Assembly: GCA_964602975.1 (NCBI GenBank) | Contig: CAZRTH010000002.1 | Location: 7,668 to 71,667 of the forward strand | Source: an uncultured Candidatus Saccharibacteria bacterium | GTDB lineage: Bacteria; Patescibacteriota; Minisyncoccia; Phycocordibacterales; JBBTRF01 | DNA: 64,000 nucleotides | Direction of reading: 5' to 3' | Shown here: in pieces, positions 1 to 64,000 of the stretch | Layout: each line of letters starts with the position of its first letter | How positions within the stretch are numbered: position 1 is the stretch's first letter | Program-made: the position numbers and the translations under genes | The notes under the pieces: model-generated | The model's database searches: none | The model's input: only the letters and a program-made list of their open reading frames with translations | Told to the model about the DNA's origin: nothing

Positions 1-1218
1 TTGGCACGAGAGATCGCCACAAAGAAAACCGAGCTCGAGGCTCTTGGCGGCAAAGAGGTCCTGCTCGCAGCTGAGGCACAACAGCTCGAAATGAAGCGTC
101 ATCTCGAAGCGGGCCTTGAAAGGACTCGCCGAGACTCGCTCTTCAACCTAATCCCACGAGCATTGGTTGTTCGCATGGTGAAAATGGCGTACAAGATCAA
201 CGGTTACTTGGGCTGGAAAGATCTGACGGAAGAAAAGATTCGAGCCGAAGACTTGGCGAAGCGCAACGCCATCTTGAAGGGACGAACAAATGATCAATTG
301 AGCAAGGAGGAGGCATTCGACCTTCAGGATCTTGATACGCAGACAGACGCTCGTCTTGCCGGTCTCAAGCGCCACAATGCGCTCGGTGACCTCGGTTTGC
401 GCATTGGTGAACAGCAAAAATCGATCCGATATCTAAAAAGCGGACTGGGTATGAGTATCGGAGTGTTCAGCCCCATCACCTATAGTCCGACGTGGTGGAC
501 AGAGCATCCGGAGATGAAGGCGCAATTGGATAAGACCGAGGCCGCGCTCGCTGAGATCCGACAGAAAAAGCAGACAGTTGAGCAGGCAGAAATCAACCTT
601 ACTCAGTTGATGGCCAATCTCGAGGCGCTTCGTACCGACTCGCTTGCCGAGATTCCTCCGACGATCGCACTCGTGCAATATGCTCAGGCGCAGATCCGCA
701 ACACCATCACTTCTTTCTCGGAGGACACAGCAGTGGAGGATTTGGAGCGCATTGCAGACTACATCACATTGCTTGCTAACAAGGATGGAAAGAATACAGG
801 AAAAGAACCGTTTGAGGCAATACAGGATACTAGCGAGGTTGCCGATCGCCTACACGAAGCTATTGTTGCACAATGGGGGAAGCGTGTATTCGAGGTCTTT
901 AGCAAGACCGCTCTCAATCGCACTGGGGCTCTTGCGGAGATGGAGAAGACAGTCACTGCACTTTTGAGAAAAGGGGCGATCGGAAAGTACGACGACGATG
1001 GCTCAAAGCGGGCGATCGTGAAGGACTTACTTGCTGCAGCCTTCAAGAAGATCGATCCAACCAAGGGCGATGGCAAAGAGCGACGTATGGCTCTTATGGG
1101 CGTCATGATCAACTGCGGTCTTTTGAAGAAGGGCGAAAAGCTCGCGGGCGCGCCAGCGCCAGTTCCGGCGGCTCCGACCCCAGCGCCTGCAGCCGCTCCG
1201 GCAGCTCCGACCGTATAA
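1..1218 (+). CDS. hypothetical protein (5' partial, runs off window start); Ala/Pro-rich C-terminal tail (APAPVPAAPTPAPAAAPAAPTV)
   Basis: Open frame from position 1 to stop at 1218; no recognisable catalytic motif; tight spacing to the next two co-directional ORFs. Confidence 0.5.
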   Translation: MAREIATKKTELEALGGKEVLLAAEAQQLEMKRHLEAGLERTRRDSLFNLIPRALVVRMVKMAYKINGYLGWKDLTEEKIRAEDLAKRNAILKGRTNDQLSKEEAFDLQDLDTQTDARLAGLKRHNALGDLGLRIGEQQKSIRYLKSGLGMSIGVFSPITYSPTWWTEHPEMKAQLDKTEAALAEIRQKKQTVEQAEINLTQLMANLEALRTDSLAEIPPTIALVQYAQAQIRNTITSFSEDTAVEDLERIADYITLLANKDGKNTGKEPFEAIQDTSEVADRLHEAIVAQWGKRVFEVFSKTALNRTGALAEMEKTVTALLRKGAIGKYDDDGSKRAIVKDLLAAAFKKIDPTKGDGKERRMALMGVMINCGLLKKGEKLAGAPAPVPAAPTPAPAAAPAAPTV

Positions 1219-1236
1219 ATTTCACCCTCATCACCT

Positions 1237-1596
1237 ATGCCATCAAAAAAGAACAATTCAAGCATCCCATCCAAGGTCCGATCGACCAAGTCTTTTGGCT
1301 CAGACAAAGCAAAGCAGGCTGATCTCTCCCGATTGGGCGAGCTGATCGAAAAGCGCGATATGCCAGCTGCACAGACACTCATCGACGACTTGATGAAGCG
1401 GAAGCTCACCGAAAACGAAAAAGCACGCATTCACATGGACATGCTCTCGACCTATCTGCAGGTTTCCAATGAATTGAGCGAACAATATCTAGCCGAGCTG
1501 GAAGATGTGGTGGCGTTGATCAAAAGCTTGAAGAAGGAGGAGCGAGCAGTATCCGATGAATTGGCGGTAGCGAAGGTGCGGGCGAAACTGATATAA
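1237..1596 (+). CDS. hypothetical protein (119 aa)
   Basis: ORF 19 bp after previous stop and 8 bp before next start; likely operonic; no motif recognised. Confidence 0.4.
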   Translation: MPSKKNNSSIPSKVRSTKSFGSDKAKQADLSRLGELIEKRDMPAAQTLIDDLMKRKLTENEKARIHMDMLSTYLQVSNELSEQYLAELEDVVALIKSLKKEERAVSDELAVAKVRAKLI

Positions 1597-1603
1597 TAGG
1601 GGG

Positions 1604-4402
1604 ATGAACACTGGTCCCGAAGCGTTACATACTCCTGAACAGGAATTGGCTTTTCTGCGCGAGCAAGTGTCGAAGAAGGAGCGCGAGCTGCGCGAGCGCG
1701 GAGAACCGCAGCCCCTGCAAGAGCGCGTGATGAAGGAGAAGTTGGTCGAATATCAGGGGCTTCCGACAGAGAAAGTGCTCACGAAAGAGCGTCAATTGGC
1801 TCCGCAAGCAGCGGAGGCGATCGTTCTAAACATTGCTCCGGAGGCACACGATGAAAAAATGGCCGAATTATTGGCAGTGCTTCAGAAGCATGGCTTGAAG
1901 AACGCGTTGGATATTGTTGAGCGACTCAAGAGCCCTCACATCGAGGATGACTTCCACCGTTTTATTATCCAATATCTCAAGGCCGGTCATCGAGTGGATC
2001 AAATGAATCCAAAAGAGGCGATCTCCAAGGCGCTGAAGATGACTTTGTATGAGATCTCGCTGCCTGAGCGAGACGGGCAAGCTCCGGAAAAGCCTCTCAA
2101 GGAGCTCGTGTCTTCCATGGAGCAGCTGTACTCCGGTATGTCTTCTGTTTCCGACGACGATCCTGAGTCGGCTCACTACTTCACTATCGAACTTGCGGTG
2201 TCGAATTTTAGTGACGAATTTGTTTTCTACATGGCTGTGCCGGACACCAAACGAGACCTTTTCGAGAAGCAGGTGCTCGCTATTTTTCATAATGCTCGGA
2301 TCACCGAGAAGCACGACGACTACAACATCTTTTCCGAAAAAGGCGTGGTTGCCGGCTCGGCGGTTGGCTTAATGAAAAAGGCGGCGCTGCCGATCAAAAT
2401 GTATGACCAATTCGACCATGACCCGCTCAACGTCATCCTGAACACTTTCTCGAAGATCAAGCGCGATGGGGAGGGGGCAGCACTGCAGATCGTCTGTAAG
2501 CCGACAAGGAGTGAACTATATTTAAAGCGATACAAGAAGGCAATTGAGCGTATTCAAAAAGGCGTGAAGCCGAGCGATGCGATCGACTTTCCAGACACTT
2601 TTTTTGAGCACTTCACGCATGTGTTCAAGTCTTCGAAGAATCCAAAGAAGCCGAGAAAAGACGAGCCGAAAGAGCCGGAGCATGTGGACGAGACAGCTAT
2701 CGAACAGATCCAGCGCAAGATCGATAGCCCTATTATGCTCGCGAATATTCGCTTGATGGTATCAGCGGATACTGATGTTGCAGCGGATCGGATATTGTCC
2801 GACATGGAATCGGCTTTCAATCAATTTCAAAACACTAATGGCAACCGTTTCGTGTTCGATCGGCTAAAGAAGGGGCAGTTGCAGAAATTCGTGGATCATT
2901 TTGCTTTCCGCCTGTACGACGAAGATATGCAGATGCCGCTGAGCTTGCGCGAGCTCACTACCGTGATGCATTTGCCGGCCACCGTTCTTCGTTCTGCGCC
3001 GCAACTCAAGATCTCAAAGGCGGGTACGGCTCCGGCTCCGCTCGATCTGCCACGGCAGGGTATTTTGCTCGGTATGAACGAATTCCGCAATATGAAAACG
3101 GAGATCCATATGACTCCCGAAGACCGCCTCCGCCATTTCTACGTGATCGGCCAGACCGGTACCGGAAAGACGAGTTTGTTGAAGAATATGATCGTGCAAG
3201 ATATTCAAAACGGCGACGGCGTCTGTTTCATCGACCCGCACGGCAGCGATATTCAGGACATTTTGTCGAAGGTTCCGAAGGAGCGCTACGAGGATGTCAT
3301 CTATTTCGACCCTGCGTACACCGAGCGGCCGATGGGGTTGAACATGCTCCAATACGATCCACGGTTCCCAGAGCAGAAGACCTTCGTGGTGAACGAAATG
3401 CTCTCTATTTTCAACAAACTTTTCGACATGAAGACGGCTGGTGGTCCGATGTTCGAGCAGTATTTCCGCAATGCGGTGCTTTTGACGATCGATGATCCTT
3501 CTTCTGGTGGTACGCTGTTGGATGTGTCGCGCGTGCTGTCGTCGAAGCTGTTCCGTGAGCAGAAATTGGCGAAGTGTACCAATCCGGTGGTGATCCAATT
3601 CTGGAAGGAGGTAGCAGAGAAGGCAGGTGGGGAATCGTCTTTGGCGAATATTGTGCCGTATGTAGTGAGCAAATTTGATACGTTCTTGAGCAACGACATC
3701 ATGCGGCCAGTGATCGCACAGGAGAAGTCCACTTTCAATTTCCGCGAGATTATGGATACGAAGAAGATCTTGTTGGTGAATTTGTCGAAGGGACGTCTCG
3801 GCGATATCAATGCCAATTTGATCGGTCTTATTTTGGTTGGCAAGATTTTGATGGCGGCGTTGTCGCGTGCCGATTCGCTCAATGGTGCGAGCGCGCTCGG
3901 CGGGGGAGCGGCGGGCATTGCTGGCAGTGCCGCAGTGTCAAAAATGCCACCGTTCTATCTGTACATCGACGAATTTCAGAATGTCACCACAGATTCGATC
4001 TCGGTCATTTTGTCGGAAGCGAGAAAGTACAAGCTCAGTTTGAATATCGCACACCAATTCATCGCCCAGCTGCAAGAGGGGATCAAAAACTCCGTGTTCG
4101 GCAACGTTGGTTCGATCGCCGCTTTCCGTGTGGGTGCCGAGGATGCGGAATATTTAGAGAAGCAGTTTGCGCCGGTGTTTACCGCCAAGGACAGTATGAA
4201 TGTCGACAATTACAACGCATACGTGAAGCTGTTGGCGGCCGGCCGGCCGGTGAAGCCGTTCAGCATGCACCTCGTGCCGCCAACGGCCGGCCGGCCGGAC
4301 CAAGTCGAGAACCTCAAGCAATTGTCGTATATGAAATTCGGCAGGAACAAAGCGGACGTCGAAGCGGAGATCTTGCTCAAGTATCAGAAAAAGAACGCCT
4401 AA
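1604..4402 (+). CDS. TraD/VirD4/TrwB-like (type IV coupling protein-like) P-loop ATPase with long N-terminal extension
   Basis: C-terminal half has Walker A 'VIGQTGTGKTSLLKNM' followed by 'CFIDPHGS' (matches TrwB/TraD 'GATGTGKS...IVDPNG' pattern) and Walker B-like 'LYIDEFQN' plus 'NIAHQF'; no N-terminal TM segment seen. Confidence 0.6.
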   Translation: MNTGPEALHTPEQELAFLREQVSKKERELRERGEPQPLQERVMKEKLVEYQGLPTEKVLTKERQLAPQAAEAIVLNIAPEAHDEKMAELLAVLQKHGLKNALDIVERLKSPHIEDDFHRFIIQYLKAGHRVDQMNPKEAISKALKMTLYEISLPERDGQAPEKPLKELVSSMEQLYSGMSSVSDDDPESAHYFTIELAVSNFSDEFVFYMAVPDTKRDLFEKQVLAIFHNARITEKHDDYNIFSEKGVVAGSAVGLMKKAALPIKMYDQFDHDPLNVILNTFSKIKRDGEGAALQIVCKPTRSELYLKRYKKAIERIQKGVKPSDAIDFPDTFFEHFTHVFKSSKNPKKPRKDEPKEPEHVDETAIEQIQRKIDSPIMLANIRLMVSADTDVAADRILSDMESAFNQFQNTNGNRFVFDRLKKGQLQKFVDHFAFRLYDEDMQMPLSLRELTTVMHLPATVLRSAPQLKISKAGTAPAPLDLPRQGILLGMNEFRNMKTEIHMTPEDRLRHFYVIGQTGTGKTSLLKNMIVQDIQNGDGVCFIDPHGSDIQDILSKVPKERYEDVIYFDPAYTERPMGLNMLQYDPRFPEQKTFVVNEMLSIFNKLFDMKTAGGPMFEQYFRNAVLLTIDDPSSGGTLLDVSRVLSSKLFREQKLAKCTNPVVIQFWKEVAEKAGGESSLANIVPYVVSKFDTFLSNDIMRPVIAQEKSTFNFREIMDTKKILLVNLSKGRLGDINANLIGLILVGKILMAALSRADSLNGASALGGGAAGIAGSAAVSKMPPFYLYIDEFQNVTTDSISVILSEARKYKLSLNIAHQFIAQLQEGIKNSVFGNVGSIAAFRVGAEDAEYLEKQFAPVFTAKDSMNVDNYNAYVKLLAAGRPVKPFSMHLVPPTAGRPDQVENLKQLSYMKFGRNKADVEAEILLKYQKKNA

Positions 4403-4439
4403 GTCACACCGTCGCCATTACCCATTTCTCCCCGAATCA

Positions 4440-5063
4440 ATGTCTCATACCAACATCCAAAAATACAAATACGAACGCACGCTAGTGGTCATAAAACCGG
4501 ATGGTATTCAGCGCTCACTCATTGGTGAGATCATTCAGCGCTATGAGCGCACCGGCCTGAAGCTTGTTGGCTTGAAAATGCTTGTGCCAAAGCCGGATTT
4601 CATCGAGAAGCACTACACGCTCGATCCGGAATGGCGTCGCCTGACAGGGGAGAAGAATATCAAGGGATACGAAGCAAAAGGACTGGAGCATCCGCACAAG
4701 AACGATCCGCTCAAGGTTACCGAGGTCATTCTCGAAAAGTTGAAAAAATATCTCTCCAGCGGGCCGGTCATCGCCATGGTTTGGCAGGGCGCACATGCAG
4801 TACAGATCGTCCGCAAGCTCACCGGTGTCACTGAGCCATTGATGTCGGATGTCGGCACTATCCGCGGCGACTTTGTGCTTGATTCGTATAAAATTTCGGA
4901 TGACGATCTTCGCGCTGTGAGAAATCTCGTGCACTCTTCCGGATCGGTCAAGGAAGCTGAAGATGAGATCGCTCATTGGTTCTCTCCGAATGAGATCATT
5001 CGCTACAACACCGTCCAAGAAAAGATCCTCTACAACGTCGATCTCGACGGAATCTTTGAATAA
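4440..5063 (+). CDS. ndk: nucleoside diphosphate kinase (with ~50-60 aa internal insertion)
   Basis: N-terminal 'ERTLVVIKPDGIQRSLIGEIIQRYERTGLKLVGLKM' and C-terminal 'NLVHSSGSVKEAEDEIAHWF' match NDK signature (IKPDG...NxxHGSDS..A..EI..WF); longer than canonical ~140-150 aa. Confidence 0.8.
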   Translation: MSHTNIQKYKYERTLVVIKPDGIQRSLIGEIIQRYERTGLKLVGLKMLVPKPDFIEKHYTLDPEWRRLTGEKNIKGYEAKGLEHPHKNDPLKVTEVILEKLKKYLSSGPVIAMVWQGAHAVQIVRKLTGVTEPLMSDVGTIRGDFVLDSYKISDDDLRAVRNLVHSSGSVKEAEDEIAHWFSPNEIIRYNTVQEKILYNVDLDGIFE

Positions 5064-5744
5064 TTTCGATCAAAAAAGCTCTAAATACGGCTGCTCCAGA
5101 GCGCTATCCAGAGCTATGAACAGCTTAGACACACATTATGCACAGCTTGTGCACTTTTCTGTCCACTTTTGACATTGACGCCTTTTGTCACAGGTCTAGA
5201 ATACACATTAGGATTGTCTTGACTGCTTGCATTGCTAACCAAAATCAAAGGAGCCCGATGTTCGAGCGTTCCGATGAGTGTAGCATTACGCAACGTTCTG
5301 ACGAGCCCTCACTGGGGCACCAATTACATTTTTGCAAATAGCGAGCGATCTCAATCCTCCATCTTGAAGAACACCCTGTTATGAGCAGGGTCTTCTTCTG
5401 TCAATTTTTTCATTCTTTCTTTTCCATGTTCTAATACTTTCTCCTCATTGCACTCCAAAATGGGAGGCATATAATTAGTGTAGGGTTATTCGCAGTATTA
5501 ACTCTATAACACATATTAAGGGAGATCTAATTGTTGGATCCTGATGAGCGCTTCGCGTTCTGACCGTTCCATCTGCGATCACCCACCTGGCTTAGGCTGG
5601 GTAAATACTGACTGATAACCCTACGAAGAAACTGTCCGGCGCACTCCGCGCTCGAGACGGTTTTTTCTTGCCCGTTTGCGCTTCCTTGGATACTTTCTGC
5701 AACATTAGATGGCTTTGTTTGGCCAACTGGGATAGGATAGCGGA

Positions 5745-6401
5745 GTGAAAACAGAAGAGCAAAACGCCCTATTGTTCGCTATCATTCCGCTGGCAGCCTG
5801 CATGATCTTGTTCGTAGTGAACCCCTTCTCGCCGCTAGAAGCTCCTGTAGTGCAATATGGTGGAGTACCGGCACCAATTGAGCAAGGGTTTGGTGAAGAC
5901 CCGGGCGTACTACCTGTGGACTATTCTGGTATGCCGTTGCAGCTTCGTATTCCAAAGATCGAGGTGGATGCGCCGTTTGAGCCTGTTGGCGTCTTGTCGG
6001 ATGGAAGTATGGGCGTACCCAAGCGGCCGGAGCGAGTGGGTTGGTATGCATTCGGCCCTCGGCCTGGCGAAAAAGGGAGTGCTGTTGTGGCGGGGCATCG
6101 TGGTTGGAGGAGCGGGGAAGCCGTTTTTGATCGACTGAATGAACTTCTTCCCGGTGACACTATTTTAGTCGCTGATGCAGACAACAAGTGGCACACATTT
6201 ATTGTTCGAGGGAGCAAATTGTTCGATCCGCAGCAAGAGACCGAAGAGGTGTTTGGACGATGGCCGGCTGGCACTGCCGCTGGCCATGGTTCTACGGGCT
6301 CCAGCGGTGCTTTCCTCAATCTCATCACCTGCGAGGGCGAATGGGACCGCACCGCGAAGCAGTATACGAAGCGTTTGGTGGTGTTTGCGGAGAGGATCTA
6401 G
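5745..6401 (+). CDS. sortase family transpeptidase (class E/F-like)
   Basis: N-terminal TM helix, 'VAGHRGW' His region, 'LITCEGEW' (TLxTC catalytic Cys motif) and downstream Arg ('TKRLVVFAE'). Confidence 0.7.
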   Translation: MKTEEQNALLFAIIPLAACMILFVVNPFSPLEAPVVQYGGVPAPIEQGFGEDPGVLPVDYSGMPLQLRIPKIEVDAPFEPVGVLSDGSMGVPKRPERVGWYAFGPRPGEKGSAVVAGHRGWRSGEAVFDRLNELLPGDTILVADADNKWHTFIVRGSKLFDPQQETEEVFGRWPAGTAAGHGSTGSSGAFLNLITCEGEWDRTAKQYTKRLVVFAERI

Positions 6402-6485
6402 CCCAAACAGCATTTCTTTAATATTTCTTTATTGTTTCTTGATACTTTCTTTGCGATTTCTTGATCACCTATCTGTTAGAGTATC

Positions 6486-6983
6486 TTGGTGATATCCGAA
6501 AAGGAGTACAACTACGCTTTTGTAGACATGCAAAATATTATTTGCGGTGTCGAAAGGCTTGGTTGGCTCGTTGATTTTGAAAAACTATTTAAATACCTTT
6601 CGTACAAGCACCGTGCCGTGAGAATCTTCCTATTTGTGGGGTATGTGGAAAAATTTTCTCGTTCCTACAGATTCCTGGAGAAAATAGGTTATTTAATTTG
6701 TTACAAGCCAGTAGTTGTTGATAATCTTGGAAGGCCAAAGGCAAATATTGATGCAGATATGGTACTAAAGGCTGTCCTAGAAAAAGAAAATTATACGAAA
6801 GCAATTATTTTGAGTGGCGACGGAGACTTCTATTCGCTAGTGGCATATCTTTTCCAAGAGAACAAGTTGGAAGTTGTGCTTTGCCCGAGCATGCAAGCCT
6901 GTTCGAGTCTACTGAAACGTCACGCGCCTGGGCACATTACAGACATGTCGAGCTGTCGGAATCAAATTTCGTTGGCCACATAA
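6486..6983 (+). CDS. NYN (LabA-like) domain protein, predicted RNase
   Basis: 'YAFVDMQNI...' N-terminus and 'ILSGDGDFYSLV' Asp-rich motif typical of NYN/PIN-like fold; start codon uncertain (TTG at 6486 or ATG at 6528). Confidence 0.6.
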   Translation: MVISEKEYNYAFVDMQNIICGVERLGWLVDFEKLFKYLSYKHRAVRIFLFVGYVEKFSRSYRFLEKIGYLICYKPVVVDNLGRPKANIDADMVLKAVLEKENYTKAIILSGDGDFYSLVAYLFQENKLEVVLCPSMQACSSLLKRHAPGHITDMSSCRNQISLAT

Positions 6984-7107
6984 ATGAAAAAGCACCGCAT
7001 GGACACGCAGTACTCATGAAGGGCTTTTTCCTCGTTTCCGACACTAGTAATGATAACAATCATAGGTACTGGAGTCAACTTTTCTCTGTTCTGTTATACT
7101 TATCTTC

Positions 7108-8541
7108 ATGAACGATCAAGTGAAAACTCCGCGGATCACATTTTATGGTGGGGTGGGGGTAGTGACTGGGGCAAATTTTTTGCTTGAGACGATCGATGCT
7201 GATAGCGGCACAGCGAGTGGAATGTCTGCCGGCAAGCGCATTCTAGTGGACTGCGGCCTTGAGCAGGGTTCGCCTGAGTCGGCGCGGCGCAATCGCAAAG
7301 CCTTTGAATATGATCCGGCCGCGATGGACTATTTGTTCATCACGCACGCGCATCTCGACCACGTCGGCCGCATCGGCAAATTGGTGAAGGACGGTTTCCA
7401 GGGCATCATCTATTCGACACCAGAAACAAAGGCATTGGCCGAGCTCATCATGGACGATGCGGTCGGCTTGTTGGCGCGAGAGGCCCAAAGAGACGGCGTG
7501 TTGCCGCTGTATGAGGCCAAAGAGGTGACCAAGGCACTGAGTCTCTGGAAGACGATCGAATACCATACTCATTTTCAGGTGTGTGCGGGCGTGGAGGTAT
7601 TTCTGCGCGATGCCGGCCACATCCTCGGTTCGGCCATGATCGAATTCAAGATACAAACAACGTCCGGAGAATCCCGCAAAGTGCTTTTCACCGGCGATCT
7701 TGGCAACTCACCAACGCCCTTGCTGAAGGACACTGAGTCGATCGAAAGTTCCGACGCGGACTATCTCATAATGGAGAGTGTATATGGCGATCGAAACCAC
7801 GAGCCGGCACATGAGCGAAAAGAGAAGCTGAGAAGGGTGATCAACGAAACAGTGAAGCGCCGCGGCGTGGTGGTCATTCCTGCTTTTTCGATCGAACGGA
7901 CACAGGTGATCCTATACGAATTGAACAATTTGGTGGATTGCGGACAGATTCCGAGCGTTCCCGTATATGTCGATTCGCCGCTGGCGATAAAAGCCACCGA
8001 TGTATATAAAAGATCGACTCGTTTTTTCAATACGGAAGCCCAGGCCGATGCGAATGAAGGTGATCATCAGCTTTTCAACTTTCCTCGGCTCAAATACGTG
8101 CCGACCAACGAGGGATCTCGCGCGATCGAAAATATGCCAGGTCCGAAGATCATCTTGGCTGGTTCCGGAATGTCCGCTGGAGGACGGGTGATCCATCATG
8201 AATCCGAGTACCTGCCCGATGAAAAGAATACGATCTTGTTGGTCGGCTATCAGAGTATCGGCACGCTGGGCAGGCAATTGCTTGATGGTCACAAGACCGT
8301 GAGGATCAACGATCGCGATGTTCGCGTGAAGGCGCACATCGAAACGATCTATGGATATTCGTCACACAAAGATTCAGATCATCTGGTGGAATTTGTCGAG
8401 GAGGGCGTTGATTCGTTGAAAAAAGTGTTCGTGACGATGGGGGAACCAAAAGCTTCACTGTTTTTGGTACAGAAGCTGCGGGACAATGTTGGAGTGGATG
8501 CGATTATGCCGGAAAGGGCGACTCCGTACGAAATCGTCTAG
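7108..8541 (+). CDS. beta-CASP family MBL-fold ribonuclease (RNase J/CPSF-like)
   Basis: Metallo-beta-lactamase motif 'FITHAHLDHVGRIG', later 'FTGDLGN' and C-terminal His-containing beta-CASP-like motifs; 477 aa. Confidence 0.7.
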   Translation: MNDQVKTPRITFYGGVGVVTGANFLLETIDADSGTASGMSAGKRILVDCGLEQGSPESARRNRKAFEYDPAAMDYLFITHAHLDHVGRIGKLVKDGFQGIIYSTPETKALAELIMDDAVGLLAREAQRDGVLPLYEAKEVTKALSLWKTIEYHTHFQVCAGVEVFLRDAGHILGSAMIEFKIQTTSGESRKVLFTGDLGNSPTPLLKDTESIESSDADYLIMESVYGDRNHEPAHERKEKLRRVINETVKRRGVVVIPAFSIERTQVILYELNNLVDCGQIPSVPVYVDSPLAIKATDVYKRSTRFFNTEAQADANEGDHQLFNFPRLKYVPTNEGSRAIENMPGPKIILAGSGMSAGGRVIHHESEYLPDEKNTILLVGYQSIGTLGRQLLDGHKTVRINDRDVRVKAHIETIYGYSSHKDSDHLVEFVEEGVDSLKKVFVTMGEPKASLFLVQKLRDNVGVDAIMPERATPYEIV

Positions 8542-8543
8542 GC

Positions 8544-8888
8544 TTATTTTACCTTCTCAACCACTCGCTTGAAAGTCTCAGGATGGAATTCGGCGAGATG
8601 CGCCATGATCTTTCGGTCGACTTCGATATTCTGCTTCTTCATCGCGCCGACAAATTTGCTGTATGAAAGGCCCATTGGGTCGAGTGCGGCGTTCATCTTC
8701 ACGATCCACAAGCGTCGCATCACGCCCTTCTTGTCGCGTCGGTGTGCGAAGGCGTATGAGCCGGCATGAGAGATCGCCTCGTACGCCATTCGCTCCTTGG
8801 TGCTTCGGCCAAATCGATAGCCCTTGACCTGCTTGAGGACATTCTTTCGGGTCTTTAGGGCGTTTGTTGCTTTCTTTACGCGTACCAT
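8544..8888 (-). CDS. rplT: 50S ribosomal protein L20
   Basis: 'MVRVKKATNALKTRKNVLKQVKGYRFGRS...RRLWIVKMNAA' aligns to L20 (MARVKRG...KKILK.AKGY...R.LWI.RINAA). Confidence 0.9.
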   Translation of the reverse strand: MVRVKKATNALKTRKNVLKQVKGYRFGRSTKERMAYEAISHAGSYAFAHRRDKKGVMRRLWIVKMNAALDPMGLSYSKFVGAMKKQNIEVDRKIMAHLAEFHPETFKRVVEKVK

Positions 8889-8925
8889 TGGGGTGTTGTT
8901 ATGCTTGTGTGGGTTTTAATAAAAT

Positions 8926-9126
8926 TTAGCGTCCGAGAGCGGCGTTGCCGCCGAGGAAGCGAGCTCGCGACTTGTTGGTCATGATGATCGAACCCATTCG
9001 GTTCTTCTTCATCTGGGAACGTCGTCGCTCCTTGGCATTGAAGTGGTTGTGACCTTTGCCTCGAGCGAGGACTTTGCCCGCTTTGGTGACTTTGAGGCGC
9101 TTGGTGTATGACTTGTTGGGTCGCAT
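8926..9126 (-). CDS. rpmI: 50S ribosomal protein L35
   Basis: 66-aa very basic protein between infC and rplT in the conserved infC-rpmI-rplT order; 'KVTKAGKVLARGKGHNHFNAK' L35-like. Confidence 0.75.
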   Translation of the reverse strand: MRPNKSYTKRLKVTKAGKVLARGKGHNHFNAKERRRSQMKKNRMGSIIMTNKSRARFLGGNAALGR

Positions 9127-9180
9127 GGGATTGATATTAAAATTCGATGTTATGTTTGTTTTTGTGTGTTTGGCGTTTCG

Positions 9181-9726
9181 CTATTTCTTCTCGATGATGA
9201 CAGTGAGGCCTTTCAGAGCCTTCTTCGGCGCTTCGGCGATCGTGTACTCCTCGGTGATCAGCTTGAGGATGCGCTCGAGTCGCTCTTTCAGGAAGTTGAA
9301 TTCCATGTACTTCGAGCGGCCGGTGAGGAAAAGGTCGATCTTGATCCGATGCCCCTCCTTCAGCCATTCCGATGCCTTTTTCGCTTTCAATTCAAGGTCG
9401 TGCTCGCCGGTGCCGATCTTCACTTGGACTGTCTTCACTTCGATGACGTGGGCTTTCGCCTTTGCCGCCTTGAGCTTCTTGTTCTGATCGTACTGAAACT
9501 TTCCGTAGTCCATGATCTTGGCGATCGGCGGGACTGCGCTCGGAGAGATTTCGATGAGATCAAGGCCTGCTGCCTGGGCTTTGTCGAGAGCGTCCTTCAG
9601 GGAAATGACCCCAAAGTTCTCTCCGACAGGCCCGATGACGCGAAGCTCCGCGACTCGAATTTGATGATTTATCCTGTGATTTACGGTGCTCACGATGTAT
9701 GAAGTAACCCAGCATTTATAGCACAA
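9181..9726 (-). CDS. infC: translation initiation factor IF-3
   Basis: 'INHQIRVAELRVIGPVGENFGVISLKDALDKAQAAGLDLIEISPSAVPPIAKIMDYGKF' aligns with E. coli IF3 '[59 protein letters not shown]'; true start probably a non-ATG codon slightly downstream of the ORF-track Met (alignment begins ~15 residues in). Confidence 0.85.
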   Translation of the reverse strand: MCYKCWVTSYIVSTVNHRINHQIRVAELRVIGPVGENFGVISLKDALDKAQAAGLDLIEISPSAVPPIAKIMDYGKFQYDQNKKLKAAKAKAHVIEVKTVQVKIGTGEHDLELKAKKASEWLKEGHRIKIDLFLTGRSKYMEFNFLKERLERILKLITEEYTIAEAPKKALKGLTVIIEKK

Positions 9727-9791
9727 TAGCCCTTTTTACGCAATGTTTTGGCCGACAGGGCGATTTTTGCAGGGCGTATCGCCCAAACTCG

Positions 9792-10751
9792 TTATTTTGT
9801 GGCCGTTTCTAGCCATTTCATTAGGATACCAAAGTCTTTTTCGCGAGCATCGGAGCCGAGGATGATAAATACGACATTCCGGGAGCTGTCTTGGATAGGG
9901 AGGCGGAATAGGGAGATGAGCGTCTCGCCGGCGGCGGAGGTGTAGCCGGTCTTGCCCCCGAGAAAGCGCGGATCGTTCACGAATAAATTGATATTTTGCA
10001 GGTCGCGATAGACCGGACCGTCGGTGGCGGCATAGACAGTGGCAGGCTGGCCGGCCAATCGACCGCCATCGAGCATCACTGTTTTTTGGCGAGTCTTGGT
10101 GACGGTCAAAATATCCGGTTGCAGATCCTTGACGCTTTTCGCTAGCAAAAGCAGGTCGTACGCGGTGGAACGATTTTGGCCCGAAAGTCCGGAGGGGTCG
10201 GCGAAGGCGGTGTGGGTCATGTCGAGCAGGGCAGCTTGGCGATTCATCTGCGAGACGAAGTAGCCGACATTGCCGAGGCCGTCATAGATGCCGGCGATCT
10301 GGTCGGCGGCAACATTGCTCGACTCCATCAGCAGGGGATAGAAGAGTTCTTGTACGGAGGAAGGCGCACCGGCTCGGAGGGCAGTGAGTGCGGTCACCAA
10401 TTTGGTGAGCGAAGCGATTGGCAGCTGGAGGGCGGGCTGACGGCTGACAAGCACTTGGCCGGTATCGACATCAGCGACGAGGAAAGCGGTGGCAGTGATT
10501 TTTTGTGGTCGACCAACTTTCTTGCTGATCAGAATATCAGGTTTGTCGAGCCACTGGAGTTTTGGTTTGGAGGCGGAGTCGATGACAGTGTTTGTGGCAA
10601 CAGTGCGATTGGCGGTGTCCGATGGAGGCGTGAGACGATCGAGGCCGGCTTGTACGACGAGAGAGGCAACAACGATGATACCCGTCCATTTGGCGGTGAA
10701 GAGAATGCCTTCAGTGTCGAGGCGACGAGGACGTGAATAGAGAGGATCCAC
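9792..10751 (-). CDS. D-alanyl-D-alanine carboxypeptidase (PBP5/6, peptidase S11 family)
   Basis: N-terminal TM/signal, 'AFLVADVDTGQVL' and SxxK active site 'IASLTKLVTALTA', later 'SAN' and 'KTG(YT)' like motifs. Confidence 0.75.
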   Translation of the reverse strand: MDPLYSRPRRLDTEGILFTAKWTGIIVVASLVVQAGLDRLTPPSDTANRTVATNTVIDSASKPKLQWLDKPDILISKKVGRPQKITATAFLVADVDTGQVLVSRQPALQLPIASLTKLVTALTALRAGAPSSVQELFYPLLMESSNVAADQIAGIYDGLGNVGYFVSQMNRQAALLDMTHTAFADPSGLSGQNRSTAYDLLLLAKSVKDLQPDILTVTKTRQKTVMLDGGRLAGQPATVYAATDGPVYRDLQNINLFVNDPRFLGGKTGYTSAAGETLISLFRLPIQDSSRNVVFIILGSDAREKDFGILMKWLETATK

Positions 10752-10857
10752 GGGATAATGATAGCATGGGGTAAAGGCATGTCTTGCTACCGAGGAAAGT
10801 CATTCTGGGATACAATAAGAGGTATTACGCCACGTATTTAGTTTATTTTTCTCCGCT

Positions 10858-12003
10858 ATGAAACACGAGAGTGAAGCGACAGCATCTGGAGGTCAAGGAG
10901 AGGCGATAGTTAAAGACGCAGATCTCCCTGAATCGGAATTCGAGCTGGGTTTTGAAGAGATCGCTCGGTCAAAGACAAAAGTGACTGAGGGGAGAAACAA
11001 GGTGCCTGCTGGGGAAGTTTTCCTTGTTAGGCCATGGGAGGACTACACCCTCGTTGCTTTGAAAGATAAGCCCTCTCTGGCCATATATGACGAGCACGGA
11101 GCCATGATCGAGAATTTCAAGGAAAACGGGCTTCTGCATAAAGGTGATACCAACTGGGCTAGCCTTATAAGAAGTTGTGGAGGAGGATCATATCTTCTGG
11201 ATAGTCTTGGAGCGCAGGGTTCACGAGACACATTAGCTTTTGATCAACTGGAGACTTTCCTGAAATGGCCTCTGCGTGAATACAACATTCGATTCAGTAC
11301 AAGTCTTTCGGACATACAGAGGGCCCTCGGTAGTGACCAATCTGTTGAAAAAGGATGGAAGTATCAGTCATTTGATAACGGGAAATATCTCCTCTGTATT
11401 GATCCGGAAACTAAAATCTTCTTCGGATACATAACAGAAAATGACAGAGGCATTCGGCTTGCTCCGAAAGACTGGAAGAAAATAGACTTCACCGCCAAGA
11501 GTAATACGTTACCTAAGGATTTTGTAGCGCATATCGAAAAAACGCTACAGCAAACCGATGACTTCAAAGAACTTAACGCGAAGTATGGCGCGATCATTAC
11601 CGATATTGGCATCAATATCATCGATAGTGCAAATCCTTCTGGCGCCCCCGTCTTTAAAGACCTCGTCCCATCTGTTGCTTCAAATATCACAGTCGACCCG
11701 AGCAACCCTGATACGGTGTATTACTGCCAGAGCGGCAATCCAAGGGAGATCACTCGGCTCGATATGACTGGCGATCCGACCAAGTGGCAGACGCGGTCGG
11801 CGGCTATTCCGAAGCAATACGGTGCGATCAAAAACCTCCAACTTGACCCAACCGGCTCATATTTCCTTCTCTATACTCAAACCGCGCTGGTGATGCTTGC
11901 AAAAGAGACACTCGAGGAAATCAAAGAAGTTCCCGGTCTCAAAGAGGCCAATTTTGACTCCCAAGGCCGCGTCCGAGCCGTGGCAAGGACGGTTATTTGG
12001 TGA
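10858..12003 (+). CDS. hypothetical protein, first gene of MoxR-vWA-TGase/Ubl block
   Basis: 381-aa ORF, stop overlaps the TTG/GTG start of next gene; no recognisable domain. Confidence 0.45.
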   Translation: MKHESEATASGGQGEAIVKDADLPESEFELGFEEIARSKTKVTEGRNKVPAGEVFLVRPWEDYTLVALKDKPSLAIYDEHGAMIENFKENGLLHKGDTNWASLIRSCGGGSYLLDSLGAQGSRDTLAFDQLETFLKWPLREYNIRFSTSLSDIQRALGSDQSVEKGWKYQSFDNGKYLLCIDPETKIFFGYITENDRGIRLAPKDWKKIDFTAKSNTLPKDFVAHIEKTLQQTDDFKELNAKYGAIITDIGINIIDSANPSGAPVFKDLVPSVASNITVDPSNPDTVYYCQSGNPREITRLDMTGDPTKWQTRSAAIPKQYGAIKNLQLDPTGSYFLLYTQTALVMLAKETLEEIKEVPGLKEANFDSQGRVRAVARTVIW

Positions 12004-14732
12004 CATATGCCGTAGACACAAGCGGCTTGGCTCAAGTGATGGAGAGAAAGAGGATTGCACGCCTAACACAAGGAGTAAATGCAACGGACCTTTTCAGGAT
12101 CGATGATCTGAAAAAGAAGGGAGGAAAAACTGCGGTTGAAAAAGAGAAGGATCTCATTCCGGTAAAAGAAAAAATGGAGCGCGATGTTGCGCCTGCTTTG
12201 GAATCTCTGGATACGCTCGAGCACGCGGCGAATTTCAGAAAGCAGCTGGAAGAATTGCGCCGACAGCTCCGTCAGCAGGGTCTCGCCAACGATGAAGTCG
12301 TTTTTGTAACAGAAGGGATCGAGGCTTCAGTCAAAGAGAAAGAGAAGCAATTTGTCTCAAAAGAAACGGTGCCGATGCTTGAGTCAATTGAAAAAGGCTT
12401 GGCAGCTGGGTTGTCTCTATCGACCGCTGTCATCCTTCGAGCGGATCTGGATCGGCTGAAGGCCACCGAGCTGTTAATGGACGACACTGTCCGAGGTAGG
12501 TACCATGCGTTGGTCAATACATTCAACTTGGCATATCAGGAATTATTCCAGCGAGAGGGAAGCAAGATCATCGAAGAGGTTCAGGGCTTGCTGAAAGGGA
12601 TACGAACACAGCTGGATGCGATCACCAACAAAAATGGTTTTGATGATTGGATGGAGTTTCGACTACCACAATATAAGAGCCGGCTTGGAGAGATGCTTCG
12701 CGACTGTCCGATCACAGCGGACGATGCATACAGGGCGATATCCGGAGCTCGTACTGAGTTGCAGACCATTGCGGCTGAATATCAGAAAAAGTTTGAGGAA
12801 GAATACGCGAAGGTTCGGGAGAAAGCTGCGGGACGAGTAGATGCGGTCGTTGTCGATCTGGAGGGGGATATTGCTGCTATTGTCAAAAGGCTTCAAGACA
12901 AAAATTTCAAGGATCGAGCTGCCGCCGAACAGTATCTTTCAAGTAGCGAAGCGAGGAGGGTTTTGGAGAGTGAGATTCAAGCTCTCGCTTCAGATCAGCC
13001 CGATATTGCCGAGGAGCTCAAGCGAGCACTCAGAGTCCAGATCTCAAATAGCCTGTCGGCCATTGAACGTGGCGCGCAACTCAATATCGCAGAGACCGGT
13101 CAGCAGATGGTACTTTTTGGCAAGACCACTTTCCCTAAGTGGGAGGCAAAGGTGAAGGAGAAGAGGAAGAGGGCTGTGAGCCTCACCTTCGAGACCGATG
13201 AGAGAAGCCATGGTCCCGGAGTGAAGCCTGATCAGATCCAAGGTGACGTCGTGTTTGCGGTGACAGACCAGAAAGGAGAAAAGAACAAGGTCGGTCCATA
13301 TGAAGGGTGGACAGATGAGCATGAGTGGCGCCTCGGTCTTCATGCTCTACGAGGTCAGAGCACCCCGCCTTCATATATGACCGCGGAGGAGTTTCGAAAT
13401 GTGAAAAAACAATACAGCGCTTGGGAAAGCGGAACGCTCAAGAAGGAGTATGAGACTCGACGCCAAGAGCTTGCTACTATCTACGCCACTCGCGAGAAGG
13501 TGGGAAAGCGTAGTGCTGATAAAGAAACCCTTTGGAAGACAATGTATCAAGCAAAGCTGAGGGACCATGCTGAGTTTCTTGCCAAGAATCACATCAGTCT
13601 GTTTCGGCGCGCGGATGCCGTAAGAGAGAGTGACGAGGTGGATACGAACGGCAAGGGATTCGTGCCAAGCTGGCAAAGCCACTGGGTTGTCGATCCTGAT
13701 ACGGAATATAACCTCGAACGAATGGCAGAAACATTCAAGATGCAGCTCGACCTGAGGGAAGGTGTACTCAATCTCGATGGTCATGCCGGTACAGGAAAGG
13801 ACGTTCTCATGAAAATGTTCAGTAATCGAACAAATCGACCATACTTCAGCACCGATTGTACGAAGTGGACCACCGAGTACGAACTTTCTGAAGACGTTGT
13901 GCTTGAGGCAAAGGACGGAGCAACCCAGACGATCAAGGTACCGAGCGCTGTTTTGAACGGCATCCAGACCCCAGGAGCGCTGGTGTATTTCAATGAGGTG
14001 AACGGCATGCCTGAGCAAGCGCAGATCTTCCTGCATGCCCTATGGGACGAAAAGCGATCTTTGACCCTCAAGACCAGCTCTGGAAAGGTGGTGAAGGCTC
14101 ATCCGACCGTACTTTTTGCAAGCTCAAAGAACCCTGGGTATCCTGGTACCTTCGACCCACAGTTTGCGACCAAGAGTCGTATGGTATCGATGGAGATCGG
14201 CTATCCTTCACTGCACACTATCGCCAAGCCGGAGGACAAGAATCCAAACAAGCCATTTAATTCATCCGAGGCTCTGCGTATCGCCCGCGAAGTCAGTTCG
14301 TTGTCAGACATGACCTTTGAACCGAACATGGACAGGAACGAATTTGTACAAATGTGGGATAGCCACGTGAATGGCATCAAAAATGGTGCTCCAAAGCCAA
14401 GCGCTGTCCAGGAGTTCGATATCAAGACCATTCTCGCGTTAGTACAGTTTGGCACCAAGCTTCGCGAAAACTTCAAATTGAACTTTGAGAAGAGCCGAGA
14501 TGCTCGCAACGCTCTCCCTGTCCATCAGCCACTGACCTCTCGCGAGTTGCGCAGGGCTGCATATGGACTCTCCAAGACTCCTGTTGATGAAAAGATCAAG
14601 GGCAATCCCGATACCACAGCTCGTGAGCTTCTGGAGCGTTTCTTCCTGAGCCACATCGATAAGACCGAGGATCGCGAGAAGATCAAAACGGCGATGGCGA
14701 CCTGGCGTTCTCAAAAGAGGGTAGCCGCTTAA
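11997..14732 (+). CDS. MoxR/AAA_5-family AAA+ ATPase with long N-terminal coiled-coil region
   Basis: C-terminal half: 'LNLDGHAGTGKDVLMK' (Walker A-like, Lys present but Asp in place of Thr/Ser), 'ALVYFNEVNGMPEQAQIFLHALWDEKRSLTL' (matches MoxR 'DEINRA.P..Q.ALL.A..E'), 'TVLFASSKNP' (ATQNP-like), 'FDPQFATKSRM', 'IGYPS'; N-terminal ~550 aa charged/coiled; start is TTG at 11997 or GTG at 12000 overlapping upstream stop. Confidence 0.6.
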   Translation: MVTYAVDTSGLAQVMERKRIARLTQGVNATDLFRIDDLKKKGGKTAVEKEKDLIPVKEKMERDVAPALESLDTLEHAANFRKQLEELRRQLRQQGLANDEVVFVTEGIEASVKEKEKQFVSKETVPMLESIEKGLAAGLSLSTAVILRADLDRLKATELLMDDTVRGRYHALVNTFNLAYQELFQREGSKIIEEVQGLLKGIRTQLDAITNKNGFDDWMEFRLPQYKSRLGEMLRDCPITADDAYRAISGARTELQTIAAEYQKKFEEEYAKVREKAAGRVDAVVVDLEGDIAAIVKRLQDKNFKDRAAAEQYLSSSEARRVLESEIQALASDQPDIAEELKRALRVQISNSLSAIERGAQLNIAETGQQMVLFGKTTFPKWEAKVKEKRKRAVSLTFETDERSHGPGVKPDQIQGDVVFAVTDQKGEKNKVGPYEGWTDEHEWRLGLHALRGQSTPPSYMTAEEFRNVKKQYSAWESGTLKKEYETRRQELATIYATREKVGKRSADKETLWKTMYQAKLRDHAEFLAKNHISLFRRADAVRESDEVDTNGKGFVPSWQSHWVVDPDTEYNLERMAETFKMQLDLREGVLNLDGHAGTGKDVLMKMFSNRTNRPYFSTDCTKWTTEYELSEDVVLEAKDGATQTIKVPSAVLNGIQTPGALVYFNEVNGMPEQAQIFLHALWDEKRSLTLKTSSGKVVKAHPTVLFASSKNPGYPGTFDPQFATKSRMVSMEIGYPSLHTIAKPEDKNPNKPFNSSEALRIAREVSSLSDMTFEPNMDRNEFVQMWDSHVNGIKNGAPKPSAVQEFDIKTILALVQFGTKLRENFKLNFEKSRDARNALPVHQPLTSRELRRAAYGLSKTPVDEKIKGNPDTTARELLERFFLSHIDKTEDREKIKTAMATWRSQKRVAA

Positions 14733-14741
14733 CACCTGTCT

Positions 14742-17700
14742 ATGAAATCACCGGAGGATCATTCTGAAAGCGTCCCGAGATCGAACAAGAAACATGTTCG
14801 AGAAATGGTCTTTCTCGCCGAACAGGCAAAGGAAGGCGCATTGAAAGTGCTACCAGGAAAGGCTTGGGCACAGCATTTTCCTGTTCCTGCCGAAGAACGC
14901 AGAGAGATCCTTCAGGGAGTTCTCGATGGAAAAGTGAAGCCGCAAGACGCAGAATCAAAGGTCACTCCAGACGCCTTGGTCTATGACGCCGCTGATCTCG
15001 ACAGGGAGGGTTTGGATGGAGTGAGCTCACGAATCTTTGATGAATCGGCGACGGTACAGTACTACGACTACCCGAGATTTACCAAGTTTGTCTCGGAGAT
15101 GAAGGGTACGAAGATCTCTGTCGGGGATTGCGAAAAGCTCTACGGAGCGATCACAAAAGCGAGGACTCAGAAAAAGCTCAGAGATGCTTTTGGAACTACA
15201 GGGCAAGGGCAGCTTGATGGTGTGTTGGTACGTGACGCGAAGGCGATCGTCAGGACCATCGATACCCTTCCTCCGACAGAAAAAGTCTTGCAAGCTCTCA
15301 AGTTGGATTGGCTCTGTAGAGATAGGGGAGCGATCGGGACGCTTGAGCGAGATGAGGTAGTGTCGAAACTTTCCGGTAGCGAAAGAGAGTTATTCAAGAA
15401 GCTCTCCACCGGGTACCGTCAGTACGTCGATCAGGGAGATGAGGCAGGGTACAAGGAATTGTTGGAAGGTATACGTGACAATCACTCTCTTGTTGAAGAG
15501 AAGAAAGAGGCATCTGATGCTCCGAGTGACAGCATGCAGAAGCTTGAGGAAGAGATCGAAGAGTACAAGAAGGATACCGGAAATCCCGGCACTCCAAACG
15601 ACCCAGCTATCCCTCCCGAAGACGCGGACGAGTATCATACGCCGGAAGGAGGGTCACCGGAACAGCCAGAACAAAGCGGTCCTTCCCAAGAGCAACAGGA
15701 ACAAAGACCGATTTTTGAGATCGAGCCACCTCTCGGCGGCTATTATGCTGGTGGGCGAAAAAGCTACTATGATCGCACGAGAAAGACTTGGAGCAAGAAG
15801 AAGCAGTTGAGCGAGTACGCCGGAGTACTTTCAGCATCAGGACGTCACACGCTTTCTGGCAAGACCGACAGAGGAGTGAAATCACTCGCTATTCCGAATA
15901 GTTATGCGTTGGACGCGGTATCTGTGAAATACACCGGCTCCAAACCGAGACTGCACCGTGACCAGAATGGCTGTTTCTATATCGAGACAGATGGACCGTC
16001 GACTTTCTCGGTTGAATTTGCCAAGGAAGACAAGCTGTTCACCGGACCAGTGGTGGCAGAGGATACAGAAAAACTGTACGCAGGAGCCCTTTCCACTGAA
16101 AGTGAAACTTTGTTGCAGGCATTGCAAGGTAATGCAATGAATAAGGCAGAACAGGTGCGTCAGCATATTCTAGCGAATCACTTTTATCCCGGCGGCGGAG
16201 ACTTGGGTGCGGCTCAGGCTGTCCAAGCGAAGCTCCGCCATGAATCAACTCCGGATGCTTATATTCAAAATATCGATAAGGCAGAATATCTGGAATGTTA
16301 CTCCTCGAACACTCTTTTTGTGGCGATGATCCGACAGGCTGGCATACCGGCTCGTCTCGTGATTGGTCACAAGGTAGAGGGTGCTCGCGATGGAAAATCA
16401 GCCATAACAGAGTCTACCGGACATGCATGGTCTGAAGTCTGGGACGGTGGCAAGTGGGTGAGATTTGACGCAACGCCCGCTCCGAAGCCAGAGGACAAGA
16501 AAAAAGACAATAAAGAAAAGGAGGATGATGCGGAAAAGGAAAGCGCTCCTGAGGCGAAAGACAATGGAAAGGAGGCTCCGCAGAAGGAGCAGGAAAAAGG
16601 AGGGACTCCGTCTGATGAGGAAAATGGCGAGTCGAAAGAGCAGGGGGAAGCTAGTGATTCTGATGTCCAGGAAGGCGAAAATAGTGTCCAACAATCAAAA
16701 GAAAAGCTCGAAAAGGACGCCGCTGAAAAAGAAAAGCTCGAAAAGAAACTCGAAAGCGAGAATTCATTCGAAGATCTAGAAAAAATAAAAGAGGAAATAC
16801 AACAGGCCGACCTTTTGGATGATATGCAGAAGGAGCTTGATGAAAAAGTCGAAGCAAAAGAAGAGCAAATGAAGGAATCCATCAAGGATGAACTTGATAA
16901 GATGGTGAAGGACGGTTTCTTGGATGAGGAAAAGAGAAACGAGCTGGAACAGAAGCTTCTTGAGGAAGATGCTGCTGAATTGGATCGTTTGAGAGAGCAG
17001 CTTGAACAGGAAAACTCACTCTACAACGAATATGAGAATATCCGTGATGAAGTGATGCCGCTGGTGGATAAGTGGTTTGAATTTTTTGTAGAGCGCTTGC
17101 CTCGAGAGCAGAATGTCGATGTGGATGAGGATTCTTTGACCCGCCAGGGCGTGTTCAATCGAAGGTCGGTGAACAAGGCGCGAAATTTGTTGTTTGGATC
17201 GATCAAGAATCCCCGTATCATCAAGTCATCTGTAAAGCCATTGTTCATGAGCTCGATCCTTGTCGATGTGAGCGGTTCGATGGCGGGAGAGAAGCTGCAG
17301 AATGCCCGGAAGCTCCTAGTCTTCTATTCTGAATTGTTCACAAAGATCAGCGAAGAATTCGGCTACATCCGATTTTCCATAAATACATTCTCTGATAGAG
17401 TGAACGAGATCAAAGCTTTCGATCAGGATTATTCCGCGACCCAGAGTTACCTTTTCCCTGACAATTCACGCTCGACGGTGAAATTCCGTCTCATGAACAA
17501 TGTTACCGCGCTAGGCGGCACGAACATGCTTGATTCAGTGAAGAAGGCGGCAGCTGATCTTAATCGAGAGACGCACGATTTTCCTGATTATGCATCGGCA
17601 TTCTATTTTGTTGGCGATGGAGAGGATACCTGTGGCAATTCTGGCAATGTGAGTAGCTTTTTGCAGACAAATGATGCCGAGAGGGGATTTGGCGATCACA

Positions 17701-17867
17701 TGAGATCAGCGATCATGCTGGGAACCGAGAGCCAGAAGGCGATTTTGGCGAATATTTTTGGTGAGGAGCATACTACCGTAGCTCCAGATCTCGATTCTCT
17801 GATCGAGGAGAGTATGCTTCGTTTCAACGATGATATTGAAGCGTATATGAACATGAAGACGGGGTAG
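14742..17867 (+). CDS. transglutaminase-like cysteine protease domain + acidic low-complexity/coiled-coil linker + C-terminal von Willebrand factor A (vWA) domain
   Basis: TGase core 'AEYLECYSSNTLFVAMIRQAGIPARLVIGH' (Cys ~16296-16298), 'GHAWSEVW...GKWVRFDATP' (His, Asp); vWA MIDAS 'ILVDVSGSMAG' (~17265), 'ALGGTNM', 'FYFVGDGEDT'; ~170 aa of Lys/Glu/Asp-rich low complexity between. Confidence 0.7.
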   Translation: MKSPEDHSESVPRSNKKHVREMVFLAEQAKEGALKVLPGKAWAQHFPVPAEERREILQGVLDGKVKPQDAESKVTPDALVYDAADLDREGLDGVSSRIFDESATVQYYDYPRFTKFVSEMKGTKISVGDCEKLYGAITKARTQKKLRDAFGTTGQGQLDGVLVRDAKAIVRTIDTLPPTEKVLQALKLDWLCRDRGAIGTLERDEVVSKLSGSERELFKKLSTGYRQYVDQGDEAGYKELLEGIRDNHSLVEEKKEASDAPSDSMQKLEEEIEEYKKDTGNPGTPNDPAIPPEDADEYHTPEGGSPEQPEQSGPSQEQQEQRPIFEIEPPLGGYYAGGRKSYYDRTRKTWSKKKQLSEYAGVLSASGRHTLSGKTDRGVKSLAIPNSYALDAVSVKYTGSKPRLHRDQNGCFYIETDGPSTFSVEFAKEDKLFTGPVVAEDTEKLYAGALSTESETLLQALQGNAMNKAEQVRQHILANHFYPGGGDLGAAQAVQAKLRHESTPDAYIQNIDKAEYLECYSSNTLFVAMIRQAGIPARLVIGHKVEGARDGKSAITESTGHAWSEVWDGGKWVRFDATPAPKPEDKKKDNKEKEDDAEKESAPEAKDNGKEAPQKEQEKGGTPSDEENGESKEQGEASDSDVQEGENSVQQSKEKLEKDAAEKEKLEKKLESENSFEDLEKIKEEIQQADLLDDMQKELDEKVEAKEEQMKESIKDELDKMVKDGFLDEEKRNELEQKLLEEDAAELDRLREQLEQENSLYNEYENIRDEVMPLVDKWFEFFVERLPREQNVDVDEDSLTRQGVFNRRSVNKARNLLFGSIKNPRIIKSSVKPLFMSSILVDVSGSMAGEKLQNARKLLVFYSELFTKISEEFGYIRFSINTFSDRVNEIKAFDQDYSATQSYLFPDNSRSTVKFRLMNNVTALGGTNMLDSVKKAAADLNRETHDFPDYASAFYFVGDGEDTCGNSGNVSSFLQTNDAERGFGDHMRSAIMLGTESQKAILANIFGEEHTTVAPDLDSLIEESMLRFNDDIEAYMNMKTG

Positions 17868-17995
17868 AAGTGTACTTTTCGCCGCGCCTCCAAAATCTTG
17901 ACTTATGGCCATATAATATGGTAATAAGTGTTGGTAGAACGGTGCATGTGCATCGGTCAATTTGAACCTTAACAATCAAACGGAGGAATTATCGT

Positions 17996-19489
17996 ATGTT
18001 CGCTATTCTCACGCGGATCCGGAGCTGGTTTGAGCGTTTGCTCGGCCAAGACCTCGAGCCGCTGAAAGAAGGTTTTCTTTCGTGCGACTCAGCTCAGAAA
18101 CAGGGGTTGGTGATGACGAAGTTCGAGCTCGAGGTAAGGCCTCGCCGTATCATGGGTGTTCTGCCTGTGTTCGGAGTTCGAAAAGTCGGTTCGGTCTCAT
18201 TTTTCGACGCGGTCAAAGCCCCCATTCGGTCTTCTCTCGCTTCGTTGAGTCATGAGTTGCGCCAAGTCCCTCGACGTGTCCATGATGCGGCCGAAAAAGG
18301 CCTCAAAATTGGAACCGAAAAAGCTGTTGATCAGGCAAAGGCAAAATTGAATGTCGAAACACAAAAGCTCCTTCAGAAATTTGACGAATCGCACCTTTCC
18401 GGGCTCATCAAGTCCGACAGGAATGTCTTTCGTCAAAAGCTTCTCGAGGCCCTCAGTGATCAGGCATCGCAAGTATTTGCCACTGCCACAAAGAAGCATC
18501 TGGCCGAACTCGTCCTGCGCATCCGACAAGAAACATCAGTTTCCGATTCATCGAGTGTCTCCGATGACAATGTCGCTTCATTGCCACTGCCGACCGGCAC
18601 ACGTTTCGTGTTCAGGAAAGGCAAGATGACCACGTTTGTCATCGAGCAACCGCCTCAAAAGCGCACGCTGAAAATCATGAATGAAGGTGGCGATAGATCG
18701 GAGATGGTTCAGTTGGCGCTGCCTTACGTCGTGTTCTTCATCGTCCTGCGCGGTCGCAGATCCGACAAGGCATACGTGCTCTTTCGGAAAGCTCCGCTGC
18801 GAAGCGTGAGAGACGAATTACTCTGCCCAGCTCTTCCCAACATCTTCGGAGACTTCAGCGTTTGTTTTGCTCCATCGGCAGCTAGGGACACCCTGGCAGA
18901 GATGGCGGAAGAATCGATCGCTAGCTTCTGGGGCGGCAGGTTTATCAAAACCGAAGTCGTCACCGAGGCTCACAGGAGGACCCCTATCGAAGATTGGGCT
19001 GAAGGGTCGAGAAAAGACTCCTTGTTTGGCATATCACATCCGTGGATGTCGGCCAAACAGAGTGTTGCAAGCATGATGGAGAAGATCAGCGCTGAATTCG
19101 TTGCTGATACCATTGCTGGCCAGAAAAAAGAAAAAGGCGGCAAGGAGATCGCTTCCGCGCTCGATGCGGCTGTCACCGCGCTTGCGACTAAGATCGAGAA
19201 CGAAATGAAAGAGACCTGCTTCAAGCTCGTTCCTTCATGGAACCTCGATCCGACGGTCCTTGCTCAAACAAGTGCAGGGTTCAAGCAGTCTGTCGCTGAG
19301 GTATGCACTGTAATTAAGGCGCAGCTTGGCGAAAAGATCGAAGGAACCTTGTCGAATGAGGCCTTGGAAGGAGCTCTTGAAGCAGCAATCCAACAAACGA
19401 TCGCCTCGATGAATGCGGACATGGACAAGCCGATGGCGGCCGCTCGCGAAGCGTTCTCCGCGATTCTTAAAGAAAAGGAGGCAAAATGA
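17996..19489 (+). CDS. candidate E2/UBC-like ubiquitin-conjugating-enzyme homolog (hypothetical)
   Basis: Motif 'LLCPALPNIFGDFSVCFAP' (Cys codon 18863-18865) resembles UBC active-site 'HPNI...G.IC(L)' spacing; preceded by predicted beta-strand stretch; gene stop overlaps JAB gene start (ATGA); RBS GGAGG upstream. Confidence 0.4.
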   Translation: MFAILTRIRSWFERLLGQDLEPLKEGFLSCDSAQKQGLVMTKFELEVRPRRIMGVLPVFGVRKVGSVSFFDAVKAPIRSSLASLSHELRQVPRRVHDAAEKGLKIGTEKAVDQAKAKLNVETQKLLQKFDESHLSGLIKSDRNVFRQKLLEALSDQASQVFATATKKHLAELVLRIRQETSVSDSSSVSDDNVASLPLPTGTRFVFRKGKMTTFVIEQPPQKRTLKIMNEGGDRSEMVQLALPYVVFFIVLRGRRSDKAYVLFRKAPLRSVRDELLCPALPNIFGDFSVCFAPSAARDTLAEMAEESIASFWGGRFIKTEVVTEAHRRTPIEDWAEGSRKDSLFGISHPWMSAKQSVASMMEKISAEFVADTIAGQKKEKGGKEIASALDAAVTALATKIENEMKETCFKLVPSWNLDPTVLAQTSAGFKQSVAEVCTVIKAQLGEKIEGTLSNEALEGALEAAIQQTIASMNADMDKPMAAAREAFSAILKEKEAK

Positions 19490-20166
19490 CCCCGATTCAT
19501 CTCAAAAAGACAGACGGTGCGAAGCAGTCTCCTGAGACGACCCATTACATTGCGGCCAGAAATGGTCTCTTCCTTCAAAAGAAGATGTGGTGGGTGGATG
19601 CTACGGTGCCTGTGGCTGAGGCGAGCAAGCTCAGGGTCCAACACCCTTCAGCGAGATTGCTTCTGCCTAAGCTTCCCGTAGAGATCTTGGCCCAAGCTCT
19701 GAAACTTGCGAAAGCAGTATACGACGTTTCCAAAAGCGAAGTATGTCTGCTCTTGCACTATGATGAGAAAACGGGCTATCAACTCACCGTTCCAGTGCAA
19801 CTAGTCACGCCCTTAAGCGTCGACTACAACGCTTCACAACGGGTGCCAGGAGCGCTCTGTGTAGGAACTATCCACTCGCACGGTAAGCTGCACGCGTTTC
19901 ATTCCGCCACCGACCATGCTGATGAAGAGACTGCAGATGGCGTCCATGTAACCCTCGGGAGCTTGGATGTGTATCCGCGATTCTCTTTGTCGGCAGAGAT
20001 GGCGATCAACGGGACGAGATTCCCCGTTGAGACTCAGTGGTTCGAAGGACTGGTTCTCGAACAAGAACGCATCTATCGTATCGATTGGCCGGCCATTGAT
20101 TCGTGGGAGGTTCCGCGGAAATGGCTCGATGTCGTCGAGCACAGGAAAGGAACACCATGGCCATAA
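19486..20166 (+). CDS. JAB/MPN (JAMM) metallopeptidase, deubiquitinase-like
   Basis: Canonical JAMM motif 'E...HSHGKLHAFHSATD' (HxH-x7-S-xx-D) with upstream Glu ('KSEVCLL'). Confidence 0.7.
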   Translation: MTPIHLKKTDGAKQSPETTHYIAARNGLFLQKKMWWVDATVPVAEASKLRVQHPSARLLLPKLPVEILAQALKLAKAVYDVSKSEVCLLLHYDEKTGYQLTVPVQLVTPLSVDYNASQRVPGALCVGTIHSHGKLHAFHSATDHADEETADGVHVTLGSLDVYPRFSLSAEMAINGTRFPVETQWFEGLVLEQERIYRIDWPAIDSWEVPRKWLDVVEHRKGTPWP

Positions 20167-20867
20167 AAGTGATCGGTCTCGGCGGTATCGGTAGTCAGTT
20201 GATATCGCCTCTGTGCCGCTACCTTGATTCGCAGAAGGACGGCAGCATTCAGATCGTCGTCATCGACGGCGACGCATACGAAGCCAGAAATGCCGACCGC
20301 CAGGAATTCTTGGATGTCGGCAATAAGGCTGAAATTACGGCTGCTCGGATGAGGCGGGATTTACCCGGTCTTCTCATCGAGGCGAAGCCTGAATACGTGA
20401 CGGAGGAGAACGTGTTCTTCATGATCAACAACGGCGATATCGTGTTCCTGGGGGTAGACAACCATGCTACTCGGAAACTCGTGTCCGACCGCTGTCGAGA
20501 ATTGGAGGACGTGGCGCTCATCTCCGGCGGGAATGAGCTGATCGACGGCAACGTCCAGATCTATCTCCGCATTGGTGGCAAGGAACTATCGGCCCCGATC
20601 ACGTATCTCCACCCGGAGATCGAACATCCGCGAGATCGGAATCCCGCGGAAATGAGTTGCGAAGAGCTCGCTTCGAGTGGAGTTCCACAGCTGATCTTTA
20701 CCAACTTGACCGCGGCCGTCCTTATGCTCTCAGCATTTCGAATGGTTGGCGCGGTCTTGGCAGGAAAGGGAAAGTTGATATACTCGGAGCAGTTCTTCGA
20801 TGTAGAAACCGGTAACGTCCTGACCTTCTTGCGCAAGCCAGAAGGTCATCACAGAAAGGCAACATGA
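20157..20867 (+). CDS. E1-like (ThiF/MoeB/ubiquitin-activating) adenylyltransferase
   Basis: Rossmann 'VIGLGGIGSQL' and 'VVIDGDAYEARNADRQ' (ThiF 'D.D.V..SNLNRQ' motif); ATG at 20157 with AAAGGA RBS, overlaps JAB gene end by 10 nt. Confidence 0.7.
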   Translation: MAIKVIGLGGIGSQLISPLCRYLDSQKDGSIQIVVIDGDAYEARNADRQEFLDVGNKAEITAARMRRDLPGLLIEAKPEYVTEENVFFMINNGDIVFLGVDNHATRKLVSDRCRELEDVALISGGNELIDGNVQIYLRIGGKELSAPITYLHPEIEHPRDRNPAEMSCEELASSGVPQLIFTNLTAAVLMLSAFRMVGAVLAGKGKLIYSEQFFDVETGNVLTFLRKPEGHHRKAT

Positions 20868-21139
20868 CAGAAACGACGACAACACCCGATGGCAGCGCGC
20901 AGCCTCCAGTGCTGGACGCGCCCAGTGTGCAGATCCAGTGTGGCGCCAACAGCCAGAGCATCACGCTCGGCGATGGCGAAGTCCTGACAGTGGGGAATGT
21001 GCGCGAGCGCCTCGGCGACGTGCTCAACCTCGCCCCCACTATGCTCGCCGTTATCGGTGACGAAACAGTGGACGACGACCGCGCCCTCCGGCCCGGAGAA
21101 ACGCTCCAGTTCATCAAGCAGTCCGGGACGAAGGGCTAA
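20864..21139 (+). CDS. ubiquitin-like beta-grasp protein (ThiS/MoaD-like), C-terminal Gly
   Basis: 91 aa; 'VQIQCGANSQSITLGDGEVLTVGNVRERLGDVL...MLAVIGDETVDDDRALRPGETLQFIKQSGTKG*' matches ThiS/MoaD pattern ending in Gly; start overlaps E1 stop (ATGA). Confidence 0.5.
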   Translation: MTETTTTPDGSAQPPVLDAPSVQIQCGANSQSITLGDGEVLTVGNVRERLGDVLNLAPTMLAVIGDETVDDDRALRPGETLQFIKQSGTKG

Positions 21140-21191
21140 CTTATCGGCCACCGCACTCGGCTTCCGTGATGCTGATTCGAAAACGCAACTC

Positions 21192-21221
21192 GGCCTCCTT
21201 TCGGGGAGGTCGGGTTTTTTG
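21192..21221 (+). terminator. rho-independent terminator after Ubl gene
   Basis: 'GGCCTCC-TTTC-GGGGAGGTC' hairpin followed by 'GGGTTTTTTGTTTGGG'. Confidence 0.5.
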
Positions 21222-21518
21222 TTTGGGAAAAGATGGGTAAATAAAAACAGCAACCAGCCACGATGTGGGGGTTGCCATTCGTCGGCGCTTGTTCAGTGCC
21301 TCCTCCGGCGAGCTTTCCGATGGGGTCGCCTGGGAAGGCTTTGATCTCGCACCTCTTCGACGAGAATGTGCTTGTCTACTTGGCACTTGGTGCATGAGCA
21401 GACAAATGAGACGCCGTCTCCTCCGTTGCATTCCGCATGTTTCCCTGATTGGCAGGGGCCACATGACCGTTGTTGCATGATCGTCCTTTCTTCTTTTTGT
21501 TTGGGGACTGGCGGTGAC

Positions 21519-21968
21519 TCAGAGGCTCATTCGATAGCTGTTCGTCTCACGGATCGTGAAGCCTAGCTTTTTGTAGAGGGCGTTGGCGGCGACACGGCTT
21601 GGGTTCGAGGTGAGATCGAGATGGCTTAGTGAGCCGGGATAGCTGCGGGCTTTTTCGATCAGGCGAGTCATTAATGCTTCGCCGATCTTTTGTCCGCGAT
21701 ACGCATCGTCGACGACCACGTCTTCGATCGTTCCGGAGCTATACAGCGCGGTATGTCGATAGAGAAGCAGGGCCATGCCGACGATCTTGTTCGGGCTGTC
21801 TGTGTCGCGGGCGACGCAGAGCACGCCGAACATCATGGCTCGACGGAGCTGGTTGGGCGAGAATTGCCTTTGGGGCGAGAGCTGGGAGAGGAGCGAGGCG
21901 ATTTGTAGCACCTCGGCTTCGCTGAGCTCGCTGAATGTTTCAATAAAAGAGTAGGTGATGGCGGGCAT
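21519..21968 (-). CDS. GNAT family N-acetyltransferase
   Basis: 'VVVDDAYRGQKIGEALMTRLIEKA' (motif A, Q/R-x-x-G-x-G/A) and 'ANALYKKLGF' motif B; start placed at internal Met (MPAITYSF) because the longer ORF would run through the ssrA terminator/3' end. Confidence 0.65.
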   Translation of the reverse strand: MPAITYSFIETFSELSEAEVLQIASLLSQLSPQRQFSPNQLRRAMMFGVLCVARDTDSPNKIVGMALLLYRHTALYSSGTIEDVVVDDAYRGQKIGEALMTRLIEKARSYPGSLSHLDLTSNPSRVAANALYKKLGFTIRETNSYRMSL

Positions 21969-22189
21969 AAGAAAGAGCTTTCGGTGAGGGTGAGGCTCGC
22001 GTATCGAGCCGCTGTATCCAAGGTACAGTTTAAATGGGAGGGAGTCAATTGTTGGTGAGTAATTGGTCACAGATAATTTCCTCGCCGACGCTCGGAAATT
22101 TCCGCGACCCCGCCTCGCGGTTCGGCCTGCTGTCCTCACATCCGCTCCGGCTTTCAATTCCTGCCTCCATACTTCCAAACAAAAGAAAA

Positions 22190-22208
22190 AACACTCACGA
22201 AGAGTGTT
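22190..22208. terminator. bidirectional hairpin terminator downstream of ssrA 3' end
   Basis: 'ACACTC-ACGAA-GAGTGT' stem-loop flanked by A-run (22181-22190) and T-run (22208-22216). Confidence 0.45.
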
Positions 22209-22221
22209 TTTTCTTTTGTTG

Positions 22222-22613
22222 TGGAGATGGGAGGAATTGAACCCCCGTGCAGAAGAGTCTAGTGAATGGGTCTACGAAGGGTAGGGCGCTTCTATGTCTG
22301 CGGGGCAGACAATTCGCGCGAGCCGTTATGAAACGACCGAAAAGCGGCTCGCGCTATTCCCATGATTTCGAATCGGCGGCGGGACTCCGCTGATCCCATT
22401 CCACAAATATAGCGTCAGGACCGAACGGTGTGGAAACCATCCGGCTGGCGTCGCTTAGGCTTTCGCGTAAGCGAATGCAAGGTCAGCCGCACCGAAGTAC
22501 GGAGACTTTACAGATCCAAGTTTTGCACTTAGAATTTCCAGCCTTTTTAAGAGTTACTGGAGCTCTCCTTCGCACATTCAAGAGATATTCTTCCGTCGAT
22601 GCCTGGCATCCCC
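22222..22613 (-). ncRNA. ssrA: tmRNA (SsrA, transfer-messenger RNA)
   Basis: Minus-strand 5' end 'GGGGATGCCAGGCATCGACGG' mirrors E. coli 'GGGGCUGAUUCUGGAUUCGACGGG'; 3' end '...GGGGGTTCAATTCCTCCCATCTCCA' is a T-arm plus acceptor strand complementary to the 5' GGGGATG; adjacent to smpB; 'UAAAAAGGCUGG...AAGU-GCA' context resembles E. coli resume-codon context; CCA not encoded. Confidence 0.7.
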
Positions 22614-22639
22614 GTATGAAAATCCTGCGTGCTCGATTG

Positions 22640-23095
22640 TCAACGATCTCGATACTCGCGAGCGACGTCGCGCGCGGCCTGCTTTTTCTTCATGGATTCG
22701 CGCTTGTCATGCTTCTTTTTGCCTTTCACGACTGCGATCTCTACTTTCAACTTCCGACCCTTATTATACACCGAAACAGGCACTATTGTCAAACCTTGTT
22801 TCGCCTCAATATTGGCCAATTCCTGAAGCTCTTTTTTGCTCAACAGGAGCTTGCGAATGCGGGCCTGGTCAAAATCTTTCGGGGCATTGAGGGGTTGGAA
22901 AGGGGGAATCTCGGTGTTCATGAGAAATGCTTCGCCGCCACGGATGGTGACGTAGCCGCCTTCGAGCTTGCCGAGCTTGGCCCGGACGGATTTCACCTCG
23001 GTGCCGAGCAACTCAATGCCTGCCTCGTATTTCTCGAGGATCTCGTAGTCGAGACCGATCTTTTTGTGCTGCAACAGCGCCATGGGTATCATCAT
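22640..23095 (-). CDS. smpB: SsrA-binding protein SmpB
   Basis: 'YEAGIELLGTEVKSVRAKLGKLEGGYVTIRGGEAFLMN...KLLLSKKELQEL...KGKKKHDKR' aligns with SmpB (FEAGLALQGWEVKSLRAG...DGEAFL...KLLLNQREL...KGKKQHDKR). Confidence 0.85.
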   Translation of the reverse strand: MMIPMALLQHKKIGLDYEILEKYEAGIELLGTEVKSVRAKLGKLEGGYVTIRGGEAFLMNTEIPPFQPLNAPKDFDQARIRKLLLSKKELQELANIEAKQGLTIVPVSVYNKGRKLKVEIAVVKGKKKHDKRESMKKKQAARDVAREYRDR

Positions 23096-23237
23096 AGCAT
23101 GGGGTATGACGGAGAAAAGGAGAGTTGCCAGAACGCTTTACTTTATACCCGAATTATGGTATTTATATAGTCGGCCTCGTAATAGAAAAACTACATAACC
23201 AAACATAGACAACAAGGAAAAAGAGAAAGGGAAATGC

Positions 23238-23843
23238 ATGAACAACACGAACCTGTCCGTCGGTCTGCTCGTCTCTTTTGGTTTCGTCCTCCTCCTGCTC
23301 GCCATCTTGGTCGGCACTATCTGCTATCGGCTCCACAAGCGCAAGCTGCGTCGGTGCAAGTGCCTCCTGCCTGGTGGCGAAGAGTGCGGCTGCAACCCGA
23401 AGCGCATTGGTCAGCTCTGGCGTCTCGTCGATCCAAACAAGGGCACCGACAATCCAAGCGAGGGTGTGAAATGGCTTGCGCTCGTGCTCACTCAGTGTAG
23501 AACCACAGGGGTGGTCCACTTGGTGAAGGACGAGCAAAAATACTTCAACCCTGTCACGCGTTGGTGGAAGCGTTTGTTCGAGCGAGCGGCATTTTGGCCA
23601 GATTTCGAGCTACTCGTCAGTGCACAAGAAAGTCTGCGAGTGGCGCAGCTCCTCGAGGAGATCGTTCTCACCAGCGGACAGCCCGCTACGATGTTGCTTG
23701 TCGGACCGAAGCGCGATACTGAAATGACTGAGCGCCGAAAGGCAGTGCTACGGATCCTCGATCGCCGTCGGCGAGCGAGGGAGGGGAAGCCTCTCATGCC
23801 AGTTCCGGCTTTGCCGCTCCGCTCGCTTGCGGACTCGCCATAG
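23238..23843 (+). CDS. hypothetical membrane protein with Cys-rich juxtamembrane motif
   Basis: N-terminal TM helix 'LLVSFGFVLLLLAILVGTICY', then 'RRCKCLLPGGEECGCNPKR'; Arg-rich C-terminus. Confidence 0.4.
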   Translation: MNNTNLSVGLLVSFGFVLLLLAILVGTICYRLHKRKLRRCKCLLPGGEECGCNPKRIGQLWRLVDPNKGTDNPSEGVKWLALVLTQCRTTGVVHLVKDEQKYFNPVTRWWKRLFERAAFWPDFELLVSAQESLRVAQLLEEIVLTSGQPATMLLVGPKRDTEMTERRKAVLRILDRRRRAREGKPLMPVPALPLRSLADSP

Positions 23844-23958
23844 CAGCATTCCTTGCCTTCGATAGTCCCCATTTGCCTTCGCGAACGCGTCTCCATCACG
23901 GAGCGCGTTCATTTTGTTTTCTTTTTGTCTTCCTCTCGAAAATCTGTATAATCAGGCG

Positions 23959-25941
23959 ATGAATCAGACCACCCCAAACGCACCTGAACATCCCCCTCAG
24001 AAGCCACTCAAAAAAATGCCTAAATTAAAGGGCGGAAAGGAACCAAGCAGCTTTTTGTCCAACCTCCTCACCACCTTGGTGGTGCTGTTCCTGTTGGTCG
24101 GATTGTTTTCGAGCCTCATCAATCCCGGTACGAAAAGCGATACCATTGCGCTCTCCGAGCTAGCTCGTGATGTGAATGACAAGAAGGTGGCGAGCATTAG
24201 CGTGAGCGGAAGCGACCTCACGATCGTATATCACAAGACCAAGCCGGCGGGCGCTACTTCGACCGATGAGGTTGCTGCTGTGGAAAAGAAATCAAAGAAA
24301 GAGACCGACTCTTCGCTCACCGATACTCTCGCTCGATACGGTGTGGAGGCGGAGAAATTGAAGGCGGTGAAGATCGAAATCACCGATCCGAGTGGCTTCC
24401 TCTATTGGTCCGGCCGACTTTTTCCAATCATTCTGCCGCTGATTGGCTTGCTCATTGTCATCTGGTTCCTCTCGCGACAGATGCGCGGAGCGGGCATGCA
24501 GGCAATGTCTTTTGGTCAATCGAAGGCACGCATGATCCTGCCGACCGATGAGAAGCAGCGCGTGAAATTCAAGGATGTTGCGGGTGCAAAAGAGGCGAAA
24601 CAGGAGCTTTCCGAAATCGTGGATTTTTTGAAAAACCCAAGGAAATTTTTTGACATCGGCGCGGTGATCCCGAAGGGGATTTTGTTGATGGGAGCCCCTG
24701 GAACCGGGAAAACGTTGTTGGCCCGAGCTGTTGCTGGCGAGGCTGGTGTCGCTTTCTTCTCGATCTCCGGATCGGAATTTGTCGAAATGTTCGTCGGAGT
24801 CGGTGCTTCCCGTGTCCGAGATTTGTTCAAGATGGCGAAAGAGTCGTCACCGTCGATCATTTTCGTCGACGAGATCGACGCGGTAGGTCGCGTGCGAGGC
24901 ACTGGCGTGGGTGGTGGCAACGATGAGCGTGAGCAGACCTTGAACCAGATCCTCGTGGAGATGGACGGCTTCGAGCCAAATGAAAAGGTGATAGTGATGG
25001 CGGCGACCAACCGGCCAGACGTGCTCGACCCAGCATTGCTTCGCCCCGGCCGATTTGACCGTCGAGTGACCATCGACCTGCCCGACCGAGGTGATCGAGA
25101 GGAAATATTGAAGATCCATTCGGCGAAGAAACCGTTTGCGGAAGATGTGAATTTGAAAGTGATCGCTGAACGAACTCCGGGCTTTTCCGGTGCCGATCTG
25201 TATTCGCTCATGAATGAGGGCGCTATTCTCGCTGCTCGGGAGGATCGAAAGAAGGTGGCGCAATTCGACCTGATCCGCGCGATCGAGAAGGTGATGCTCG
25301 GTCCGGAACGACGCAGCCATTTGCTATCGAAAAAAGAAAAGGAAGTGACCGCATACCATGAGGCGGGCCACGCGCTCATCTCTTCGGTGCTGCCGCACGC
25401 CGATCCAGTGCACAAGATATCGATCATTTCTCGCGGTCGTGCTGCAGGGTACACCTTGCATCTGCCGCTCGAAGATCGAAAGATGCAGTCGAAGAAAGAA
25501 TTTTTGGATGATATCGCGGTGTCACTCGGCGGCTATGTAGTGGAGAAGATGGTGTTCGGAGATATCACGACCGGTCCGTCGAATGATTTGCAGGTCTCGA
25601 CCGCGTTGGCTCGTGACATGGTGACGAAGTATGGCATGTCCGACAAGCTCGGCCCGATCGCCTTAGAGAGCTCCGGCGGCCGACCGTTGTTTGGTCGTGG
25701 TGTTGAAGACAAGGAATACTCCGAGCGAGTGAGTGCGGAAATCGACGCGGAGGTGGCTCGTATCATGACTGAGGCTCGCGCGAAGGCTGAGGAAGTGGTG
25801 ACAAAGCATCGTGCCGCACTCGATGCGATCGCTGCGCGTCTCGTGGAAGCGGAAACGATCGAACGCGAGGAGTATGAGAAGCTGGTGCTGGCTTTTGGGA
25901 TCGTGGCGAAGAAAAAAGATATCATTACGCCGACAGCGTAG
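23959..25941 (+). CDS. ftsH: ATP-dependent zinc metalloprotease FtsH
   Basis: AAA Walker A '[20 protein letters not shown]', Walker B '[10 protein letters not shown]', SRH '[19 protein letters not shown]', zinc-binding 'HEAGHAL'; two N-terminal TM segments; start at internal Met (MNQTT) favoured. Confidence 0.9.
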
Positions 25942-26031
25942 AGAGAATGCTTGCTTAATCAGCTCTTTTGTTGTATAAAGTGCCGAGCAAAAGTAACCTG
26001 CCATTGTTGGTGGGAATAGCACCGCACTCCT

Positions 26032-26343
26032 ATGAAAAAGAGAAAATCCAGAACTTCAAGAGCTCCGAAAGCCTCAAGGGCCCCAAGAGCGCCGAGGAAA
26101 AATCCCTACAGCGAATGGGATGAAGATCGAGTGATGAAAGAAGTGGATCGCCAAAAGTCTTTGCGCCCAGCATCGAGGGCGGGGAAATGGGCTCGAACTC
26201 ACGCTCTTAATTTGCTAGGTCTGGCCATCTTGGATGTGCCGATGAAGCGGCCCCCTAAAACGGGCTCCTCTCTCGCTGCTCGCCTCAATCCTTTCCGTGC
26301 CGGCATGGAGCCAGAGCCCGAGTTCGACGGGAGGGCGGCATGA
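26032..26343 (+). CDS. small basic hypothetical protein (103 aa), paralog of next ORF
   Basis: Shares 'NP(Y/F)xxW(D/N)E(D/G)RV(M/R)(K/D)E(V/I)' N-terminal motif with ORF 26340..26531; 4-bp overlap (ATGA) between the two. Confidence 0.35.
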   Translation: MKKRKSRTSRAPKASRAPRAPRKNPYSEWDEDRVMKEVDRQKSLRPASRAGKWARTHALNLLGLAILDVPMKRPPKTGSSLAARLNPFRAGMEPEPEFDGRAA

Positions 26344-26531
26344 GTCAATTCGTCCCGAGGACAAATCCGTTCTTTGACTGGAATGAGGGGCGGGTCCGCG
26401 ACGAGATCGCGAAGCTGAATGTTCCGGCAGAATTGCTCAAGACCTGGTCGGCCGGCGAGAAACAACGCCGGACTATCATGCTCAAAGGTTTGAGGGAACG
26501 GTTGGATGAGATCCTGCGTTCTCAGCAGTAG
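26340..26531 (+). CDS. small hypothetical protein (63 aa), paralog of previous ORF
   Basis: 'NPFFDWNEGRVRDEIAKL' similar to 'NPYSEWDEDRVMKEVDRQ' of upstream ORF. Confidence 0.35.
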   Translation: MSQFVPRTNPFFDWNEGRVRDEIAKLNVPAELLKTWSAGEKQRRTIMLKGLRERLDEILRSQQ

Positions 26532-26699
26532 CTGACACAGCGAAACCACGCCCTCGCAAGACGGCGCGGTTTTTTCTTTAGGTAGATTGTTTGCGGATAC
26601 CACTGCGTTCCATTATGATACGTCTATGCGCCCGTATATGCATACGGACGCTGCGCTCGGAGCAAAAGCTCGAGCGGACTCGTTCTTTGCTCCTCACTT

Positions 26700-26775
26700 G
26701 CGCCCGTAGCTCAGTTGGTAGAGCAGGTGTCTTATACACACCTGGCCGGGGGTTCGAATCCCTCCGGGCGCACCA
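26700..26775 (+). tRNA. tRNA-Ile (anticodon UAU, decodes AUA), CCA encoded
   Basis: Cloverleaf: acceptor GCGCCCG/CGGGCGC, D-arm GCTC-AGTTGGTA-GAGC, anticodon stem GGTGT/ACACC with loop C-T-TAT-A-C, T-arm GGGGG-TTCGAAT-CCCTC, ACCA end. Confidence 0.7.
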
Positions 26776-26805
26776 ATCCACTTTATTCTCCTTTCCGTGA
26801 CATCT

Positions 26806-27777
26806 TTAAGAGAGGTGAGCATTCAAGACGCGTAGAGCGTTCCTCCAAGCCATCTTTTCTTTGAAGGCTTTCAGATTTTTTGATCTCCCGCCGATTTCTT
26901 TTAGAAAGGGAGGTAGACCTGTCACTGAACGAAGTCTTTCAGGAAAACCAGACACGATCCCGCCAAAATCTGAGCCAATAGCGATCGAACTTTCTCCCGC
27001 GATCTTCACGATGTGATCAATATGACCTTTGACCGTCTGTATCGTGGCGCGCTTGTCGCCGGATAGAAATCTCTTTGAGAAAAATACTCCAATCACGCCT
27101 TTGGTCTTGGCGATATGCCTCAGTTGATCATCGCTATAATTTCTTACATTATCGAGCACTGCTCGGGCATTGCCGTGGCTCACGAAGATCGGTTTCGTGA
27201 CGATCTTGCTAGCATCCCAAAAAGTCCTTTCGTTCATGTGGGCGACGTCAAAAATGACGCCCTTCTTTTCACACCAAGTGATGAGTTTCTTGCCCAGTTC
27301 GGTCAGGCCTCGCGTCGAATCGAGCGTCCCTCCGCCAAACGGATTGTTGATATTCCACATCGGTCCGATCGAGCGGAGACCGAGCGAGTAGAAGCGCTCA
27401 AGCATTTTCCAACCGTCTTTCTCATCGAAGACATTGAGGCCTTCAATGTGAAGTATGAGGCCGTATAGTCCGTCAGTCGTCAGAACTTTCTTCAGATCTC
27501 GTCGGTCTTTGATGATGGTAAATTCAGGATGTGCCGCACAGTAGTCGGCATAAGCTCTTAAACTTTCTTCCATTAGAATATTTGCAGAAGGGTCGAGATA
27601 ATTTTCTTTTTCTGGCACGACAAACACCGAAGCTACGACGACCTTGAGTCCGCTCTTCTTTATCTGCTCGAAGCTTGTTTGCTTGTGCTTATCTTTATAC
27701 AACTCAGGACGAGAAACATAGAGCATCAGGTCTTGGTGCAGGTCAATTATGTTCATTTGTTTTATATTTTTTGTCAT
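26806..27777 (-). CDS. membrane dipeptidase (peptidase M19, renal dipeptidase family)
   Basis: 'NIIDLHQDLMLYV' (M19 'DxHxDLP' metal site), 'HIEGL', 'FDVAHMNERTFWD', 'VFVSHGNARAV', 'GSDFGG' motifs. Confidence 0.7.
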   Translation of the reverse strand: MTKNIKQMNIIDLHQDLMLYVSRPELYKDKHKQTSFEQIKKSGLKVVVASVFVVPEKENYLDPSANILMEESLRAYADYCAAHPEFTIIKDRRDLKKVLTTDGLYGLILHIEGLNVFDEKDGWKMLERFYSLGLRSIGPMWNINNPFGGGTLDSTRGLTELGKKLITWCEKKGVIFDVAHMNERTFWDASKIVTKPIFVSHGNARAVLDNVRNYSDDQLRHIAKTKGVIGVFFSKRFLSGDKRATIQTVKGHIDHIVKIAGESSIAIGSDFGGIVSGFPERLRSVTGLPPFLKEIGGRSKNLKAFKEKMAWRNALRVLNAHLS

Positions 27778-27885
27778 CTTTCTGAATTCGACGCCTCCGA
27801 CCGCCGCGTGTTGGGTTGGTCTCGGTCAAATTCAGGAAAATGACGGCGAGTGTGAGCTCGCCGCACCCTTGCTACAAGAAAAGGA

Positions 27886-29361
27886 TCAAGGAGTCCTTTG
27901 AGTCCGTTCGAACAGTTTCCGATAGAGCTGTCGCTCGTTGTTCTGCATCGTGTCCAGGAACTTTCTCATCGTGCTGAATGGAACATCGAGATACCCGTCA
28001 CAGATCTGCATCTCTCCGCCCATGACCTCGAGGTCGTGTTGGGAGAAAAAAGCGTCTGTGGCCGGATCGTGATACAGATCCCACTTTTTCCCGTGCTCCC
28101 GGACGATAGGTAGAATGCCCCGGAGGGCTGCATCGCACGCATTGTGGATGTCCGGAGAATGCAGACTCCGTCTTTTCACCGTCTGGATGTCTCGGATCGC
28201 TTCGTGCGCGTGCATCACGGACCTAGATATTTCGCATTGCTGCGGATATCCGAAACGGAAGAGCGTCACCGGCACGATCTTCGCTTCGATCCTTTTGGGG
28301 ACCAGGTCGGGAGCGTGTCGGCCGATCAATTCCAGCACCTTTCGGATATTCTGGATGAAATCAGGCTTCGTGGCGTATCCGATCATGTCTGGGCCGGAGA
28401 GTTCGTAGATCGTCTTGTCACCGAATTGCCAATATGCCCAGAGGTAGAAGCTCGCCACCACCAACTCGAAGGTATAGAGTGGTCCGCCTTTTGGTTCGTA
28501 TCCGTGAGGATTCCAAACGAGCTTCTCAAGCTCTGCCAGTGTGCCCATGGCTGAAGCGGCGAGGTCTTTCAGATTTACCCGGGCTTCGTTGTGGACGCAC
28601 TTTGCTGTGAAGAACGAACCGTGACTTTCCAGCTTCACCATGCACCCGCAGGGCAGGACATATCGGCCGAGAAGTTCCGGACGATAGGTCTGCACGATCT
28701 CGAAGACTCGTGTCAGTTTGTTCCGATGCCTGAGCAATACTTGCGACTGTGTGGTGATGAGATCGCCATACAGCTTTCTCAGCGGAGCGACGTGGAGGTG
28801 GGAGAGGGTCTGCCTCTCACCATTCTCGCCGGTCCAATGATAGGGTGTGAGATATTTGGTCGTATCTTCGGGACGTAGTGCGGGCATTTGAGGGAGCAAC
28901 GGCCACTTTTCTCCGCCCAGCAGGCGGTATTGCGGCTGATTGTTCACGTCACGATGCACGCAAGTGACATCCCAGATGCAGTCAGGCAGTCTGGCTTGGG
29001 ACATCAGGAGCTTATAAGGGCTCCAGTTGCCGGCATGAGATGAGCGCCGGACACAATGGCCGGCCTTGTCGAATTCGACGAGTTGGCGAGCGGTGATATT
29101 TTCGCAGGGGGTGATGGACAGATGTTCGAACATACCGATTTCCTTTCGTGTAGAGGGTTTGTAAAGAACGAAAGCAGCCTTCACTCGAAGGCTGCTGTGT
29201 ATTTTGGAAACCGACGGGGAGGAGGGGTCTAGGAGTTTGTACTTGATCCAACACACAAAGCAGCTCTCGAATGAGCCTGGGTATATCGCTTCCAGAGATG
29301 CTTTGATGTGAATGTAAGTATCACGTTGGGTAGTATAGGGCCGAATGTGTTGGCTTGTCAA
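27886..29361 (-). CDS. hypothetical protein (491 aa)
   Basis: Long ORF with no recognisable motif; followed by recG on same strand. Confidence 0.45.
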   Translation of the reverse strand: MTSQHIRPYTTQRDTYIHIKASLEAIYPGSFESCFVCWIKYKLLDPSSPSVSKIHSSLRVKAAFVLYKPSTRKEIGMFEHLSITPCENITARQLVEFDKAGHCVRRSSHAGNWSPYKLLMSQARLPDCIWDVTCVHRDVNNQPQYRLLGGEKWPLLPQMPALRPEDTTKYLTPYHWTGENGERQTLSHLHVAPLRKLYGDLITTQSQVLLRHRNKLTRVFEIVQTYRPELLGRYVLPCGCMVKLESHGSFFTAKCVHNEARVNLKDLAASAMGTLAELEKLVWNPHGYEPKGGPLYTFELVVASFYLWAYWQFGDKTIYELSGPDMIGYATKPDFIQNIRKVLELIGRHAPDLVPKRIEAKIVPVTLFRFGYPQQCEISRSVMHAHEAIRDIQTVKRRSLHSPDIHNACDAALRGILPIVREHGKKWDLYHDPATDAFFSQHDLEVMGGEMQICDGYLDVPFSTMRKFLDTMQNNERQLYRKLFERTQRTP

Positions 29362-29393
29362 ATCTGTACTTTGTTTTAAATATTTTTTCGTAG

Positions 29394-31678
29394 CTACTCA
29401 AAATGAATCTTCTCTCCAGCGACGGTGCGTTTCGCGAGGCTGTCGCGGAGGAGGGGGAAGGCGGAAAGCGAGTCGTCGGCGTCGATGAGCCGCGCAGCCT
29501 CGGCGCGCGCGGCTTCTACCATCTTTAGATTTTGCAATGCTTCCATAGCGACATCGGTGATACCCCATTGTCGATGGCCGTACAGTTGGCCTGACCCGCG
29601 AAATTTCAAGTCGTATTCCGCTAATTCAAAACCATTTTTTGCGGTCTTCAGGGCGTTGAGTCGGTCCACGGTCTTCTCGGATTTGCTCTCGGCGAAGACA
29701 TAGCAATACGCTTGATGATTGCTGCGGATCACGCGACCGCGGAGCTGGTGCAATTGGGCCAAGCCAAAACGCTCACCACCCTCGATAACGATCGACGTTG
29801 CATTTGGCACATTCACACCCACTTCCACCACAGAGGTGGCGCAGAGAATATCGATCTTGTGTGCTTTGAAATCGAGCATCACTTCATCTTTCGCTTTTGG
29901 TGTCATCTTGCTGTGCAAAATACCGAGCGTGTATTCGCAAAACACTTTGTCTTTCAGACGCTTCGCCTCCTCAGTCACGGATTTGGCATTCACCGCGTCT
30001 TCTTTGTCCGGATCTGGTTCGTTGATGCGTGGACAGATCACATACGCTTGTCGACCGGATTGCAATTCAGTGCGAATTTTTTCATATACAGCATTGCGTC
30101 CATTTGGCAGGACGATTTCGGTGATGATCGGCTTGCGGCCCATTGGCATTTGGTCGAGCAGAGTGAGGTCGAGGTCCCCATACAAGGTGAGGGCGAGCGT
30201 TCGAGGGATCGGCGTCGCGGTCATCGATAGGAGGTGCGGGGCGACGACTGCGCTCGGTGCGCTTGGTGGGGCGAGCTTGCTGGTCTTGGTCGGCGCACTC
30301 GCCGTTCCAGCATCATTTTTCAGCGCGAGTTTTTGGCGTTGCGCCGTCCCGAAGCGATGCTGTTCGTCGATGATGATGTAGGCTAAATGCTTGAACTTCA
30401 CGGCCTTTTGAATGAGTGCGTGCGTGCCGATCAAAATGGGGATCTCACCGCTCTCGACCCATTTCAGTAGTTGGGTACGTGAGATGTCGGTCCAATTCTG
30501 CCGGCCTTTTTCCGCGGCGACACGCGCGTTTGAAGCGACTTTCGATGGAAATTTTCGGCAGCCTGAGCCAGTGATGAGGCCGACCTGCAAGCCAAGATGA
30601 GTGAAATAATTGATGAAGGATTCGAAATGTTGCGTGGCGAGGATCTCGGTGGGGCACATGTAGGCGACCTGGAGATTGCCGAAGGTTTGCGGGACACGTT
30701 TGCCGTCTTTCAACATGCTCGGCCGCGAGGTGACGATGGCGTAAGCGGTCGCGGCTGCCACGGCGGTCTTGCCGGAGCCCACGTCACCCTCCAACAGCCG
30801 CGACATTGGTTTGCCGCTTTTGAAGTCGGCGAGAATGGTCTGGATCGCAGTGTGTTGCGCCTCGGTGGCATTGAAAGGGAAGCGGCCGATGAAGTCGGCG
30901 AGTTCGGCCTCGGTTTTTTCAATAATGAAACCATTGAGCTTTTGATACTGCTTGCGATCGCGCTGTTTTTGCAGTTGGATGAAAAAGATCTCTTCGAAGG
31001 CGAAGCGTTTGCGGGCAGCAAGCGCGTCACTTTCTTTTTGCGGCGCATGAATCCATATCAGGGCAGTGCGAAGTGCTGGGAGATTATATTTTTCGAGTAT
31101 GGTGGTCGGGAGCGGGTCAATAAGTGTTTCCAAAATACCAGATTTAAAGACGCGCTGAATAGCGTGGTACATCCAGTTGGAAGTGATACCGCGCGACTCT
31201 GGATACACCGGATACAGAGTGTGGGTCTCGCCGTCGGATCCAAACAGAGAGTCGCCGACCGTGATCGGCACCTTCGCTATCGCTTCAATTTTTGGGTTGC
31301 TAAGATAGAGACTCCCTCGTCGTTCGCTCACCTTGCCCTCGACACGCACGAATGCACCCTCCGCTGTCATTTTTGCAAGATACGGCTGATTGAACCACAC
31401 CGCTTTGATCCGGCCAGTATCGTCTTCGATCGTCCCCTCGGCCATCGCGATTTTGGTGCGAAATCCTTTGCTTGTTTTCAATCCGGTGATGCGGCCAAAG
31501 ATCACCGCGGTGTCACCTTGAGCCAAATTCCCGATCGGACGCATCTCGGAGACATCGCCGTATCGTGCAGGGAAGTGATAGAGGAGGTCTTCGGCGGTGC
31601 GCAGGCCAAGTTTCGCCAAAGCCTTTCGCTGTGGCTCGATAAGTCGTTGAAATTCGGCGATAGGAGTCTGCAAATGCA
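29394..31678 (-). CDS. recG: ATP-dependent DNA helicase RecG
   Basis: N-terminal 'LAKLGLRTAEDLLYHFPARYGD' (RecG-type start), wedge-like region, helicase motif I 'LEGDVGSGKTAVAA', motif II 'IIDEQHRFG', motif VI 'QLHQLRGRVIR'; start set at Met 32 of the ORF-track translation (ATG ~31678). Confidence 0.8.
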
Positions 31679-31807
31679 TCGCTGTATTGTATCTGAAACG
31701 CCAGCTACCCGATGATTGACTTTTCATCAAAAATATGCTAGGGTGTAGCTCGATTTGTTTCTGTTCAACCAATAGTCAAAGTGGTCAACAATTGAAAATC
31801 CATCAAT

Positions 31808-32359
31808 ATGAAGACGAAAGCATCCCGTAGACGTTTGCCCAAAAAACCCTTGTTCGTGGGCATGGCGGTCGGTCCCGCTCATCACAGCTTCGGCGCTCCG
31901 GGCTATGCTGAAGGAGTGGTCGCCGCAATAGTCATTTGCCCTCACGGTCGCCTGGACACGGACTCATTCTACGACTTCGTCACTAACGAGGAAGGTTCTG
32001 CGAACGTAGTTTCGGAAAGATTCGTCCGTTGGTTGTCGCGCCACACCCAGAATCCCGTGTGCGTGGTGATCGACTCCGGAAAGTTTCATCTCGCCAAGGC
32101 GGCTCTCGGTTTGCACTTCAGCTCTAACGGCATGAAGGTGCTCGATCTCGCTTCAATGGCTGGGGCTACCTGTCTCGACCTAGAGATGCTGGTGAAGGCA
32201 GTTAATGCGACCAACCACGCAGTGATCGGAACAGATGAATCGCACCTGTGCGCGAAGAAGGAGGTGAACATCATTGTTTCCGAGCTGAAACGGCTCTTTC
32301 CACACATGCTGCCGCTCTCGCTGCGCAGGCAGCGCCGGCAAGTTCCGGTCACCGGTTGA
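31808..32359 (+). CDS. hypothetical protein (183 aa)
   Basis: ORF divergent from recG; no motif recognised. Confidence 0.4.
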   Translation: MKTKASRRRLPKKPLFVGMAVGPAHHSFGAPGYAEGVVAAIVICPHGRLDTDSFYDFVTNEEGSANVVSERFVRWLSRHTQNPVCVVIDSGKFHLAKAALGLHFSSNGMKVLDLASMAGATCLDLEMLVKAVNATNHAVIGTDESHLCAKKEVNIIVSELKRLFPHMLPLSLRRQRRQVPVTG

Positions 32360-32437
32360 CCGAGAAAGTCTCGCCTAATTCTCTCCACACGCCGCAGCGC
32401 TTCCCAGCGCTGCGGCCTTCTTTTTGTTCTGAATGCT

Positions 32438-33130
32438 TTGGGCTATACTGTCGCCATGAGCAATATCCGCATCGAACCCTCTTGGAAAAAAGTTCTCACC
32501 AGAGAACTGGAAAAGCCGTATTTCAAAACCCTTTCAGAATTCGTGCGCAAGGAATATGTTGCTGCGAAAGGCAAAATGTATCCTCCACCAAAAAACATTT
32601 TCCGAGCTTTTGACCTTTGTCCGTTTGACCAAGTGAAGGTGGTCATCCTCGGACAAGACCCATATCACGGTGCCGGCCAGGCCAATGGTCTTTGTTTTGC
32701 TGTGCATGAAAACATCGCATTGCCGCCCTCGTTGCAAAATATGTTCAAAGAGATACAGGCGGATCTCGGCATCGAGCCGGAACGGAATGGCGATCTCTCC
32801 CGTTGGGCGAAACAGGGCGTATTACTTCTCAACGCCACACTCACCGTTCGTGCCAGTACGCCAGGCTCGCATCAAGGCAAAGGCTGGGAAGAATTCACCG
32901 ATGCGGCCGTCGCCGCTCTTTCGCAGCAGCGCGAGCACCTCGTATTTATTCTCTGGGGGAATTATGCCAAGAAAAAGGGAGCGATCATCGATCGTTCAAA
33001 ACATTTAGTCTTGGAATCCGCCCACCCTTCGCCTTTTTCAGCCAACAATGGTTTTTTCGGCAGCAAGCATTTCAGCAAGGCAAACGCCTATTTGAAAGAG
33101 AAGGGAGTAAAAGAAATCGATTGGAGGTAG
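32438..33130 (+). CDS. ung: uracil-DNA glycosylase (family 1)
   Basis: 'VKVVILGQDPYHGAGQANGLCFAV' (UNG water-activating loop GQDPYH), 'LLLNATLTVRAS', C-terminal 'HPSPFSA' His motif. Confidence 0.85.
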   Translation: MGYTVAMSNIRIEPSWKKVLTRELEKPYFKTLSEFVRKEYVAAKGKMYPPPKNIFRAFDLCPFDQVKVVILGQDPYHGAGQANGLCFAVHENIALPPSLQNMFKEIQADLGIEPERNGDLSRWAKQGVLLLNATLTVRASTPGSHQGKGWEEFTDAAVAALSQQREHLVFILWGNYAKKKGAIIDRSKHLVLESAHPSPFSANNGFFGSKHFSKANAYLKEKGVKEIDWR

Positions 33131-33132
33131 CG

Positions 33133-33600
33133 CTACTGAACCACGATCACGCCTTTCGCTGTTGGGGTGATCTTGTTGATGTACTCAAACACGCCTCGAT
33201 TGACGAAGGTGAAGATATACGTGCCGCCCTTGCCAACAGATCGCTCTTGGTTGAAGACGGGGTACTCGCTGTTGTATGAGTCTGGTCCGGACATCACCCA
33301 CATGGATTGATTGCTTGAATTCAAAAAGGTTACTGACTCTCCGGCCTTGACCACGAGAGAATCAGGAGAGAATTTGCCGTTGTTGTAGCTGACAGTATTT
33401 TTTGGCAGAGGAGCGATGGTCTTGGTCGATGTTTTTGGCTGGGATGCCGCTGGTGTAGTTGTTTTCTGAAGGGCCGGATTCAAGACTGTCGGAGTTTGCT
33501 GTGTTGTGTCGGTCGCCGGTGCCTGCGCGTCTCGGAAATAGAAGAAGAGTCCGACGACGATGATGGCAACGATGATCGCGATGGATTGGTTGTTGTTCAT
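33133..33600 (-). CDS. hypothetical membrane-anchored secreted protein
   Basis: N-terminal TM 'IAIIVAIIVVGLFFYF', Thr/Pro/Gln-rich linker, then a ~90-aa beta-rich domain. Confidence 0.45.
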   Translation of the reverse strand: MNNNQSIAIIVAIIVVGLFFYFRDAQAPATDTTQQTPTVLNPALQKTTTPAASQPKTSTKTIAPLPKNTVSYNNGKFSPDSLVVKAGESVTFLNSSNQSMWVMSGPDSYNSEYPVFNQERSVGKGGTYIFTFVNRGVFEYINKITPTAKGVIVVQ

Positions 33601-33663
33601 GTTAAAAGGTGTCTAAGCGGATATGCAAATAGTATACCCCCGAGCGGGGAAGGAGGCGAGGGA

Positions 33664-34182
33664 TTAGCGATGCGACACGTAGATGGTTTTGAGCATCTGC
33701 AATCCTCGGTGGAGCTGGACGGCAATGGCATTTTTTGTTTGGCCCGTCAGCAGCGCCATTTCCGGGAGCGATAGATCCTGCACATGTCGCATTCGCATCA
33801 CTTTTTGGTACTTGATAGGGAGCTGAACGATGAGAAGTATCGCCGATTTGCCGTCGAGCGTGTTGTAGAGGCGTTCGGTGTCGCTCTCGGCTGCCGGCTC
33901 GAAGCCTTTTTCGATGAGTACGTCCAAAGACGAGGACTTATGCTTTCGATACTGGTCGACGATCAAATGGTTCAGAATATGGTAGAGGAATGCTTTCATT
34001 ACATCGATCTTGCCGCCCTTCACCAGGTATTTCCACGTCTTCATGAAGGTGTCCTGCACGAGGTCTTCGCCGATCGCGTGGTCTCCCGTCTTGAAAAAAG
34101 CCCGGACATTCAAGCCTTTTTCGTAGTTCTTGTGAGCTACCGCCATCACCGTCTGTAGTTCGGTTTGTTGCGTCGGCGTCAT
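33664..34182 (-). CDS. RNA polymerase sigma factor, sigma-70 ECF subfamily
   Basis: Region 2 'LVQDTFMKTWKYL...FLYHILNHLIVDQYRK' and region 4 HTH 'LPIKYQKVMRMRHVQDLSLPEMALLTGQTKNAIAVQLHRGLQML'. Confidence 0.7.
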   Translation of the reverse strand: MTPTQQTELQTVMAVAHKNYEKGLNVRAFFKTGDHAIGEDLVQDTFMKTWKYLVKGGKIDVMKAFLYHILNHLIVDQYRKHKSSSLDVLIEKGFEPAAESDTERLYNTLDGKSAILLIVQLPIKYQKVMRMRHVQDLSLPEMALLTGQTKNAIAVQLHRGLQMLKTIYVSHR

Positions 34183-34299
34183 TACATAGAGTAGCCGTCA
34201 TGGGCGGCGAGATATTACAGAGCTATTACAAGGGTCGTACCGAAGAGAGATTTACTGGACTTCTATTGTATCATGTTATGTAATGCATAGCGAACTGTA

Positions 34300-34857
34300 A
34301 TGAATTCCTCGACGTTACGGCCTTGGGGCATGGAAACATATAAAAAACAGCTTTGCGAGGAGAACTGGATGTATATCAAAGCGATCGTGGATGTGGTTCG
34401 AGAGCCTATTTTGATCCTAAATAAAGATCTACGGGTTTTGGCGGCAAACGAGTCTTTTTACCGGACATTTCAGGTAGAGGCGAAAGATACCGAGCAAAAA
34501 GTCGTGTACGAACTTGGCAATGGTCAGTGGAATATCCCGGCGCTGAGAAAGTTGCTGGAAGAGATCTTGCCGCAGAACACCTTTTTCAAAGGGTTCGAGG
34601 TGATCCACGCTTTTCCGTTCATCGGAAACAAGGTGATGATCTTGAACGCTCGACTTTTGCATTTCAAAGAGAACGCGCTTGCGATGTTCCCGGACAGTAT
34701 CTTTCTCGCCATCGAAGATGTCACCGAGATGATGGCTGTGGCCGAAACTTTGGCTGAACACGCTAAGCGAATGGAAACAAAACTCACCGAACGCACACAA
34801 AAATTGGAGATCCACATTGGAAAATTGGAAAAAGAGATCAACGATCTGAAGAAATAA
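34300..34857 (+). CDS. hypothetical protein with C-terminal coiled coil
   Basis: 185-aa ORF divergent from ECF sigma gene; no motif recognised. Confidence 0.4.
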   Translation: MNSSTLRPWGMETYKKQLCEENWMYIKAIVDVVREPILILNKDLRVLAANESFYRTFQVEAKDTEQKVVYELGNGQWNIPALRKLLEEILPQNTFFKGFEVIHAFPFIGNKVMILNARLLHFKENALAMFPDSIFLAIEDVTEMMAVAETLAEHAKRMETKLTERTQKLEIHIGKLEKEINDLKK

Positions 34858-34957
34858 TTTCAGTACTGTAATATGTTTCTCGGCGAGACGGCATGATAGG
34901 TGATCGAGACAATCTTTACTCTATTACTTTATCATCGCATTACATAACATTACTCAA

Positions 34958-35617
34958 ATGACAAAAACTCTCACCGCTCAAAAAGCGAACCTATCCGCAG
35001 TAGCAGGCATTCTCTCTGTCCTCGTTCTCGCCGGAGCATTCGGCGTTCAACAGGCAAGCGCCGCTCTTGTTAGTCCGATGGCTATCGGCACTCGAAGCGC
35101 TCAGGTCACCCAGCTCCAGCAGTTCTTAGCGGCAAACTCAGCGATCTATCCTGAGGGATTGGTCACCGGCTATTTCGGTCCACTGACCGCAGCCGCCGTT
35201 ACGCAGTTCCAGTTGAATTACGACATCTCTCCAGTCGGACAGGTGGGCCCGATCACTCTCGCTCGAATGAATGCCGTTATGAATTCCGGCCTCACTCTCG
35301 ATATCGCCGCTCCGGTCATCACCGGACACGTTGTCCAGGTGAACGGTCTTTCCGCAACCCTCCGATGGGACACCAACTCTCAGGCGAGTGGAAAGGTACA
35401 CTACGCAACACAACCCTTGCAGGTTCAGGAAGCTCAGACAAGCTTCACTGCTCCCTATATCAGCGGACTCGTAGCTAATGGTCTTGTCGGCGCATACAAT
35501 CAGAGCGTCACTATCAATGGCTTGCAGTCCAACACTGTTTACTACTATGTTGTTGAATCGGCTGACCCTTCAGGCAATGTCTCAGTTCTTCCACAGAGCT
35601 CGTTCCGAACGAACTAG
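34958..35617 (+). CDS. secreted protein with peptidoglycan-binding (PGBD_1-like) domain and C-terminal FN3-like domain
   Basis: Signal-like N-terminus; 'SAQVTQLQQFLAANSAIYPEGLVTGYFGPLTAAAVTQFQ' matches PG_binding_1 pattern (V..LQ..L...G......G.FG..T..AV..FQ). Confidence 0.55.
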   Translation: MTKTLTAQKANLSAVAGILSVLVLAGAFGVQQASAALVSPMAIGTRSAQVTQLQQFLAANSAIYPEGLVTGYFGPLTAAAVTQFQLNYDISPVGQVGPITLARMNAVMNSGLTLDIAAPVITGHVVQVNGLSATLRWDTNSQASGKVHYATQPLQVQEAQTSFTAPYISGLVANGLVGAYNQSVTINGLQSNTVYYYVVESADPSGNVSVLPQSSFRTN

Positions 35618-35747
35618 TTTTTGGCAGATGGAAAAAGAGATCAGAAAAACCGCCGGGCATGCCCGGCGGTTTTTTTGTTGTCGGATAATAGTTGGTGAAG
35701 AAGGGACTTTTCTCCATTCCTTGTTCGTTCGCTTTGCTCACTCACTG

Positions 35748-35835
35748 CGGAAGGGGGGGGATTCGAACCCCCGAGGGTTGTTTAGACCCTGCCTCTTTAG
35801 CAAAGAGGTACATTCGACCGCTCTGACACCCCTCC
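35748..35835 (-). tRNA. tRNA-Ser (anticodon GCU), class II with long variable arm
   Basis: Minus-strand: acceptor GGAGGGG/CCCTTCC, anticodon stem CCTCT/AGAGG with loop TT-GCT-AA, variable stem AGGGT/ACCCT, T-arm GGGGG-TTCGAAT-CCCCC, discriminator G; D-stem pairing imperfect as I read it. Confidence 0.6.
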
Positions 35836-35926
35836 GTGGATACTCGGCGATGATAGCATATTTTTCGACTTTTGTGCCAGTCATCTGAGCATTTTTTGGA
35901 AGCACTAGTGTGCAGTCGGTGGACGG

Positions 35927-36619
35927 TCAATGAGCGAGCGTGATGGCGATGACCTCGCTTGCACCCGTCTGCAAAAGCGTCGCTCGAGCTTGCCGAAGAG
36001 TGCTACCGGTGGTCATAACATCGTCGATGATGATGTAACGTGCCCCAGCTATTTTTTGCTGTGACGCGATTTCAAAGCAATCTTCCAGATTCTTCAAACG
36101 CTCTTCGCGAGTGAGGGTGGTCTGCGGAATGGTGTGGCGATTGCGGCGCAGAAGATCGAAATCGATCTTCCAGCGGCTGTCAATATGGAGTTGTTCGAGG
36201 ATCAGTTCGATCTGGTTGTATCCACGTTCGCGACGGCGTTTTTCTGAGAGGGGAATCGGTACGATGGTGATCGGCGATCCATTTTGTCTGTTTTGTTCGG
36301 AGACTCTATTTAATTCGACACCCAACAATTCGCTAAAAAGCCGCGCCACCCTCGCGTTTTTTCTATATTTTAGCTCCCAGATGGCCGCGCGGACATGTCG
36401 GTTGCGATACGCGAGGATGGCGCGGCACCAATCGGCGCATTCAGGCGGATAATGGCCACGGAAACGGCGACTCGAATAGTCCGGTGCGACGCCATCGGCA
36501 AAAGCCTCAGTCGACATCGCCTCGATCTCTCGCACCAGTTCGGCTTTTGGAAAAAGCAGGTCAAGAAAAGTATCCGACAGCAGGTACGATAGCTCGCATA
36601 ATTTCGCAGAAAATTTCAT
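35927..36619 (-). CDS. comF: ComF family protein (ComFC-like, phosphoribosyltransferase domain)
   Basis: C-terminal PRTase motif 'ARYIIIDDVMTTGSTL'; N-terminal Cys pair 'PPECADWC'; divergent from pilM. Confidence 0.6.
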   Translation of the reverse strand: MKFSAKLCELSYLLSDTFLDLLFPKAELVREIEAMSTEAFADGVAPDYSSRRFRGHYPPECADWCRAILAYRNRHVRAAIWELKYRKNARVARLFSELLGVELNRVSEQNRQNGSPITIVPIPLSEKRRRERGYNQIELILEQLHIDSRWKIDFDLLRRNRHTIPQTTLTREERLKNLEDCFEIASQQKIAGARYIIIDDVMTTGSTLRQARATLLQTGASEVIAITLAH

Positions 36620-36640
36620 GCTATAATTTTAGCATTCTCC

Positions 36641-37729
36641 ATGGACAATCCTTTCAGCAAAATTGCCGGCCTCTTTAAAAAAGGGGAGTCGAGCGTCATC
36701 GGCGTGGACATTGGTCCCTCGTCTATCAAAGTGGTGCAATTGAAAAAGCAGAACGGCAAGGCTGTGCTGGAGACATACGGTGCATTAGCGCTCGGTCCGT
36801 ACGCGGGCATCGAAGTTGGCCGCGCCACTCGCTTGCCGCCACAAAAGCTCTCCGAAGCACTCCTCGACCTGCTTCGCGAGGCGAGCGTCACTTCAAAACA
36901 AGCCGGCCTCTCTATTCCAATGTCCTCGAGCTTGGTCAATGTCATTCAAGTTCCGGAGGTGGACCAAAAACAATTGGCGCAGATGATCCCGATCGAGGCG
37001 CGAAAATATATTCCGATTTCCATCAGCGAAGTTTCTCTCGATTGGTGGGTGATCCCAAAAGATGAAACGCAGGAGAAAGACGGCAAGATCGACGTATTGC
37101 TGGTGGTGATCCACAATGACGCCTTGGCGCAGGCACGCGATGTTATCAAACTCTCTGCACTCGACACTTCGTTCTTTGAGATCGAGATCTTCAGCACTAT
37201 TCGCGCAGTGCTGGAACATGAATCCGACCCTTCGATGATTATTGACCTTGGCGCGGGCTCTACAAAGCTCTATATTGTCGATAGAGGTATTTTGCGAGTG
37301 TCGCACATTGTCACCCGCGGCTCGCAGGATTTCACTTTGGCCCTTTCTCAATCGCTCGGCATCACTATCGAAGAAGCCGAGGTGATGAAACGGGAGAAGG
37401 GCTTGCTCGCGGGTGCCGAAAATGCCGAATTGGCAGGCGTGATGACCTCCAGCATCAACCTCATCTTTGCCGAAGCGAATCGCGTATTGCTGAATTATCA
37501 AAAGAAATATCACAAAAATGTCGGCAAGGTGGTGCTCACCGGCGGCGGAGCCATGCTCAAGGGTTTCGCCGAACTCGCCCAGAAAGAGCTTCAGACTCCT
37601 GTAGTACCGGCCAATCCGTTCATTAAGGTGGAAGCACCGGCTTTTTTGGAAAAAGTGCTCAAAGACGCCGGTCCGGAGTTTGCCGTGGCGGTTGGTTTGG
37701 CATTGAGAAAGCTGCAAGATCTCGATTAG
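36641..37729 (+). CDS. pilM: type IV pilus assembly protein PilM (actin-like ATPase)
   Basis: 'VIGVDIGPSSIKVVQLKK' N-terminal sugar-kinase/actin fold start, 'IIDLGAGSTKLYIV', 'VVLTGGGAM' motifs; heads pilMNO-like trio. Confidence 0.8.
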   Translation: MDNPFSKIAGLFKKGESSVIGVDIGPSSIKVVQLKKQNGKAVLETYGALALGPYAGIEVGRATRLPPQKLSEALLDLLREASVTSKQAGLSIPMSSSLVNVIQVPEVDQKQLAQMIPIEARKYIPISISEVSLDWWVIPKDETQEKDGKIDVLLVVIHNDALAQARDVIKLSALDTSFFEIEIFSTIRAVLEHESDPSMIIDLGAGSTKLYIVDRGILRVSHIVTRGSQDFTLALSQSLGITIEEAEVMKREKGLLAGAENAELAGVMTSSINLIFAEANRVLLNYQKKYHKNVGKVVLTGGGAMLKGFAELAQKELQTPVVPANPFIKVEAPAFLEKVLKDAGPEFAVAVGLALRKLQDLD

Positions 37730-37786
37730 AAGGATATACACAGTCGATAGCGAGCGTGGAGCTCTATTCCGTACTATAATAGAGCA

Positions 37787-38413
37787 ATGGATCCGAAGAT
37801 GCAGTCCTCTTTCATCCCCAAAACGCCGATCTCCAGCGATCGAGGAACACGCACCTCGAGTACAGTCAACCTCTTTTTCCTTATCTCGGTGCTCATTTTT
37901 ATCGTGACCCTCGCTATTGGCGGGTTTCTTTTCTTCTATAACGCCCAGCAGCAGAAACAGATTGACACGATTGCGAGCAGCTTGATAGCCTCGGAGAAAA
38001 AAGACTTTTCTGATACCGATGTCGAATCGTGGAGCTCGCTCGACAAGCGCATTCAGGCGGCTCAAGAGGTGCTTCAGCGCCACTATGCGGTATCGAGCCT
38101 TTTTAGACTTTTGCAAGAACTGACGGTGAAAAATGTCCGCTTCACGCGGTTTGATTTTGCGCTCAAAGACGAGCAGCTCGACAAGCCGAACCTGACCCTT
38201 TCGCTGGCCGGCGAAGGGCGGAGCTACAACGCGATCTCGTACCAATCTGATGTCATGAGGTCGTCCGAGAGCTTGAAAGACGTGTTGTTCTCCGATGTGC
38301 GCCTCGACGAAAAGGGAAATGTCCTGTTCTCCGTGAAGGCCGCGGTCGACCCGGCGCTCACTTTGTATAAAAACTTGTTCCTCGCCGGCAGCGCGAGCGC
38401 TTCGCAGCAATAA
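37787..38413 (+). CDS. PilN-like pilus assembly membrane protein
   Basis: Single N-terminal TM 'LFFLISVLIFIVTLAIGGFLFFY' then periplasmic coiled/alpha-beta region; position after pilM. Confidence 0.5.
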   Translation: MDPKMQSSFIPKTPISSDRGTRTSSTVNLFFLISVLIFIVTLAIGGFLFFYNAQQQKQIDTIASSLIASEKKDFSDTDVESWSSLDKRIQAAQEVLQRHYAVSSLFRLLQELTVKNVRFTRFDFALKDEQLDKPNLTLSLAGEGRSYNAISYQSDVMRSSESLKDVLFSDVRLDEKGNVLFSVKAAVDPALTLYKNLFLAGSASASQQ

Positions 38414-38428
38414 TTTCATACACATATC

Positions 38429-39220
38429 ATGTCTCCGAACATCACAGCTCTCGTCCTCCTGATCGCCTCTGCCGGCGCTGTCTTTGGCTTTATCAATCCG
38501 CAATACGCGAAATATCAGGATCTCTCCGAAAGCAAGGCGCAGTACCAAACCGCTGCCGATCAGGCGAGAAAAGTGCGAGAAGTGCGCGAGAAATTGATCC
38601 AGAGCGCAAGTAATATTTCCAGCATCGAAAAGACCCGTCTCACCAAGATGTTGCCTGACTCCGTCGACACCGTGCGCCTGACCATGGATATCAACGGTAT
38701 CGCTTCCAAGTATGGCATTCTCATCAAGAGGATCGATGTGAAGGCAGAAGAGAAGAAGACTTCAGGGTCCGCTCCGGCCGCTTCGCCATTCATCACCGCC
38801 CAGAAGGCCGACCCTTTTAATACGCTCCCGCTCTCGTTCTCTCTCACTTCCAGCTACGAAAATTTCAACCTGTTCCTCAGCGATCTGGAGAAAAGCCTCA
38901 GAATCATCGACATTGTTTCTATTTCAGTGAATCCAAACGTAAGCAACCTGTATGATTTCTCCGTGGCAGCAAGAACATATTCGTTCATTTCACCAAACGC
39001 TTCGATGGCAAAGGCTGAGACGTCAAAGGCCAAGACTCCGGCAGCGGCAAAGGAGAATCCAAAGACTAAGGTGGTGGAAATGCTCAGCCGCCTCTCTTCC
39101 TTGAAGCTTGAGCGCAGCTTCTTTGATAGTCCGCTGTTCAGAACGCTTCAGGACTTCGGTATCGAAGTGGTCGTTGAGCCAAAAGGTCGACCAAATCCAT
39201 TCGCGCCGATCGGACAGTAG
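38429..39220 (+). CDS. PilO-like pilus assembly membrane protein
   Basis: N-terminal TM 'ALVLLIASAGAVFGF' followed by coiled coil; position between pilN-like and pilB. Confidence 0.45.
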   Translation: MSPNITALVLLIASAGAVFGFINPQYAKYQDLSESKAQYQTAADQARKVREVREKLIQSASNISSIEKTRLTKMLPDSVDTVRLTMDINGIASKYGILIKRIDVKAEEKKTSGSAPAASPFITAQKADPFNTLPLSFSLTSSYENFNLFLSDLEKSLRIIDIVSISVNPNVSNLYDFSVAARTYSFISPNASMAKAETSKAKTPAAAKENPKTKVVEMLSRLSSLKLERSFFDSPLFRTLQDFGIEVVVEPKGRPNPFAPIGQ

Positions 39221-39231
39221 ATCCACAGCCT

Positions 39232-40959
39232 ATGGACATCATCGATCTTCTGGTACAAAGAAAGGTAGTCAATCCTGCTGATGCTCAGGCTATTCGGAGC
39301 GAGGTAAAGAAATCAAAGGATATCAACGAAGTGCTCCGCCGCCGCGGCATCGACCCTGCTGAGGTACTCAAAAGCAAGGCGGAATATTTCAGCGTGCCGA
39401 CGGCGGCGGTAGGGAACGCCGGCGTACCGTTCGAGGTGCTCAAATACATCCCCGAAGAATCCGCCACCTACTACCAGTTCGTTCCATTGGCCCTGACCGA
39501 CGGAGTCTTGGAGGTGGGAATGCTCAATCCCGACAATATCGAAGCCCGCGATGCTCTCAACTTTATTTCCACCAAGGCCAACCTGCCGTACAAGATCTTC
39601 CTCATCTCGCAGGAGGATTTCGACAAAGTACTTCAATCCTACAAAGGCATTTCCGGCGAAGTGACCCAGGCGCTCAACGAGCTCGACACTCAGTTCACCG
39701 GCCCTGCTAGTACGGCCAAAAATAGCGATGATGAAGGGTTGCTCAGCTCCGGCGCTTTCGAAGGCGACGCGCATATCAAGGAAGATGCGCCAGTCACCAA
39801 GATCGTCACCACTATTTTGCACTATGCCACCGAAGGAAATGCTTCCGATATTCATATTGAGGCGATGGAGGACACCGTGCGAGTGCGTTTCCGAGTGGAC
39901 GGCGCGTTGGTGACCAGCCTCACTTTGCCGATCAAAGTGCATTCGGCGCTGGTGGCTCGTATCAAGATCCTCTGCAACATGAAGATCGACGAAAAGCGCA
40001 AGCCGCAGGACGGTCGTTTCAGTTTCATGATCGGCACCCAGAAGATCGACTACCGAGTCTCCACTTTTCCCGCGTACTACGGTGAAAAAGTGGTGATGCG
40101 AATCCTCGATTCGGCGAAGGGCGTCCGTCCGCTCGATCAAATGGGTCTCAGTGCGCGAAATTTGAAAACGATCCAAGACGCGATCGCCCGCCCATACGGA
40201 CTGATCCTCATTTCCGGTCCGACTGGTTCCGGAAAATCGACCACCCTCTATTCGATGCTCAACTCGATTGACAAGGAAATTCACAATGTGCTTTCGCTCG
40301 AGGATCCAGTGGAATACAACATTCCCGGTATGAGCCAGTCGCAGGTGCGGCCGGAGATCGGCTACACCTTTGCCACTGGTCTGCGTACTACGCTCCGTCA
40401 GGACCCAGACATCATCATGGTGGGAGAAATTCGAGACAAAGAGACAGCGCAGCTTGCCGTGCAAGCTGCGCTCACTGGCCACTTGGTGCTTTCCACTATT
40501 CACACCAACAACGCCGCCGGCGTCATCCCACGTCTTCTCGATATGGGAGTCGATCCGTTCCTCATTGGCCCGACTTTGATCTGCGCGATTGCTCAGCGTC
40601 TTGTCCGTACCCTCTGCGAAAATGGCGGCAAGGAGGTGCCGGTGGAAGGGCATATCAAGCAGCTGATAGACAAAGAGTTTGCCGACCTACCAAAAGAATT
40701 CCTCTCGGAGATTCCGAAGGGAGATGTCGTGTATGAAGCGCTGGTCACTGACGATTGTCCAAAGGGCACGCTCGGTCGCGCTGCGGTGATGGAGGTGCTT
40801 TCGATGGACAAGGACATCGAAAAAGTGATCCTGAAAGGCCCGACCGAGGTGGAGATCCTCAAGGTGGCCCGAGCGAAGGGGATGCTCACGATGAAAGAGG
40901 ATGCTATTATAAAGGCATTCCAGCGGAAGATTCCATTCGAGGAGGTGACGAGCTTGTAG
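39232..40959 (+). CDS. pilB: type IV pilus assembly ATPase PilB (GspE family)
   Basis: Walker A 'LISGPTGSGKSTTLYSML', 'EDPVEYN', 'MVGEIRD' Asp box, His box 'TGHLVLSTIHTNNAAG', tetracysteine-like region. Confidence 0.85.
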   Translation: MDIIDLLVQRKVVNPADAQAIRSEVKKSKDINEVLRRRGIDPAEVLKSKAEYFSVPTAAVGNAGVPFEVLKYIPEESATYYQFVPLALTDGVLEVGMLNPDNIEARDALNFISTKANLPYKIFLISQEDFDKVLQSYKGISGEVTQALNELDTQFTGPASTAKNSDDEGLLSSGAFEGDAHIKEDAPVTKIVTTILHYATEGNASDIHIEAMEDTVRVRFRVDGALVTSLTLPIKVHSALVARIKILCNMKIDEKRKPQDGRFSFMIGTQKIDYRVSTFPAYYGEKVVMRILDSAKGVRPLDQMGLSARNLKTIQDAIARPYGLILISGPTGSGKSTTLYSMLNSIDKEIHNVLSLEDPVEYNIPGMSQSQVRPEIGYTFATGLRTTLRQDPDIIMVGEIRDKETAQLAVQAALTGHLVLSTIHTNNAAGVIPRLLDMGVDPFLIGPTLICAIAQRLVRTLCENGGKEVPVEGHIKQLIDKEFADLPKEFLSEIPKGDVVYEALVTDDCPKGTLGRAAVMEVLSMDKDIEKVILKGPTEVEILKVARAKGMLTMKEDAIIKAFQRKIPFEEVTSL

Positions 40960-40974
40960 AGTAACAACACAATA

Positions 40975-41370
40975 ATGGAAAACAACAACAAAAAGAAAAT
41001 ACTCATCGTGGATGACGACCGCTTCTTGGTGAACATGTACTCGATCAAATTCAAGAGCGCCGGCTTCGATGTATACTCGGCATTCGATGGGCAGGAAACG
41101 TTGACCAAGCTCAAGGACGGTCTCGTTCCTGATGTACTTATGCTCGATATGATCCTGCCAACAATGGATGGAGTGGAGATCCTTGCCCACATTCGAAAGG
41201 AGAATTTGGCGCCGAAGGCGAAGGTGGTAATCCTCTCCAATCAGAACCAGCCAACCGATATCGAGCGAGCAAAGTCGCTTGGTATCAGCGGCTACATCGT
41301 GAAGGCGACCACTATTCCGTCGGAAGTGGTGACGGAGATCCAGCAGATACTCAAGGAGTCATCACAATAA
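40975..41370 (+). CDS. single-domain response regulator (CheY-like receiver)
   Basis: 'KILIVDDDRFLVNMY...PDVLMLDMILPTMDG...KVVILSN' with phospho-acceptor Asp in 'MLDMILP'. Confidence 0.75.
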   Translation: MENNNKKKILIVDDDRFLVNMYSIKFKSAGFDVYSAFDGQETLTKLKDGLVPDVLMLDMILPTMDGVEILAHIRKENLAPKAKVVILSNQNQPTDIERAKSLGISGYIVKATTIPSEVVTEIQQILKESSQ

Positions 41371-41371
41371 G

Positions 41372-42439
41372 ATGCAAAACGAATATCGCGCACAACTCGA
41401 AGGCTTGCTCGCCGCGGTACTCGCCGAAGGCGCTTCCGACCTGCATGTTTCCGAAGGGAAGCGGCCGGTGATGCGCATTTCAGGACAGCTATTGCCGATG
41501 GTGAAGGAGGAGATGCTCTCTACTGCCGCAATCAGCGGTTTTGCTTCCGTGCTGATGACCGCGGAACGCAAACTGACTTTTTTGAACACACGAGAGGCCG
41601 ATTTTGCATACGACTTTCAGGGCAAAGCCCGTTTTCGCGTCAATGGTTTCTTCCAGCAAGGTATGATGGGCTTTGCCCTGCGTCTCATCCCGAAGGATAT
41701 CCGCTCGATCGAGGATCTTGGCCTGCCGACGATTTTGAATACGTTTACCGAAAAGCCACAAGGCTTCTTCCTGGTGGTCGGTCCGGTTGGACAGGGCAAA
41801 TCGACTACTCTGGCTGGGATGATCGAATACATCAATCGCCAGCGTGCCGCGCATATTCTCACGATCGAAGACCCGATCGAGTATATCTATGAAGCAAAGC
41901 GCTCTATTATCAATCAGCGTGAGGTTGGTATCGACACAAAAAGCTTTCCTACCGCTCTCGCCGCCATGTTTCGAGAAGATATCAATGTTGCCTTGGTGGG
42001 GGAGATGCGCGATGCCGAAACGATCTCCACTGCCGTGACCGCCGCGGAGACTGGCCATCTTGTCCTTTCCACTTTGCATACTAACAATGCCGCTCAGACG
42101 ATAAACCGTATCATCGACAGCTTCCCCGCCAGCCAGCAGGATCAGATCCGTGCACAGCTCGCCGCCAGCCTCACCGGTATCTTTTCTCAGCGCCTCATTC
42201 CACGAGTATCTGGCGGCTTGATCCCCGCATACGAATTGCTCATCAACAACACCGCAGTCGGCAACCTCATCCGTGAAAAGCGGGTACACGAGATCAATAC
42301 CGTCATCGAGACCAGCTCCGAACAGGGCATGGTGAGCATGGACCGTTGTCTCGCGGAATTGGTCCGATCAGGCGAGATTACGGTCGAAAACGCCTACCTT
42401 CATTCCACCAACACCAAGATTTTGGAGCGACTGCTCTAA
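41372..42439 (+). CDS. pilT: twitching motility ATPase PilT
   Basis: Walker A 'VVGPVGQGKSTTLAGMI', 'ILTIEDPIEYIY', 'ALVGEMRD', 'TGHLVLSTLHTNNAAQTI'. Confidence 0.85.
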   Translation: MQNEYRAQLEGLLAAVLAEGASDLHVSEGKRPVMRISGQLLPMVKEEMLSTAAISGFASVLMTAERKLTFLNTREADFAYDFQGKARFRVNGFFQQGMMGFALRLIPKDIRSIEDLGLPTILNTFTEKPQGFFLVVGPVGQGKSTTLAGMIEYINRQRAAHILTIEDPIEYIYEAKRSIINQREVGIDTKSFPTALAAMFREDINVALVGEMRDAETISTAVTAAETGHLVLSTLHTNNAAQTINRIIDSFPASQQDQIRAQLAASLTGIFSQRLIPRVSGGLIPAYELLINNTAVGNLIREKRVHEINTVIETSSEQGMVSMDRCLAELVRSGEITVENAYLHSTNTKILERLL

Positions 42440-42463
42440 TATTAGCCAAAGCACTGCATCCAC

Positions 42464-43666
42464 ATGATCTTCAACTACACTACAATCGACCAAGCAGGGG
42501 CAAAGACCCAGGGAACCATCGACGCTGTGAGCGTGGATGTGGCGATCAGCTCTTTGCAGCGCCGCGGACTCACTATCGTCACGATCAAGGCGGAGCAAAA
42601 AGGCTCCGCGCTGGAAAAACTCTCCTTCTTCGGTCGGATCACCAACAAAGATGTGGTCATCTTGTCACGTCAGATGTCCACCTTGTTCTCAGCACAGATC
42701 TCCGCTCTGCGCGTCTTCCGCCTACTCGGATCGGAAACCGAAAAGCCGCAGCTGCGTGCAGTGTTGAACACAGTGGGCGACGATCTCCAAGGAGGCATGC
42801 TCATTTCCAAGGCTCTCTCAAAGCATCCGGAAGCATTTTCCGACTTCTATGTGAACATGGTGCGTTCCGGCGAGGAATCCGGCAAGCTCGACCAGATCCT
42901 GCTCTATTTGGCAGATTATCTCGACCGATCTTTCGAGGTGACCTCGAAAGCGAAGAACGCTCTCATTTATCCGATCTTCGTGATCGCTACTTTTATAGTG
43001 GTGATGACCCTGATGCTCACTATGGTGATCCCAAATATCAGCAGTATTTTGGAAGAATCAGGCCAGGCGATACCGATCTACACGAAGATCGTGCTGGGGA
43101 TAAGCCACATCGCTGTCGGATATGGTATTTACGTCTTCCTGGCGCTGGTGATTGGCGGTTTCTTTCTCTATCGTTTTGCCCGCACAGCCGATGGTGGTAT
43201 GGCGTTGAACCGTTTCCAGATCTCCTTGCCATATATCGGCACGCTCTACAAAAAGCTCTACCTTTCGCGTATTGCGGACAACATGAACACAATGCTTTTG
43301 AGCGCGATTCCGATCGTGAAGGCCCTAGAGGTGACTGGTTCGGTGGTGGGAAGCGCGGTATATCGCTCGGTACTCGGCAAGATCCTCGAAGAAGTGAAGA
43401 CGGGTAGCTCTTTGGCCGAGGCTTTTGGCCGATACTCGGAGATTCCGACTATCATGGTGCAAATGGTGAAAGTAGGCGAAGAAACGGGCGAATTAGGCAA
43501 TATTTTGCAGAATCTTTCGAAGTTTTACAGCCGAGAGGTGACCAACGCGGTGGACACTTTGGTGGGTTTGATCGAGCCGGCGATGATCGTCACTCTCGGT
43601 ATCGGCGTGGCTATCTTGCTCGCTTCCGTGCTTATTCCGATCTACAACATCTCCGCGGGGGCTTAA
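42464..43666 (+). CDS. pilC: type IV pilus platform protein PilC (GspF family)
   Basis: Two repeated GspF-domain halves, three TM segments, 'LSSGLSLAEAF'-type motif 'GSSLAEAFGRY'. Confidence 0.8.
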   Translation: MIFNYTTIDQAGAKTQGTIDAVSVDVAISSLQRRGLTIVTIKAEQKGSALEKLSFFGRITNKDVVILSRQMSTLFSAQISALRVFRLLGSETEKPQLRAVLNTVGDDLQGGMLISKALSKHPEAFSDFYVNMVRSGEESGKLDQILLYLADYLDRSFEVTSKAKNALIYPIFVIATFIVVMTLMLTMVIPNISSILEESGQAIPIYTKIVLGISHIAVGYGIYVFLALVIGGFFLYRFARTADGGMALNRFQISLPYIGTLYKKLYLSRIADNMNTMLLSAIPIVKALEVTGSVVGSAVYRSVLGKILEEVKTGSSLAEAFGRYSEIPTIMVQMVKVGEETGELGNILQNLSKFYSREVTNAVDTLVGLIEPAMIVTLGIGVAILLASVLIPIYNISAGA

Positions 43667-43862
43667 AAGGCGACAAGGGAAGGCCCGCGCCGTACGGCGC
43701 GGGCCTTTTGTTATCCACAGCCTTATTTCCACGGCCAAATATCAGGAGTATAATAGGAAGCAAGGTTTGTATACGACCTTCTGCAACGAAGGCGGTCGAG
43801 GGGAAAACCGGAAATATTCATTCAATTACATTATCAAACATTAGAATTTAATCGATTTATAT

Positions 43863-44291
43863 ATGAAACATTCACGAGGTTTTACACTCATCGAATTGTT
43901 GGTAGTGATCGCGATCATCGGTATCTTGTCTTCAGTCGTATTGGCAAGCTTGAATAGCGCTCGAAGCAAGGGTGCTGACGCGAACATCAAGTCAAACTTG
44001 AACAATCTTCGAACTCAGGCCGCCCTCTATTACGATACGAACAACCATTACGGTTTGTCTACTGGATCGACCACAGACACCACTGTTTGCGCAACAGGCC
44101 TTTTTGCTGATCCTACCGTTAGTCAGATGATTACTTCGATCAAGTCAAATGGTGTTGCATTGAGCTGCGTCAGTGGACAATACGGATACGTGATCTCTTC
44201 AGCTCTTAAGAGCGGAGGAAATTGGTGTGTTGACTATACAGGTAGCGCTACGAGCACTACAGCAAACCTTGCGCAAGGCAAGTGTAGCTAG
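43863..44291 (+). CDS. type IV major pilin (prepilin, N-methylation motif)
   Basis: 'MKHSRGFTLIELLVVIAIIGILSSVVLASLNSARSKG' class III signal; Cys pair near C-terminus. Confidence 0.75.
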   Translation: MKHSRGFTLIELLVVIAIIGILSSVVLASLNSARSKGADANIKSNLNNLRTQAALYYDTNNHYGLSTGSTTDTTVCATGLFADPTVSQMITSIKSNGVALSCVSGQYGYVISSALKSGGNWCVDYTGSATSTTANLAQGKCS

Positions 44292-44415
44292 TCTTTTGGG
44301 GCGATAGTTCCATAAGCTCGACAGAGAGCAAAAAATCCCCCTTAAGGGGATTTTTTGCTCTAGTATTATCTAAGAGGGAGTGTATAATATCCTCATATCA
44401 TACTTAGTATTCATT

Positions 44416-44889
44416 ATGAAGACGAAATACAAAAAAAATAAGGGTTTTACATTGATGGAATTGTTGGTAGTGATCGCGATCATCGGACTGCTGATTAGTA
44501 TCGTCACGGTAAGCATCCGATCGAGCCGATCAAAGGGTACGGATACCGGAGTAAAGCGAGGCTTATCCGAGCTCCAGAAGCAGGCAGAGATCTATTACTA
44601 CGAGAATAGCAACTCCTATTCAGGACTCTGTGCTACTAATAAGGTTCAGACACAGTTGGCGAATACTGCCAAGTCTTCAGGCATCACCACTGTAAATGGT
44701 AACGGCGTTGCAGGGGCATGGAATCAAGCAACTTGTCACGACAGCGTACGAGAGTGGGCTGCAGAGGTTCCTATGGCGGATTCTGTATCCGATAATGAAA
44801 TTGCGATGTGGTGCGTTGATGGCGCCGGCAAAGCAGAGAAGACTACCACGGTGTTTGTGGAAGATACTATTGTTTGCCCAACTATATAA
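44416..44889 (+). CDS. type IV pilin paralog 2
   Basis: 'MKTKYKKNKGFTLMELLVVIAIIGLLISIVTVSIRSSRSKG'; start at internal Met preferred over ORF-track start. Confidence 0.7.
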   Translation: MKTKYKKNKGFTLMELLVVIAIIGLLISIVTVSIRSSRSKGTDTGVKRGLSELQKQAEIYYYENSNSYSGLCATNKVQTQLANTAKSSGITTVNGNGVAGAWNQATCHDSVREWAAEVPMADSVSDNEIAMWCVDGAGKAEKTTTVFVEDTIVCPTI

Positions 44890-45398
44890 TGAAGACTTTT
44901 TTCCTCAAATCGAGTCGCAAAGGATTCACTCTTATAGAATTGTTGGTAGTGATCGCGATCATCGGCTTGCTTTCATCCGTAGTGTTGAGCAGTCTTAATA
45001 CCGCTCGATCAAAGGGGAGGGACGCTCGGCGAATTTCCGATGTAAAACAGATACAGCTCGCTCTCGAATTGTATGCGGATCAGAATCTTGGCAGGTATCC
45101 GCAGACGTTGTGTACGGGAACTACCGGTTGCATTGCTCCAACTTACATTTCGACGCTTCCTACCGATCCAAGCACCGGTGCAAATTATGCTTACGCCGCT
45201 CTCGGATCTCTGACAGCTTGTACCGGCTATCATATTGGGACGGCGCTTGAGCTGAACAACCCAGTATTGGGCGGCGACGCGGATGCGGTTTCTACGACTG
45301 GTATTTGCAGCGGTAGCAACGCAAACTTCGCTGGTGACTCAGAAGCATGCACGACTACTTCAGGTACTGAAAAGTGTTTCGATGTAGTAAATCAATAA
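44889..45398 (+). CDS. type IV pilin paralog 3
   Basis: 'MKTFFLKSSRKGFTLIELLVVIAIIGLLSSVVLSSLNTARSKG'; ATG shares a base with preceding TAA. Confidence 0.7.
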   Translation: MKTFFLKSSRKGFTLIELLVVIAIIGLLSSVVLSSLNTARSKGRDARRISDVKQIQLALELYADQNLGRYPQTLCTGTTGCIAPTYISTLPTDPSTGANYAYAALGSLTACTGYHIGTALELNNPVLGGDADAVSTTGICSGSNANFAGDSEACTTTSGTEKCFDVVNQ

Positions 45399-45399
45399 G

Positions 45400-46230
45400 A
45401 TGCCGGCGGACGCTTTCTCTATTGCCGCCGTATTCGTGCTCGGTACATTGATCGGCAGCTTTTTGAATGTTGTCGTGCTGAGATACAACACCGGCCGCCT
45501 CAAGCAAGCGCTTTTGGGAGGTGGCCGGTCCGCTTGTTTTTCCTGCGACAAGCCGCTAGCTTGGTACGAGCTCATTCCGATCCTAAGCTTTTTGGCTCAA
45601 GGCGGACGCTGTCGCAGCTGCAAGAGTCGCCTGTCTTGGCAGTATCCGATCGTCGAGCTGTTGAGCGGCGCGCTTTTTGTGATCGCTTTTTTGCACGAGA
45701 CGGCACCCGCGCCGCTCCTGCTGTCGCTCGTCTCCTTGTCTCTCTTGGTGGTGATCGGCGCGTATGATCTGCGACACAAGATCATTCCCGACGGGCTCGT
45801 GTACGCTTTTGCCGCGATATCGCTCGTGTACGCTTTTCTTCTCTTGCCCTCATTCATGCCTGTGGCCTTCTTTTCGGCCGCCTGGCCTGTGCTCGCTGCC
45901 GGTCCACTCCTCGCGCTGCCGTTCTGTCTCCTGTGGAAGTTCTCAAAAGGCCGCTGGATCGGCTTGGGCGATGGCAAGCTCGCTTTGGGCATGGGCTGGT
46001 TTTTGGGGCTGGCGGGTGGCATTTCGGCCGTCGTACTGGCCTTTTGGGTAGGGGCGGTGGTGGCGATAGCGATACTTGTCATTCAGCGTTGTTGCCCGAG
46101 CCTCGGCACGCGTTGGCACATGAAGAGTGAGATCCCATTCGCCCCATTTCTCATCCTCGCTACGGTCATCGTGTATGCGACAGGGGTGATGCCGACCGGT
46201 ATTGTCCTCTTTGTCCAGAACCTCTTTTGA
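45400..46230 (+). CDS. pilD: prepilin peptidase PilD (peptidase A24)
   Basis: N-terminal zinc-ribbon 'CFSCDKPL...CRSCKSRL', multiple TM helices, catalytic Asp in 'YDLRHKIIPDG' and 'GLGDGKLALG'. Confidence 0.75.
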   Translation: MPADAFSIAAVFVLGTLIGSFLNVVVLRYNTGRLKQALLGGGRSACFSCDKPLAWYELIPILSFLAQGGRCRSCKSRLSWQYPIVELLSGALFVIAFLHETAPAPLLLSLVSLSLLVVIGAYDLRHKIIPDGLVYAFAAISLVYAFLLLPSFMPVAFFSAAWPVLAAGPLLALPFCLLWKFSKGRWIGLGDGKLALGMGWFLGLAGGISAVVLAFWVGAVVAIAILVIQRCCPSLGTRWHMKSEIPFAPFLILATVIVYATGVMPTGIVLFVQNLF

Positions 46231-46949
46231 CTTACAATAGAAGCATGAAGCAAGGGTTTACACTCTTCGAAATGCTAGTGTCTTTGGGTATTTTTATGCT
46301 TTTGACGACTACCTTGCTGGTGAAAAATTCGCAGTTCAAAGGCAACATAGTGATCGGCAACGTGGCATACCAGCTTGCTCTCACATTTCGCGAGGCTCAG
46401 GCATACGGGGTGAATGTTCGTGGCGTAGACAACCCTTCCGCCGATCCTTCAAAACCGTACATCTACACGACTCCGTACGGAGTGCACTTCGATTCTACAC
46501 AGGATTCGTCCTATCTTCTTTTTGGTGACACACTTCCTGCTGCAGCACAGGGATCTTCGGCAATGGGTGACCGCAAGTACACCAGTGAATTTGGCACAGC
46601 AGACGTTCTCGTGCGCACATACCAGATGCCATTTGGCAGTACCGTGCTGAAGTTCTGTACCAAGAAAGCTCTGCAGGATCCTGTTTGTGGCGGCGGAGGA
46701 GCGTCCGAGATCTCTTGGCTCGACGTCACGTTTTTGCGTCCGCAACTGAGCGCGGCCATCCGCGATTCTTCGAGACCGGAACTACCAGCCTCGGAACGAT
46801 ATGCCGATTCTGCTGTCGTATTCGTGAAGAATACTCAGGGCGTATGCAAAGCCGTGAAAGTGACAAAGGTCGGGCAGGTGACGGTGGTCGAAGATCCGAA
46901 AACATTGACCGACGGGTATGGCGAAAAGGTCTCTGGATTGTGTTTGTAG
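46227..46949 (+). CDS. minor pilin / pseudopilin (prepilin-type N-terminus)
   Basis: 'MKQGFTLFEMLVSLGIFMLLTTTLLV' prepilin cleavage/methylation motif. Confidence 0.6.
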   Translation: MTYNRSMKQGFTLFEMLVSLGIFMLLTTTLLVKNSQFKGNIVIGNVAYQLALTFREAQAYGVNVRGVDNPSADPSKPYIYTTPYGVHFDSTQDSSYLLFGDTLPAAAQGSSAMGDRKYTSEFGTADVLVRTYQMPFGSTVLKFCTKKALQDPVCGGGGASEISWLDVTFLRPQLSAAIRDSSRPELPASERYADSAVVFVKNTQGVCKAVKVTKVGQVTVVEDPKTLTDGYGEKVSGLCL

Positions 46950-46962
46950 TTGTTTGTGCAAA

Positions 46963-47508
46963 ATGAAACGCTTTATTTTACAAAAGAATAGGGGGGCGAA
47001 TGGAAGAATGCCGTGCGAAAAGGGCAATGCCGGCTTTACGCTGATCGAAATGATCGTCTCGCTCTCGCTCTTTATTTCCGTGATGACCGTGGCGGCAAGT
47101 TCGATGCTCTCTATCATCGATGCCAACCGAAAGTCCCAGGCCACCAACACTGCCGTCGACAACCTGAACTTCGTCATCGATGAAATGTCTCGATCGTTGC
47201 GCACCGGCAAGAATTGGGTCGTTTCGAGCGATGGCAAGACCGTTTCTTTCCAGACCCAAACCGGCGCGGCCGCGACCTACTATCTTGAAAATGAGCAGAT
47301 CAAAGTACAGGCCGGATTGGAGACGGGGCAGGCACTCACGGACCCGAATTTGGTGGTCGACGTGTTGCGATTCTATCTCGATCCGCAGCCGCTGACAGCT
47401 CAGCCTTTTCTGCATCTGCTCCTTCGAACACACGTGAGCGACAAGGCAAAATATCGCAGCGACGTGAACATTTCCACCACTATTAGCCAGCGAACGTTAA
47501 ACCGATGA
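46963..47508 (+). CDS. minor pilin (PilW/FimT-like)
   Basis: '...GNAGFTLIEMIVSLSLFISVMTVAASSML'; start ambiguous (ATG 46963 or 47008). Confidence 0.55.
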   Translation: MKRFILQKNRGANGRMPCEKGNAGFTLIEMIVSLSLFISVMTVAASSMLSIIDANRKSQATNTAVDNLNFVIDEMSRSLRTGKNWVVSSDGKTVSFQTQTGAAATYYLENEQIKVQAGLETGQALTDPNLVVDVLRFYLDPQPLTAQPFLHLLLRTHVSDKAKYRSDVNISTTISQRTLNR

Positions 47509-48092
47509 GTATGCAATCGCACAAAAAAGGCTTCACTCTTTTGGAAACGCTCGTCGCCGTATCTTTGTTGATGATCGCCATTGTTGGCCCGCTCACTATC
47601 GCGCAGAAGAGCGTGAAGACGTCTTCGTATACGAAAAATCGCGTCACCGCCTACTATCTCGCCCAGGACGCCCTCGAATTTTTGCGTAATATCCGTGATA
47701 CCAATTCACTCCGGGGATTTGATTGGAATCGGCTGCTGCTCGCATACAGCGCATGTTTGGAAGGGGTGGGGAGTGGAAAGTGCGATATTGAATCGTTGAA
47801 CAGTCCGGATACTGTTGTATTGAATCCAGGTACCAGCCAGAGCACGGGGAATATCATTCTCTTTCCTTGCGCTGTCACTTGTCCGAATCTGACCTTCTTC
47901 TCCTCTTTCGGCTATTACGGCCATCTACCGGGCACGGAAAGCCAATTCCGCCGCGAGATCACGATCACGCCGCTGAACACCTCTCCGGACAATCGCGAGC
48001 TGCTCATCCGTGTCGATGTGATCTGGAATGAAAGCATTCTCGGCGGAGAAAAGAAGATCTCATTGTATGATGAAGTATATGATTGGCAATAA
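47505..48092 (+). CDS. minor pilin (PilV-like)
   Basis: 'MSMQSHKKGFTLLETLVAVSLLMIAIVGPLTIA'. Confidence 0.6.
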   Translation: MSMQSHKKGFTLLETLVAVSLLMIAIVGPLTIAQKSVKTSSYTKNRVTAYYLAQDALEFLRNIRDTNSLRGFDWNRLLLAYSACLEGVGSGKCDIESLNSPDTVVLNPGTSQSTGNIILFPCAVTCPNLTFFSSFGYYGHLPGTESQFRREITITPLNTSPDNRELLIRVDVIWNESILGGEKKISLYDEVYDWQ

Positions 48093-48093
48093 C

Positions 48094-50780
<2,687 letters not shown>

Positions 50781-50808
50781 GGCGGGGTTGTCGGCAGTGT
50801 TTTTTGAC

Positions 50809-50863
50809 TACCCGCGGATTTTGCATACGAAAGTATGAAGAAAGTATGCAAAATCCGCGGGTA
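50809..50863. repeat. REP-like palindromic element, copy 1 (19-bp perfect inverted repeat with 17-nt loop)
   Basis: 'TACCCGCGGATTTTGCATA-cgaaagtatgaagaaag-TATGCAAAATCCGCGGGTA'; second copy at 63441..63495. Confidence 0.6.
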
Positions 50864-50904
50864 CTTATTTTTGTCGAGGCATACCGTCGCTCTTTCCTTC
50901 AGTG

Positions 50905-50948
50905 TTCGAAAAAATAAATAAAAAGCACCGCATCCGTGGTGGATGCGG
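50905..50948 (-). terminator. rho-independent terminator for minus-strand small gene
   Basis: Stem 'CCGCATCC-gtggt-GGATGCGG' followed (on minus strand) by T-run complementary to 50905-50924 A-run. Confidence 0.5.
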
Positions 50949-50975
50949 GCCGTTCAAAGATAGGTCTGGTCGATC

Positions 50976-51215
50976 TCAGGCTTCCGTCTCGACGATGTCA
51001 TCGAACAGGTGAGCGATTGAGCCAAAGCCAGCCGAACCGGAGTCCTGCCAGGTGAGCCCCTCCTCTTCATGCGGACTCTCGGGCAGCGTTGATGTCTCCA
51101 CGGTCACGAACGTGAGGAGGAGAAAGGTGGCAACCTTCCAGTTCCGACGCGCTTTCTTGGTGTGACCCTTGTATTCGGCTTCTGTGGCGTGGGCGATGTG
51201 CTTTCCAGGACCCAT
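50976..51215 (-). CDS. small hypothetical protein (79 aa)
   Basis: Isolated minus-strand ORF with its own strong downstream terminator; hydrophobic central segment 'VATFLLLTFVTV'. Confidence 0.4.
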   Translation of the reverse strand: MGPGKHIAHATEAEYKGHTKKARRNWKVATFLLLTFVTVETSTLPESPHEEEGLTWQDSGSAGFGSIAHLFDDIVETEA

Positions 51216-51371
51216 AGGTGTTCAATGTTTTCGAATTGTCCCCGACAACGTATGTCGAGAACGGTGCTAAGGCACTAGCGGAAAAGTGTACAACACTTCT
51301 ACCAAAATAGCAACTACGGCAGCCTGTGGATTAGGGGCGTCGGCGAAAGAGATATGTTATGATACCCGAAT

Positions 51372-51710
51372 ATGCTGGAAATAAAGGATATCGAGAAACT
51401 GGCTGCGCTCTCGCGCATTTCGCTGACGGATGCAGAAAAGGTTCAAATGCGTTCAGAAATTGAGGCGATTTTGGGCTATGTGGCACAGATCCAAAAAGTC
51501 TCCGGAACTCCGAAAACAGCCGAAGAACGCGCCAAAAAGAAGGAGGAAGTGCGAAACGTGCTTCGTGAAGACGGTAGCGAGACAGTCGATCAGCTTGCCG
51601 GCCAGCCTAGTGCGCGCATGCACATCCCTGGCGAATATTCTGAGGCATTGTTGGCCAATGCACCGAAGCGACAAGGCCGCTTTGTGAAAGTGAAGAAAAT
51701 TTTGTCCTAA
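51372..51710 (+). CDS. gatC: Asp-tRNA(Asn)/Glu-tRNA(Gln) amidotransferase subunit C
   Basis: 'IEKLAALSRISLTDAEKVQMRSEIEAILGYVAQI' typical GatC; immediately upstream of gatA. Confidence 0.8.
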   Translation: MLEIKDIEKLAALSRISLTDAEKVQMRSEIEAILGYVAQIQKVSGTPKTAEERAKKKEEVRNVLREDGSETVDQLAGQPSARMHIPGEYSEALLANAPKRQGRFVKVKKILS

Positions 51711-51743
51711 ACAAACACATCGCGCGAGCGCTACAAACATTCC

Positions 51744-53189
51744 ATGAAGATCGATCTCAAAACACTCACGATCCGCACCGCCCACGAAGCTCTCGTGAAA
51801 GGCAGTTTTTCGGCAGCTGAGCTTGCGCAGGCGTATCTCGATGAAATTTCCGAAAAAAATGCGCGCATCAACGCGTACCTGGAAGTGTTCAGTGATGTTC
51901 TCGAGCAGGCAAAAGCGGCGGACACCCGTATCAAGGAGGGGAAGGCCGGCCTGCTCACTGGCATCCCGATCGCGGTGAAGGATAATATTTTGATCAAAGG
52001 CCGACGAGTCGGCGCTGCTTCGAAGATCCTCGAAGGATACATCGCTCCATACGATGCAACGGCGATCGCATGCTTGAAAAAAGAAGGCGTTGTCTTCATC
52101 GGCCGAACAAATATGGACGAGTTTGCTATGGGAGGTTCGAATGAAAACTCGGCATACGGTCCGGTACACAATCCGCACGACGAATCGCGCGTGCCGGGCG
52201 GCACTTCGGGCGGTTCAGCTGCAGCCGTGGCAATGTTCGGGGCTTTGGCGGCTTTGGGTTCAGACACCGGCGGTTCGGTGCGACAGCCGTCAAGCTTTTG
52301 CGGGGTGGTCGGCTTCAAGCCGACGTACGGAGCGATCTCTCGATATGGTTTGATCGCCCAAGGTTCTTCGCTCGATCAGATCGGCACCATTGCCAAAAAT
52401 GCCGACGACGCGCAGATTCTTTTTGACGCAATAGTTGGCCACGACGAATATGACAGCACCACGCTTCCGGCAGGTACTTTTCCAGCTGACACTTTTGTCG
52501 CCGCCGCTTCCTGCGCTGTGAAAAAGCGCATTGGCATTCCGCGGCATTTTATGAAGCAAGGAATCGATCCAGAAGTACTGGCGAATTTTGAGTTGGCGAT
52601 TGATCGGTACCAGAAACTCGGATACGAGATCGTCGAGGTCACGTTGCCGAATATCGAACATTCTCTCGCGGTCTATTATATTGTGATGTTTGCCGAAGCA
52701 TCATCGAATCTCGCGCGTTTCGACGGCATGAAATATGGCGCGCTCAAGGAAGGAAATGACCTGCTTGCTGATTATCTCCGCACCCGCACCGAAGGTTTTG
52801 GTAAAGAAGTTCGCCGCCGTATCATGATGGGCAACTACATCCTTTCTTCTGGCTACTACGACGCCTATTATGCCAAAGCGAATCTCGTTCGCGACATGAT
52901 CAAGGCTGATTTCGATGAGGCATTCAAAAAAGTCGATTTCATTTTGACTCCTACATCCCCAGTACCGGCTTTCAAAATCGGTGAAAAATCAACCGATCCG
53001 CTCCAGATGTACTTGGCCGATATCTTCACCGTCACGGCCAACTTGGTTGGTGTACCCGCAATATCCATTCCTTCCGGCTTTATTAAAAAGGAAGGCAAGC
53101 AGCTGCCGCTCGGCATCCAGCTCATGGCGCCGCGAAAAGCAGATGCGACACTTTTCCACTCCGCAAAAGATTTCCTTGGCGAGGTTTGA
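51744..53189 (+). CDS. gatA: Glu-tRNA(Gln) amidotransferase subunit A (amidase signature family)
   Basis: 'GIPIAVKDNI', amidase signature 'GGTSGGSAAAVAMFGALAALGSDTGGSVRQP'. Confidence 0.9.
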   Translation: MKIDLKTLTIRTAHEALVKGSFSAAELAQAYLDEISEKNARINAYLEVFSDVLEQAKAADTRIKEGKAGLLTGIPIAVKDNILIKGRRVGAASKILEGYIAPYDATAIACLKKEGVVFIGRTNMDEFAMGGSNENSAYGPVHNPHDESRVPGGTSGGSAAAVAMFGALAALGSDTGGSVRQPSSFCGVVGFKPTYGAISRYGLIAQGSSLDQIGTIAKNADDAQILFDAIVGHDEYDSTTLPAGTFPADTFVAAASCAVKKRIGIPRHFMKQGIDPEVLANFELAIDRYQKLGYEIVEVTLPNIEHSLAVYYIVMFAEASSNLARFDGMKYGALKEGNDLLADYLRTRTEGFGKEVRRRIMMGNYILSSGYYDAYYAKANLVRDMIKADFDEAFKKVDFILTPTSPVPAFKIGEKSTDPLQMYLADIFTVTANLVGVPAISIPSGFIKKEGKQLPLGIQLMAPRKADATLFHSAKDFLGEV

Positions 53190-53204
53190 TACAATGAAAG
53201 GGAT

Positions 53205-53852
53205 ATGAACCCTCTCATGTCCTTTTTACAAGCGTCGGCCGGAGCAGCCGGCCAAGATGTCGTCCCAAAACTGCCAGCTATTTCTTTCGAAGATATTTTC
53301 ATTCGGACCATCAACTTCTTTTTTGATGTTGCCGGTGCCGACTATCAGCACACGATCGATGTCTTGCTCTTTTCGGTGCGATTCTTCTCCATCTTCCTCT
53401 CGCTTCTCTTTATCATCGGTACTATCTATGCTCGTATGCAAGCGGCTCAAATAGAGGTCCGCAGACATCAGCGTACCGCACCAAAGAAGAAAAATCCTGC
53501 AGACAATGTTGCTGCCGCTGATTCCGAGAAACAGCAACATGCTGAGCGTTGGGCCAGGGTGGAGGAACATGTGGGCTCTCCGAACGAATCCGATTGTCGA
53601 TTGGCTGTTCTTGAAGCGGATATCATTTTGGATGACATGCTCAAGGCAATGGGAACGTTTGGCGATACGATCAGCGATCGACTGAAGACGCTCAGCACGC
53701 AGACATTGCCGAGCATACAAAAGGCATGGGAGGCGCACTTGGTGAGGAATCAGATCGCGCACGAGGGCGAGAATTTCAAGCTGTCTCAGCACGAAGCGCG
53801 GCGAGTCATCGGGCTTTTTGAGAGTGTGTTGAAGGAGGGAGGGTTTATTTGA
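53205..53852 (+). CDS. hypothetical membrane protein with C-terminal HEPN-like (Rx4H) motif
   Basis: TM segment 'FFSIFLSLLFIIGTIYA'; C-terminal 'HLVRNQIAHEGENF' fits HEPN/DUF4145-type R-x4-H; otherwise unassigned. Confidence 0.4.
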   Translation: MNPLMSFLQASAGAAGQDVVPKLPAISFEDIFIRTINFFFDVAGADYQHTIDVLLFSVRFFSIFLSLLFIIGTIYARMQAAQIEVRRHQRTAPKKKNPADNVAAADSEKQQHAERWARVEEHVGSPNESDCRLAVLEADIILDDMLKAMGTFGDTISDRLKTLSTQTLPSIQKAWEAHLVRNQIAHEGENFKLSQHEARRVIGLFESVLKEGGFI

Positions 53853-53986
53853 TTTCGCGTCGAGTTCGTGGTACGCTGTTTCTTGTGTCCGGTGAAGGAC
53901 ATGGGTATTATCGCGGGGTAGAGAAGCAGTAACTCGCAAGGCTCATAACCTTGAGGCCCGCGTGCAATTCGCGGCCCCGCAACAAG

Positions 53987-54029
53987 GAAAACGAAAAATG
54001 GACGCCGAAAAGGCGTTCATTTTTCGTTT
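53987..54029. terminator. strong bidirectional hairpin terminator
   Basis: 'AAAACGAAAAATGGACGCC-gaaaa-GGCGTTCATTTTTCGTTTT' ~19-bp stem flanked by A/T runs. Confidence 0.55.
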
Positions 54030-54099
54030 TAGGCGTTTGTTTTTTGACACCTTTTATGATACTTTTTGGTTCTAGCGCTCACATTCGACGCTATGAAAT

Positions 54100-54173
54100 G
54101 CCGGAGTAGCTCAGGTGGTTAGAGCATCTCACTCATAAAGAGAAGGTCACAGGTTCAACTCCTGTCTCCGGCA
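54100..54173 (+). tRNA. tRNA with CAU anticodon (Met, initiator or Ile2-lysidine)
   Basis: Acceptor GCCGGAG/CTCCGGC, D-arm GCTC-AGGTGGTTA-GAGC, anticodon loop CT-CAT-AA, T-arm ACAGG-TTCAACT-CCTGT; CCA not encoded. Confidence 0.75.
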
Positions 54174-54360
54174 CAAACATTTTTACGCATTACAACACGC
54201 AAATTTTAGGCCCAAACGGGGCCGTTTTTTGGCTACCAGCCACGCAAGCCGTTGCACATTTTCAGCGCAGGTATACACTTATCAACTAGGAAAAACGAAG
54301 CCACTGTGGCCCGTTTTGCTCCCTGATAGTCCAGTCGGTCAGTTTCCCGGAGGAACCCAT

Positions 54361-55002
54361 ATGAAGAAACTGTTCGTAGCGGTCATCGGGCTGGCGGCAT
54401 TTTGCCTCGCCAGCGTTCAGTGCACAGCGGATGAGAAAGCGGCAGGCGCGGCGGGTGTGCCGATGTATGCCAAACTCAAGCCTAACGTTGTTCCGATTCC
54501 AGTCGGACCGCTTGATCAGCCGGCAAAGGCTGTGCAGAAGCCGGATCAACCGGCAGCCAGACAGGCAAAGCCAACCGCCTATCCTGTGAAGCTCGCTCTC
54601 GGTCAGCCGCCTCTGCCTCGCGGAGCAGCCGCATCGCAATTGCCGACGAAAGAAATTCGGTTCGGACTAAAGCCTTCGGTGTTCGACTTGGCCAGTGAGC
54701 AGTTCACCGATGTCATCACGGTCTTCGGCGAGCGAGTTGTGCCGCCTCCGGAAAGGAGCGGACTGGAGCATGTCGCCTCGCCCTCAGCGAAATACGCCAG
54801 CGATGAATACCAGTGGACATTCTGGCAGCAAAAGAACGCCACAGGCAAGCCGTTGTTTGGCACCGACTTCGTCTTCCGCTACCGCTACCCGACCGAGGGT
54901 GCGGCACCGCGGGATTTCCGTGGCGGGGAAGTGATCGTTGGGTTCGCCATCAATGTCCCGCTCAGCACCTTCCGCCCTGTCGGACTGCTGTTTACGCGAT
55001 GA
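54361..55002 (+). CDS. secreted hypothetical protein (signal peptide)
   Basis: 'MKKLFVAVIGLAAFCLASVQC' signal peptide; Pro/Ala/Gln-rich; start at internal Met of ORF 54229..55002; locally GC-rich. Confidence 0.45.
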   Translation: MKKLFVAVIGLAAFCLASVQCTADEKAAGAAGVPMYAKLKPNVVPIPVGPLDQPAKAVQKPDQPAARQAKPTAYPVKLALGQPPLPRGAAASQLPTKEIRFGLKPSVFDLASEQFTDVITVFGERVVPPPERSGLEHVASPSAKYASDEYQWTFWQQKNATGKPLFGTDFVFRYRYPTEGAAPRDFRGGEVIVGFAINVPLSTFRPVGLLFTR

Positions 55003-55134
55003 GAGCAAAAGGCCTCATTTTGATCACTATTCGAGAGAGCGGCGCCGTGGTGCCGCTCTTTTCTTATTCATCCAAATATGTATAATGGGCCGTATCCTTC
55101 GGTCGTTCCTGTTCAATAGATATGTGGGATGTAT

Positions 55135-55208
55135 GCGGCCATAGCTTAGCTGGATAAAGCGCCTCCCTGTCACGGAGGAGACCGCCGGTTCGAGTCCGGT
55201 TGGCCGCG
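55135..55208 (+). tRNA. tRNA-Asp (anticodon GUC)
   Basis: Acceptor GCGGCCA/TGGCCGC, D-arm GCTT-AGCTGGATA-AAGC, anticodon stem CCTCC/GGAGG loop CT-GTC-AC, T-arm GCCGG-TTCGAGT-CCGGT, discriminator G. Confidence 0.8.
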
Positions 55209-55243
55209 CTAGTTAGATTAGTAAGGATAGTATAATTGGATCT

Positions 55244-56116
55244 ATGTTAGAAGAAGCAAGAAGTCCAGAAGCATTAAAAAGCACAGTTGTTCTGGATGAG
55301 ACAGGGCAGCATTGGGAGATGCAACTTAGTGAAATGCTAGAAAAATGTACTAATATTATTGCTTTGCGTGGAGCGGGTTCGTTCAACGGTATTTCTAAAA
55401 AAGATTCAGAAAGAATTTTGGAAACAGAACTAATTCCAAGAGTGCAAAAGTATTTAGACGCTGATGGTAAAGTTGCTGTTATTTACGACGGTGACGACGA
55501 TGATCCAAATTATCCAGATATCGGGCATATTATGGGAGGACTCAGAGACCATTTTCTTGATAAAGTAGATTTTTTCGCTGTGCAGACGATTAGTTGGTAT
55601 AGATATGGTGGAGAGTTGCCAAAAATGCGTCCGCTACATTCTGTCAATGGAAATGAATATGCCACCACTCTTTTTCCAGATAAAAAGTTTGAAGGAGATC
55701 ATGACCACTTCTCTCAGAATCGACGACTCGCCCAGTCTCCAAAATACGAACAATGGTATGTGGGAGCTTGCGGTCAAATAGCTATTAAACAACTTGCTGA
55801 CTATAGTGCTAAAGCCGGAGATACAGCCCTACAACATAGAGTTTCAATCTTCAGGAGCCCAATTTCGATAGAACAAGAACAAAAAATCCTTGAAAGCATA
55901 CAAGAAAGCCAAAAAACTTTACGAGAGCTTGAGATGTGTGCGGCAAGAGGCGACTCCATTGATGAATCACGCGTTCGGGAAATAACCCAGAAGACAAATC
56001 GTCTCAGTGAATCATTGAAGCGCAGAGCTGCTAGTCCGTACGGATTACTTTGTGATGAAAAGGGGGAATTTGTTAAAAAACCCGAGTATGGTAATTTAAT
56101 GATCGAGGTTGTGTAA
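55244..56116 (+). CDS. hypothetical protein, AT-rich gene immediately 3' of tRNA-Asp
   Basis: 290 aa; 'IIALRGAGSFNGIS...VAVIYDGDDDDPNYPDIGHIMGG' Gly-rich loop after beta-strand (Rossmann-like nucleotide-binding look) and 'WYVGACGQIAIKQL'; codon usage visibly AT-richer than neighbours. Confidence 0.45.
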   Translation: MLEEARSPEALKSTVVLDETGQHWEMQLSEMLEKCTNIIALRGAGSFNGISKKDSERILETELIPRVQKYLDADGKVAVIYDGDDDDPNYPDIGHIMGGLRDHFLDKVDFFAVQTISWYRYGGELPKMRPLHSVNGNEYATTLFPDKKFEGDHDHFSQNRRLAQSPKYEQWYVGACGQIAIKQLADYSAKAGDTALQHRVSIFRSPISIEQEQKILESIQESQKTLRELEMCAARGDSIDESRVREITQKTNRLSESLKRRAASPYGLLCDEKGEFVKKPEYGNLMIEVV

Positions 56117-56151
56117 AAGTTTGTTTTTGCCCACCCTATTTAAAGCTTCAC

Positions 56152-56964
56152 ATGTCTCAACATCAGGATTTTTGGAACAAGGAATATAAAAGCCCGAAAC
56201 ATCTGGCCCTTTCGGAGCAGCCGGCCGAAGATCTGGAGAAGTTCTCTCGTTGGCTTGCCCGAGCTTGGGAAAAGGAGCCACAGGCTATTCTCGGTATCGA
56301 CGCGAATTCTTTTGTGGTGGACATGGGCTGCGGCAACGGCCGTAATTTGGCATATTTGGCGAAGACTTTTGGTTGCAGGGGCATCGGTTTTGATGTTTCC
56401 GGCGAAGCGATCCGCCAAGCCAGAATGGTGGCCGAGAAAGTGGATGCTGAAATAGCGGAAGAAGAAGGTGGGGAGGGCGGGAAACGAAACGACAAACGAG
56501 GCGAAAAAAGCGGCGACAAGAAGCACTCGGACAAAGTGAGTTCGCTTCTCACATTTGAGGCACGTTCGATCGAGGGGACATTTCCAGAGATCGCAGATGA
56601 GTCGGTCGATTTGGTGCTCGATATGATGTCGTCACATTTTTTAAATGAAAAGCAGCGAATCGTGTTTCGCGACGAGGTGGCGCGCATTCTAAAGCCAGGC
56701 GGATGGCTCTTTTTCAAAACATTCTGCGCCGATGGGGATCTGCACACGAAACGTCTTCTGCGTGACAACCCTTCCGAGGAGGCCGGCTCGTATATTCATC
56801 CAAAATTTGGCATGGCTGAACATGTGTGGACCGAAGAGGAGATCGAAGGGTTTTTTGGCGAGCAATTTGAGGTGAAGAAAGCGGAAAAATCGCATCGACA
56901 CATTTTGAACGGCCGAGCATTTAAGCGTCGTACGATCACGGCGTATTTGGAGAGGAAGTGGTAG
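56152..56964 (+). CDS. class I SAM-dependent methyltransferase with internal Lys/Glu-rich insertion
   Basis: Motif I 'VVDMGCGNGRNLAYLA', post-I acidic 'GFDVS', motif 'LKPGGWLFF'; 'EEEGGEGGKRNDKRGEKSGDKKHSDK' insertion. Confidence 0.65.
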   Translation: MSQHQDFWNKEYKSPKHLALSEQPAEDLEKFSRWLARAWEKEPQAILGIDANSFVVDMGCGNGRNLAYLAKTFGCRGIGFDVSGEAIRQARMVAEKVDAEIAEEEGGEGGKRNDKRGEKSGDKKHSDKVSSLLTFEARSIEGTFPEIADESVDLVLDMMSSHFLNEKQRIVFRDEVARILKPGGWLFFKTFCADGDLHTKRLLRDNPSEEAGSYIHPKFGMAEHVWTEEEIEGFFGEQFEVKKAEKSHRHILNGRAFKRRTITAYLERKW

Positions 56965-57049
56965 CGTCGTCGAATTGATTGAAAAAAAGCGGTAAATATA
57001 CTATCCTTACAAAGCTATCTTGAATACCAAGCCAAGTAGCCAGTAATTT

Positions 57050-57319
57050 GCCGTTGTAGCTCAGTTGGTAGAGCACGTCATTGGTGGGTCGTAACCCCTG
57101 CCCACGATGGAAGCAATTTCGTCGCGAATCCCGAATAACGGTTAATATCCAAATATTGGACAAGACCGTGGCGCCGAAAGTTTCGACGCCCGAACGACTG
57201 ACAAGGGTCTCCTGTCGCTGCACGGTTTGCAGATTGGGGAGAAAGATACAGTCTAGTCCTCTCGCAAGATGAGGTGTAAACGAATGACGAGGTCATCAGT
57301 TCAATCCTGATCAACGGCT
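57050..57319 (+). tRNA. tRNA-Thr (anticodon GGU) interrupted by a group I intron between positions 36 and 37
   Basis: 5' exon 57050-57085 'GCCGTTG-TA-GCTC-AGTTGGTA-GAGC-A-CGTCA-TTGGT', 3' exon 57283-57319 'AA-TGACG-AGGTC-ATCAG-TTCAATC-CTGAT-CAACGGC-T'; joined exons give perfect cloverleaf with anticodon loop TTGGTAA identical to E. coli tRNA-Thr(GGU); 5' exon ends in U, intron ends in G. Confidence 0.6.
57086..57282 (+). ncRNA. candidate group I self-splicing intron (~197 nt) within tRNA-Thr(GGU)
   Basis: Contains 'GACAAGACCGU' (cf. Tetrahymena P3/J3-4 'GGCAAGACCGUCAAAUUGCGGG') and 'AAGAUACAGUCUAGUCC' (cf. conserved J8/7-P7 'AAGAUAUAGUCC'; Azoarcus 'GAGACUAGACGG'); terminal G before 3' exon; size similar to the smallest known tRNA-embedded group I introns. 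Confidence 0.5.
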
Positions 57320-57415
57320 CTTTTTTCAGCACTTAGGTCAAATAATAGAAATAAAAAAACCGAGCAGCCATTGTTGACTGCCGGTTCGTGATTCTCATTA
57401 CCGCTGTTCGAGGCC

Positions 57416-58300
57416 TCAGCGATTTTCCATGATGCCGAGCCGCTTGAGATAGCGGGCGTCGCGCTCGACGCATTCGTGCCCCGGGGTCTGTGTGGAGCAG
57501 AGGTCTTCGAGACCGAATGCCCGGATCATGCCGAGGTCGAAGGTTTCGACGCCAAGCACGCAATCTTGCGGGAGCAGATCCAATTCGAGGGAGTAGTCAT
57601 GGAAATTGATTCCGTGATCAACGTCCAGGGGTTCCCGCTTCAGATTTGCGAGCTCGAAGTAGCCGACTGCGTGGCGCATCTTCCTGAAATCCGCAATCGT
57701 CAAGCCACGCATCTTTGCGTGCCCGGTGTCCCAGTGCAGCTTGATTCGGCCGAGGTCGAAACTGGTGATGATGTCGAAGATGTGATGGAAAGGGTTCGGC
57801 GTTCCTTCTTCGGCACCGTTGAGCGCTTCAAGACAGCCTTCGAAGCCCGTGTCCTGCATCAGTCTGTTCAGGCGGCAGAGCCAAGCAGCCTGGGGGATGG
57901 CGAGCCGCTTTTCTTGCCAATCAGGTCGATCGAGACGATGGATGGCCTGGAAAGGGCCCACCACTTTTCTCGGTCCGGTGACCGCATTGGCCAAGGCGAA
58001 AGCGAACTTCATCTGTTCGCGGATCACCTCCAGAGCAGCGCCCATAGCGCCTTTCAGGGGGTCGGGGCTACCGCCACCGAGGAAGCAGCACACCATGCCA
58101 AGCATCTGCTTTTCAACGAAGATGTCCGTGACGATCTCCGGAGTGAGGCTCGGCTGGAAGACCGCGGGCACGATGACCATGCCACTGTGGCCTTGGGCCT
58201 TGCAGTGGTCGAGGCTCGCGCGCAGGAGGTCGGCGTTGAAGCTATGGCCGTAGGCGAGGCAGTGACCCATGACTGGGGCGGGGAGGGTTAGCGTTTTCAT
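57416..58300 (-). CDS. hypothetical protein (possible TIM-barrel sugar-phosphate isomerase/epimerase-like)
   Basis: 294-aa ORF with His/Glu/Asp-rich conserved-looking positions ('HWDTGHA', 'GVETFD'); assignment weak. Confidence 0.35.
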   Translation of the reverse strand: MKTLTLPAPVMGHCLAYGHSFNADLLRASLDHCKAQGHSGMVIVPAVFQPSLTPEIVTDIFVEKQMLGMVCCFLGGGSPDPLKGAMGAALEVIREQMKFAFALANAVTGPRKVVGPFQAIHRLDRPDWQEKRLAIPQAAWLCRLNRLMQDTGFEGCLEALNGAEEGTPNPFHHIFDIITSFDLGRIKLHWDTGHAKMRGLTIADFRKMRHAVGYFELANLKREPLDVDHGINFHDYSLELDLLPQDCVLGVETFDLGMIRAFGLEDLCSTQTPGHECVERDARYLKRLGIMENR

Positions 58301-58485
58301 GCGAGAAGAAACGATTCCAACTGTTTGTTAAGGATGCGACTCACTATCAGGGTTTTTTCTTTCCTGATACGAGCTTTTGACTGGGGTGGATAGTAAATTA
58401 AAAATAGAGGCTTGTCAATCAGACCTTGGCAGTACGTTGTTTCATTGCTTCATTTTTGTTACCATTTCGAAGCTAGTGTTTTCAA

Positions 58486-58561
58486 GCCAAAGTAGCTCAG
58501 TTGGTAGAGCACCACTTTCGTAAAGTGGGGGTCCCCGGTTCGATCCCGGGCTTTGGCTCCA
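58486..58561 (+). tRNA. tRNA-Thr (anticodon CGU), CCA encoded
   Basis: Acceptor GCCAAAG/CTTTGGC, D-arm GCTC-AGTTGGTA-GAGC, anticodon stem CCACT/AGTGG loop TT-CGT-AA, T-arm CCCGG-TTCGATC-CCGGG, TCCA end. Confidence 0.8.
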
Positions 58562-59031
58562 TCGCATTTCCCGACCATTTGTTGCATTTCGCTCCGCACC
58601 GTACTATAGTGTTTCCGGCTGGTCAGTGTAGTGCAGAAAGACACGGGGCGTTCTTGGCTCCTCCGTCTCGGGCGCGATCGCTAATTTCATAGTTCGCGTG
58701 AGAGACAAGTTCACCATGTTGCGAGCCGCTCGCAAAAGCGAGTGCAGGCGACTGTCCTCAAAGGGTGGGAACATTCCGCACCTTGCGGTCGGCCGATCTG
58801 CGGCGTGCCTTCTCGCTTGCAGTCAATACCCCTCCGGCCACTGTTCCTGTTCCGCCTGCCGCCCCGTGTCGCCTTTTCGCCGTCCTTTGCAGGGCTGTTT
58901 GCCTCCGAGTCGTTCCTCCGGAAAGTTCGTCCATTCCGGTAGGAGACGGAGCGCCAGCAGCTTTCATTGGGCGGCGTTTTCTTTTGCATTATCTTTTGTA
59001 CAAAGGGACCGGAATCGGTATACTGTGACGC

Positions 59032-59958
59032 ATGGACGCTCAGGATCAAAAGGCCCAAAAATCTAAAGCCGAGGCACGTATCGCCGAGATCGAAGCGGCG
59101 ATGCTCGAGGCCGATTTTTGGGCTGACAAAACAAAAGCTCAAGCGCTAATGAAGGAGCTCGGCGAACTGAAAGAGGAGCTAAAAAGCGGTGGTCCTGGGG
59201 GCAAATCCAACCAAGGCAATGCGATCATCACTATTTTCTCTGGGGCCGGTGGAGACGATGCCGAAGATTTTTCCGCCATGCTCTTCCGAATGTATCGAAA
59301 GTATGTTGAAGCGAACGGTTGGTCGCTAAGCGTGCTCGATGACAACGAAAACAGTCATGGTGGCTACCGAAACATCACTTTTGAGATAACAGGCAAGCCG
59401 ATCGCTGGCAGTGGTCCGTATGGGATGCTTAAAAATGAGTCGGGAGTGCATCGTTTGGTGCGATTATCACCGTTCAATTCGAAGCAGTTGCGGCAAACCT
59501 CTTTTTCAATGGTGGAGGCAGTGCCGAAATTTGAGAAGTCCGCCGGCGCGGGTGTCGATATTCCGGAGAGCGACTTGGAGATCACCACCGCCCGGGCCGG
59601 AGGCCCGGGCGGGCAGAATGTGAACCGCCGTGAAACGGCGGTTCGTATCGTCCACAAGCCGACAGGACTCTCGGTCAATGTATCGAGCGAACGTTCGCAG
59701 CACCAAAATCGCGAAAAAGGATTGGAAATTCTCAAAGGAAAACTATACAAGCGCACGGAGGAAGAGCGCAAAGCAAAGGAGCGTGGAATGGCGATCTCCA
59801 AGACCACCAGCATCGAATGGGGGAATCAGATCCGCTCATATGTGTTGCATCCGTACAAAATGGTGAAGGATCATCGTACCGATATCGAGTCGAGCAACCC
59901 CGATGCGGTGCTCGAAGGCGGTCTGGAAAAATTCATCGAAGCGGAGCGTTTGTTGTAG
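59032..59958 (+). CDS. prfB: peptide chain release factor 2 (short form, no programmed frameshift evident)
   Basis: 'SPF' tripeptide ('[12 protein letters not shown]'), 'GGQ' motif ('[22 protein letters not shown]'), C-terminal '[12 protein letters not shown]'; N-terminal domain ~55 aa shorter than E. coli RF2. Confidence 0.8.
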
Positions 59959-59999
59959 AGTTGTCGTAAGCGATTTGAAAAATGATACAATAGGGGGAC

Positions 60000-60680
60000 A
60001 TGATCCATTTCGATAAGGTGTCAAAGAGATATGCTGACCAGACTAATGCTCTTGCCGAGGTCTCTTTCTCGATCCAGCCAAAAGAGTTTGTTTCTATCGT
60101 CGGTCATTCCGGAGCGGGCAAAACCACCTTGCTCAAGATGATCCTTGCCGAAGAGCGCCCTACGGAAGGGAGAGTCTTTTATGAATCAGTCGATATCCAT
60201 CGGCTAAACCGCAAACAACTCACCAAGTTCCGTCAAAAGATCGGCGCCGTCTTCCAGGACTTCCGTCTTTTGCCGCAGAAGACCGCTTACGAGAATATCG
60301 CTTTTGCCATGGAGGTGGCGGGGCGGACCGATCACGAGATTGCCGCAGATGTGCCACATGTGCTCGACCTTGTCGACCTTTCCGACAAAATGCACAACTT
60401 TCCTCACGAGCTCTCTGGCGGCGAAAAGCAGCGGGTGGCGATTGCCCGAGCGATCGTGAACAATCCGGACATCATCATCGCCGACGAACCGACCGGAAAC
60501 CTCGACCCTATCAACACCTATGAGATCGTCCAGATCCTGAAAAAGATCAACGATTTGGGTACCACGGTCATTTTGACCACTCACAACAAGGGCGTGGTCG
60601 ACTCGGTCGGCAAGCGCGTCATTACTATGGAGAAGGGTAAGGTAGTGCGAGATGACAAATCGGGAAAGTATATTTTGTAA
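60000..60680 (+). CDS. ftsE: cell division ATP-binding protein FtsE
   Basis: '[11 protein letters not shown]', Walker A '[14 protein letters not shown]', ABC signature '[14 protein letters not shown]', Walker B '[12 protein letters not shown]'. Confidence 0.9.
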
Positions 60681-60692
60681 TATAATACAGCC

Positions 60693-61616
60693 ATGCTTTG
60701 GACGAATATAAAACGAGTGGTAAAGGCGGGATCGATCTATTTTTGGCGCAATGCCTTCGTGTCGCTTTCTTCGGTGTTGGTGATGGTGATCACCCTCTCT
60801 TTCCTGACTGGTCTTATCTTCGGCAACGCGGCCTTGCAGGCGACCCTCGCTTCACTCAAAGAAAAGGTAGACATGAACGTGTATTTCGTGCCTACTGCCG
60901 ACCCTGAAGATATTTTGGCTCTGAAGAAGATACTGGAGCAGCGGCCGGAAGTGGTGTCGGTCACCTATACCTCCCGCGAAGATGCTCTTGAGGCGTTGAA
61001 AGCGCGCCATCCGGACGACGGTACCGTCGCGGCGATCAATGAACTTGGCGACAATCCTCTAGGTGCCGTGCTGAATATCCAGACCAAAGATCCTTCGCAT
61101 TACGAAGCTTTGGCCCGCTTTCTGAATACCGACAATGCCGTATCGCCGAACGGCACCTCGATCGTTCGTAAGGTGAATTTCTATGACCACGAGACCGCGA
61201 TCAACGCGCTCTCTCGTGTCATCTCTGCTACCAATCGCCTCGGGCTCATTTTGTCGATCGTCTTCGTGCTCATTTCTCTGATCATCGCTTTCAATACGAT
61301 CCGCCTCACTATCTACAATTCCCGCGAGGAGATTTCGGTGATGAAATTGGTGGGCGCGACCAACAAATATGTCCGCGGGCCGTTCATGGTGAGCGGCGTG
61401 ATGTGTGGCGTAGTGGCAGCAGTATTCACTCTGGCGATCTTTTTCTTCTTGGTGTACTACACACGTAATTTCTCCGAGAACTTTTTCATCGGCATTGATT
61501 TCCTCGCGTATTATGTTGACAACTTTGCTCAAATCTTTGGCATTGTGGTGGGATCCGCTGTGCTCATCGGCGCAGTTTCCAGCTTTCTTGCGGTGCGCAG
61601 GTACCTCAAGGTATGA
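60693..61616 (+). CDS. ftsX: cell division permease FtsX
   Basis: Immediately after ftsE; N-terminal TM, large periplasmic loop, three C-terminal TM helices; 'REEISVMKLVGAT' FtsX box. Confidence 0.8.
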   Translation: MLWTNIKRVVKAGSIYFWRNAFVSLSSVLVMVITLSFLTGLIFGNAALQATLASLKEKVDMNVYFVPTADPEDILALKKILEQRPEVVSVTYTSREDALEALKARHPDDGTVAAINELGDNPLGAVLNIQTKDPSHYEALARFLNTDNAVSPNGTSIVRKVNFYDHETAINALSRVISATNRLGLILSIVFVLISLIIAFNTIRLTIYNSREEISVMKLVGATNKYVRGPFMVSGVMCGVVAAVFTLAIFFFLVYYTRNFSENFFIGIDFLAYYVDNFAQIFGIVVGSAVLIGAVSSFLAVRRYLKV

Positions 61617-61639
61617 TGAAGGAACGATAAAGAAAACAT

Positions 61640-63403
61640 ATGGACACCCCGAACGCTCAGAAACATCCAAAACGAAAGAATCCAAAGTATGTGTTCGTCA
61701 TCGGCGGCGTGATGTCAGGCGTCGGCAAGGGCATCGCCTCCTCATCTATCGGAACCCTTCTTCAAGCGAAGGGTTTTTCCGTCAATTTGATGAAGGTGGA
61801 CCCGTATCTCAACGTGGATGCCGGCACGATGAATCCGACCGAGCATGGGGAAGTGTTCGTTCTTGATAGCGGTCTTGAGACCGATCAGGACATGGGCAAC
61901 TACGAACGTTTTTTGAATCGCAGCATGACGCATGACGACTACCTCACGAGCGGCATGATCTACAAGCACGTCATCGACAAGGAGCGTAATCTTGGCTATC
62001 GCGGCCGCTGCGTGGAAGCGATCCCGGATATTCGCGATGAGATTGTTCACCGATTTCGCCGTGCGGCTGAGAAGAGCGGGGCAGAGGTGTCGGTTGTCGA
62101 GATCGGCGGTACTGTCGGCGACTACCAGAACATCATGTTCATCGAAGCGGCCCGCGTTTTGAAGATCAAGCATCCGGAAGACGTGGCTTTCGTGATGGTG
62201 AGCTACCTGCCGATCCCGGGCAAGCTTGGGGAGATGAAGTCGCGTCCGACACAGAATGCGATCCGTCAGCTCCAGTCGTACGGCGTGCAAACCGACATCA
62301 TCATCGGTCGCAGCGAAGTGCCGATCGACAAAAAGCGAAAGGAGAAGATCGCGATCTCTTGCAATGTGCCGGCGGAAAATGTCATCTCCGCTCCGGACAT
62401 TGAAAGCATCTACGATGTGCCGCTCAACTTCGAGCGCGACAAGCTCAGTAAAGTATTGCTCAAGGTCTTGCACGCTCGGCCGAAGGTGAAGGAGGACGGT
62501 CTCGGCAAGTGGCGAGCATTCGTGCATAGCATTAAGACTGCCAACGAGGAGGCGAAAGGCGGTGCGGGCGGGAAGCCTGGCGCGAACGTCGTGAACATCG
62601 CTATCGTCGGAAAATATTTCAATACAGGTGATTTCGTTCTCACCGACTCATATGTGTCGGTGCTCGAGGCGATCAAATATTCAGCATACAAACTCGGCTT
62701 GAAGCCTGTGATCCACACGGTGAACGCGCTGGATTTTGAAAAGAAAAAGCCCAACTTCAAAGTGTTGCAGAAGTTTGACGGTATCTTGGTGCCCGGCGGC
62801 TTTGGTGAGACGGGTATCGAGGGCAAGCTCGCGGTGATCCGTTATGCCCGAGAGCATCAGATTCCATACTTCGGTCTCTGCTACGGCATGCAGCTTCTGG
62901 TGATTGAGTACGCTCGCAATGTGATGGGTTGGAAGGATGCCAACACTGCCGAGATCGATCCTGCTGCCTCAAAGGTGGTGATCGACATCATGCCCGATCA
63001 GAAGAAGAAACTCGCGGAGGGCCAGTATGGCGCTTCGATGCGTCTCGGTGCCTATGAAGCGCACCTGAAGAAAGGGACGATCGCTCGCGAGGCGTATGGT
63101 ACTGATATTGTTTCCGAACGACATCGACATCGATATGAGGTGAACCCGGTGCATATTCCGGATCTGGTGACGGGAGTCATTGGGCAGGGCAAGGGCGAGG
63201 GTTCACATGTCGGTCTCGTGTTTTCCGGCACTTCACCTGACGGCAGCTTGATGGAGATCGCTGAATTGCCTCGCGAAACGCACCCATTCTTTCTTGGCGC
63301 ACAATTTCATCCTGAGTTTCTCGCGCGACCGCTTTCACCGCACCCATTGTTCACCGAATTTTTGAAGGCAGCTGGAGGCGCGGAGAAGAGGAAGGGGAAG
63401 TAA
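61640..63403 (+). CDS. pyrG: CTP synthase
   Basis: 'KYVFVIGGVMSGVGKGIASSSIG' N-terminal synthetase P-loop-like, glutaminase triad region 'GLCYGMQL' (Cys), 'HRHRYEVN' (His). Confidence 0.9.
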   Translation: MDTPNAQKHPKRKNPKYVFVIGGVMSGVGKGIASSSIGTLLQAKGFSVNLMKVDPYLNVDAGTMNPTEHGEVFVLDSGLETDQDMGNYERFLNRSMTHDDYLTSGMIYKHVIDKERNLGYRGRCVEAIPDIRDEIVHRFRRAAEKSGAEVSVVEIGGTVGDYQNIMFIEAARVLKIKHPEDVAFVMVSYLPIPGKLGEMKSRPTQNAIRQLQSYGVQTDIIIGRSEVPIDKKRKEKIAISCNVPAENVISAPDIESIYDVPLNFERDKLSKVLLKVLHARPKVKEDGLGKWRAFVHSIKTANEEAKGGAGGKPGANVVNIAIVGKYFNTGDFVLTDSYVSVLEAIKYSAYKLGLKPVIHTVNALDFEKKKPNFKVLQKFDGILVPGGFGETGIEGKLAVIRYAREHQIPYFGLCYGMQLLVIEYARNVMGWKDANTAEIDPAASKVVIDIMPDQKKKLAEGQYGASMRLGAYEAHLKKGTIAREAYGTDIVSERHRHRYEVNPVHIPDLVTGVIGQGKGEGSHVGLVFSGTSPDGSLMEIAELPRETHPFFLGAQFHPEFLARPLSPHPLFTEFLKAAGGAEKRKGK

Positions 63404-63440
63404 TGAGGGAAGTGGCAGGGTGTCCGCCGATGTTTTCACC

Positions 63441-63495
63441 TACCCGCGGATTTTTCATACGAAAGTATGAAGAAAGTATGAAAAATCCGCGGGTA
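63441..63495. repeat. REP-like palindromic element, copy 2
   Basis: 'TACCCGCGGATTTTTCATA-cgaaagtatgaagaaag-TATGAAAAATCCGCGGGTA'; differs from copy 1 by a G->T change in the 5' arm matched by C->A in the 3' arm. Confidence 0.6.
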
Positions 63496-63590
63496 CTCAA
63501 AAGCACTCGGCACCTGCTCCTCCCGCCACATTCGCTTTACATGTAGCGCATGGATGTGATAAGACTACTGGAGAAAGGAGGAAGTTGTCA

Positions 63591-64000
63591 TATGGGTAAA
63601 AAACGTCCCACATATCACGTCCACGGTCTTCGACTGTCCAAGTTGCTCACTGAATACAAAGGCTCAAGAGAGGAACTCGATCTCATTGCGAAGGAATACT
63701 TTCCGATGGTTCACAACATAGCTCACGACCTGTGCGGGCAATGGCAAGCCGCGCTCGGCGGTACAGCCGATGAGGGTGACCTGTTTTCAGTAGGCTGTAT
63801 TGCTCTCTATGAGTCGCTTCTTCTGCACTCCGGAGAAAGAGGGGTGTTACAGTCGTGGATCGCCAAACGTGTCAGGTGTGCCATGATCGACGAATGCCGC
63901 CGGACGGATCCTTTGCCTAGATCTATGAGAAGTAAGCTCGGTAAATCCGGCGAGGCACCACCCGTCGTTCCGAGTCACTCAAATCCCGCGATCAAGACCA
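63591..64000 (+). CDS. sigma-70 family sigma factor (3' partial, runs off window)
   Basis: 'DLFSVGCIALYESL...WIAKRVRCAMIDECRR' resembles sigma-70 region 2.1-2.4 (cf. FliA 'DLIQEGNIGLM...WIRQAI'); ATG at 63591 preceded by AGGAGG. Confidence 0.4.

Follow-up and report, generated by a model that had tools for sequence, protein, structure and literature searches.

A MoxR-type ATPase/TGL-vWA gene pair next to a Ubl-conjugation cassette: two probably independent modules in one Patescibacteria genome

The window, which is the whole 64,000-nucleotide stretch analysed, comes from an uncultured Candidatus Saccharibacteria bacterium. All seven open reading frames that the earlier note had joined into one operon are present at the coordinates given there, and its domain assignments are essentially correct: a MoxR-clade ATPase, a TGL-vWA fusion, a JAB, an E1 and a Ubl ending in Gly. 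The features of the locus are as follows.

10772..17897, no strand: 7.1-kb segment with the ATPase and TGL/vWA pair, missing from a close relative that is syntenic here
10858..12003, + strand: ATPase gene, 5' part (ORF1); 381 codons, N-terminal domain of unknown fold, no separate gene
11980..11985, + strand: frameshift site, one base fewer than in homologues
11997..14732, + strand: ATPase gene, 3' part (ORF2); helical middle, then C-terminal AAA+ domain of the AAA_5/MoxR clade (CbbQ/NorQ/CobS-like)
14742..17867, + strand: p3, TGL/vWA protein and partner of the ATPase; 1041 aa, soluble
17897..17927, + strand: promoter-like element of the Ubl cassette; TTGACT-N18-TAATAA, TG just 5' of the second hexamer
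17996..19489, + strand: p4, E2-like protein; 497 aa, Prok-E2_D-type domain at about residues 195-375, candidate catalytic Cys290
19486..20166, + strand: p5, JAB/JAMM metallopeptidase with an N-terminal alpha+beta extension (DUF2016-like)
20157..20867, + strand: p6, predicted ThiF-type E1-like adenylating enzyme; short, 236 aa
20864..21139, + strand: p7, small Ubl candidate; 91 aa, ends ...SGTKG-stop
21187..21216, + strand: intrinsic-terminator-like hairpin closing the cassette; 13 pairs, 7 G-C, then TTTTGTTT
21519..22178, - strand: GNAT acetyltransferase gene, outside both modules (context only); syntenic in the relative L001
22219..22613, - strand: tmRNA gene (context only); Rfam RF00023, 93.8 bits

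The junctions 19489/19486 and 20867/20864 are 4-nt ATGA-type overlaps, 20166/20157 is overlapping, and 14732/14742 is separated by a 9-nt gap, as had been claimed. The 12003/11997 "overlap" is not a gene junction, because ORF1 and ORF2 are two halves of one frameshifted gene. ORF1, taken previously for a separate unknown protein of 381 aa, matches residues 28-375 of the 1289-aa homologue P0019 with 50% identity (E 3e-117). The ATPase of the relatives is a single protein of ~1290 aa and the homologues of ORF2 have 1280-1300 aa; here the two parts amount to 381 + 911 = 1292. A 1-nt frameshift near 11982-11984 splits the gene in this genome: one base is missing as compared with the homologues, so that the reading frame shifts from frame 1 to frame 3. 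At this site frame 1 reads ...GRVRAV followed by ARTVIW and a stop, frame 3 reads GKDGYLVTYAVDTSGL, and P0019 reads GRIRAVDKAGFLVTYAPDTRGL. Neither a slippery heptamer nor a homopolymer was found there. ORF1 and ORF2 are one ATPase gene with about 1292 codons, and the count of seven genes does not hold. The pair may be inactive in this genome; alternatively, an assembly error may account for the frameshift.

ORF2 has the Walker A motif GHAGTGKD at residue 595 and a Walker B-like LVYFNE at 662. It matches the solved CbbQ/NorQ structures down to E 3e-9 and phrog_249 (CobS-like) with E 2e-13. AAA_5 was not detected in a Pfam scan of the ORF2 protein itself; the MoxR/AAA_5 assignment is backed by precomputed PF07728 on the homologues and by the CbbQ/NorQ matches.

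The p3 gene follows the ATPase gene at all pair loci inspected. Its product is composed of an N-terminal region, a transglutaminase-like Cys-His-Asp domain, an E/K-rich linker and a C-terminal vWA domain with MIDAS; no TM segment was predicted. It matches Transglut_core (E 5e-13) and TerY (E 3.8e-5), and its VWA and VWA_2 matches fall below threshold. Both the Cys-His-Asp residues (ECYS...GHAW...FDAT) and the MIDAS motif (DVSGS...GGTNM...GDGED) are intact, which bears out the proposed fusion, and they are invariant in L005 and L007.

These two genes form Unit A (10858-17867), which is present in several Patescibacterial lineages. Three lineages were inspected for the neighbourhood of the pair; in L005/L006 and L007/L008 it occurs without Ubl genes and with differing housekeeping neighbours. 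MoxR-DUF58-TGase genes are also found in the bifidobacterial PFNA cluster. MoxR-vWA-TGL operons are "very common", those of the YebA/TgpA type having three genes, and an ATP-dependent protein-processing system has been predicted for them (Zhang & Aravind 2012, PMC3495828). Unit A resembles them in that a MoxR-clade AAA+ ATPase, vWA/MIDAS and TGL Cys-His-Asp are genetically linked. It has two genes instead of three, because TGL and vWA are fused in one soluble protein; unlike YebA, which has eight TM helices, p3 has none. Furthermore, the ATPase of Unit A differs in its ~900-aa N-terminal extension and is closest to CbbQ/NorQ/CobS. If Unit A works like MoxR-vWA pairs and like the operons of Zhang & Aravind 2012, a substrate or the ATPase would be docked at the vWA/MIDAS domain of p3, ATP hydrolysis would then remodel the bound protein, and the TGL domain would cleave or transamidate it.

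In Unit B (17996-21139), four genes make up a Ubl-conjugation cassette, which has a promoter-like element and a terminator of its own. In p4, the central domain is accompanied on either side by long helical regions, and its motif LPNIFGDFSVCF contains the invariant N282 and C290. The N-to-C spacing of this PN-x7-C motif equals that of HPN...C in E2s. A profile search found 1492 representative proteins; seven of ten scanned members match Prok-E2_D (PF14460), and three of these seven reach the Pfam cut-off or exceed it; four of the ten show weak PRTRC_B matches. A scan of p4 itself gave no direct Prok-E2_D match, and structure searches lent weak support to the E2 identity. The earlier proposal of an E2/UBC-like protein thus stands as far as E2-likeness is concerned and less so as regards structural evidence: p4 is predicted, from the motif and from distant members matching PF14460, to be a divergent E2 of the Prok-E2_D type.

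The JAMM motif HSH-x7-S-xx-D is present in p5 together with an upstream Glu, in agreement with the peptidase assignment, and E85, H130, H132, S140 and D143 are invariant among 25 homologues. The matches of p5 are to Prok-JAB (E 5.8e-6), DUF2016 (E 3.8e-4) and PRTRC_A (E 1.6e-12, under its cut-off). The start of p6 (ATG at 20157) agrees with those of its homologues. Its ThiF match (E 2e-17) is consistent with a ThiF-type E1, and GLGGIGS, VDNHATR and the Cys in NPAEMSCEEL are invariant across 7 lineages, as is the [SA]G-x-KG-stop terminus of p7. The length and C-terminus of p7 are as described before; in PDB profile searches it matched ubiquitin-like proteins only, and these without significance (E about 1).

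Since p6 weakly matches the ThiF and MoeB equivalog models and p7 is small and ends in Gly, the two might instead serve thiamine or molybdopterin synthesis as a sulfur-carrier pair (ThiF/MoeB with ThiS/MoaD). This seems hardly credible. The p6 scores lie far under the cut-offs of these models and of PRTRC_ThiF (adenyl_thiF 48.6 vs 275 bits), a JAB peptidase and an E2-like protein invariably flank the p6/p7 genes, thi or moa genes occur in none of the neighbourhoods, and p7 ends in KG, not GG.

The cassette is of the Prok-E2_D/JAB/ThiF/Ubl class, that is, type 6d of Iyer, Burroughs & Aravind 2006 and the B/A/ThiF/C-like part of PRTRC. Type 6d comprises a Ubl, a JAB, an E1-like, an E2-like and an alpha-helical protein; its JAB has an N-terminal alpha+beta domain and its E2 is without the HPN histidine (Iyer 2006, Table 1, row 6d). 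The cassette has the same four components, including an E2 with catalytic Cys and without the HPN histidine, the extra DUF2016-like domain on the JAB, and a short ThiF-type E1. The order E2-JAB-E1 is shared with Firmicutes plasmids (Prok-E2_D - JAB - ThiF in Alicyclobacillus and B. thuringiensis). It differs in that the E2 domain lies inside the 497-aa p4, between long helical arms, and that a separate alpha-helical protein is missing. The E2 alignment of the cassette shows no invariant His C-terminal to the Cys, and the cassette is chromosomal, amid housekeeping genes, and confined to Patescibacteria. ParB and other PRTRC genes are absent at the cassette, and its NCBIfam PRTRC_A and PRTRC_ThiF scores are well under the cut-offs.

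Type I/II Bil (BilABCD), Bub (6E/DUF6527) and Type II CBASS Cap2/Cap3 are characterised bacterial Ubl systems (PMC11601596). They share with the cassette the E1/E2/JAB logic, with or without a Ubl, and presumably adenylation-thioester-conjugation chemistry. PADLOC found nothing for p4, p5 and p7, and for p6 only weak matches to the Cap2 E1 region. DUF6527 is absent, and the cassette E2 has Cys where Bub has Ser; unlike in Cap2, the E2 and E1 are separate proteins, and there is no CD-NTase or effector gene. Assignment to Bil, Bub or CBASS was rejected on these grounds.

The 128-nt gap 17868-17995 between p3 and p4, which is absent from the earlier note, holds the promoter-like element. TTGAC[AT]-N17/18-TAATA[AC] is kept upstream of p4 in L001, L011, L009 and L010, and the gene upstream of it runs divergently in L001 and L011. 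A default promoter scan did not call this element. A terminator at the end of the block had been proposed, and a terminator-like hairpin followed by a T-run is indeed found there. A scan between p3 and p4 gave no convincing terminator, so that read-through co-transcription of Units A and B is possible in this genome.

The E2-like/JAB/E1/Ubl cassette was found in 11 other Patescibacterial lineages (L001/L002/L017, L003/L004, the P0010 contig, L009, L010/L020, L011, L013, L018, L019, L021 and L022), in none of which the ATPase pair lies upstream. Linkage is thus seen in one of 12 cassette lineages and one of three pair lineages. Furthermore, exactly the 7.1-kb pair segment is missing from L001, as a clean indel: L001 9795-9881 aligns with window 10686-10771, and L001 9903-10233 with window 17898-18228. 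L001 is syntenic on both sides, the flanking genes being 68-98% identical at the protein level.

The two units might have become neighbours through misassembly, with a chimeric join of the MAG contig at about 17895. An independent Logan contig (run SRR8931233) matches window 17895-20588 with 100% identity and begins 3 bp away from the edge of the indel at 17898, which suggests a branch of the assembly graph there. However, Logan contigs are short as a rule and break off for various reasons, this one also stops inside p6, and at the left edge (10771), too, the junction with the region upstream of the S11 peptidase is clean. Such a join is considered unlikely.

As had been noted, the block is near ssrA: the tmRNA gene, which an ARAGORN run did not call, is separated from it by one GNAT gene. 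The proposal of an island at ssrA was not borne out, as neither an integrase nor an att-like repeat of the tmRNA 3' end was found and both flanks are syntenic in the relative. Beyond the GNAT and tmRNA genes, an FtsH with the standard domain set (FtsH_ext, AAA, Peptidase_M41) is encoded at 23914-25941.

The block was previously thought to be a novel, ATPase-gated conjugation system. In fact, besides MoxR-vWA-TGL operons, MoxR-vWA genes with a complete Ubl-conjugation set are already described: the FtsH-type variant of the vWA-MoxR ternary conflict systems (Kaur, Burroughs, Iyer & Aravind 2020, PMC7159879), the only described case of co-operonic MoxR-vWA and JAB/E1/E2/Ubl genes. This means that MoxR-vWA/Ubl coupling exists in nature. 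Together with the co-directional ORFs, which count against two units, and the lack of a strong terminator before 21187, it speaks for one co-regulated system, really of six genes, in which the ATPase and the TGL/vWA protein act as the gate of Ubl conjugation or carry it out; a variant would combine Ubl tagging with an AAA+ unfoldase and a peptidase. The Kaur systems, however, have an in-operon FtsH, EAD adaptor domains, caspase-like effectors, and a RING E3 and Ubl-E2 fusion that are absent here, and the linkage here is not conserved. With the pair missing from L001, the cassette's own promoter-like motif and the frameshifted ATPase gene also against it, a single system is very improbable. As one conserved seven-gene system it is refuted by the non-recurrent linkage, the L001 indel, the promoter-like motif and the frameshift.

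The seven-gene reading fails because ORF1 and ORF2 are one gene, the pair recurs without Ubl genes, and the cassette elsewhere never has the pair upstream; in the relatives the two are separate units with conserved, unrelated neighbours. We therefore regard them, with a probability of roughly 80%, as two modules, inherited independently of each other, whose adjacency is confined to this one Patescibacteria (CPR) genome. Gene content, motifs, homology and independent distribution were established directly, and the chemistry of both units is predicted. In Unit B, the E1 would adenylate the Ubl at its C-terminal Gly, which is already exposed; as a thioester the Ubl would reach Cys290 of p4, perhaps by way of the invariant E1 Cys, and go from there onto target amines; the helical arms of p4 would probably supply target or partner binding, and the JAB peptidase would reverse the conjugates. 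The class of this cassette was already predicted in 2006, and its possible role is in defence or in regulation of protein fate.

The two modules of this block, an ATPase/TGL-vWA pair (TGL, transglutaminase-like) and a ubiquitin-like conjugation cassette, are inherited INDEPENDENTLY. All seven open reading frames described in the earlier note were present: ORF1 (10858-12003), ORF2 (11997-14732), the TGL/vWA protein p3 (14742-17867), the E2-like protein p4 (17996-19489), the JAB peptidase p5 (19486-20166), the ThiF-type E1 p6 (20157-20867), and the candidate ubiquitin-like protein (Ubl) p7 (20864-21139). The tight junctions at 19489/19486, 20166/20157, and 20867/20864 were confirmed, and a strong terminator-like hairpin follows the block at 21187-21216. 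Most of the proposed domain assignments were correct, but the reading of the block as a single system was not.

ORF1 and ORF2, taken previously as two genes, are one. The homologues of ORF2 have 1280-1300 residues, span all of ORF2, and carry the AAA_5 domain (PF07728); the summed length of ORF1 and ORF2 is 381 + 911 = 1292 residues. ORF1 matches residues 28-375 of P0019, the closest homologue of ORF2 (50% identity, E 3e-117). Frame 1 runs GRVRAV|ARTVIW-stop across the junction, while frame 3 goes on GKDGYLVTYAVDTSGL; the corresponding stretch of P0019 is GRIRAVDKAGFLVTYAPDTRGL. Comparison of both frames with P0019 means that one base is missing near 11982-11984. The site is neither a slippery heptamer nor a homopolymer; programmed frameshifting at 11982 was ruled out by the absence of the heptamer. 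The frameshift is not a gene boundary: it reflects either a true inactivating mutation or an error in the consensus of the metagenome-assembled genome (MAG).

The separation of the modules is evident from homologous loci in other genomes. The ATPase gene followed by the TGL/vWA gene (about 1023 aa) occurs in two other Patescibacterial lineages. In one (L005/L006), the pair has a Mur ligase gene on one side and an aminotransferase gene on the other; in the other lineage (L007/L008), it lies downstream of the ribosomal-protein/rpoA cluster with two small genes between, and genes for VanW-domain and solute-binding proteins lie beyond it. No Ubl gene was found within 10 kb of the pair in either lineage. 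The compact four-gene cassette, p4-JAB-ThiF-Ubl, occurs in 11 other lineages, counting those whose available upstream sequence is 700 bp or longer (L001/L002/L017, L003/L004, the P0010 contig, L009, L010/L020, L011, L013, L018, L019, L021, and L022). In none of the 11 was an ATPase or TGL/vWA gene located upstream of the cassette. Among the loci examined, the co-occurrence of pair and cassette is confined to this window.

The locus L001 is from a syntenic close relative (IF3, L20, and RNase-J-like proteins 98%, 96%, and 84% identical). The synteny extends over both flanks: beta-CASP, L20, IF3, S11 peptidase (minus strand), cassette, and GNAT (minus strand). In the DNA alignment, window positions 10771-17898 correspond to only 22 bp in L001 (9881-9903). 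This clean 7.1-kb indel contains exactly the ATPase/TGL-vWA pair, and no repeats were found at its edges. The junction of S11 peptidase and cassette seen in L001 is also present in L011 and L018. With the cassette alone in 11 other lineages, the pair alone in two, and a close relative without the pair, one seven-gene system is not tenable; in the relatives, pair and cassette are separate units with unrelated neighbours.

An independent Logan contig (run SRR8931233; L014), only 2.7 kb long, is 100% identical to window positions 17895-20588. Its start at 17895 is 3 bp from the indel edge at 17898. This suggests a branch in the assembly graph, which would come from strains with and without the 7.1-kb pair or, less likely, from a chimeric join. 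It is very improbable that this lineage captured a MoxR-type unfoldase/TGL-peptidase pair directly upstream of the cassette, with read-through into the cassette. If this were true, tagging, unfolding, and cleavage would be joined in a proteasome-like circuit. The same very low estimate covers a more modest version, in which the Patescibacterial cassette, of the Prok-E2_D type with its putative E2 borne on long helical arms, would be a defence or host-interaction system of epibiotic bacteria.

The cassette has a promoter-like element of its own. The 128-bp gap 5' of p4 contains TTGACT-N18-TAATAA, and the motif TTGAC[AT]-N17/18-TAATA[AC] is kept upstream of p4 in L001, L011, L009, and L010. Since the upstream gene is divergent in L001 and L011, this motif must belong to the cassette itself. 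No good terminator follows p3, so that read-through from p3 is possible in this genome. In addition, the window and L001, L011, L009, and L010 share a conserved TTAACAA element some 20-25 nt before the start codon of p4; it could be a regulatory site.

The block had also been described as lying near ssrA, a classic site of island integration. The tmRNA gene is indeed close (Rfam, 22219-22613, minus strand, 93.8 bits), with one GNAT gene between. ARAGORN missed this tmRNA, possibly because the tmRNAs of Patescibacteria have diverged too far for its heuristics. A search of 7000-23000 for an att-like direct copy of the 3' end of the tmRNA found none; there was also no integrase among the scanned genes of 7108-25941 (all but some small ORFs), and no compositional break. 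The flanks of the block are syntenic with those of L001 and L011. No evidence of an ssrA-integrated island was found. ARAGORN reported one tRNA gene of note in the surroundings:

26700-26775, plus strand, tRNA-Ile with anticodon TAT

A tRNA-Ile with anticodon TAT is an uncommon bacterial means of reading AUA, in place of the lysidine-modified CAT anticodon.

In L001 (region 13500-21491), the GNAT gene on the downstream side of the cassette seems to be in fragments. Beyond it lie an AAA_15/AAA_21 ATPase pair, genes for a tRNA and a LOOT RNA (RF03000), and a serine recombinase gene. This variable region, possibly of mobile or defence type, is absent from the window. No tmRNA was detected in it at the Rfam gathering threshold.

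For p4 of the cassette, only 17 close homologues were found among 5.8 billion clusters. In the alignment of 15 sequences, Asn282 and Cys290 are invariant and form LPN-x7-C, in LPNIFGDFSVCF. HPN...C is the signature of canonical E2s, and the spacing between Asn and Cys in p4 is the same. No invariant or nearly invariant His was found C-terminal to Cys290 in this alignment. Scanned directly against Pfam and NCBIfam to E 10, neither p4 nor its central domain gave anything useful. A profile of the central domain retrieved 1492 relatives among 1.84 billion representatives. Prok-E2_D (PF14460) was matched by seven of the ten distant relatives scanned, three of them at or above the 25-bit cut-off, and PRTRC_B was matched weakly by four of ten in NCBIfam (nine of these ten were also in the Pfam set). 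Alignment of the p4 profile with single plasmid Prok-E2_D proteins by hhalign gave low probability, with the N-x7-C motifs in register. The model of the isolated domain had a pLDDT of 88; Foldseek found nothing significant for it in the PDB (spurious PB2 cap-binding matches, TM of about 0.15), and the p4 profile gave only coiled-coil noise against PDB sequences. The assignment of p4 as a putative E2 is well supported by sequence and only weakly by structure. The E2 domain sits between long helical regions of one 497-aa protein, and these helical arms are candidates for target selection or oligomerisation.

Of the other components, p5 was correctly assigned as a JAB: it matches Prok-JAB with E...HxH-x7-S-xx-D, and also DUF2016, an N-terminal alpha+beta domain. 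Glu85, His130, His132, Ser140, and Asp143 are invariant and Trp36 is nearly so, and the Arg is not strictly kept. Some homologues are named 'PRTRC genetic system protein A' by JGI. The identification of p6 as a ThiF-type E1 was likewise correct (ThiF, E 2e-17); GLGGIGS, DNHATR, and an invariant loop Cys are kept. Its nearest ThiF relatives on plasmids (Alicyclobacillus, B. thuringiensis) lie in the order Prok-E2_D - JAB - ThiF. As described, p7 has 91 residues and a C-terminal Gly. The ending [SA]G-x-KG-stop does not vary across seven lineages, which means that the Gly is exposed without processing. Direct Pfam and NCBIfam scans of p7 gave nothing useful to E 10, and ubiquitin-like proteins were its sole, non-significant matches in the PDB (E of about 1). 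Sulfur carriers of the ThiS/ThiF or MoaD/MoeB type were considered for p6 and p7 and rejected: all ThiF/MoeB equivalog scores are far under their cut-offs, thi and moa neighbours are absent, and p6 and p7 are always accompanied by the JAB and E2 partners.

These features are close to operon type 6d of Iyer et al. [quoted passage not shown] As in the E2-like protein of type 6d, which lacks the HPN histidine, the cassette E2 keeps the Cys without this residue; the JAB has an intact JAMM motif and the alpha+beta domain, and the E1 and the Gly-ending Ubl adjoin. However, type 6d has an absolutely conserved His after the catalytic Cys (Table 1 comment), which the cassette E2 lacks. Furthermore, the E2 domain of the cassette lies within a helical 497-aa protein, and the Ubl gene is downstream of the E1 gene. 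The likeness to PRTRC systems is partial: p5 scored 47.4 bits against PRTRC_A (cut-off 101.8) and p6 scored 46.7 against PRTRC_ThiF (cut-off 144.75), and PRTRC models did not match p4 or p7. A ParB gene is absent from all neighbourhood tables, as are the other PRTRC genes from the cassette. In the literature on PRTRC, Prok-E2, and DUF2016, annotation-level mentions were found and no functional study. Bil, Bub, and CBASS were rejected because the PADLOC models failed to match: p4, p5, and p7 had no match to the Bil, Bub, or CBASS type II models, and p6 matched weakly to the E1 region of Cap2 'E1-E2' models (E 4e-4 and weaker). Within the uncharacterised type-6d/Prok-E2_D conjugation class, the cassette represents a variant specific to Patescibacteria. 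In the proposed mechanism, the E1 would adenylate Gly91 of p7, a thioester relay would carry the Ubl to Cys290 of p4 and from there to target amines, and the JAMM peptidase p5 would undo the conjugates.

In the pair, the AAA+ domain comprises residues about 590-745 of ORF2, with the Walker A motif GHAGTGKD; its nearest matches are CbbQ/NorQ (E 3e-9) and CobS-like proteins of phages. In the Walker B-like motif LVYFNE (residues 595-669 region, window 13779-14005), Asn replaces the Asp of MoxR. The same Asn is present in P0019 (65% identical; VVYFNE), so that it characterises the family rather than being a local mutation. The N-terminal domain of the ATPase (~380 aa, window 10858-12003) matched no family, Pfam and NCBIfam being uninformative to E 10; the sole hint was a non-significant Vps18-type beta-propeller (E 0.079). 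The described domains of p3 were recovered in a single polypeptide: Transglut_core (E 5e-13) with intact Cys-His-Asp, and vWA with a full MIDAS motif. No hydrophobic 19-mer above Kyte-Doolittle 1.3, and hence no transmembrane segment, was found in p3. The linker between its two domains (window 16480-16900) is of low complexity and rich in Glu, Lys, and Asp, reminiscent of the acidic linker preceding the midasin MIDAS domain; its DNA contains short direct repeats, such as 16697-16715 and 16727-16745. The gene-position collection has no entry for the exact p3 sequence (14742-17867), though it does list the proteins encoded next to it on the same NCBI contig. The deposited annotation probably has another start codon or a pseudogene mark.

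The pair was thought to be undescribed both in its association of MoxR-vWA with transglutaminase and in that of MoxR-vWA with a Ubl. The former is already known, as MoxR-vWA-TGL operons are very common (Zhang & Aravind 2012, PMC3495828). Like these operons, the pair links a MoxR-clade AAA+ domain, a vWA domain, and a catalytically intact TGL, and the pairing is kept in L005-L008. Whereas the YebA-type TGL has multiple transmembrane segments and a separate vWA gene, p3 has none and its TGL and vWA are fused. The pair represents a soluble form of the MoxR-vWA-TGL system that is specific to Patescibacteria, with the ATPase gene frameshifted here. Following the model proposed for such operons (PMC3495828), the vWA/MIDAS domain might serve the MoxR-clade ring as a co-chaperone that docks the substrate or the ATPase, and the remodelled client might then be processed by the TGL, either as a thiol peptidase or as a transamidase. 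The latter association was described by Kaur 2020 (PMC7159879), in systems with conserved MoxR-vWA/Ubl co-occurrence that also have a RING E3 and, as third component, VMAP, iSTAND, FtsH, or a beta-propeller. No RING or E3 was found in the Pfam scans. An FtsH gene with the standard domain set (23914-25941, plus strand) lies 2.7 kb downstream of the cassette, with the GNAT and tmRNA genes between. In relatives no FtsH gene lies close to the cassette, so that the likeness to the FtsH-type systems looks coincidental.

The organism belongs to the Patescibacteria (CPR); of the homologues with a source name, all are from Patescibacterial MAGs except one, from a 'Syntrophomonadaceae' MAG. The Prok-E2_D/type-6d class is rare in Patescibacteria (about 17 protein clusters): the cassette was found in two of 185,579 GTDB species representatives, and a metagenome scan yielded seven loci. 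The locus does not show a new architecture for bacterial ubiquitin-like signalling, and current concepts are unchanged. The four components of the cassette are, as judged from their residues, catalytically intact; small and chromosomal in ultra-small Patescibacteria, they make it a clean, compact example of an experimentally uncharacterised class. Either module could be used as a minimal biochemical model.

Follow-up and report, generated by a model that had tools for sequence, protein, structure and literature searches.

Gene organization at the locus

The window, i.e. the whole 64,000-nt stretch of DNA that was analysed, carries on its forward strand two overlapping open reading frames (ORFs) followed closely by a partner gene. 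The upstream ORF (10858-12003, +; 381 aa) ends with the TGA at 12001-12003. The second, hereafter the AAA ORF, was found in the ORF listing of the window exactly where the original prediction had placed it, at 11997..14732 (+), and encodes 911 aa. Its first possible start codons, TTG at 11997 and GTG at 12000, overlap the upstream stop, so that stop and start together read GTGA. An NCBI protein of 910 aa (P0001) is 100% identical to the AAA ORF, and its N-terminus, MTYAVD, matches GTG 12000, one codon past TTG 11997.

In related genomes, this region is organized differently. One ORF of ~1220-1350 aa spans both ORFs in 38 of the 41 related loci with enough flanking sequence; of the remaining three, two contain scaffold gaps (runs of N) and the third is truncated at the end of its contig. 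We further found 77 homologs of ~1280-1300 aa, which cover 100% of the query. In a tblastn search, the 1289-aa homolog P0002 aligned to both ORFs, with a switch of frame at 11982/11985. Its residues 28-375 match 10858..11983 (+) with 50% identity, in a frame that differs from that of the rest; beyond 11983 the upstream ORF continues out of frame up to its TGA, and homology resumes at KDGYLVTY (11985) in the 3' part (11985..14732, +), with 65% identity. DNA alignment showed that one base is missing relative to the homologs between 11983 and 11984 (+), where the window reads GTGG-CAAGGAC and the homologs read GTGGATAAGGCC and GTAGATAAAGAT. The codon lost is that of an Asp in the context ...GR[IV]RAV-D-KDG[HY]LV.Y..., in the last blade of the propeller described below.

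Since the homologs are single proteins covering both ORFs, the overlap of stop and start, although it exists as predicted, is not a native gene boundary. The AAA ORF is probably the larger fragment, the 3' two-thirds, of one ancestral gene that was split by a 1-nt deletion. This forms one part of our main reading, which also includes an AAA+ protein acting with a transglutaminase-like (TGL)-vWA partner and a re-wired nucleotide site, and to which as a whole we assign a probability of about 0.6. The translational coupling of two genes that had been proposed was not upheld: the TTG/GTG "start" would be a product of the 1-nt deletion, the homologs have a single ORF, and nearly every confident start in the window is an ATG, with Shine-Dalgarno sequences mostly absent.

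Three other explanations of the broken frame were considered. The missing base may stem from faulty sequencing or assembly or belong to a minority variant, in which case the gene in the cell would be intact and encode one ~1291-aa protein. We regard this as unlikely. It would fit with the finding that both fragments are well conserved and otherwise free of lesions, and that the gene is intact in all other loci not interrupted by a scaffold gap or contig end. However, the Logan assembly of SRR8931233 (L008) carries the same 1-nt gap, a support that is not fully independent since this assembly and that of the window may share reads. Moreover, the site is not a homopolymer, and ten other pairs of overlapping ORFs in the window gave no sign of a split gene, both of which argue against error.

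It is rather improbable that the split is real and also tolerated, with translation stopping at TGA 12001-12003 and re-initiating at GTG 12000 or TTG 11997, and with the propeller and stalk-AAA fragments still serving the partner. The GTGA overlap, an AAGGA located 7-10 nt upstream, the N-terminus of P0001, and the undamaged state of the AAA module, the stalk and the partner gene in the window are all consistent with such an arrangement. On the other hand, the AAGGA merely corresponds to conserved Lys-Asp codons, the break interrupts the last propeller blade instead of falling at a domain boundary, and no relative is split at the same point; the start codon usage of the window noted above likewise speaks against re-initiation. 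Programmed -1 ribosomal frameshifting that joins both ORFs is close to refuted. Both frames are open over 11958-12003 (46 nt), and a -1 shift anywhere inside this overlap would give a near-native protein, but a slippery heptamer of the form X XXY YYZ was not found in it. In addition, the two-frame layout is not seen in the 38 loci where a single ORF is intact, and hence the frameshift is not a conserved feature. In our preferred reading of a split gene, the copy in the window is damaged, and would at best give a propeller without its last strand and a re-initiated stalk-AAA fragment.

Predicted domain architecture of the ancestral protein

The ancestral protein of ~1290 aa is predicted to consist of a beta-propeller, a long helical stalk, a small beta domain and a MoxR-class AAA+ module, an architecture that belongs to the main reading and leans on structure models. 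The 5' fragment (10858..11983) encodes an N-terminal domain of ~376 aa, modelled by AF2 as beta-propeller-like with helical inserts (pLDDT 83.7, pTM 0.79), and Foldseek matched this model to WD40/YVTN propellers (E ~1e-6, TM 0.35-0.5). As this domain lies in the upstream ORF, the N-terminus of the AAA ORF, previously taken as the true start, is preceded by a further domain. The original prediction had also described a coiled-coil extension of ~550 aa without a recognisable domain. In the AF2 model of the 911-aa ORF (pLDDT 81.5), this extension was instead resolved into a helical stalk (aa 49-357; 12141..13067, +), with helices of up to 60 residues by DSSP and 34% charged residues, then a small beta domain (aa 360-462) and a helical region (aa 463-544; together 13074..13628, +). 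The arrangement of these domains relative to each other is uncertain, since the pTM of the model is only 0.53.

The AAA+ core

The alpha/beta core at 13695..14216 (+) is a MoxR-class AAA+ module, in agreement with the earlier assignment. When isolated, this region matched Pfam AAA_5 with 38 bits (cutoff 22; E 2e-9), a match missed in the Pfam scan of the full-length protein, and 7/7 homologs passed the threshold. With a family profile, the best PDB matches were CbbQ (5c3c) and NorQ (9qh4), both at E ~1e-11. Foldseek of the AF2 model found 6l1q at 7e-11, and CbbQ/NorQ structures gave target-normalised TM scores of ~0.7 at an identity of only 17-19%.

Hardly any gaps interrupt the alignment to CbbQ from the helix-2 insert to the Arg finger, a stretch that includes Walker B, the pre-sensor-1 hairpin and sensor 1. 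Both hairpins characteristic of MoxR proteins are present in the model by DSSP, one in the helix-2 insert between beta2 and beta3 (aa 632-649; strands 632-639/642-649) and the other, the pre-sensor-1 hairpin, before beta4 (aa 688-700; strands 688-690/698-700). Sensor 1 (SSKNP, Asn 14130-14132) and the Arg finger (TKSRM, Arg 14178-14180) were located by alignment at 14121..14183 (+). The Arg finger, R728, stands just before core strand 5 (729-733 by DSSP); a position N-terminal to this strand is given as a feature of the MoxR clade by Kaur et al. (2020; PMC7159879). The previous reading of FNEVN as the Walker B/DEINR box, of SSKNP as sensor 1 and of IGYP as following the Arg finger was thus confirmed. 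A C-terminal helical lid follows at 14265..14702 (+; alignments, AF2 DSSP) and includes sensor 2, LTSRELRR (14532-14555). K601, E667, N712 (sensor 1), R728 and the sensor 2 arginines R849 and R852 are each at least 90% conserved in homologs.

A probably re-wired nucleotide site

Walker A, GHAGTGKD (13779..13802, +), aligns column-for-column with GPTGCGKS of CbbQ/NorQ, and has an Asp (GAC, 13800-13802) at the position of the Mg-ligating Ser/Thr, which departs from the GxxxxGK[ST] consensus. It is the sole [AG]xxxxGK[STDN] motif in the 911-aa protein. No canonical GKS/T that might place Walker A elsewhere was found anywhere in it, and GKD is invariant in 75/75 close homologs. The predicted Asp is therefore a property of the whole family, but a second replacement had been missed. 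Walker B, LVYFNE (13980..13997, +), aligns with ICYLDE of CbbQ and deviates from hhhhDE, in that an Asn (AAT, 13992-13994) takes the place of the canonical Asp, next to a retained catalytic Glu; the family has YFNE without exception. The pairing of GKD with NE was present in 81 family representatives, and the close homologs (75/75) likewise carry VYFNE.

A sister family with 43 representatives has GKN together with the canonical DE; it also has Glu at P-loop position 2, where the present family has His, and it adjoins a PDC-S37/REase-like gene. Within the GKN grade, three further sequences have GKD, and these too have lost the Walker B Asp (GE in two, EE in one, the latter thus retaining an acidic Walker B). 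In an NJ tree, the GKD+NE sequences formed one clade, and hence most of the apparent covariation goes back to a single inherited event, with a few small ones in addition.

Judged by sequence, the Mg-site residues have traded chemistry across the family: with Asp for the Walker A Ser/Thr and Asn for the Walker B Asp, the P-loop now appears to hold the carboxylate that Walker B has lost. The Walker A Asp most likely ligates Mg2+ directly. We favour a nucleotide site that is re-wired but working, not dead, since the Lys, catalytic Glu, sensor 1, Arg finger and sensor 2 are conserved and the pairing is reciprocal. With the other catalytic residues retained, binding of Mg-ATP and at least slow hydrolysis would be expected.

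Replacement of the Walker A hydroxyl, as in the Ras S17N type, can weaken Mg2+ and nucleotide binding, and such substitutions commonly cripple Mg2+ binding in other P-loop NTPases. The site may accordingly have ceased to hydrolyse ATP, and the module, either nucleotide-binding or nucleotide-free, would then regulate the partner as a scaffold or switch. The loss of both canonical Mg2+-site residues and the unusual residue at P-loop position 2 point in this direction. Nevertheless, we hold such a pseudo-ATPase to be doubtful, because dead AAA+ domains usually lose several catalytic residues, while here they stay at least 90% conserved down to ~30% identity, and because the reciprocity of the D/N and N/D pairs hints at a metal site that selection has kept working.

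The partner gene

The partner gene (14742..17867, +), delineated by Pfam and a family profile, encodes 1041 aa. It contains a transglutaminase-like core (16287-16478, +; Pfam Transglut_core, 5e-13) with Cys519, His561 and Asp576, an acidic linker (partner aa 580-790; 72 D/E in 211 residues) and a vWA domain (~17250 to 17741, +). The latter was identified by a weak Pfam VWA match and by its MIDAS residues, namely DxSxS (17265-17279), the Thr in GGTNM, and GDGEDT. With a family profile, the transglutaminase core resembled TgpA (6g49 at 1e-5). The triad C519, H561 and D576 is invariant in 28/28 sequences; in the MIDAS, the Asp of GDG is invariant and the other residues are at least 90% conserved. 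By these residues, the TGL triad and the vWA MIDAS are both intact. The partner has no TM segment, since its maximal 19-residue hydropathy is only 1.26. No sequence similarity to NorD or CbbO could be detected for its vWA.

In all of the 39 loci examined, the AAA gene is followed directly by the partner ORF, an arrangement that supplies the AAA+ module with the vWA co-chaperone alongside that is a mark of MoxR proteins. It is complete, with 1024-1121 aa, in 37 of these loci and runs off the contig in two; the gaps between AAA and partner genes range from -38 to +81 nt and are mostly below 30. The two genes adjoin each other in 5/5 independent contexts.

Comparison with known systems and proposed mechanism

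The closest matches of the AAA core in sequence and fold belong to the CbbQ/CbbO and NorQ/NorD couples (5c3c, 6l1q, 9qh4-9qhg), in which a vWA partner with a linker is likewise encoded next door. However, CbbQ/NorQ are single-module proteins of ~270 aa with canonical GK[ST] and DE, whereas the present family has ~940 extra N-terminal residues (propeller, stalk and beta domain) and GKD with NE. The Rubisco/nor gene context is absent as well, with no cbb, Rubisco or nor genes in the neighbourhoods of the five contexts, and the partner has a transglutaminase-like domain. With its length of ~1290 aa, its other gene context and a partner unlike NorD/CbbO, the protein does not belong to the CbbQ/NorQ subfamily.

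A predicted membrane-proximal degradation system is encoded by the MoxR-vWA-YebA/TgpA operon (Zhang and Aravind, 2012; PMC3495828). It shares with our pair the combination of a MoxR AAA+, a vWA and a TGL domain with intact Cys-His-Asp triad, and the TGL core of our pair is closest to that of TgpA. In contrast, YebA is an 8-TM protein of a three-gene operon, and here a single soluble protein unites the TGL and vWA domains, so that the layout of a multi-TM TGL and three separate genes is not found. The present MoxR protein also differs in its large N-terminal extension, its deviant Walker pair and its near restriction to CPR-labelled records.

A mechanism may be modelled on these two couples and on the predicted degradation system. 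In NorQD, a "finger" of the vWA domain reaches into the pore of the hexamer, and the linker of NorD is remodelled through ATPase action (PMC13036017). By analogy, the AAA+ module would form a hexameric ring that engages the vWA domain of the partner (cf. PMC13036017, PMC9976466), and nucleotide-driven movements would be passed on via the charged linker of the partner. Such movements could gate or feed the transglutaminase-like domain, a putative peptidase (cf. PMC3495828) or cross-linker, acting on a client that the MIDAS site and/or the propellers would capture.

Occurrence of the module and relation to conflict systems

The family occurs almost only in records labelled CPR/Patescibacteria, a group of ultra-small bacteria, and an exact-pattern scan found the module in 49 of 185,579 GTDB species representatives. 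The two genes form a self-contained cassette with a different neighbourhood each time; among these settings is an insertion between fusA and rpsG. Across the five contexts and the 39 loci, only the two genes are conserved, with no third component of the VMAP type; a PADLOC search and a search of viral contigs gave no matches. With such sparse occurrence and changing neighbourhoods, an accessory or conflict module is as good a fit as a housekeeping remodeller.

The pair could, tentatively, be an accessory defence-type conflict module of the vWA-MoxR kind, with the propeller as sensor and the TGL peptidase as effector, and not a housekeeping remodeller. Its rarity and varied neighbourhoods favour this, as does the gene beside the sister GKN family. 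According to PMC7159879, vWA-MoxR ternary conflict systems share the MoxR-vWA core and scattered cassettes; their effectors are occasionally TGL peptidases, some subsystems contain beta-propellers, and deviant P-loops of the form GxxxTAKS occur. The same study, however, describes a third component (VMAP, iSTAND or FtsH), none of which is conserved here, and places the propeller on the vWA protein and not on the AAA protein. These differences, the negative PADLOC and viral-contig searches, and the fact that no hypervariable region was noted weaken the case for a conflict role; with only two conserved genes, the pair is not a ternary system. The term "Walker A" was not found in PMC7159879, no GKD/NE variant is mentioned in the two sections consulted, and its multicellularity statistics leave out CPR organisms.

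As to the main reading, the AAA protein and its partner would constitute a new form of the MoxR-vWA(-transglutaminase) theme, seen almost only in CPR-labelled records. A further resemblance, by analogy only, is to Midasin/Rea1, which combines AAA_5-type modules, a long helical linker, a D/E-rich region and a ring-coupled MIDAS/vWA domain (see also PMC3495828). Midasin carries six tandem AAA modules and the MIDAS in a single chain, whereas here each chain has one AAA module and the MIDAS resides on a second protein.

Results and Discussion

The 911-residue ORF under study (11997-14732, plus strand) starts in the ORF listing at a TTG codon, with a GTG at 12000, and upstream of it a 381-residue ORF (10858-12003) stops at the TGA at 12001-12003. 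The overlap of these candidate starts with the upstream stop is therefore real as geometry. Walker A of the protein, GHAGTGKD, lies at 13779-13802 and forms the P-loop, and Walker B, LVYFNE, lies at 13980-13997, both on the plus strand; the pattern [AG]xxxxGK[STDN] occurs only once in the 911 residues. Against Pfam and NCBIfam, the full ORF gave noise-level matches to AAA_22, GvpN and CobS only. The isolated AAA region, however, scored 38 bits over the full length of Pfam AAA_5 (cutoff 22), and AAA_5 also matched in all seven homologs compared. As a caution for similar proteins, hmmscan of the full-length ORF missed AAA_5 even with the E threshold relaxed to 0.1; a domain match can be masked by long charged helical regions.

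A phmmer search of the PDB sequences matched CbbQ (5c3c, 3e-9; 6l1q) and NorQ (9qh4, 9qhd), with near gapless alignments from the P-loop to past the Arg finger, and a 44-sequence family profile strengthened these matches to about 1e-11. An AF2 model of the ORF, made with the family alignment as input (pLDDT 81.5, pTM 0.53), likewise retrieved CbbQ and NorQ chains in Foldseek (E 1e-10 to 1e-11, target-normalised TM about 0.7). According to PMC7159879, the MoxR clade is defined by a helix-2 insert, a pre-sensor-1 hairpin and an Arg finger. The model shows a beta-hairpin at residues 632-649 between strands 2 and 3, a second one at residues 688-700 ahead of strand 4, and Arg728 immediately N-terminal to strand 5, corresponding to these three elements in turn. 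Taken together, the AAA_5 score, the CbbQ/NorQ matches and the MoxR hairpins of the model uphold the assignment to MoxR. The protein is not a member of the NorQ or CbbQ subfamilies.

Few residues in biology are as strongly conserved as the Ser/Thr of Walker A and the Asp of Walker B. When aligned with CbbQ and NorQ, our protein has Asp in the Walker A Ser/Thr column and Asn in the Walker B Asp column, and GHAG[TS]GKD together with YFNE was found in 75 of 75 aligned homologs. The non-canonical P-loop seen in the original prediction is thus a family-wide trait, and it is paired with a Walker B change that had escaped notice there. With the AAA region as query, a full HMMER scan covering 1.84 billion representatives yielded 560 relatives (E of 1e-3 or below). 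Among the best 150 of these, which were inspected, the representatives with an alignable P-loop comprised 81 with GKD and NE, 43 with GKN and DE, one with GKT and DE, and a handful of other combinations; in a neighbour-joining tree GKD+NE forms a single clade and GKN+DE a sister grade, so that most of the pairing is one inherited event. Within the GKN grade, three more GKD sequences are found without the Walker B Asp (two with GE, one with EE), along with one GKN+EE sequence. The Walker A Lys, the Walker B Glu, the sensor 1 Asn, the Arg finger and the sensor 2 Arg are kept throughout the relatives, and each of the steps Thr/Ser to Asn, Asn to Asp and Asp to Asn is a single-nucleotide change.

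From these patterns in the sequences we infer that the dyad needs one carboxylate, which in the GKD family would have moved to the P-loop, where the Walker A Asp could ligate Mg2+ directly, and that the site is constrained and not decaying. The rival reading, proposed originally on account of the Asp in the P-loop, is that of a pseudo-ATPase with a regulatory role; it is still live, both canonical residues being replaced, and we consider it less likely than a functional site, all five other hallmark residues being kept. The GKD+NE and GKN+DE proteins would then carry an undescribed functional P-loop site of AAA+ proteins, in which the Walker A hydroxyl is exchanged for a carboxylate or an amide with a reciprocal change in Walker B, and which would power a new machine, found almost only in CPR bacteria, of a propeller-stalk-MoxR protein and a transglutaminase-acidic linker-vWA protein. 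We give this reading as a whole a probability of roughly 40%. Whole-word literature searches (motif strings with Walker A; CPR with MoxR, TGase or vWA) turned up no account of either the GKD/NE motif or its CPR family. An Asp/Asn family beside an Asn/Asp sister amounts to a natural experiment on Mg2+ binding by P-loop NTPases, and the swapped dyad lends itself to mutants, either with single swaps or with both residues reverted (D to T and N to D).

A further change adjoins the nucleotide site. The family of our protein has an invariant His (GHAG) at position 2 of the P-loop (13782-13784). The GKN sister family has Glu there (GEAG), a small number of divergent GKD+NE sequences have Asp (GDTG), and the aligned CbbQ/NorQ sequences have Pro.

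The 911-residue ORF is not a complete gene. Nearly all of 77 homologs (43-65% identity, most with 100% query coverage) are about 1280-1300 residues long. The closest intact one, P0002 (1289 residues), aligned by tblastn in two segments in different frames: residues 28-375 in the upstream ORF frame, up to base 11982 (...GRVRAV), and residues 377-1289 in the frame of the 911-residue ORF, from base 11985 (KDGYLVTY...). In the DNA alignment the window lacks a single base (GTGG-CAAGGAC; GTGGATAAGGCC and GTAGATAAAGAT in homologs) and has thereby lost the Asp codon conserved in GR[IV]RAV-D-KDG[HY]LV.Y. One intact ORF of 1220-1350 residues was present in 38 of 41 related loci in GTDB genomes with usable flank. 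Of the three exceptions, one is cut by a contig end and two (L039 and L050) contain N runs at scaffold gaps and were accordingly rejected as broken copies. A Logan assembly of run SRR8931233 has the identical 1-nt gap, no homopolymer lies at the site, and ten other overlapping ORF pairs of the window, taken as a proxy of assembly quality, gave no signs of a split gene. The deletion is thus probably real in the sequenced population. A programmed frameshift was rejected, since no slippery heptamer occurs in the 46 nt over which the two open frames overlap. The deletion is also recent, as neither half shows further damage.

Since a frameshift splits one gene, the translational coupling originally read from the TTG/GTG start is wrong, and this "start" serves as a warning that a split gene may look like two coupled genes. 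The 3' fragment might be translated after re-initiation at the GTG or TTG; arguments to the contrary are that genes of the window nearly always start with ATG, mostly without a Shine-Dalgarno sequence, and that the break falls inside a fold. The confident model of the upstream ORF (pLDDT 83.7, pTM 0.79) is beta-propeller-like with helical inserts and matches WD40/YVTN propellers in Foldseek (E about 1e-6, with a modest TM of 0.35-0.5); the final blade loses its last strand to the frameshift. In the AF2 model of the 911-residue ORF, long helices of up to 60 residues each (residues 49-357) precede a small beta domain (residues 360-462) and further helices (residues 463-544), after which come the AAA core and a helical lid. 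The N-terminal extension, about 940 residues with the propeller included, therefore does hold the long helices expected of a coiled coil, but it is not devoid of domains as had been supposed.

Directly downstream lies the partner gene (14742-17867, plus strand; 1041 residues). A Transglut_core protein of 1023-1053 residues was found directly 3' of the ~1290-residue gene in five independent metagenomic contexts, and the partner ORF follows directly in 39 of 39 GTDB loci examined, complete (1024-1121 residues) in 37 and running off the contig in two. The Cys-His-Asp triad is invariant in the partner family, and the transglutaminase core resembles TgpA of P. aeruginosa (6g49, 1e-5). Within the MIDAS of the partner's vWA domain, conservation is complete for the GDG Asp and at least 90% for the DxSxS residues and the Thr; the linker between the two domains has 72 D/E among 211 residues. 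Neither protein of the pair has a transmembrane segment. A PDB search with the partner gave no NorD or CbbO match. PADLOC had no model matching the AAA protein and gave only a weak TerY-like vWA match for the partner.

NorQ and CbbQ form couples with NorD and CbbO, in which a finger of the vWA domain inserts into the pore of the hexamer and the partner's linker is remodelled by ATPase action (PMC13036017, PMC9976466); by analogy, our core may work in a similar mode. The same domain set occurs in the MoxR-vWA-YebA(TGL) operon, a predicted ATP-dependent degradation system (Zhang and Aravind, PMC3495828). Unlike in that operon, the transglutaminase-like and vWA parts of our pair are fused and soluble. 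The pair also recalls the vWA-MoxR conflict systems, which include transglutaminase-like effectors, propellers and a GxxxTAKS P-loop variant (PMC7159879), but it is without their third component. A possible role of the pair is that of an uncharacterised ATP-driven machine for protein processing or conflict.

Among 185,579 GTDB species representatives, an exact-pattern scan gave only 49 loci, and the informative names among them were all CPR (Parcubacteria/Paceibacteria, Taylor-, Kerfeld-, Uhr-, Roizman-, Levyi-, Peri-, Peregrini- and Gracilibacteria). The deposited labels of several TPA records read Gammaproteobacteria, Methyloversatilis, Pseudomonadales or Sulfotelmatobacter, and that of one homolog (P0040) Syntrophomonadaceae. 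No relatives were found in the viral contigs searched, and no NCBIfam family was matched by the pair with a meaningful score. Around the pair no other genes are conserved, and its neighbourhoods vary from ribosomal operons to purine genes. In one locus (L007, 10001-17044) it sits between fusA and rpsG of an otherwise conserved str/ribosomal operon, an odd site which suggests a mobile cassette. The pair, a putative two-protein machine, was seen almost exclusively in CPR bacteria, a group of which little cell biology is known; at ~1300 and ~1050 residues it takes up about 0.5% of a 1.3-Mb CPR genome. The sister AAA proteins (~1140 residues, Walker A GEAGTGKN with a canonical DE), of which a word-indexed search aimed at their taxonomy found only two, have the reverse gene order (L009, 3017-12693; L059, 6902-16730; L060, 7012-12798), with a vWA protein of ~760-1030 residues upstream of the AAA gene. 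A ~1080-residue REase_MTES_1575/PDC-S37-like protein comes next in two of these loci, which looks like a defence-type context.

Directly downstream of the pair, on the same strand, lies a separate cassette (17996-21216) with a 497-residue protein that matches no family, a JAB/PRTRC-A-like protein (19486-20166), a ThiF-like E1 (20103-20867), a 91-residue ORF ending in ...SGTKG and possibly ubiquitin-like (20864-21139), and a strong terminator (21187-21216). It was rejected as part of the system, because tblastn with the 497-residue ORF, JAB, ThiF and candidate ubiquitin-like protein found no match in 60 related loci. Of the four cassette starts examined, three have a Shine-Dalgarno-like motif (GGAGG, AAGGAGG or AAAGG), in contrast to most of the window. 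Many window genes have a TATAAT-like box just 5-10 nt 5' of the ATG (for example at the starts 1604, 36641, 37787, 55244, 60000 and 60693) and no Shine-Dalgarno sequence, which suggests widespread leaderless mRNAs in the source genome. In bacteria, AUA is usually decoded by a modified CAU tRNA; ARAGORN predicted a tRNA-Ile with the anticodon UAU (tat) at 26700-26775.

Follow-up and report, generated by a model that had tools for sequence, protein, structure and literature searches.

What is the role of a protein that joins a transglutaminase-like (TGase-like) domain to a vWA domain and is encoded beside ubiquitin-like (Ubl) machinery? The question is raised by a gene in a 64,000-nucleotide stretch of DNA, referred to here as the window, from an uncultured Candidatus Saccharibacteria bacterium. 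Coordinates of the gene, its domains and its upstream neighbour are given in Table 1.

Table 1. Features of the TGase-vWA gene and its upstream partner, numbered from the first nucleotide of the window.
Feature	Residues	Position	Strand	Basis or remark
N-terminal fragment (381 aa) of AAA+ partner, beta-propeller		10858..12003	+	AF2 and Foldseek
Frameshift splitting the AAA+ partner gene		11980..12003	+	1-nt deletion relative to orthologues, then TGA stop
C-terminal fragment (911 aa) of AAA+ partner: long helical region followed by a CbbQ/NorQ-type MoxR AAA+ module		11997..14732	+	
Walker A of AAA+ partner, GHAGTGKD		13779..13802	+	Invariant as GHxGTGKD in 32 sequences
Walker B region of AAA+ partner, VYFNEV		13983..14000	+	Asn-Glu instead of Asp-Glu
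TGase-vWA protein, 1041 aa		14742..17867	+	ATG start; ORF call, profile search, AF2 model
Family-specific N-terminal domain, mostly helical	17-300	14790..15641	+	AF2 pLDDT ~80-90
Beta-sandwich domain, N-terminal of TGase core	325-430	15714..16031	+	AF2 strands, pLDDT ~90
TGase-like core	450-580	16089..16481	+	PF01841, Foldseek to 6g49, invariant triad
Triad Cys in ECYSSNT, TGT codon	519	16296-16298	+	Triad residue
Triad His in GHAWSEVW	561	16422-16424	+	Triad residue
Triad Asp in RFDAT	576	16467-16469	+	Triad residue
Variable acidic disordered linker	581-638	16482..16655	+	pLDDT <50 in places
Acidic helical stalk, fixed length	639-785	16656..17096	+	Long helices, pLDDT ~80-90
Conserved 48-aa extended segment	786-833	17097..17240	+	Invariant residues; pLDDT <50, no predicted structure
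vWA domain with complete MIDAS	834-1040	17241..17864	+	AF2 fold and Foldseek
MIDAS DVSGS	D842, S844, S846	17265-17279	+	
Conserved insertion, possible 'finger'	893-912	17418-17477	+	Short beta bridges in AF2 model
MIDAS Thr	T927	17520-17522	+	
MIDAS Asp	D959	17616-17618	+	

A TGase-like enzyme fused to a vWA domain

The original prediction was of a single TGase and vWA fusion, to be checked by domain search and structure prediction. The ORF, profile and fold data agree with it; both the TGase core and the vWA fold were recovered, and the AlphaFold2 (AF2) model of the protein has a mean pLDDT of 79. Pfam Transglut_core (PF01841) matched residues 518-577 (E=5e-13; 49.6 bits against a cut-off of 23) and was also found in 28 of 28 aligned family members. 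The three motifs quoted for a complete Cys/His/Asp triad correspond to Cys519, His561 and Asp576. These residues are invariant in about 50 orthologues, made up of 27-28 close sequences and 22 divergent ones with 27-46% identity. The prediction of a TGase core had been staked on support from profile searches and conservation of the triad in orthologues, and both were found.

Foldseek identified TgpA as the nearest solved relative of the beta-sandwich and TGase core. The model aligns with TgpA (6g49) at E=2.7e-8, with a TM-score of 0.57 normalised to the target, and the alignment of these two domains spans 292 columns. A profile alignment to TgpA takes in the His and Asp motifs of the core. The transglutaminase (transamidase) activity of TgpA has been measured (PMC3507681). 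On sequence and model, we assign the domain to the transglutaminase-like superfamily and predict a Cys-His-Asp enzyme.

The vWA domain matched NorD (9qhe_G/9qh6_G), the MIDAS domain of Rea1/MDN1 (6qtb/8ql1) and integrin I domains in Foldseek searches, with E values of 2e-6 to 1e-5. Pfam scores for the window protein fell below the cut-offs, at 18.5 bits for VWA_2 (cut-off 27) and 17 bits for VWA (cut-off 23.8). VWA_2 matched 23 of 28 orthologues at E<0.01, and some orthologues carry precomputed PF13519 matches. All five MIDAS residues are invariant in the 27 close orthologues, and they are kept in the 22 divergent ones except that T927 is Ser in three. Fold and conservation thus bear out the intact MIDAS that had been noticed. 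A conserved insertion directly precedes the MIDAS Thr loop; it may correspond to the beta-hairpin 'finger' with which vWA partners of MoxR (NorD/CbbO/ViaA type) reach into the AAA+ pore.

The N-terminal domain (residues 17-300) gave no match in a Pfam search. It ends with a conserved acidic motif, PPEDxDEYHTP (15612-15644). A search of residues 1-300 against 1.84 billion representatives returned 47 matches only. Those of at least 950 aa are all 988-1147 aa long with the TGase triad and MIDAS kept; shorter matches look like fragments. A disordered linker (residues 302-320) follows, and the beta-sandwich domain contains a conserved RDQNGCFY motif. In a simple hydropathy scan, no stretch of the protein was as hydrophobic as is typical of a signal peptide or TM helix; the 19-aa Kyte-Doolittle mean peaked at 1.26. 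Hence, we read the protein as cytoplasmic.

The region between the TGase core and the vWA domain had been described as a low-complexity linker of ~170 aa. It is acidic and partly helical, as described, but is really ~250 aa long and has three distinct parts. The likeness drawn to a disordered tether fits the first ~58 aa and not the remainder. Among orthologues, this first part (D+E 34%) can be as short as 28 aa or as long as 121 aa. The helical stalk that comes next (D+E 35%; net charge -27) measures 148-154 aa in all 23 sequences compared and contains invariant residues M721, G725 and F726. The third part has invariant residues L786, P787, D795, G803, R814, N815, L816, G819, N823, P824 and R825. 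We regard it as a candidate docking element.

The upstream gene encodes a MoxR-class AAA+ partner

A MoxR-class partner had been expected for the vWA protein, and the AAA+ module encoded upstream is closest to CbbQ and NorQ. In orthologues the partner is one protein of ~1290 aa, consisting of a beta-propeller, a helical region of ~570 aa and a CbbQ/NorQ-type AAA+ module. The gene is split in the window; in ~78 orthologues the 381-aa fragment is joined in frame with the next ORF. Compared with the 1289-aa orthologue from locus L043, one frame runs to residue 375 and another from residue 377. At this point the window reads ...RVRAV / KDGYLVTY and the homologue reads ...RIRAVDKAGFLVTY. The NCBI annotation gives the C-terminal part as a separate 910-aa product. 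Because of the frameshift, the machine may be impaired in this organism, or the assembly may be wrong.

The AF2 model of the propeller has a pLDDT of 81 and a pTM of 0.75, and its top Foldseek matches are WD40, G-beta, WIPI and YVTN propellers (E~1e-6). When the 911-aa fragment was compared with the PDB using phmmer, residues 591-775 matched CbbQ 5c3c (3e-9), 6l1q and NorQ 9qh4/9qhd (7e-7). The alignment runs from Walker A through the helix-2 insert region to sensor 1, and AAA_5 was found in full-length orthologues. These sequence matches place the partner in the CbbQ/NorQ/GvpN subgroup of MoxR-class AAA+ proteins. Walker A does not vary in the family, nor do the sensor-1 Asn and conserved Arg residues. 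Conversely, the canonical Walker B motif hhhhDE is absent from the family alignment, where the sequence is YFNE throughout with invariant N and E. Hence, ATP hydrolysis may be slow or regulated. Column identity is lowest in the propeller (0.28-0.44) and highest in the AAA+ core (~0.8).

The two genes form a strict pair

Each of the 40 related loci whose upstream flank was long enough has an AAA_5 gene directly upstream of the TGase-vWA gene. These comprise 33 of the 38 GTDB species loci, L001, L003, L043 and L047-L049, and near-duplicates of some. All-against-all clustering of the ORFs from 40 loci gave two conserved families only. The next cluster occurred in 4 loci, and no third conserved component was found. 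In Pfam-labelled gene tables the neighbours are mostly housekeeping genes, encoding tRNA synthetases, ribosomal proteins and FtsA/FtsZ. In Levybacteria the pair is flanked by ftsA and ftsZ; in another lineage it immediately precedes ftsA-ftsZ. It occupies about 7 kb in genomes of ~1 Mb. Its surroundings in the window are variable, and a tmRNA gene and a rare Ubl cassette lie beside it.

The TGase-vWA family comprises about 144 clusters at 90% identity. An exact-pattern scan, which gives a lower bound, placed it in at least 38 of 185,579 GTDB species. This apparent rarity is more in keeping with an accessory than with a core function. Named CPR lineages share 42-62% full-length identity, and no relatives were found in viral contigs.

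Such a distribution bears on one alternative, namely that the pair is a MoxR-vWA conflict or defence system. In that case, the variable propeller would sense an invader or host signal and the pair would unleash the TGase-like domain as a peptidase effector. Systems of this kind with peptidase effectors and beta-propellers have been described (PMC7159879, PMC13622651). The poorly conserved propeller, the rare and patchy occurrence across CPR lineages and the variable surroundings in the window would all suit defence. However, there are only two conserved families, one fixed architecture in which effectors are not swapped, and substantial full-length identity between lineages. Housekeeping neighbours and the lack of viral relatives also argue against it, and PADLOC yielded a weak TerY-like vWA match only. 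We therefore consider a defence role unlikely.

A proposed AAA+/vWA remodelling machine

The TGase-vWA protein is probably the vWA adaptor of a two-gene, cytoplasmic, MoxR-type AAA+/vWA remodelling machine restricted to Patescibacteria (CPR), with the product of the gene directly upstream as its obligate partner. Direct observations are the domain architecture, the conservation of residues, the strict pairing of the two genes, their independence from the Ubl cassette and the outcome of the simple hydropathy scan, which showed no hydrophobic segment. Ring formation, docking, force transmission, client and chemistry we infer by analogy only, with NorQ/NorD, CbbQ/CbbO and Rea1. On these analogies, the AAA+ module would assemble into a hexameric ring onto which the vWA domain docks, and the MIDAS metal ion would capture an acidic residue of the client. 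The helical stalk of fixed length, together with the flexible acidic linker, might then transmit ATP turnover. The head at the N terminus, with its TgpA-like beta-sandwich and Cys-His-Asp TGase fold, could modify the client by cleavage, deamidation or Gln-Lys cross-linking, and the six propellers would probably aid client recruitment. NorD likewise has an N-terminal domain, a long essential linker and a vWA domain, and its working stroke is proposed to be a stretching of the linker by the ring (PMC13036017).

A bolder form of this proposal is quite unlikely. On this view, the pair would be an ancient ATP-driven machine, specific to Patescibacteria, by which proteins of a core cellular structure are modified or cross-linked. 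It would parallel Midasin, but with a single AAA module and split over two proteins, the MIDAS adaptor having a transglutaminase of its own. One candidate target is cell division, because the pair adjoins ftsA and ftsZ in the two lineages mentioned above.

Since the TGase fold resembles that of papain and many of its bacterial members are predicted to be proteases, self-processing is a further alternative, in which the domain would cut its own linker or the AAA+ partner and so release or activate the vWA module. The disordered linkers (residues 302-320 and 581-638) lie beside the conserved PPEDxDEYHTP motif and the 786-833 segment, which are possible cleavage or docking sites. Conversely, the nearest solved relative, TgpA, is a transamidase, and the sequences of the linkers vary, as a conserved cleavage site would not be expected to. 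We consider self-processing very unlikely and favour the remodelling machine.

The neighbouring Ubl cassette is independent of the pair

The gene does adjoin Ubl machinery, as had been noticed. On the same strand are genes for a 497-aa protein (p497), Prok-JAB and ThiF, and a 91-aa beta-grasp-like ORF; thus, the cassette consists of four genes, for the 497-aa protein, JAB, ThiF (E1) and a Ubl-like protein of ~90 aa. From this adjacency it had been suggested that the TGase-like domain might serve the E1, JAB and Ubl products, either as a transamidase with an E3-like role or as an isopeptidase with a deconjugating one. Transglutaminase-fold enzymes able to ligate ubiquitin would be a precedent, with Legionella MavC reportedly one of them. 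Furthermore, one class of MoxR-vWA conflict system holds a full Ubl system (PMC7159879).

The linkage is not conserved. In tblastn searches, homologues of the E1, JAB and 497-aa genes were present within 10 kb in none of the 42 related loci from first searches. They were also absent from the loci of the 38 GTDB species and from nine Pfam-labelled orthologue loci (L001-L004, L043, L044, L047-L049), the closest orthologue included. Conversely, the cassette occurs without the TGase-vWA gene in three other Patescibacteria contigs (L045, L046 and a JGI contig). The first of these is syntenic with the window and lacks the pair at the exact spot; an S11 peptidase gene abuts its cassette. In the window, the two modules are 128 nt apart, and this spacer carries a GGAGG ribosome-binding site of its own. 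The RING E3, Ubl-E2 fusion and double-AAA FtsH-like protein that mark the published Ubl-containing class are absent from the window. Its FtsH, 6 kb away, is the canonical membrane protease. Pfam, NCBIfam and PADLOC assigned the TGase-vWA protein to no E2, E3 or DUB family and gave Transglut_core and vWA-type matches only.

The adjacency of the pair and the Ubl genes is an accident of this genome only. Hence, a role for the TGase-vWA protein in Ubl conjugation or deconjugation is largely refuted and, in our view, hardly credible. An attractive but unsupported connection with prokaryotic ubiquitin-like signalling is thereby removed. The analysis also brought to light, in Patescibacteria, a rare Ubl cassette of four genes that is self-contained.

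Comparison with known systems

MoxR-type AAA+/vWA pairs are widespread. To our knowledge, only a few have a known client, namely Rubisco, NO reductase, fumarate reductase or pre-60S ribosomal particles. The pair described here has a fixed, strongly conserved and unusually elaborate architecture, with a propeller and long helical region on the ATPase and a transglutaminase-fold enzyme on the adaptor. It is a well-defined system in which to ask how covalent protein modification may be coupled to an AAA+ ring, and what role such a machine plays in episymbiotic CPR bacteria.

The pair resembles NorQ/NorD and CbbQ/CbbO. The AAA+ module is nearest to CbbQ and NorQ, and the vWA domain matches NorD of the NorQD complex. 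Also shared are adjacent genes, the order of N-terminal domain, long linker and C-terminal MIDAS vWA domain, and the lack of a hydrophobic segment in the hydropathy scan, as for cytoplasmic proteins. However, NorQ and CbbQ are about 270 aa long, whereas the ATPase here has ~1290 aa, with the propeller and ~570 aa of helices before the AAA+ module, and NE in place of DE in Walker B. [quoted passage not shown] No metalloenzyme or Rubisco client gene lies near the pair.

In Midasin/Rea1, too, an AAA+ ring is combined with a long helical linker, an acid-rich unstructured stretch and a MIDAS domain. There they form one chain with six AAA modules and no TGase, whereas here a single AAA_5 module is on a separate polypeptide.

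The MoxR-vWA ternary conflict systems share the MoxR and vWA core; among them are peptidase effectors, beta-propellers and one class with JAB, E1 and Ubl proteins. They require a third conserved component (VMAP, iSTAND, a double-AAA FtsH-like protein, or a TPR/propeller protein) and highly variable effectors, and are enriched in multicellular bacteria (Kaur, Burroughs, Iyer, Aravind 2020, PMC7159879). The present family has no third component, no swapped effectors (988-1147 aa, with triad and MIDAS kept) and no enrichment in multicellular bacteria.

In the triad PA2875-PA2874-tgpA of P. aeruginosa, we take PA2875 to be the MoxR protein and PA2874 the DUF58 protein. This triad, together with aaa-atp/duf58/tgm of the Bifidobacterium PFNA cluster and the Esr clusters of Schaalia, has the same ingredients as our pair: a MoxR ATPase, a vWA-like protein and a TGase-like protein (PMC3507681, PMC8430577, PMC13622651). 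The original statement that vWA partners of MoxR normally lack a protease domain is thus only partly true, since peptidase-fused vWA proteins and MoxR-DUF58-transglutaminase triads are documented (PMC7159879, PMC8430577, PMC13622651). The triads are encoded by three genes, with DUF58 as the vWA-like protein and a membrane TGase whose catalytic domain is extracytoplasmic. In contrast, the pair described here has its TGase joined to the N-terminal side of a canonical MIDAS vWA domain, in a protein for which no hydrophobic segment was detected, and its ATPase is of the AAA_5 (CbbQ/NorQ-like) type. Nevertheless, it is the triad enzyme TgpA that best matches the structure of the beta-sandwich and TGase core.

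A TGase triad and a vWA MIDAS are conserved in one protein

The original prediction placed a complete transglutaminase (TGase)-like Cys-His-Asp triad and a vWA domain with an intact MIDAS in a single protein. The Pfam Transglut_core profile covers residues 518–577 of this protein (E=5e-13, above the curated cut-off), whilst VWA_2 and VWA matches, to residues 839–962, were sub-threshold. Across 28 aligned family members, Transglut_core matched all and VWA_2 matched 23; the triad and MIDAS residues were invariant. The same residues were kept in 22 divergent full-length representatives (27–46% identity), including an Abawacabacteria protein, save that T927 was Ser in three. Thus, neither of the two outcomes that would speak against the original prediction, a TGase core without profile support or a triad that is not conserved in orthologues, was seen. 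PADLOC, NCBIfam and PDB sequence searches returned nothing further than TGase, vWA and CbbQ/NorQ.

Features of the window, the TGase-vWA protein and related loci (window nucleotides unless stated otherwise)
Feature	Position	Strand	Description
AAA+ partner, N-terminal ORF	10858–12003	+	381 aa
AAA+ frameshift region	11980–12003		1-nt deletion
AAA+ partner, C-terminal ORF	11997–14732	+	911 aa, other frame
AAA+ partner, Walker B	13983–14000
TGase-vWA ORF	14742–17867	+	1041 aa
N-terminal domain	residues 17–300		mostly helical; conserved acidic motif PPEDxDEYHTP at its end (AlphaFold2)
Pro/Glu/Gln stretch	residues 302–320		disordered (AlphaFold2)
Beta-sandwich	residues 325–430		AlphaFold2
TGase core	residues 450–580		AlphaFold2
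Cys519	codon 16296–16298 (TGT)		TGase triad
His561	within GHAWSEVW		TGase triad
Asp576	within RFDAT		TGase triad
Acidic stretch	residues 581–638		partly disordered (AlphaFold2)
Stalk	residues 639–785		long helices (AlphaFold2)
Conserved segment	residues 786–833		highly conserved, no predicted structure (AlphaFold2)
vWA domain	residues 834–1040		AlphaFold2
MIDAS residues	DVSGS (842–846), T927, D959		vWA domain
p497	17996–19489	+	497 aa
Prok-JAB/DUF2016 protein	19486–20166	+
ThiF-type E1	20103–20867	+
91-aa ORF	20864–21139	+	start overlaps E1 stop
Terminator-like hairpin	21187–21216		strong; ends cassette (17996–21216)
tmRNA gene	22219–22613	−	Rfam, 93.8 bits; end of cassette region
Mechanical ORF	22430–23170		overlaps tmRNA gene; probably spurious
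tRNA-Ile	26700–26775	+	anticodon TAT (ARAGORN)
Loci with the gene pair beside fts genes	L001 4773–14292; L021; L048 4069–14389		locus coordinates

Domain organisation of the TGase-vWA protein

An AlphaFold2 model was built on the 28-sequence alignment (mean pLDDT 79.4). Its top Foldseek match in the PDB was the periplasmic domain of Pseudomonas aeruginosa TgpA (6g49, E=2.7e-8, 292 alignment columns). It was followed by the NorD vWA domain in NorQD cryo-EM structures, by the Rea1/MDN1 MIDAS domains, and by integrin and anthrax-receptor I domains. The predicted vWA domain is borne out by both its conserved MIDAS residues and its structural matches to NorD and Rea1.

A single charged linker of ~170 aa had also been proposed. 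On the AlphaFold2 division, the region spans ~250 aa in three unlike parts. Orthologues differ in the length of the disordered part (28–121 aa), whereas the helical stalk was 148–154 aa in every orthologue compared. These two parts are strongly acidic: Asp and Glu make up 34–35% of each, and the stalk has a net charge of −27.

Residues 1–300 gave only 47 matches among 1.84 billion representative proteins. All matches of at least 950 aa were 988–1147 aa long and had the triad and MIDAS; the shorter matches look like fragments. Within this search, the N-terminal 300-residue domain is confined to the TGase-vWA family. No HExxH was seen by eye in these residues, and a faint Anthrax-tox_M match (E=0.16) was discounted.

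A AAA+ gene accompanies the TGase-vWA gene

A gene for a ~1290-aa AAA_5 protein lies directly upstream of the TGase-vWA gene in 40 of 40 related loci whose upstream flank was long enough to tell. These comprise 33 of the 38 GTDB species loci together with loci from an exact protein look-up, some of them near-duplicates. All-against-all clustering of flanking ORFs from 40 loci recovered two conserved families only; the next cluster occurred in 4 loci, and no third conserved gene was found beside the pair.

The partner's C-terminal AAA+ module is nearest CbbQ (3e-9) and NorQ; it is the best-conserved portion of the protein. Every family member keeps Walker A (GHxGTGKD), the sensor-1 Asn and several Arg residues. 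Walker B reads YFNE family-wide, with Asn where the canonical Mg-binding Asp stands, and the remainder of the ATPase site shows no variation. The N-terminal 381-aa part was modelled as a beta-propeller (pLDDT 81, pTM 0.75) and is the least conserved part; its best structural matches were WD40, G-beta, WIPI and YVTN propellers. No hydrophobic segment of the transmembrane helix or signal peptide type was found by a hydropathy scan of either protein of the pair.

In the window, the AAA+ gene is split by a 1-nt deletion, which maps to about 11983–11990 when the sequence is aligned to the closest orthologue. Among about 78 homologues, the gene is split in this genome alone, for which the deposited annotation gives a 910-aa product. 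The 911-aa ORF starts at a TTG overlapping the stop codon of the 381-aa ORF. The split may reflect misassembly or recent pseudogenisation, or the gene may be viable in split form.

The pair and the Ubl cassette are independent modules

The original prediction suggested that the TGase-like domain could have an E3-like or deconjugating role in the adjoining Ubl machinery. We rejected this link because tblastn of p497, JAB and E1 against 42 related loci gave no matches, and cassette genes were absent from the gene tables of further orthologue loci carrying the pair. Conversely, the four-gene cassette occurs at L045, L046 and one JGI contig, each without the pair nearby. Gene order at L045 is as in the window (Beta-CASP, L20, S11 peptidase, cassette, GNAT), with the cassette directly 3′ of the S11 gene and no pair between. 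Taken together, cassette without pair at L045 and pair loci without cassette mean that the two are independent modules whose adjacency is particular to this genome.

Because MoxR, vWA, propeller, JAB, E1 and FtsH genes are clustered within 15 kb in the window, we also considered the Ubl-containing MoxR-vWA class that has an FtsH-like protein (PMC7159879). This was rejected: the window FtsH is canonical (FtsH_ext, AAA, M41), the window has no RING E3 and no Ubl-E2 fusion, and the linkage is unconserved.

The cassette, a self-contained set of four genes, may represent a minimal Ubl system that is new to the literature. Its 91-aa ORF is conserved, with an invariant C-terminus (FxKQSG[T/S]KG) and a faint TGS (beta-grasp) signal. 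The p497 family has 17 members; all those assigned a lineage name belong to Patescibacteria. p497 itself matched nothing in Pfam or the PDB; it may act in an E2/E3 role, the E2-like part being a guess from gene order.

The 128-nt spacer ahead of the cassette (17868–17995) contains a GGAGG ribosome-binding site, and TTGACT and TATAAT boxes with a gap too short for a standard σ70 promoter. The G+C fraction of the pair (0.493) is below that of the cassette and flanks (0.53–0.54). AAA_15/AAA_21 genes beyond the L045 cassette, together with a serine recombinase there, suggest a variable island.

Distribution and genomic context of the family

Among 5.8 billion protein clusters searched, 144 TGase-vWA relatives (clusters at 90% identity) were found. 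Among the 120 of these listed, nearly all were full length (~1040 aa) with 47–62% identity, and those with an informative lineage name were all Patescibacteria (Paceibacterota, Taylor-, Magasanik-, Levy- and Kerfeldbacteria). An exact-pattern scan, which sets a lower bound, found the family in at least 38 of 185,579 GTDB species. Hence, the family looks rare, yet its members are spread over many lineages of the CPR. Compared with the window protein, identity was ~54–62% for named Parcubacteria-type lineages, ~51% for Levy-, Davies- and Roizmanbacteria loci, 42–48% for Peregrinibacteria and Peribacteria, and ~37% for Abawacabacteria. We take this ranking to track CPR taxonomy, roughly.

Neighbours of the pair are mostly housekeeping genes that vary by lineage. 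Two Levybacteria species have the pair inserted between ftsA and ftsZ, and another Patescibacteria lineage has it just upstream of S21-YqeY-ftsA-ftsZ. A general cell-wall or division neighbourhood was rejected, as queries with MraY, FtsW, MurG, FtsA, FtsZ, Mur ligase, amidase, PBP5 and YkuD matched only in Levybacteria and one further lineage. IMG/VR viral contigs yielded no relatives, PADLOC matched no system to the pair and no domain swapping was seen among full-length matches; this argues against a classical defence system. As the propeller is the least conserved part, a defence role keeps a low probability.

Proposed mechanism

NorD is built from an N-terminal domain, a long linker that is essential, and a MIDAS-bearing vWA domain. 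The NorQ hexamer carries this vWA domain on top, with a finger inside the pore; the proposed ligands of the MIDAS are acidic client residues, and ATP-driven rotation stretches the linker (PMC13036017; PMC9976466). Given the NorD-like order of parts and the enzyme payload, we propose a capture-and-modify machine. Our analysis shows the architecture, the conservation and the gene pairing; by analogy, we infer the assembly, working stroke, client and chemistry. The client would be held by the MIDAS site, probably with the propellers. The AAA+ ring would act through the stalk and linker, and the TGase-fold head might then cleave, deamidate or cross-link the client. We speculate that a conserved insertion (residues 893–912) and the segment preceding the vWA domain are candidate ring-docking elements, and that the MIDAS could have an internal ligand in the acidic DEY motif.

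Comparison with known systems

We found no literature description of the AAA+/TGase-vWA pair. We take PA2875 to be a MoxR protein and PA2874 a DUF58 protein. MoxR, vWA-like and transglutaminase proteins are encoded by separate genes in PA2875-PA2874-tgpA, Bifidobacterium PFNA and Schaalia Esr (PMC3507681, PMC8430577, PMC13622651); there, the TGases are membrane-bound and extracytoplasmic, and the vWA-like proteins are DUF58. In conflict systems, vWA components are fused to peptidases (PMC7159879). The AAA ring, acidic linker and MIDAS layout of the pair recalls Midasin. The pair lacks the defining features of Midasin, ternary conflict systems, TgpA-type triads and Ubl systems. The TGase-vWA protein has the profile match, triad and fold that define the TGase-like superfamily, and the pair has the MIDAS vWA fold, AAA+ module and gene adjacency that define CbbQ/NorQ-type MoxR/vWA systems, save the Walker B Asp. 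NorQ/NorD and CbbQ/CbbO are the closest understood systems. The order of parts matches that of NorD, but with a Cys-His-Asp enzyme as the N-terminal payload; unlike NorQ and CbbQ, the AAA+ partner bears a propeller on a long helical region.

Follow-up and report, generated by a model that had tools for sequence, protein, structure and literature searches.

A four-gene E2-like–JAB–E1–Ubl cassette in Patescibacteria, a probable ubiquitin-like protein-conjugation system related to 6d/PRTRC

In a 64,000-nt stretch of DNA from an uncultured Candidatus Saccharibacteria bacterium (hereafter the window), we found four successive open reading frames encoding an E2-like protein, a JAB metalloprotease, a ThiF-type E1 and a ubiquitin-like protein (Ubl), which probably form a protein-conjugation cassette that works by a thioester relay and may serve in phage-host or mobile-element conflict. 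An earlier note on this DNA had described a JAB-E1-Ubl triplet, which is really a quartet, as the 497-aa gene upstream always accompanies the JAB gene and overlaps it. Judged by sequence, the cassette belongs to the superfamily of operon type '6d' of Iyer, Burroughs and Aravind 2006 (PMC1779556), equated with PRTRC (ParB-related, ThiF-related cassette), in which it represents a diverged branch with its own E1 clade; members are also found in a lineage of large phages known only from uncultivated viruses.

Table 1 Features of the cassette (coordinates are positions within the window)
Feature	Position	Strand	Evidence or remark
Upstream region of cassette	17898..17995	+	GGAGG ribosome-binding site at 17982-17986
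E2-like protein, 497 aa	17996..19489	+	Homologues, Asn-x7-Cys motif, transitive Prok-E2_D link
JAMM/JAB metalloprotease, 226 aa, predicted N-terminal JAB-N (DUF2016) domain	19486..20166	+	Pfam, NCBIfam, motif
ThiF-type E1 adenylating enzyme, 236 aa, single domain	20157..20867	+	Pfam ThiF, NCBIfam PRTRC_ThiF
Ubiquitin-like β-grasp protein (Ubl), 91 aa	20864..21139	+	AF2 model, Foldseek, homologue tails
Intrinsic-terminator-like hairpin, 13-bp stem then T run, closing the operon	21187..21226	+	Terminator scan

The genes overlap successively by 4, 10 and 4 nt and are followed by a terminator. The start of the JAB gene overlaps the stop of the E2-like gene; the ATG at 20157 is the E1 start common to all orthologues, which sets the JAB/E1 overlap at 10 nt; and the Ubl gene begins within the E1 stop (ATGA), the last two overlaps being those that the earlier note had reported. 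A promoter scan found no canonical sigma-70 promoter upstream of the E2-like gene. The unit of four genes plus terminator is translationally coupled and self-contained, and the adjoining MoxR-like and transglutaminase genes are unrelated to it.

The E1 contains the expected ThiF-type motifs (GLGGIGS, R48-Q49 and D101), in agreement with the first reading, and matches Pfam ThiF with an E value of 4.4e-17. NCBIfam PRTRC_ThiF matched it over its full length (2-219 vs 13-236 of 245) at 45.1 bits, missing the cut-off of 144.75. Alignment with PRTRC E1s and the Bacillus and Alicyclobacillus plasmid E1s left 23 invariant columns, and GxGGxG, R48-Q49, K57, D101 and C168 are invariant throughout. Cysteines occur only at residues 20, 113 and 168, and Cys168 (nt 20658-20660) is the candidate catalytic residue; neither the sequence nor Pfam revealed a CxxC motif or a rhodanese domain in this protein. 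The JAB protein carries a complete JAMM signature (E85, H130-S-H132, S140 and D143; nt 19873-19914), as textbook as had been claimed, and matches Pfam Prok-JAB at 26.6 bits (E 5.8e-6). Its E85, H130, H132, S140, D143 and W36 are invariant across six loci, and Arg25 is found in the window and two others of the six. A DUF2016 match just below the cut-off of 24.3 (20.6 bits, E 3.8e-4) and an alignment of NCBIfam PRTRC_A with residues 18-176 (47.4 bits, missing the cut-off of 101.8) point to a PRTRC-like N-terminal JAB-N domain.

The Ubl comprises a disordered Thr-rich segment (residues 1-20), a core (residues 21-84) and the tail FIKQSGTKG ending in Gly91. The AlphaFold model (pLDDT 79.5) displayed a β-β-α-β-β-β topology, and Foldseek matched it to ubiquitin, NEDD8, TtuB and MoaD at probability 1.0, bearing out the β-grasp fold read from the sequence. 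The Ubl had no Pfam match, a comparison with Pfam Prok_Ub (PF14454) and NCBIfam PRTRC_C gave nothing with E values up to 10 allowed, and hhalign aligned only the 8-residue tail with Pelobacter PRTRC-C. All 15 homologues terminate in QSG[TS]KG at the stop codon, and the G-x-K-G tail recurs in two further chromosomal loci (L014 and L015), in viral contigs and in PRTRC protein C. It is kept in every relative examined, a minority carrying 1-8 residues beyond it, which suggests that the tail glycine is the reactive end and that the JAB pre-processes the Ubl in some systems. The view that the window Ubl requires no processing therefore stands, and since its glycine is already terminal, the putative role of the window JAB is probably that of a deconjugase. 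The Thr-rich extension singled out in the earlier note is real, but is common to the closest relatives only and is not family-wide: extension length ranges from almost nothing to ~60 aa at chromosomal loci and reaches ~90 aa or more on viral contigs, and the one phage Ubl scanned contains nucleic-acid-binding Rho_N domains in this region. The Thr-rich N-terminus is thus one instance of a variable extension and not a defining feature.

The E2-like protein consists of an N-terminal helical region, a central E2 domain (approximately residues 195-375; nt 18578-19120) and a C-terminal helical region. In an LPN-x7-C motif, Asn282 is followed 8 residues later by Cys290 (nt 18863-18865), the candidate catalytic residue. 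The 17 full-length homologues are each ~495 aa long, and those with organism names are from Patescibacteria. Across 143 diverse relatives Cys290 is invariant and Asn282 nearly so, and both residues are kept in 29/29 viral E2 domains; no histidine after Cys290 is invariant or near-invariant in either the 15-sequence or the 143-sequence set. A profile search with the central domain retrieved 1684 cluster representatives. Pfam Prok-E2_D (PF14460) was matched by 35 of 101 of these representatives, with 38.9 bits for P0055, and no other family was recurrent; PRTRC protein B is itself a Prok-E2_D protein (202 bits). The window protein had no direct Pfam match, a profile search of PDB sequences returned nothing, Foldseek of the full-length model against the PDB found no E2 and nothing significant, and hhalign to UBE2D2 or a single PRTRC-B aligned at most 14 residues around the cysteine. 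The assignment hence relies on transitive sequence links and the motif, through which the protein appears to be E2-like and related to Prok-E2_D via intermediates. In the AF2 model, the central domain (pLDDT 80-93) places six β-strands ahead of the Cys loop, compared with four in a canonical E2, and the variable extensions look like protein-recognition modules.

The same gene order was found in eight further chromosomal loci (L001, L003, L005, L007, L009, the P0010 contig, L014 and L015) and in ~30 IMG/VR viral contigs, far beyond what chance would produce. The flanks of the eight chromosomal loci are unrelated, and the organism-named ones belong to Patescibacteria. The viral contigs agree in the position of the cassette, whose syntenic neighbours are a second ThiF-like gene and an RNA polymerase β'-like gene. 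The closest relative, L005, shares the chromosomal position of the window cassette at 75-76% nucleotide identity; blastn synteny between the two stops at 10586 and restarts at 17898, 98 nt ahead of the E2-like start codon, owing to a 7.3-kb indel upstream, and is lost again downstream of the cassette. ATPase genes (AAA_15/AAA_21 or SMC_N/AAA_23) adjoin the cassette in L005, L001 and L007, and rve/HTH_23 genes adjoin it in L014. The cassette is sporadic and located between variable gene blocks.

From these features we propose the following mechanism. The E1, probably as a homodimer, would bind ATP-Mg and adenylate the exposed Gly91 of the Ubl, which would then move as a thioester onto Cys168 and be passed to Cys290 of the E2-like domain, where the Asn282-x7-Cys290 spacing is identical to that in eukaryotic UBC enzymes. 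No E3 is encoded in the cassette or at related chromosomal loci according to Pfam, and the variable helical regions of the E2 may themselves select the target, to which the Ubl would be attached, most likely on lysine. The JAMM peptidase with its JAB-N domain could take the Ubl off again and, in relatives with residues past G-x-K-G, could also trim the precursor. Our most likely guess for the biological role is phage-host or mobile-element conflict, either as a Bil-like defence or as a captured phage function. The sporadic distribution between variable gene blocks speaks for it, as does the finding that relatives elsewhere are confined to phages, plasmids and conjugative elements. The case for such a role is circumstantial, because no known defence-system model in PADLOC matches the cassette, its 'E1-E2' matches being weak and confined to the E1 nucleotide-binding region (E at least 1.5e-3), and because several cassette flanks are ordinary housekeeping genes.

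We weighed this relay against readings in which the same genes do something else. After activation by the E1, the Ubl might carry a thiocarboxylate like ThiS, MoaD or CysO and so serve the synthesis of a cofactor, cysteine or a thionucleoside, and the JAB might process this carrier or release the product, in the manner of CysO-Mec+ or QbsE-QbsD. The N-terminal 135-150 residues of the E1 fit ThiF/MoeB models as well as they fit PRTRC_ThiF (47.6 vs 45.1 bits), and TtuB and MoaD are among the Foldseek matches of the Ubl. The earlier note had set this reading aside on the grounds that JAB, E1 and Ubl are adjacent; its verdict is supported, but the argument is unsound, since sulfur-metabolism operons combining a JAB and an E1 with ThiS/MoaD exist (PMC1779556) and adjacency alone does not exclude them. 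What disfavours a sulfur carrier is the constant presence of an E2-like gene with an invariant cysteine, an E1 lacking rhodanese and CxxC, a Ubl tail that reads K-G and not G-G, and the lack of a sulfur-acceptor enzyme: the recommended search for partners found no MoaE, ThiG, CysM, TtuA or rhodanese in the Pfam-annotated chromosomal loci, among the ~27 window ORFs scanned or among the few viral-flank ORFs scanned. The E1 tree, in which the window E1 groups with phage and plasmid E2-linked E1s, and the conserved cassette position on phage-like contigs argue in the same direction, making a sulfur-carrier role very unlikely. Activation without protein tagging seems to us distinctly improbable. 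Here, adenylation of the Ubl tail by the E1 would prepare it for attachment to a lipid (cf. Atg8-PE) or small molecule or for C-terminal modification, while the E2-like protein would serve as scaffold or carrier and the JAB would be a hydrolase for recycling. Such a reading would fit the missing E3, the purely inferential nature of a protein target, the failure of Foldseek to confirm an E2 structure and the diversity of carboxylate activations reported for ThiF-like enzymes (abstract of PMC12596934). However, Asn-x7-Cys in a Prok-E2_D-related domain is the signature of a thioester relay enzyme, Bil, Bub and Cap2, the characterised relatives in bacteria, all have proteins as their substrates, likewise without an E3, and the E2 extensions resemble protein-recognition modules.

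A further reading keeps the conjugation chemistry and changes its beneficiary: the cassette would be a captured or remnant phage or plasmid module, now chromosomal, that tags host or rival proteins to the element's advantage, such as for take-over, anti-defence or the control of nucleoid and transcription. All relatives found outside these chromosomes reside on phages, plasmids or conjugative elements, including a B. thuringiensis plasmid, an Alicyclobacillus plasmid and the jumbo Bacillus phage KLEB27-3; the viral contigs keep the cassette in synteny, as one would expect of a core phage function; the viral E1 clade is sister to that of the window, with chromosomal L014 and L015 nested among viral sequences; and the rve/HTH_23 genes beside the cassette in L014 would be in keeping with such an origin. 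Against it, the window and L005 cassettes share their chromosomal position and have a host-like G+C content (52-56%, whereas viral contigs have 23-37%), the window has neither an integrase nor phage structural genes near the cassette, and the separate E1 clade formed by six Patescibacteria-type loci suggests vertical residence. On balance, we regard a mobile-element function as unlikely, if worth keeping in mind. A broader proposal, which we advance tentatively and as a possibility, is that these loci represent a deep subfamily, so far unrecognised, of ubiquitination-like systems in bacteria whose Ubl is of a 'KG-tail' type, common to Patescibacteria-type chromosomes and a diverse lineage of uncultivated low-G+C phages; phages might routinely carry a complete E1-E2-DUB-Ubl set to tag host or viral proteins, with the chromosomal copies being the source of the phage system or a captured counter-weapon.

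Patescibacteria have tiny genomes and an episymbiotic lifestyle. With the proposed conjugation cassette present in these bacteria and in a phage gene block, ubiquitin-like tagging would reach a part of the bacterial tree that is new to it, and the conservation of the cassette across a large set of uncultivated phages would mean that the system also stands on the phages' side of the conflict. Cleavage by trypsin after K90 would leave a single glycine (+57.02 Da) on modified lysines, a mass that is isobaric with iodoacetamide over-alkylation, so that standard proteomics would miss or mis-assign Ubl conjugates.

CBASS Cap2, Bil and Bub have recently been shown to be genuine conjugation systems with roles in phage defence, and Bil and Bub are the characterised bacterial precedents for an E1-E2-JAB-Ubl set; Bil has been demonstrated to pass its Ubl through thioesters to lysine (PMC10557695, PMC11601596). 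Bil (BilABCD, Type I/II) likewise consists of a separate Ubl, E2, JAB deubiquitinase and E1 and has no E3, but its order is Ubl-E2-JAB-E1, its E1 is multidomain (IAD-AAD-CYS; PMC11601596) in contrast to the single ThiF domain of the window E1, and its Ubl requires pre-processing by the DUB; neither Pfam nor PADLOC gave a sequence-family match between the cassette and Bil. Bub (6E/DUF6527) employs a DUF6527 serine protease, E1 and E2 proteins without catalytic cysteines, and oxyester chemistry, whereas the cassette has no DUF6527 match and its E1 and E2 cysteines are invariant. Type II CBASS (Cap2/Cap3) combines an E2-E1 fusion with a CD-NTase, whereas in the cassette the E2 and E1 are separate genes and there is no nucleotidyltransferase. 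The sulfur-carrier operons (CysO/Mec+/MoeZ, QbsE/QbsD) also have neighbouring genes for a JAB, an E1 and a small β-grasp protein. Unlike the cassette, they contain no E2, and either their E1 has a rhodanese domain or enzymes of sulfur metabolism are encoded nearby; the ThiS/MoaD+JAB+E1 operons are tied to cysteine synthase and sulfate assimilation (PMC1779556, section 12, Table 1 rows 4b-4d).

Closer still are cassettes of the type E2D-JAB-ThiF, which occur on Firmicutes plasmids and in jumbo Bacillus phages (B. thuringiensis pAM65-52-3, Alicyclobacillus p1 and phage vB_BauM_KLEB27-3). They share the order E2-JAB-E1, an E2 matching Prok-E2_D and a PRTRC_A-like JAB, and their E1s are the best annotated tblastn matches of the window E1 (29-35% identity). 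Unlike the window cassette, they are carried on plasmids and phages and include an extra upstream gene of 526-559 aa, and in Alicyclobacillus p1 the Ubl is the N-terminal part of a fusion with the JAB and not the product of a separate last gene.

The 6d/PRTRC systems, described by NCBIfam TIGR03735-03742 and Pfam Prok-E2_D, Prok_Ub, Prok-JAB and DUF2016, are carried by plasmids and integrative conjugative elements, and the literature searched holds no biochemical data on any of them. Their four core components correspond to those of the cassette: an E2-like protein with a conserved Cys and without the HPN histidine (LPN in the window), a JAB with an N-terminal JAB-N/DUF2016 domain, a short E1 without rhodanese that aligns end to end including the invariant Cys, and a small stand-alone β-grasp Ubl with a conserved C-terminal glycine. 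PRTRC-C tails read GIKG, GDKG or GTKA at the stop codon, or GAKG followed by 3-5 aa, compared with GTKG in the window. Other features differ. All four cassette proteins score below or fall outside the curated 6d/PRTRC models, and identity between the window E1 and PRTRC E1s is only 23-24%. Neither the window nor the related chromosomal loci contain ParB, PRTRC-E or PRTRC-F, which the Pelobacter, Cupriavidus and Tunicatimonas plasmids do have, or the separate α-helical protein (alpha-hel2), which Pfam did not match in the E2 helical extensions either. The order is E2-JAB-E1-Ubl as opposed to Ubl-αhel-E2-E1-JAB, the E2 is enlarged by its helical extensions and lacks the absolutely conserved His C-terminal to the Cys of 6d E2s (Iyer 2006), and the cassette is chromosomal, in Patescibacteria. 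Collectively, the comparison presents the cassette as a stripped-down branch of 6d/PRTRC: its four small genes are coupled and its Ubl requires no processing, so that it would lend itself well to reconstitution as a minimal system.

The JAB, E1 and Ubl genes lie where the earlier note had placed them, and their overlaps of 10 nt (JAB/E1) and 4 nt (E1/Ubl) were confirmed; as an account of the operon, the proposed triplet was incomplete, having missed an E2-like gene directly upstream. The JAB protein carries a complete JAMM signature (E85, H130-x-H132, S140 and D143) that is invariant in six loci, and the E1 displays the ThiF-type motifs GLGGIGS, R48-Q49 and D101 (Pfam ThiF, E 4.4e-17). Its only cysteines are Cys20, Cys113 and Cys168, so that it contains neither a CxxC motif nor a rhodanese domain. 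The Ubl had no match in Pfam; its AlphaFold model (pLDDT 79.5) adopts a β-β-α-β-β-β topology with residues 1-20 disordered, and Foldseek matched this model to ubiquitin, NEDD8, TtuB and MoaD with probability 1.0. On comparison with relatives, the Thr-rich N terminus was rejected as a feature that defines the Ubl.

Positions of the cassette genes, their neighbours and features of related loci
Locus	Feature	Position	Remarks
Window	E2-like ORF	17996-19489	497 aa; preceded by a GGAGG site; 4-nt overlap (ATGA) with the JAB start
Window	JAB	19486-20166	226 aa
Window	E1	20157-20867	236 aa from the start ATG common to all orthologues
Window	Ubl	20864-21139	91 aa
Window	Operon end	21187-21226	13-bp hairpin and T run
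Window	ORF, split AAA_5 gene	10858-12003	381 aa
Window	AAA_5/MoxR-like ORF, split AAA_5 gene	11997-14732	911 aa
Window	Transglutaminase-core/vWA protein	14742-17867	1041 aa
Window	tRNA-Ile	26700-26775	Anticodon TAT
L005 (chromosomal)	ATPase gene	15060-17104	With small partner gene
L001 (chromosomal)	ATPase gene	13236-16248	With small partner gene
L007 (chromosomal)	ATPase gene	13258-16220	With small partner gene
L003 (chromosomal)	DUF5672 gene	10745-11515	Pfam-confirmed
L010 (Alicyclobacillus plasmid)	Prok_Ub fused to JAB N terminus	4952-5893	Between Prok-E2_D gene and ThiF gene
L022-L055 (viral)	Syntenic block	~1700-12600 per locus	323-aa protein, E2 (~800-900 aa), JAB, E1, Ubl, second ThiF-like, β'-like
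L025 (viral)	Ubl	6677-7390	
L035 (viral)	Putative DUF5672 gene	6985-7605	Directly after Ubl; assigned only by agreement in position and size
L040 (viral)	DUF5672 gene	6980-7612	Directly after Ubl; Pfam-confirmed
L048 (viral)	Two tandem Ubl genes	1491-1889, 1949-2356	Near-identical; after E1

The 497-aa protein matched nothing in Pfam, NCBIfam or PADLOC. We found 17 homologues, nearly all of about 495 aa save a few truncated entries, and those with a named source are from Patescibacteria. At each of the loci examined (L001, L003, L005, L007, L009 and the P0010 contig), JAB, ThiF and an ORF of 69-92 aa come after the E2-like gene, and the flanks of these cassettes are unrelated. Alignment revealed an invariant LPN-x7-C motif (N282, C290), whose Asn-to-Cys spacing equals that of eukaryotic UBC enzymes. 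A profile of residues 193-378, searched against 1.84 billion proteins, retrieved 1684 cluster representatives (E ≤ 1e-3); across 143 of these relatives, C290 never varies and N282 hardly does. The central domain is predicted to be a diverged member of the Prok-E2_D branch of the E2/UBC superfamily, because 35 of 101 scanned relatives matched Prok-E2_D (PF14460), with no other family recurrent, and PRTRC system protein B is itself a Prok-E2_D protein (202 bits).

This link was finally made through those 101 intermediate sequences. In Foldseek, the model of the 497-aa protein had no significant match in the PDB (best, influenza PB2, E 0.07), and a profile search of PDB sequences returned zero matches. 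With hhalign, just a 14-residue Cys motif aligned to UBE2D2 and nothing to a single PRTRC-B. In a local hmmsearch, the Alicyclobacillus E2D scored 23.7 bits and PRTRC-B only about 5 bits. Since the E2-derived patterns used to scan contigs were narrow, that scan recovered only two species representatives.

Through tblastn with the E1, we identified E2D-JAB-ThiF cassettes, ordered as in the window, on three elements: the B. thuringiensis plasmid pAM65-52-3, Alicyclobacillus p1 and Bacillus phage vB_BauM_KLEB27-3. On the Alicyclobacillus plasmid, a Prok_Ub domain is fused to JAB. Scanning IMG/VR with the E2 patterns found nothing; the E1 patterns recovered 36 contigs, termed viral on the basis of the IMG/VR classification and flanking genes. 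Most of their E1s are 37-51% identical to that of the window, and two distant ones 29% and 34%. With local HMMs, about 30 of the 36 showed the succession E2 domain-JAB-E1-Ubl, and the Asn and Cys are kept in all 29 viral E2 domains. About 30 viral contigs, with a G+C content of 23-37%, are also syntenic for a second ThiF-like gene and, 2-3 kb downstream, for a gene encoding an RNA-polymerase β'-like protein of about 900 aa, which has at most about 29% identity to anything in the cultured-phage collection. DUF5672 genes near the cassettes of L003, L040 and putatively L035 may be a coincidence.

Viral Ubls end in LEF(L/V)KxxGxKG*, except for eight with 1-8 residues past the Gly (C, YK, LL, LA or FEKMCFFY). 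All carry long N-terminal extensions; that of L025, the sole viral Ubl scanned against Pfam, comprises two Rho_N domains (HeH-type, nucleic-acid-binding) before the β-grasp core, and 22 viral loci, L025 included, have a similar N-terminal sequence. The chromosomal L015 Ubl has a charged N-terminal stretch, about 60 aa long, in place of a Rho_N-type one, and one viral contig, L048, has a duplicated Ubl gene. In a neighbour-joining tree of E1, the window falls into one clade with five Patescibacteria-type loci; the sister group of this clade mixes viral contigs with the chromosomal loci L014 and L015; Bacillus plasmid/phage sequences and PRTRC are the outgroups.

Comparison by blastn with L005, the closest relative (75-76% identity), showed synteny at 1338-10586 and 17898-22054. 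Because synteny breaks at 10586 and resumes at 17898, the intervening 7.3 kb (10587-17897) represent an indel in the comparison with L005, and a leader of 98 nt stays with the cassette. A sigma-70 scan upstream of the cassette detected no convincing promoter. The indel contains a two-gene module that lies directly upstream of the cassette but does not belong to it, made up of a MoxR-like AAA_5 gene and a transglutaminase-core/vWA gene, the vWA region of which weakly matches PADLOC TerY. Although vWA-MoxR systems with Ubl modules have been described (Kaur et al. 2020), a functional link between this block and the cassette was rejected: the block forms the indel, is found at no other cassette locus, and the AAA_5 and Transglut_core pair is widespread in Patescibacteria amid housekeeping genes, as in L059 and L061, never adjoining a Ubl cassette. 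The 381-aa and 911-aa ORFs are a single gene that a frameshift near 11983-12003 has split in two; in many Patescibacteria lineages the orthologue is one uninterrupted protein of about 1285 aa, and protein P0184 matches the split gene in two different frames, through residues 28-375 and 377-1289 respectively. Decay to a pseudogene, an error in the assembly or programmed frameshifting could each account for the split.

Downstream, synteny with L005 stops soon after a GNAT gene. Together with the upstream indel, this places the cassette between variable blocks. Unlike the window, L005, L001 and L007 have AAA_15/AAA_21 or SMC_N/AAA_23 ATPase genes immediately after the cassette, and their products resemble defence-type ATPases. 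Further downstream, the window has a tRNA-Ile gene and otherwise typical Patescibacteria content: SmpB, FtsH, a type IV pilus cluster (PilM, PilO, PilB-like, PilC-like and prepilin peptidase), a release factor and FtsX.

An alternative is that the cassette is a sulfur-carrier operon. The earlier note had dismissed this on the presence of JAB, an argument that is invalid, since operons combining JAB and E1 with ThiS/MoaD and linked to sulfur metabolism are known (PMC1779556). Its conclusion nevertheless holds for different reasons: the cassette always includes an E2 with an invariant Cys, the E1 lacks CxxC and rhodanese, and the Ubl tail is K-G rather than G-G. The proposed search for moaE/thiG-type partners likewise yielded no ThiG, MoaE, CysM, TtuA or rhodanese at any gene-annotated related locus, nor among about 27 scanned ORFs of the window, where 20 flanking ORFs code for products such as type IV pilus components, FtsX, a release factor, an M19 dipeptidase and a member of the uracil-DNA glycosylase family.

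We instead propose a conjugation pathway, in which E1 would adenylate Gly91 of the Ubl and accept it on Cys168 as a thioester; the Ubl would then pass to Cys290 of the E2, whose variable extensions may choose the target, and JAB would undo the modification. Cys168, in an S-C-x-E loop, is a candidate catalytic cysteine. As the earlier note had anticipated, the Ubl needs no processing, since a stop codon directly follows the Gly in every window-family member. Extended tails, found in the viral L023, L034, L038, L039, L040, L045, L052 and L055 and in the PRTRC-C proteins of L016 and L019, imply that JAB would also trim precursors only in systems whose Ubls continue past G-x-K-G. PADLOC matched the cassette to no defence system. 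Its sporadic distribution, variable surroundings and exclusively mobile-element relatives circumstantially point to a role in phage-host conflict.

Among known systems, the closest is operon type 6d, defined by Iyer, Burroughs and Aravind in 2006 (PMC1779556). Besides a Ubl and an E1, operons of this type encode a JAB that bears JAB-N, an E2-like protein in which the HPN histidine is missing, and an α-helical protein. Pelobacter propionicus is a listed example (PMC1779556), and the cassette on its plasmid pPRO1 is annotated as PRTRC. The window JAB, with DUF2016/JAB-N as its N-terminal domain, can be aligned to NCBIfam PRTRC_A at 47 bits, and the E1 matches PRTRC_ThiF along its whole length at 45 bits; the two scores are well under the curated cut-offs. 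In an E1 alignment of the window family, Bacillus/Alicyclobacillus plasmids and PRTRC, 23 columns are invariant, C168 included. At the sequence level, the Ubl tails also tie the window family (SGTKG* in the window) to PRTRC-C, which ends in GIKG* in Tunicatimonas, GDKG* in P. aeruginosa, GAKG-AHAQI* in Cupriavidus, GAKG-SHA* in Burkholderia and GTKA* in Pelobacter, with Ala in place of Gly. By contrast, the window cassette lacks ParB, PRTRC-E, PRTRC-F and a separate α-helical gene, its gene order differs from 6d, and its E2 bears large helical extensions and lacks the conserved His after the cysteine noted by Iyer et al. (PMC1779556). In the searchable literature there was no functional work on PRTRC, no experiment on any 6d/PRTRC system and no account of versions from Patescibacteria or phages or of the reduced form. 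Bioinformatic descriptions of the component families and of operon type 6d date from 2006, whereas the reduced E2-JAB-E1-Ubl form, which escapes current Pfam E2 and Ubl models, appears undescribed so far; it is resident in Patescibacteria chromosomes and, in a lineage of uncultivated phages, is conserved as one block.
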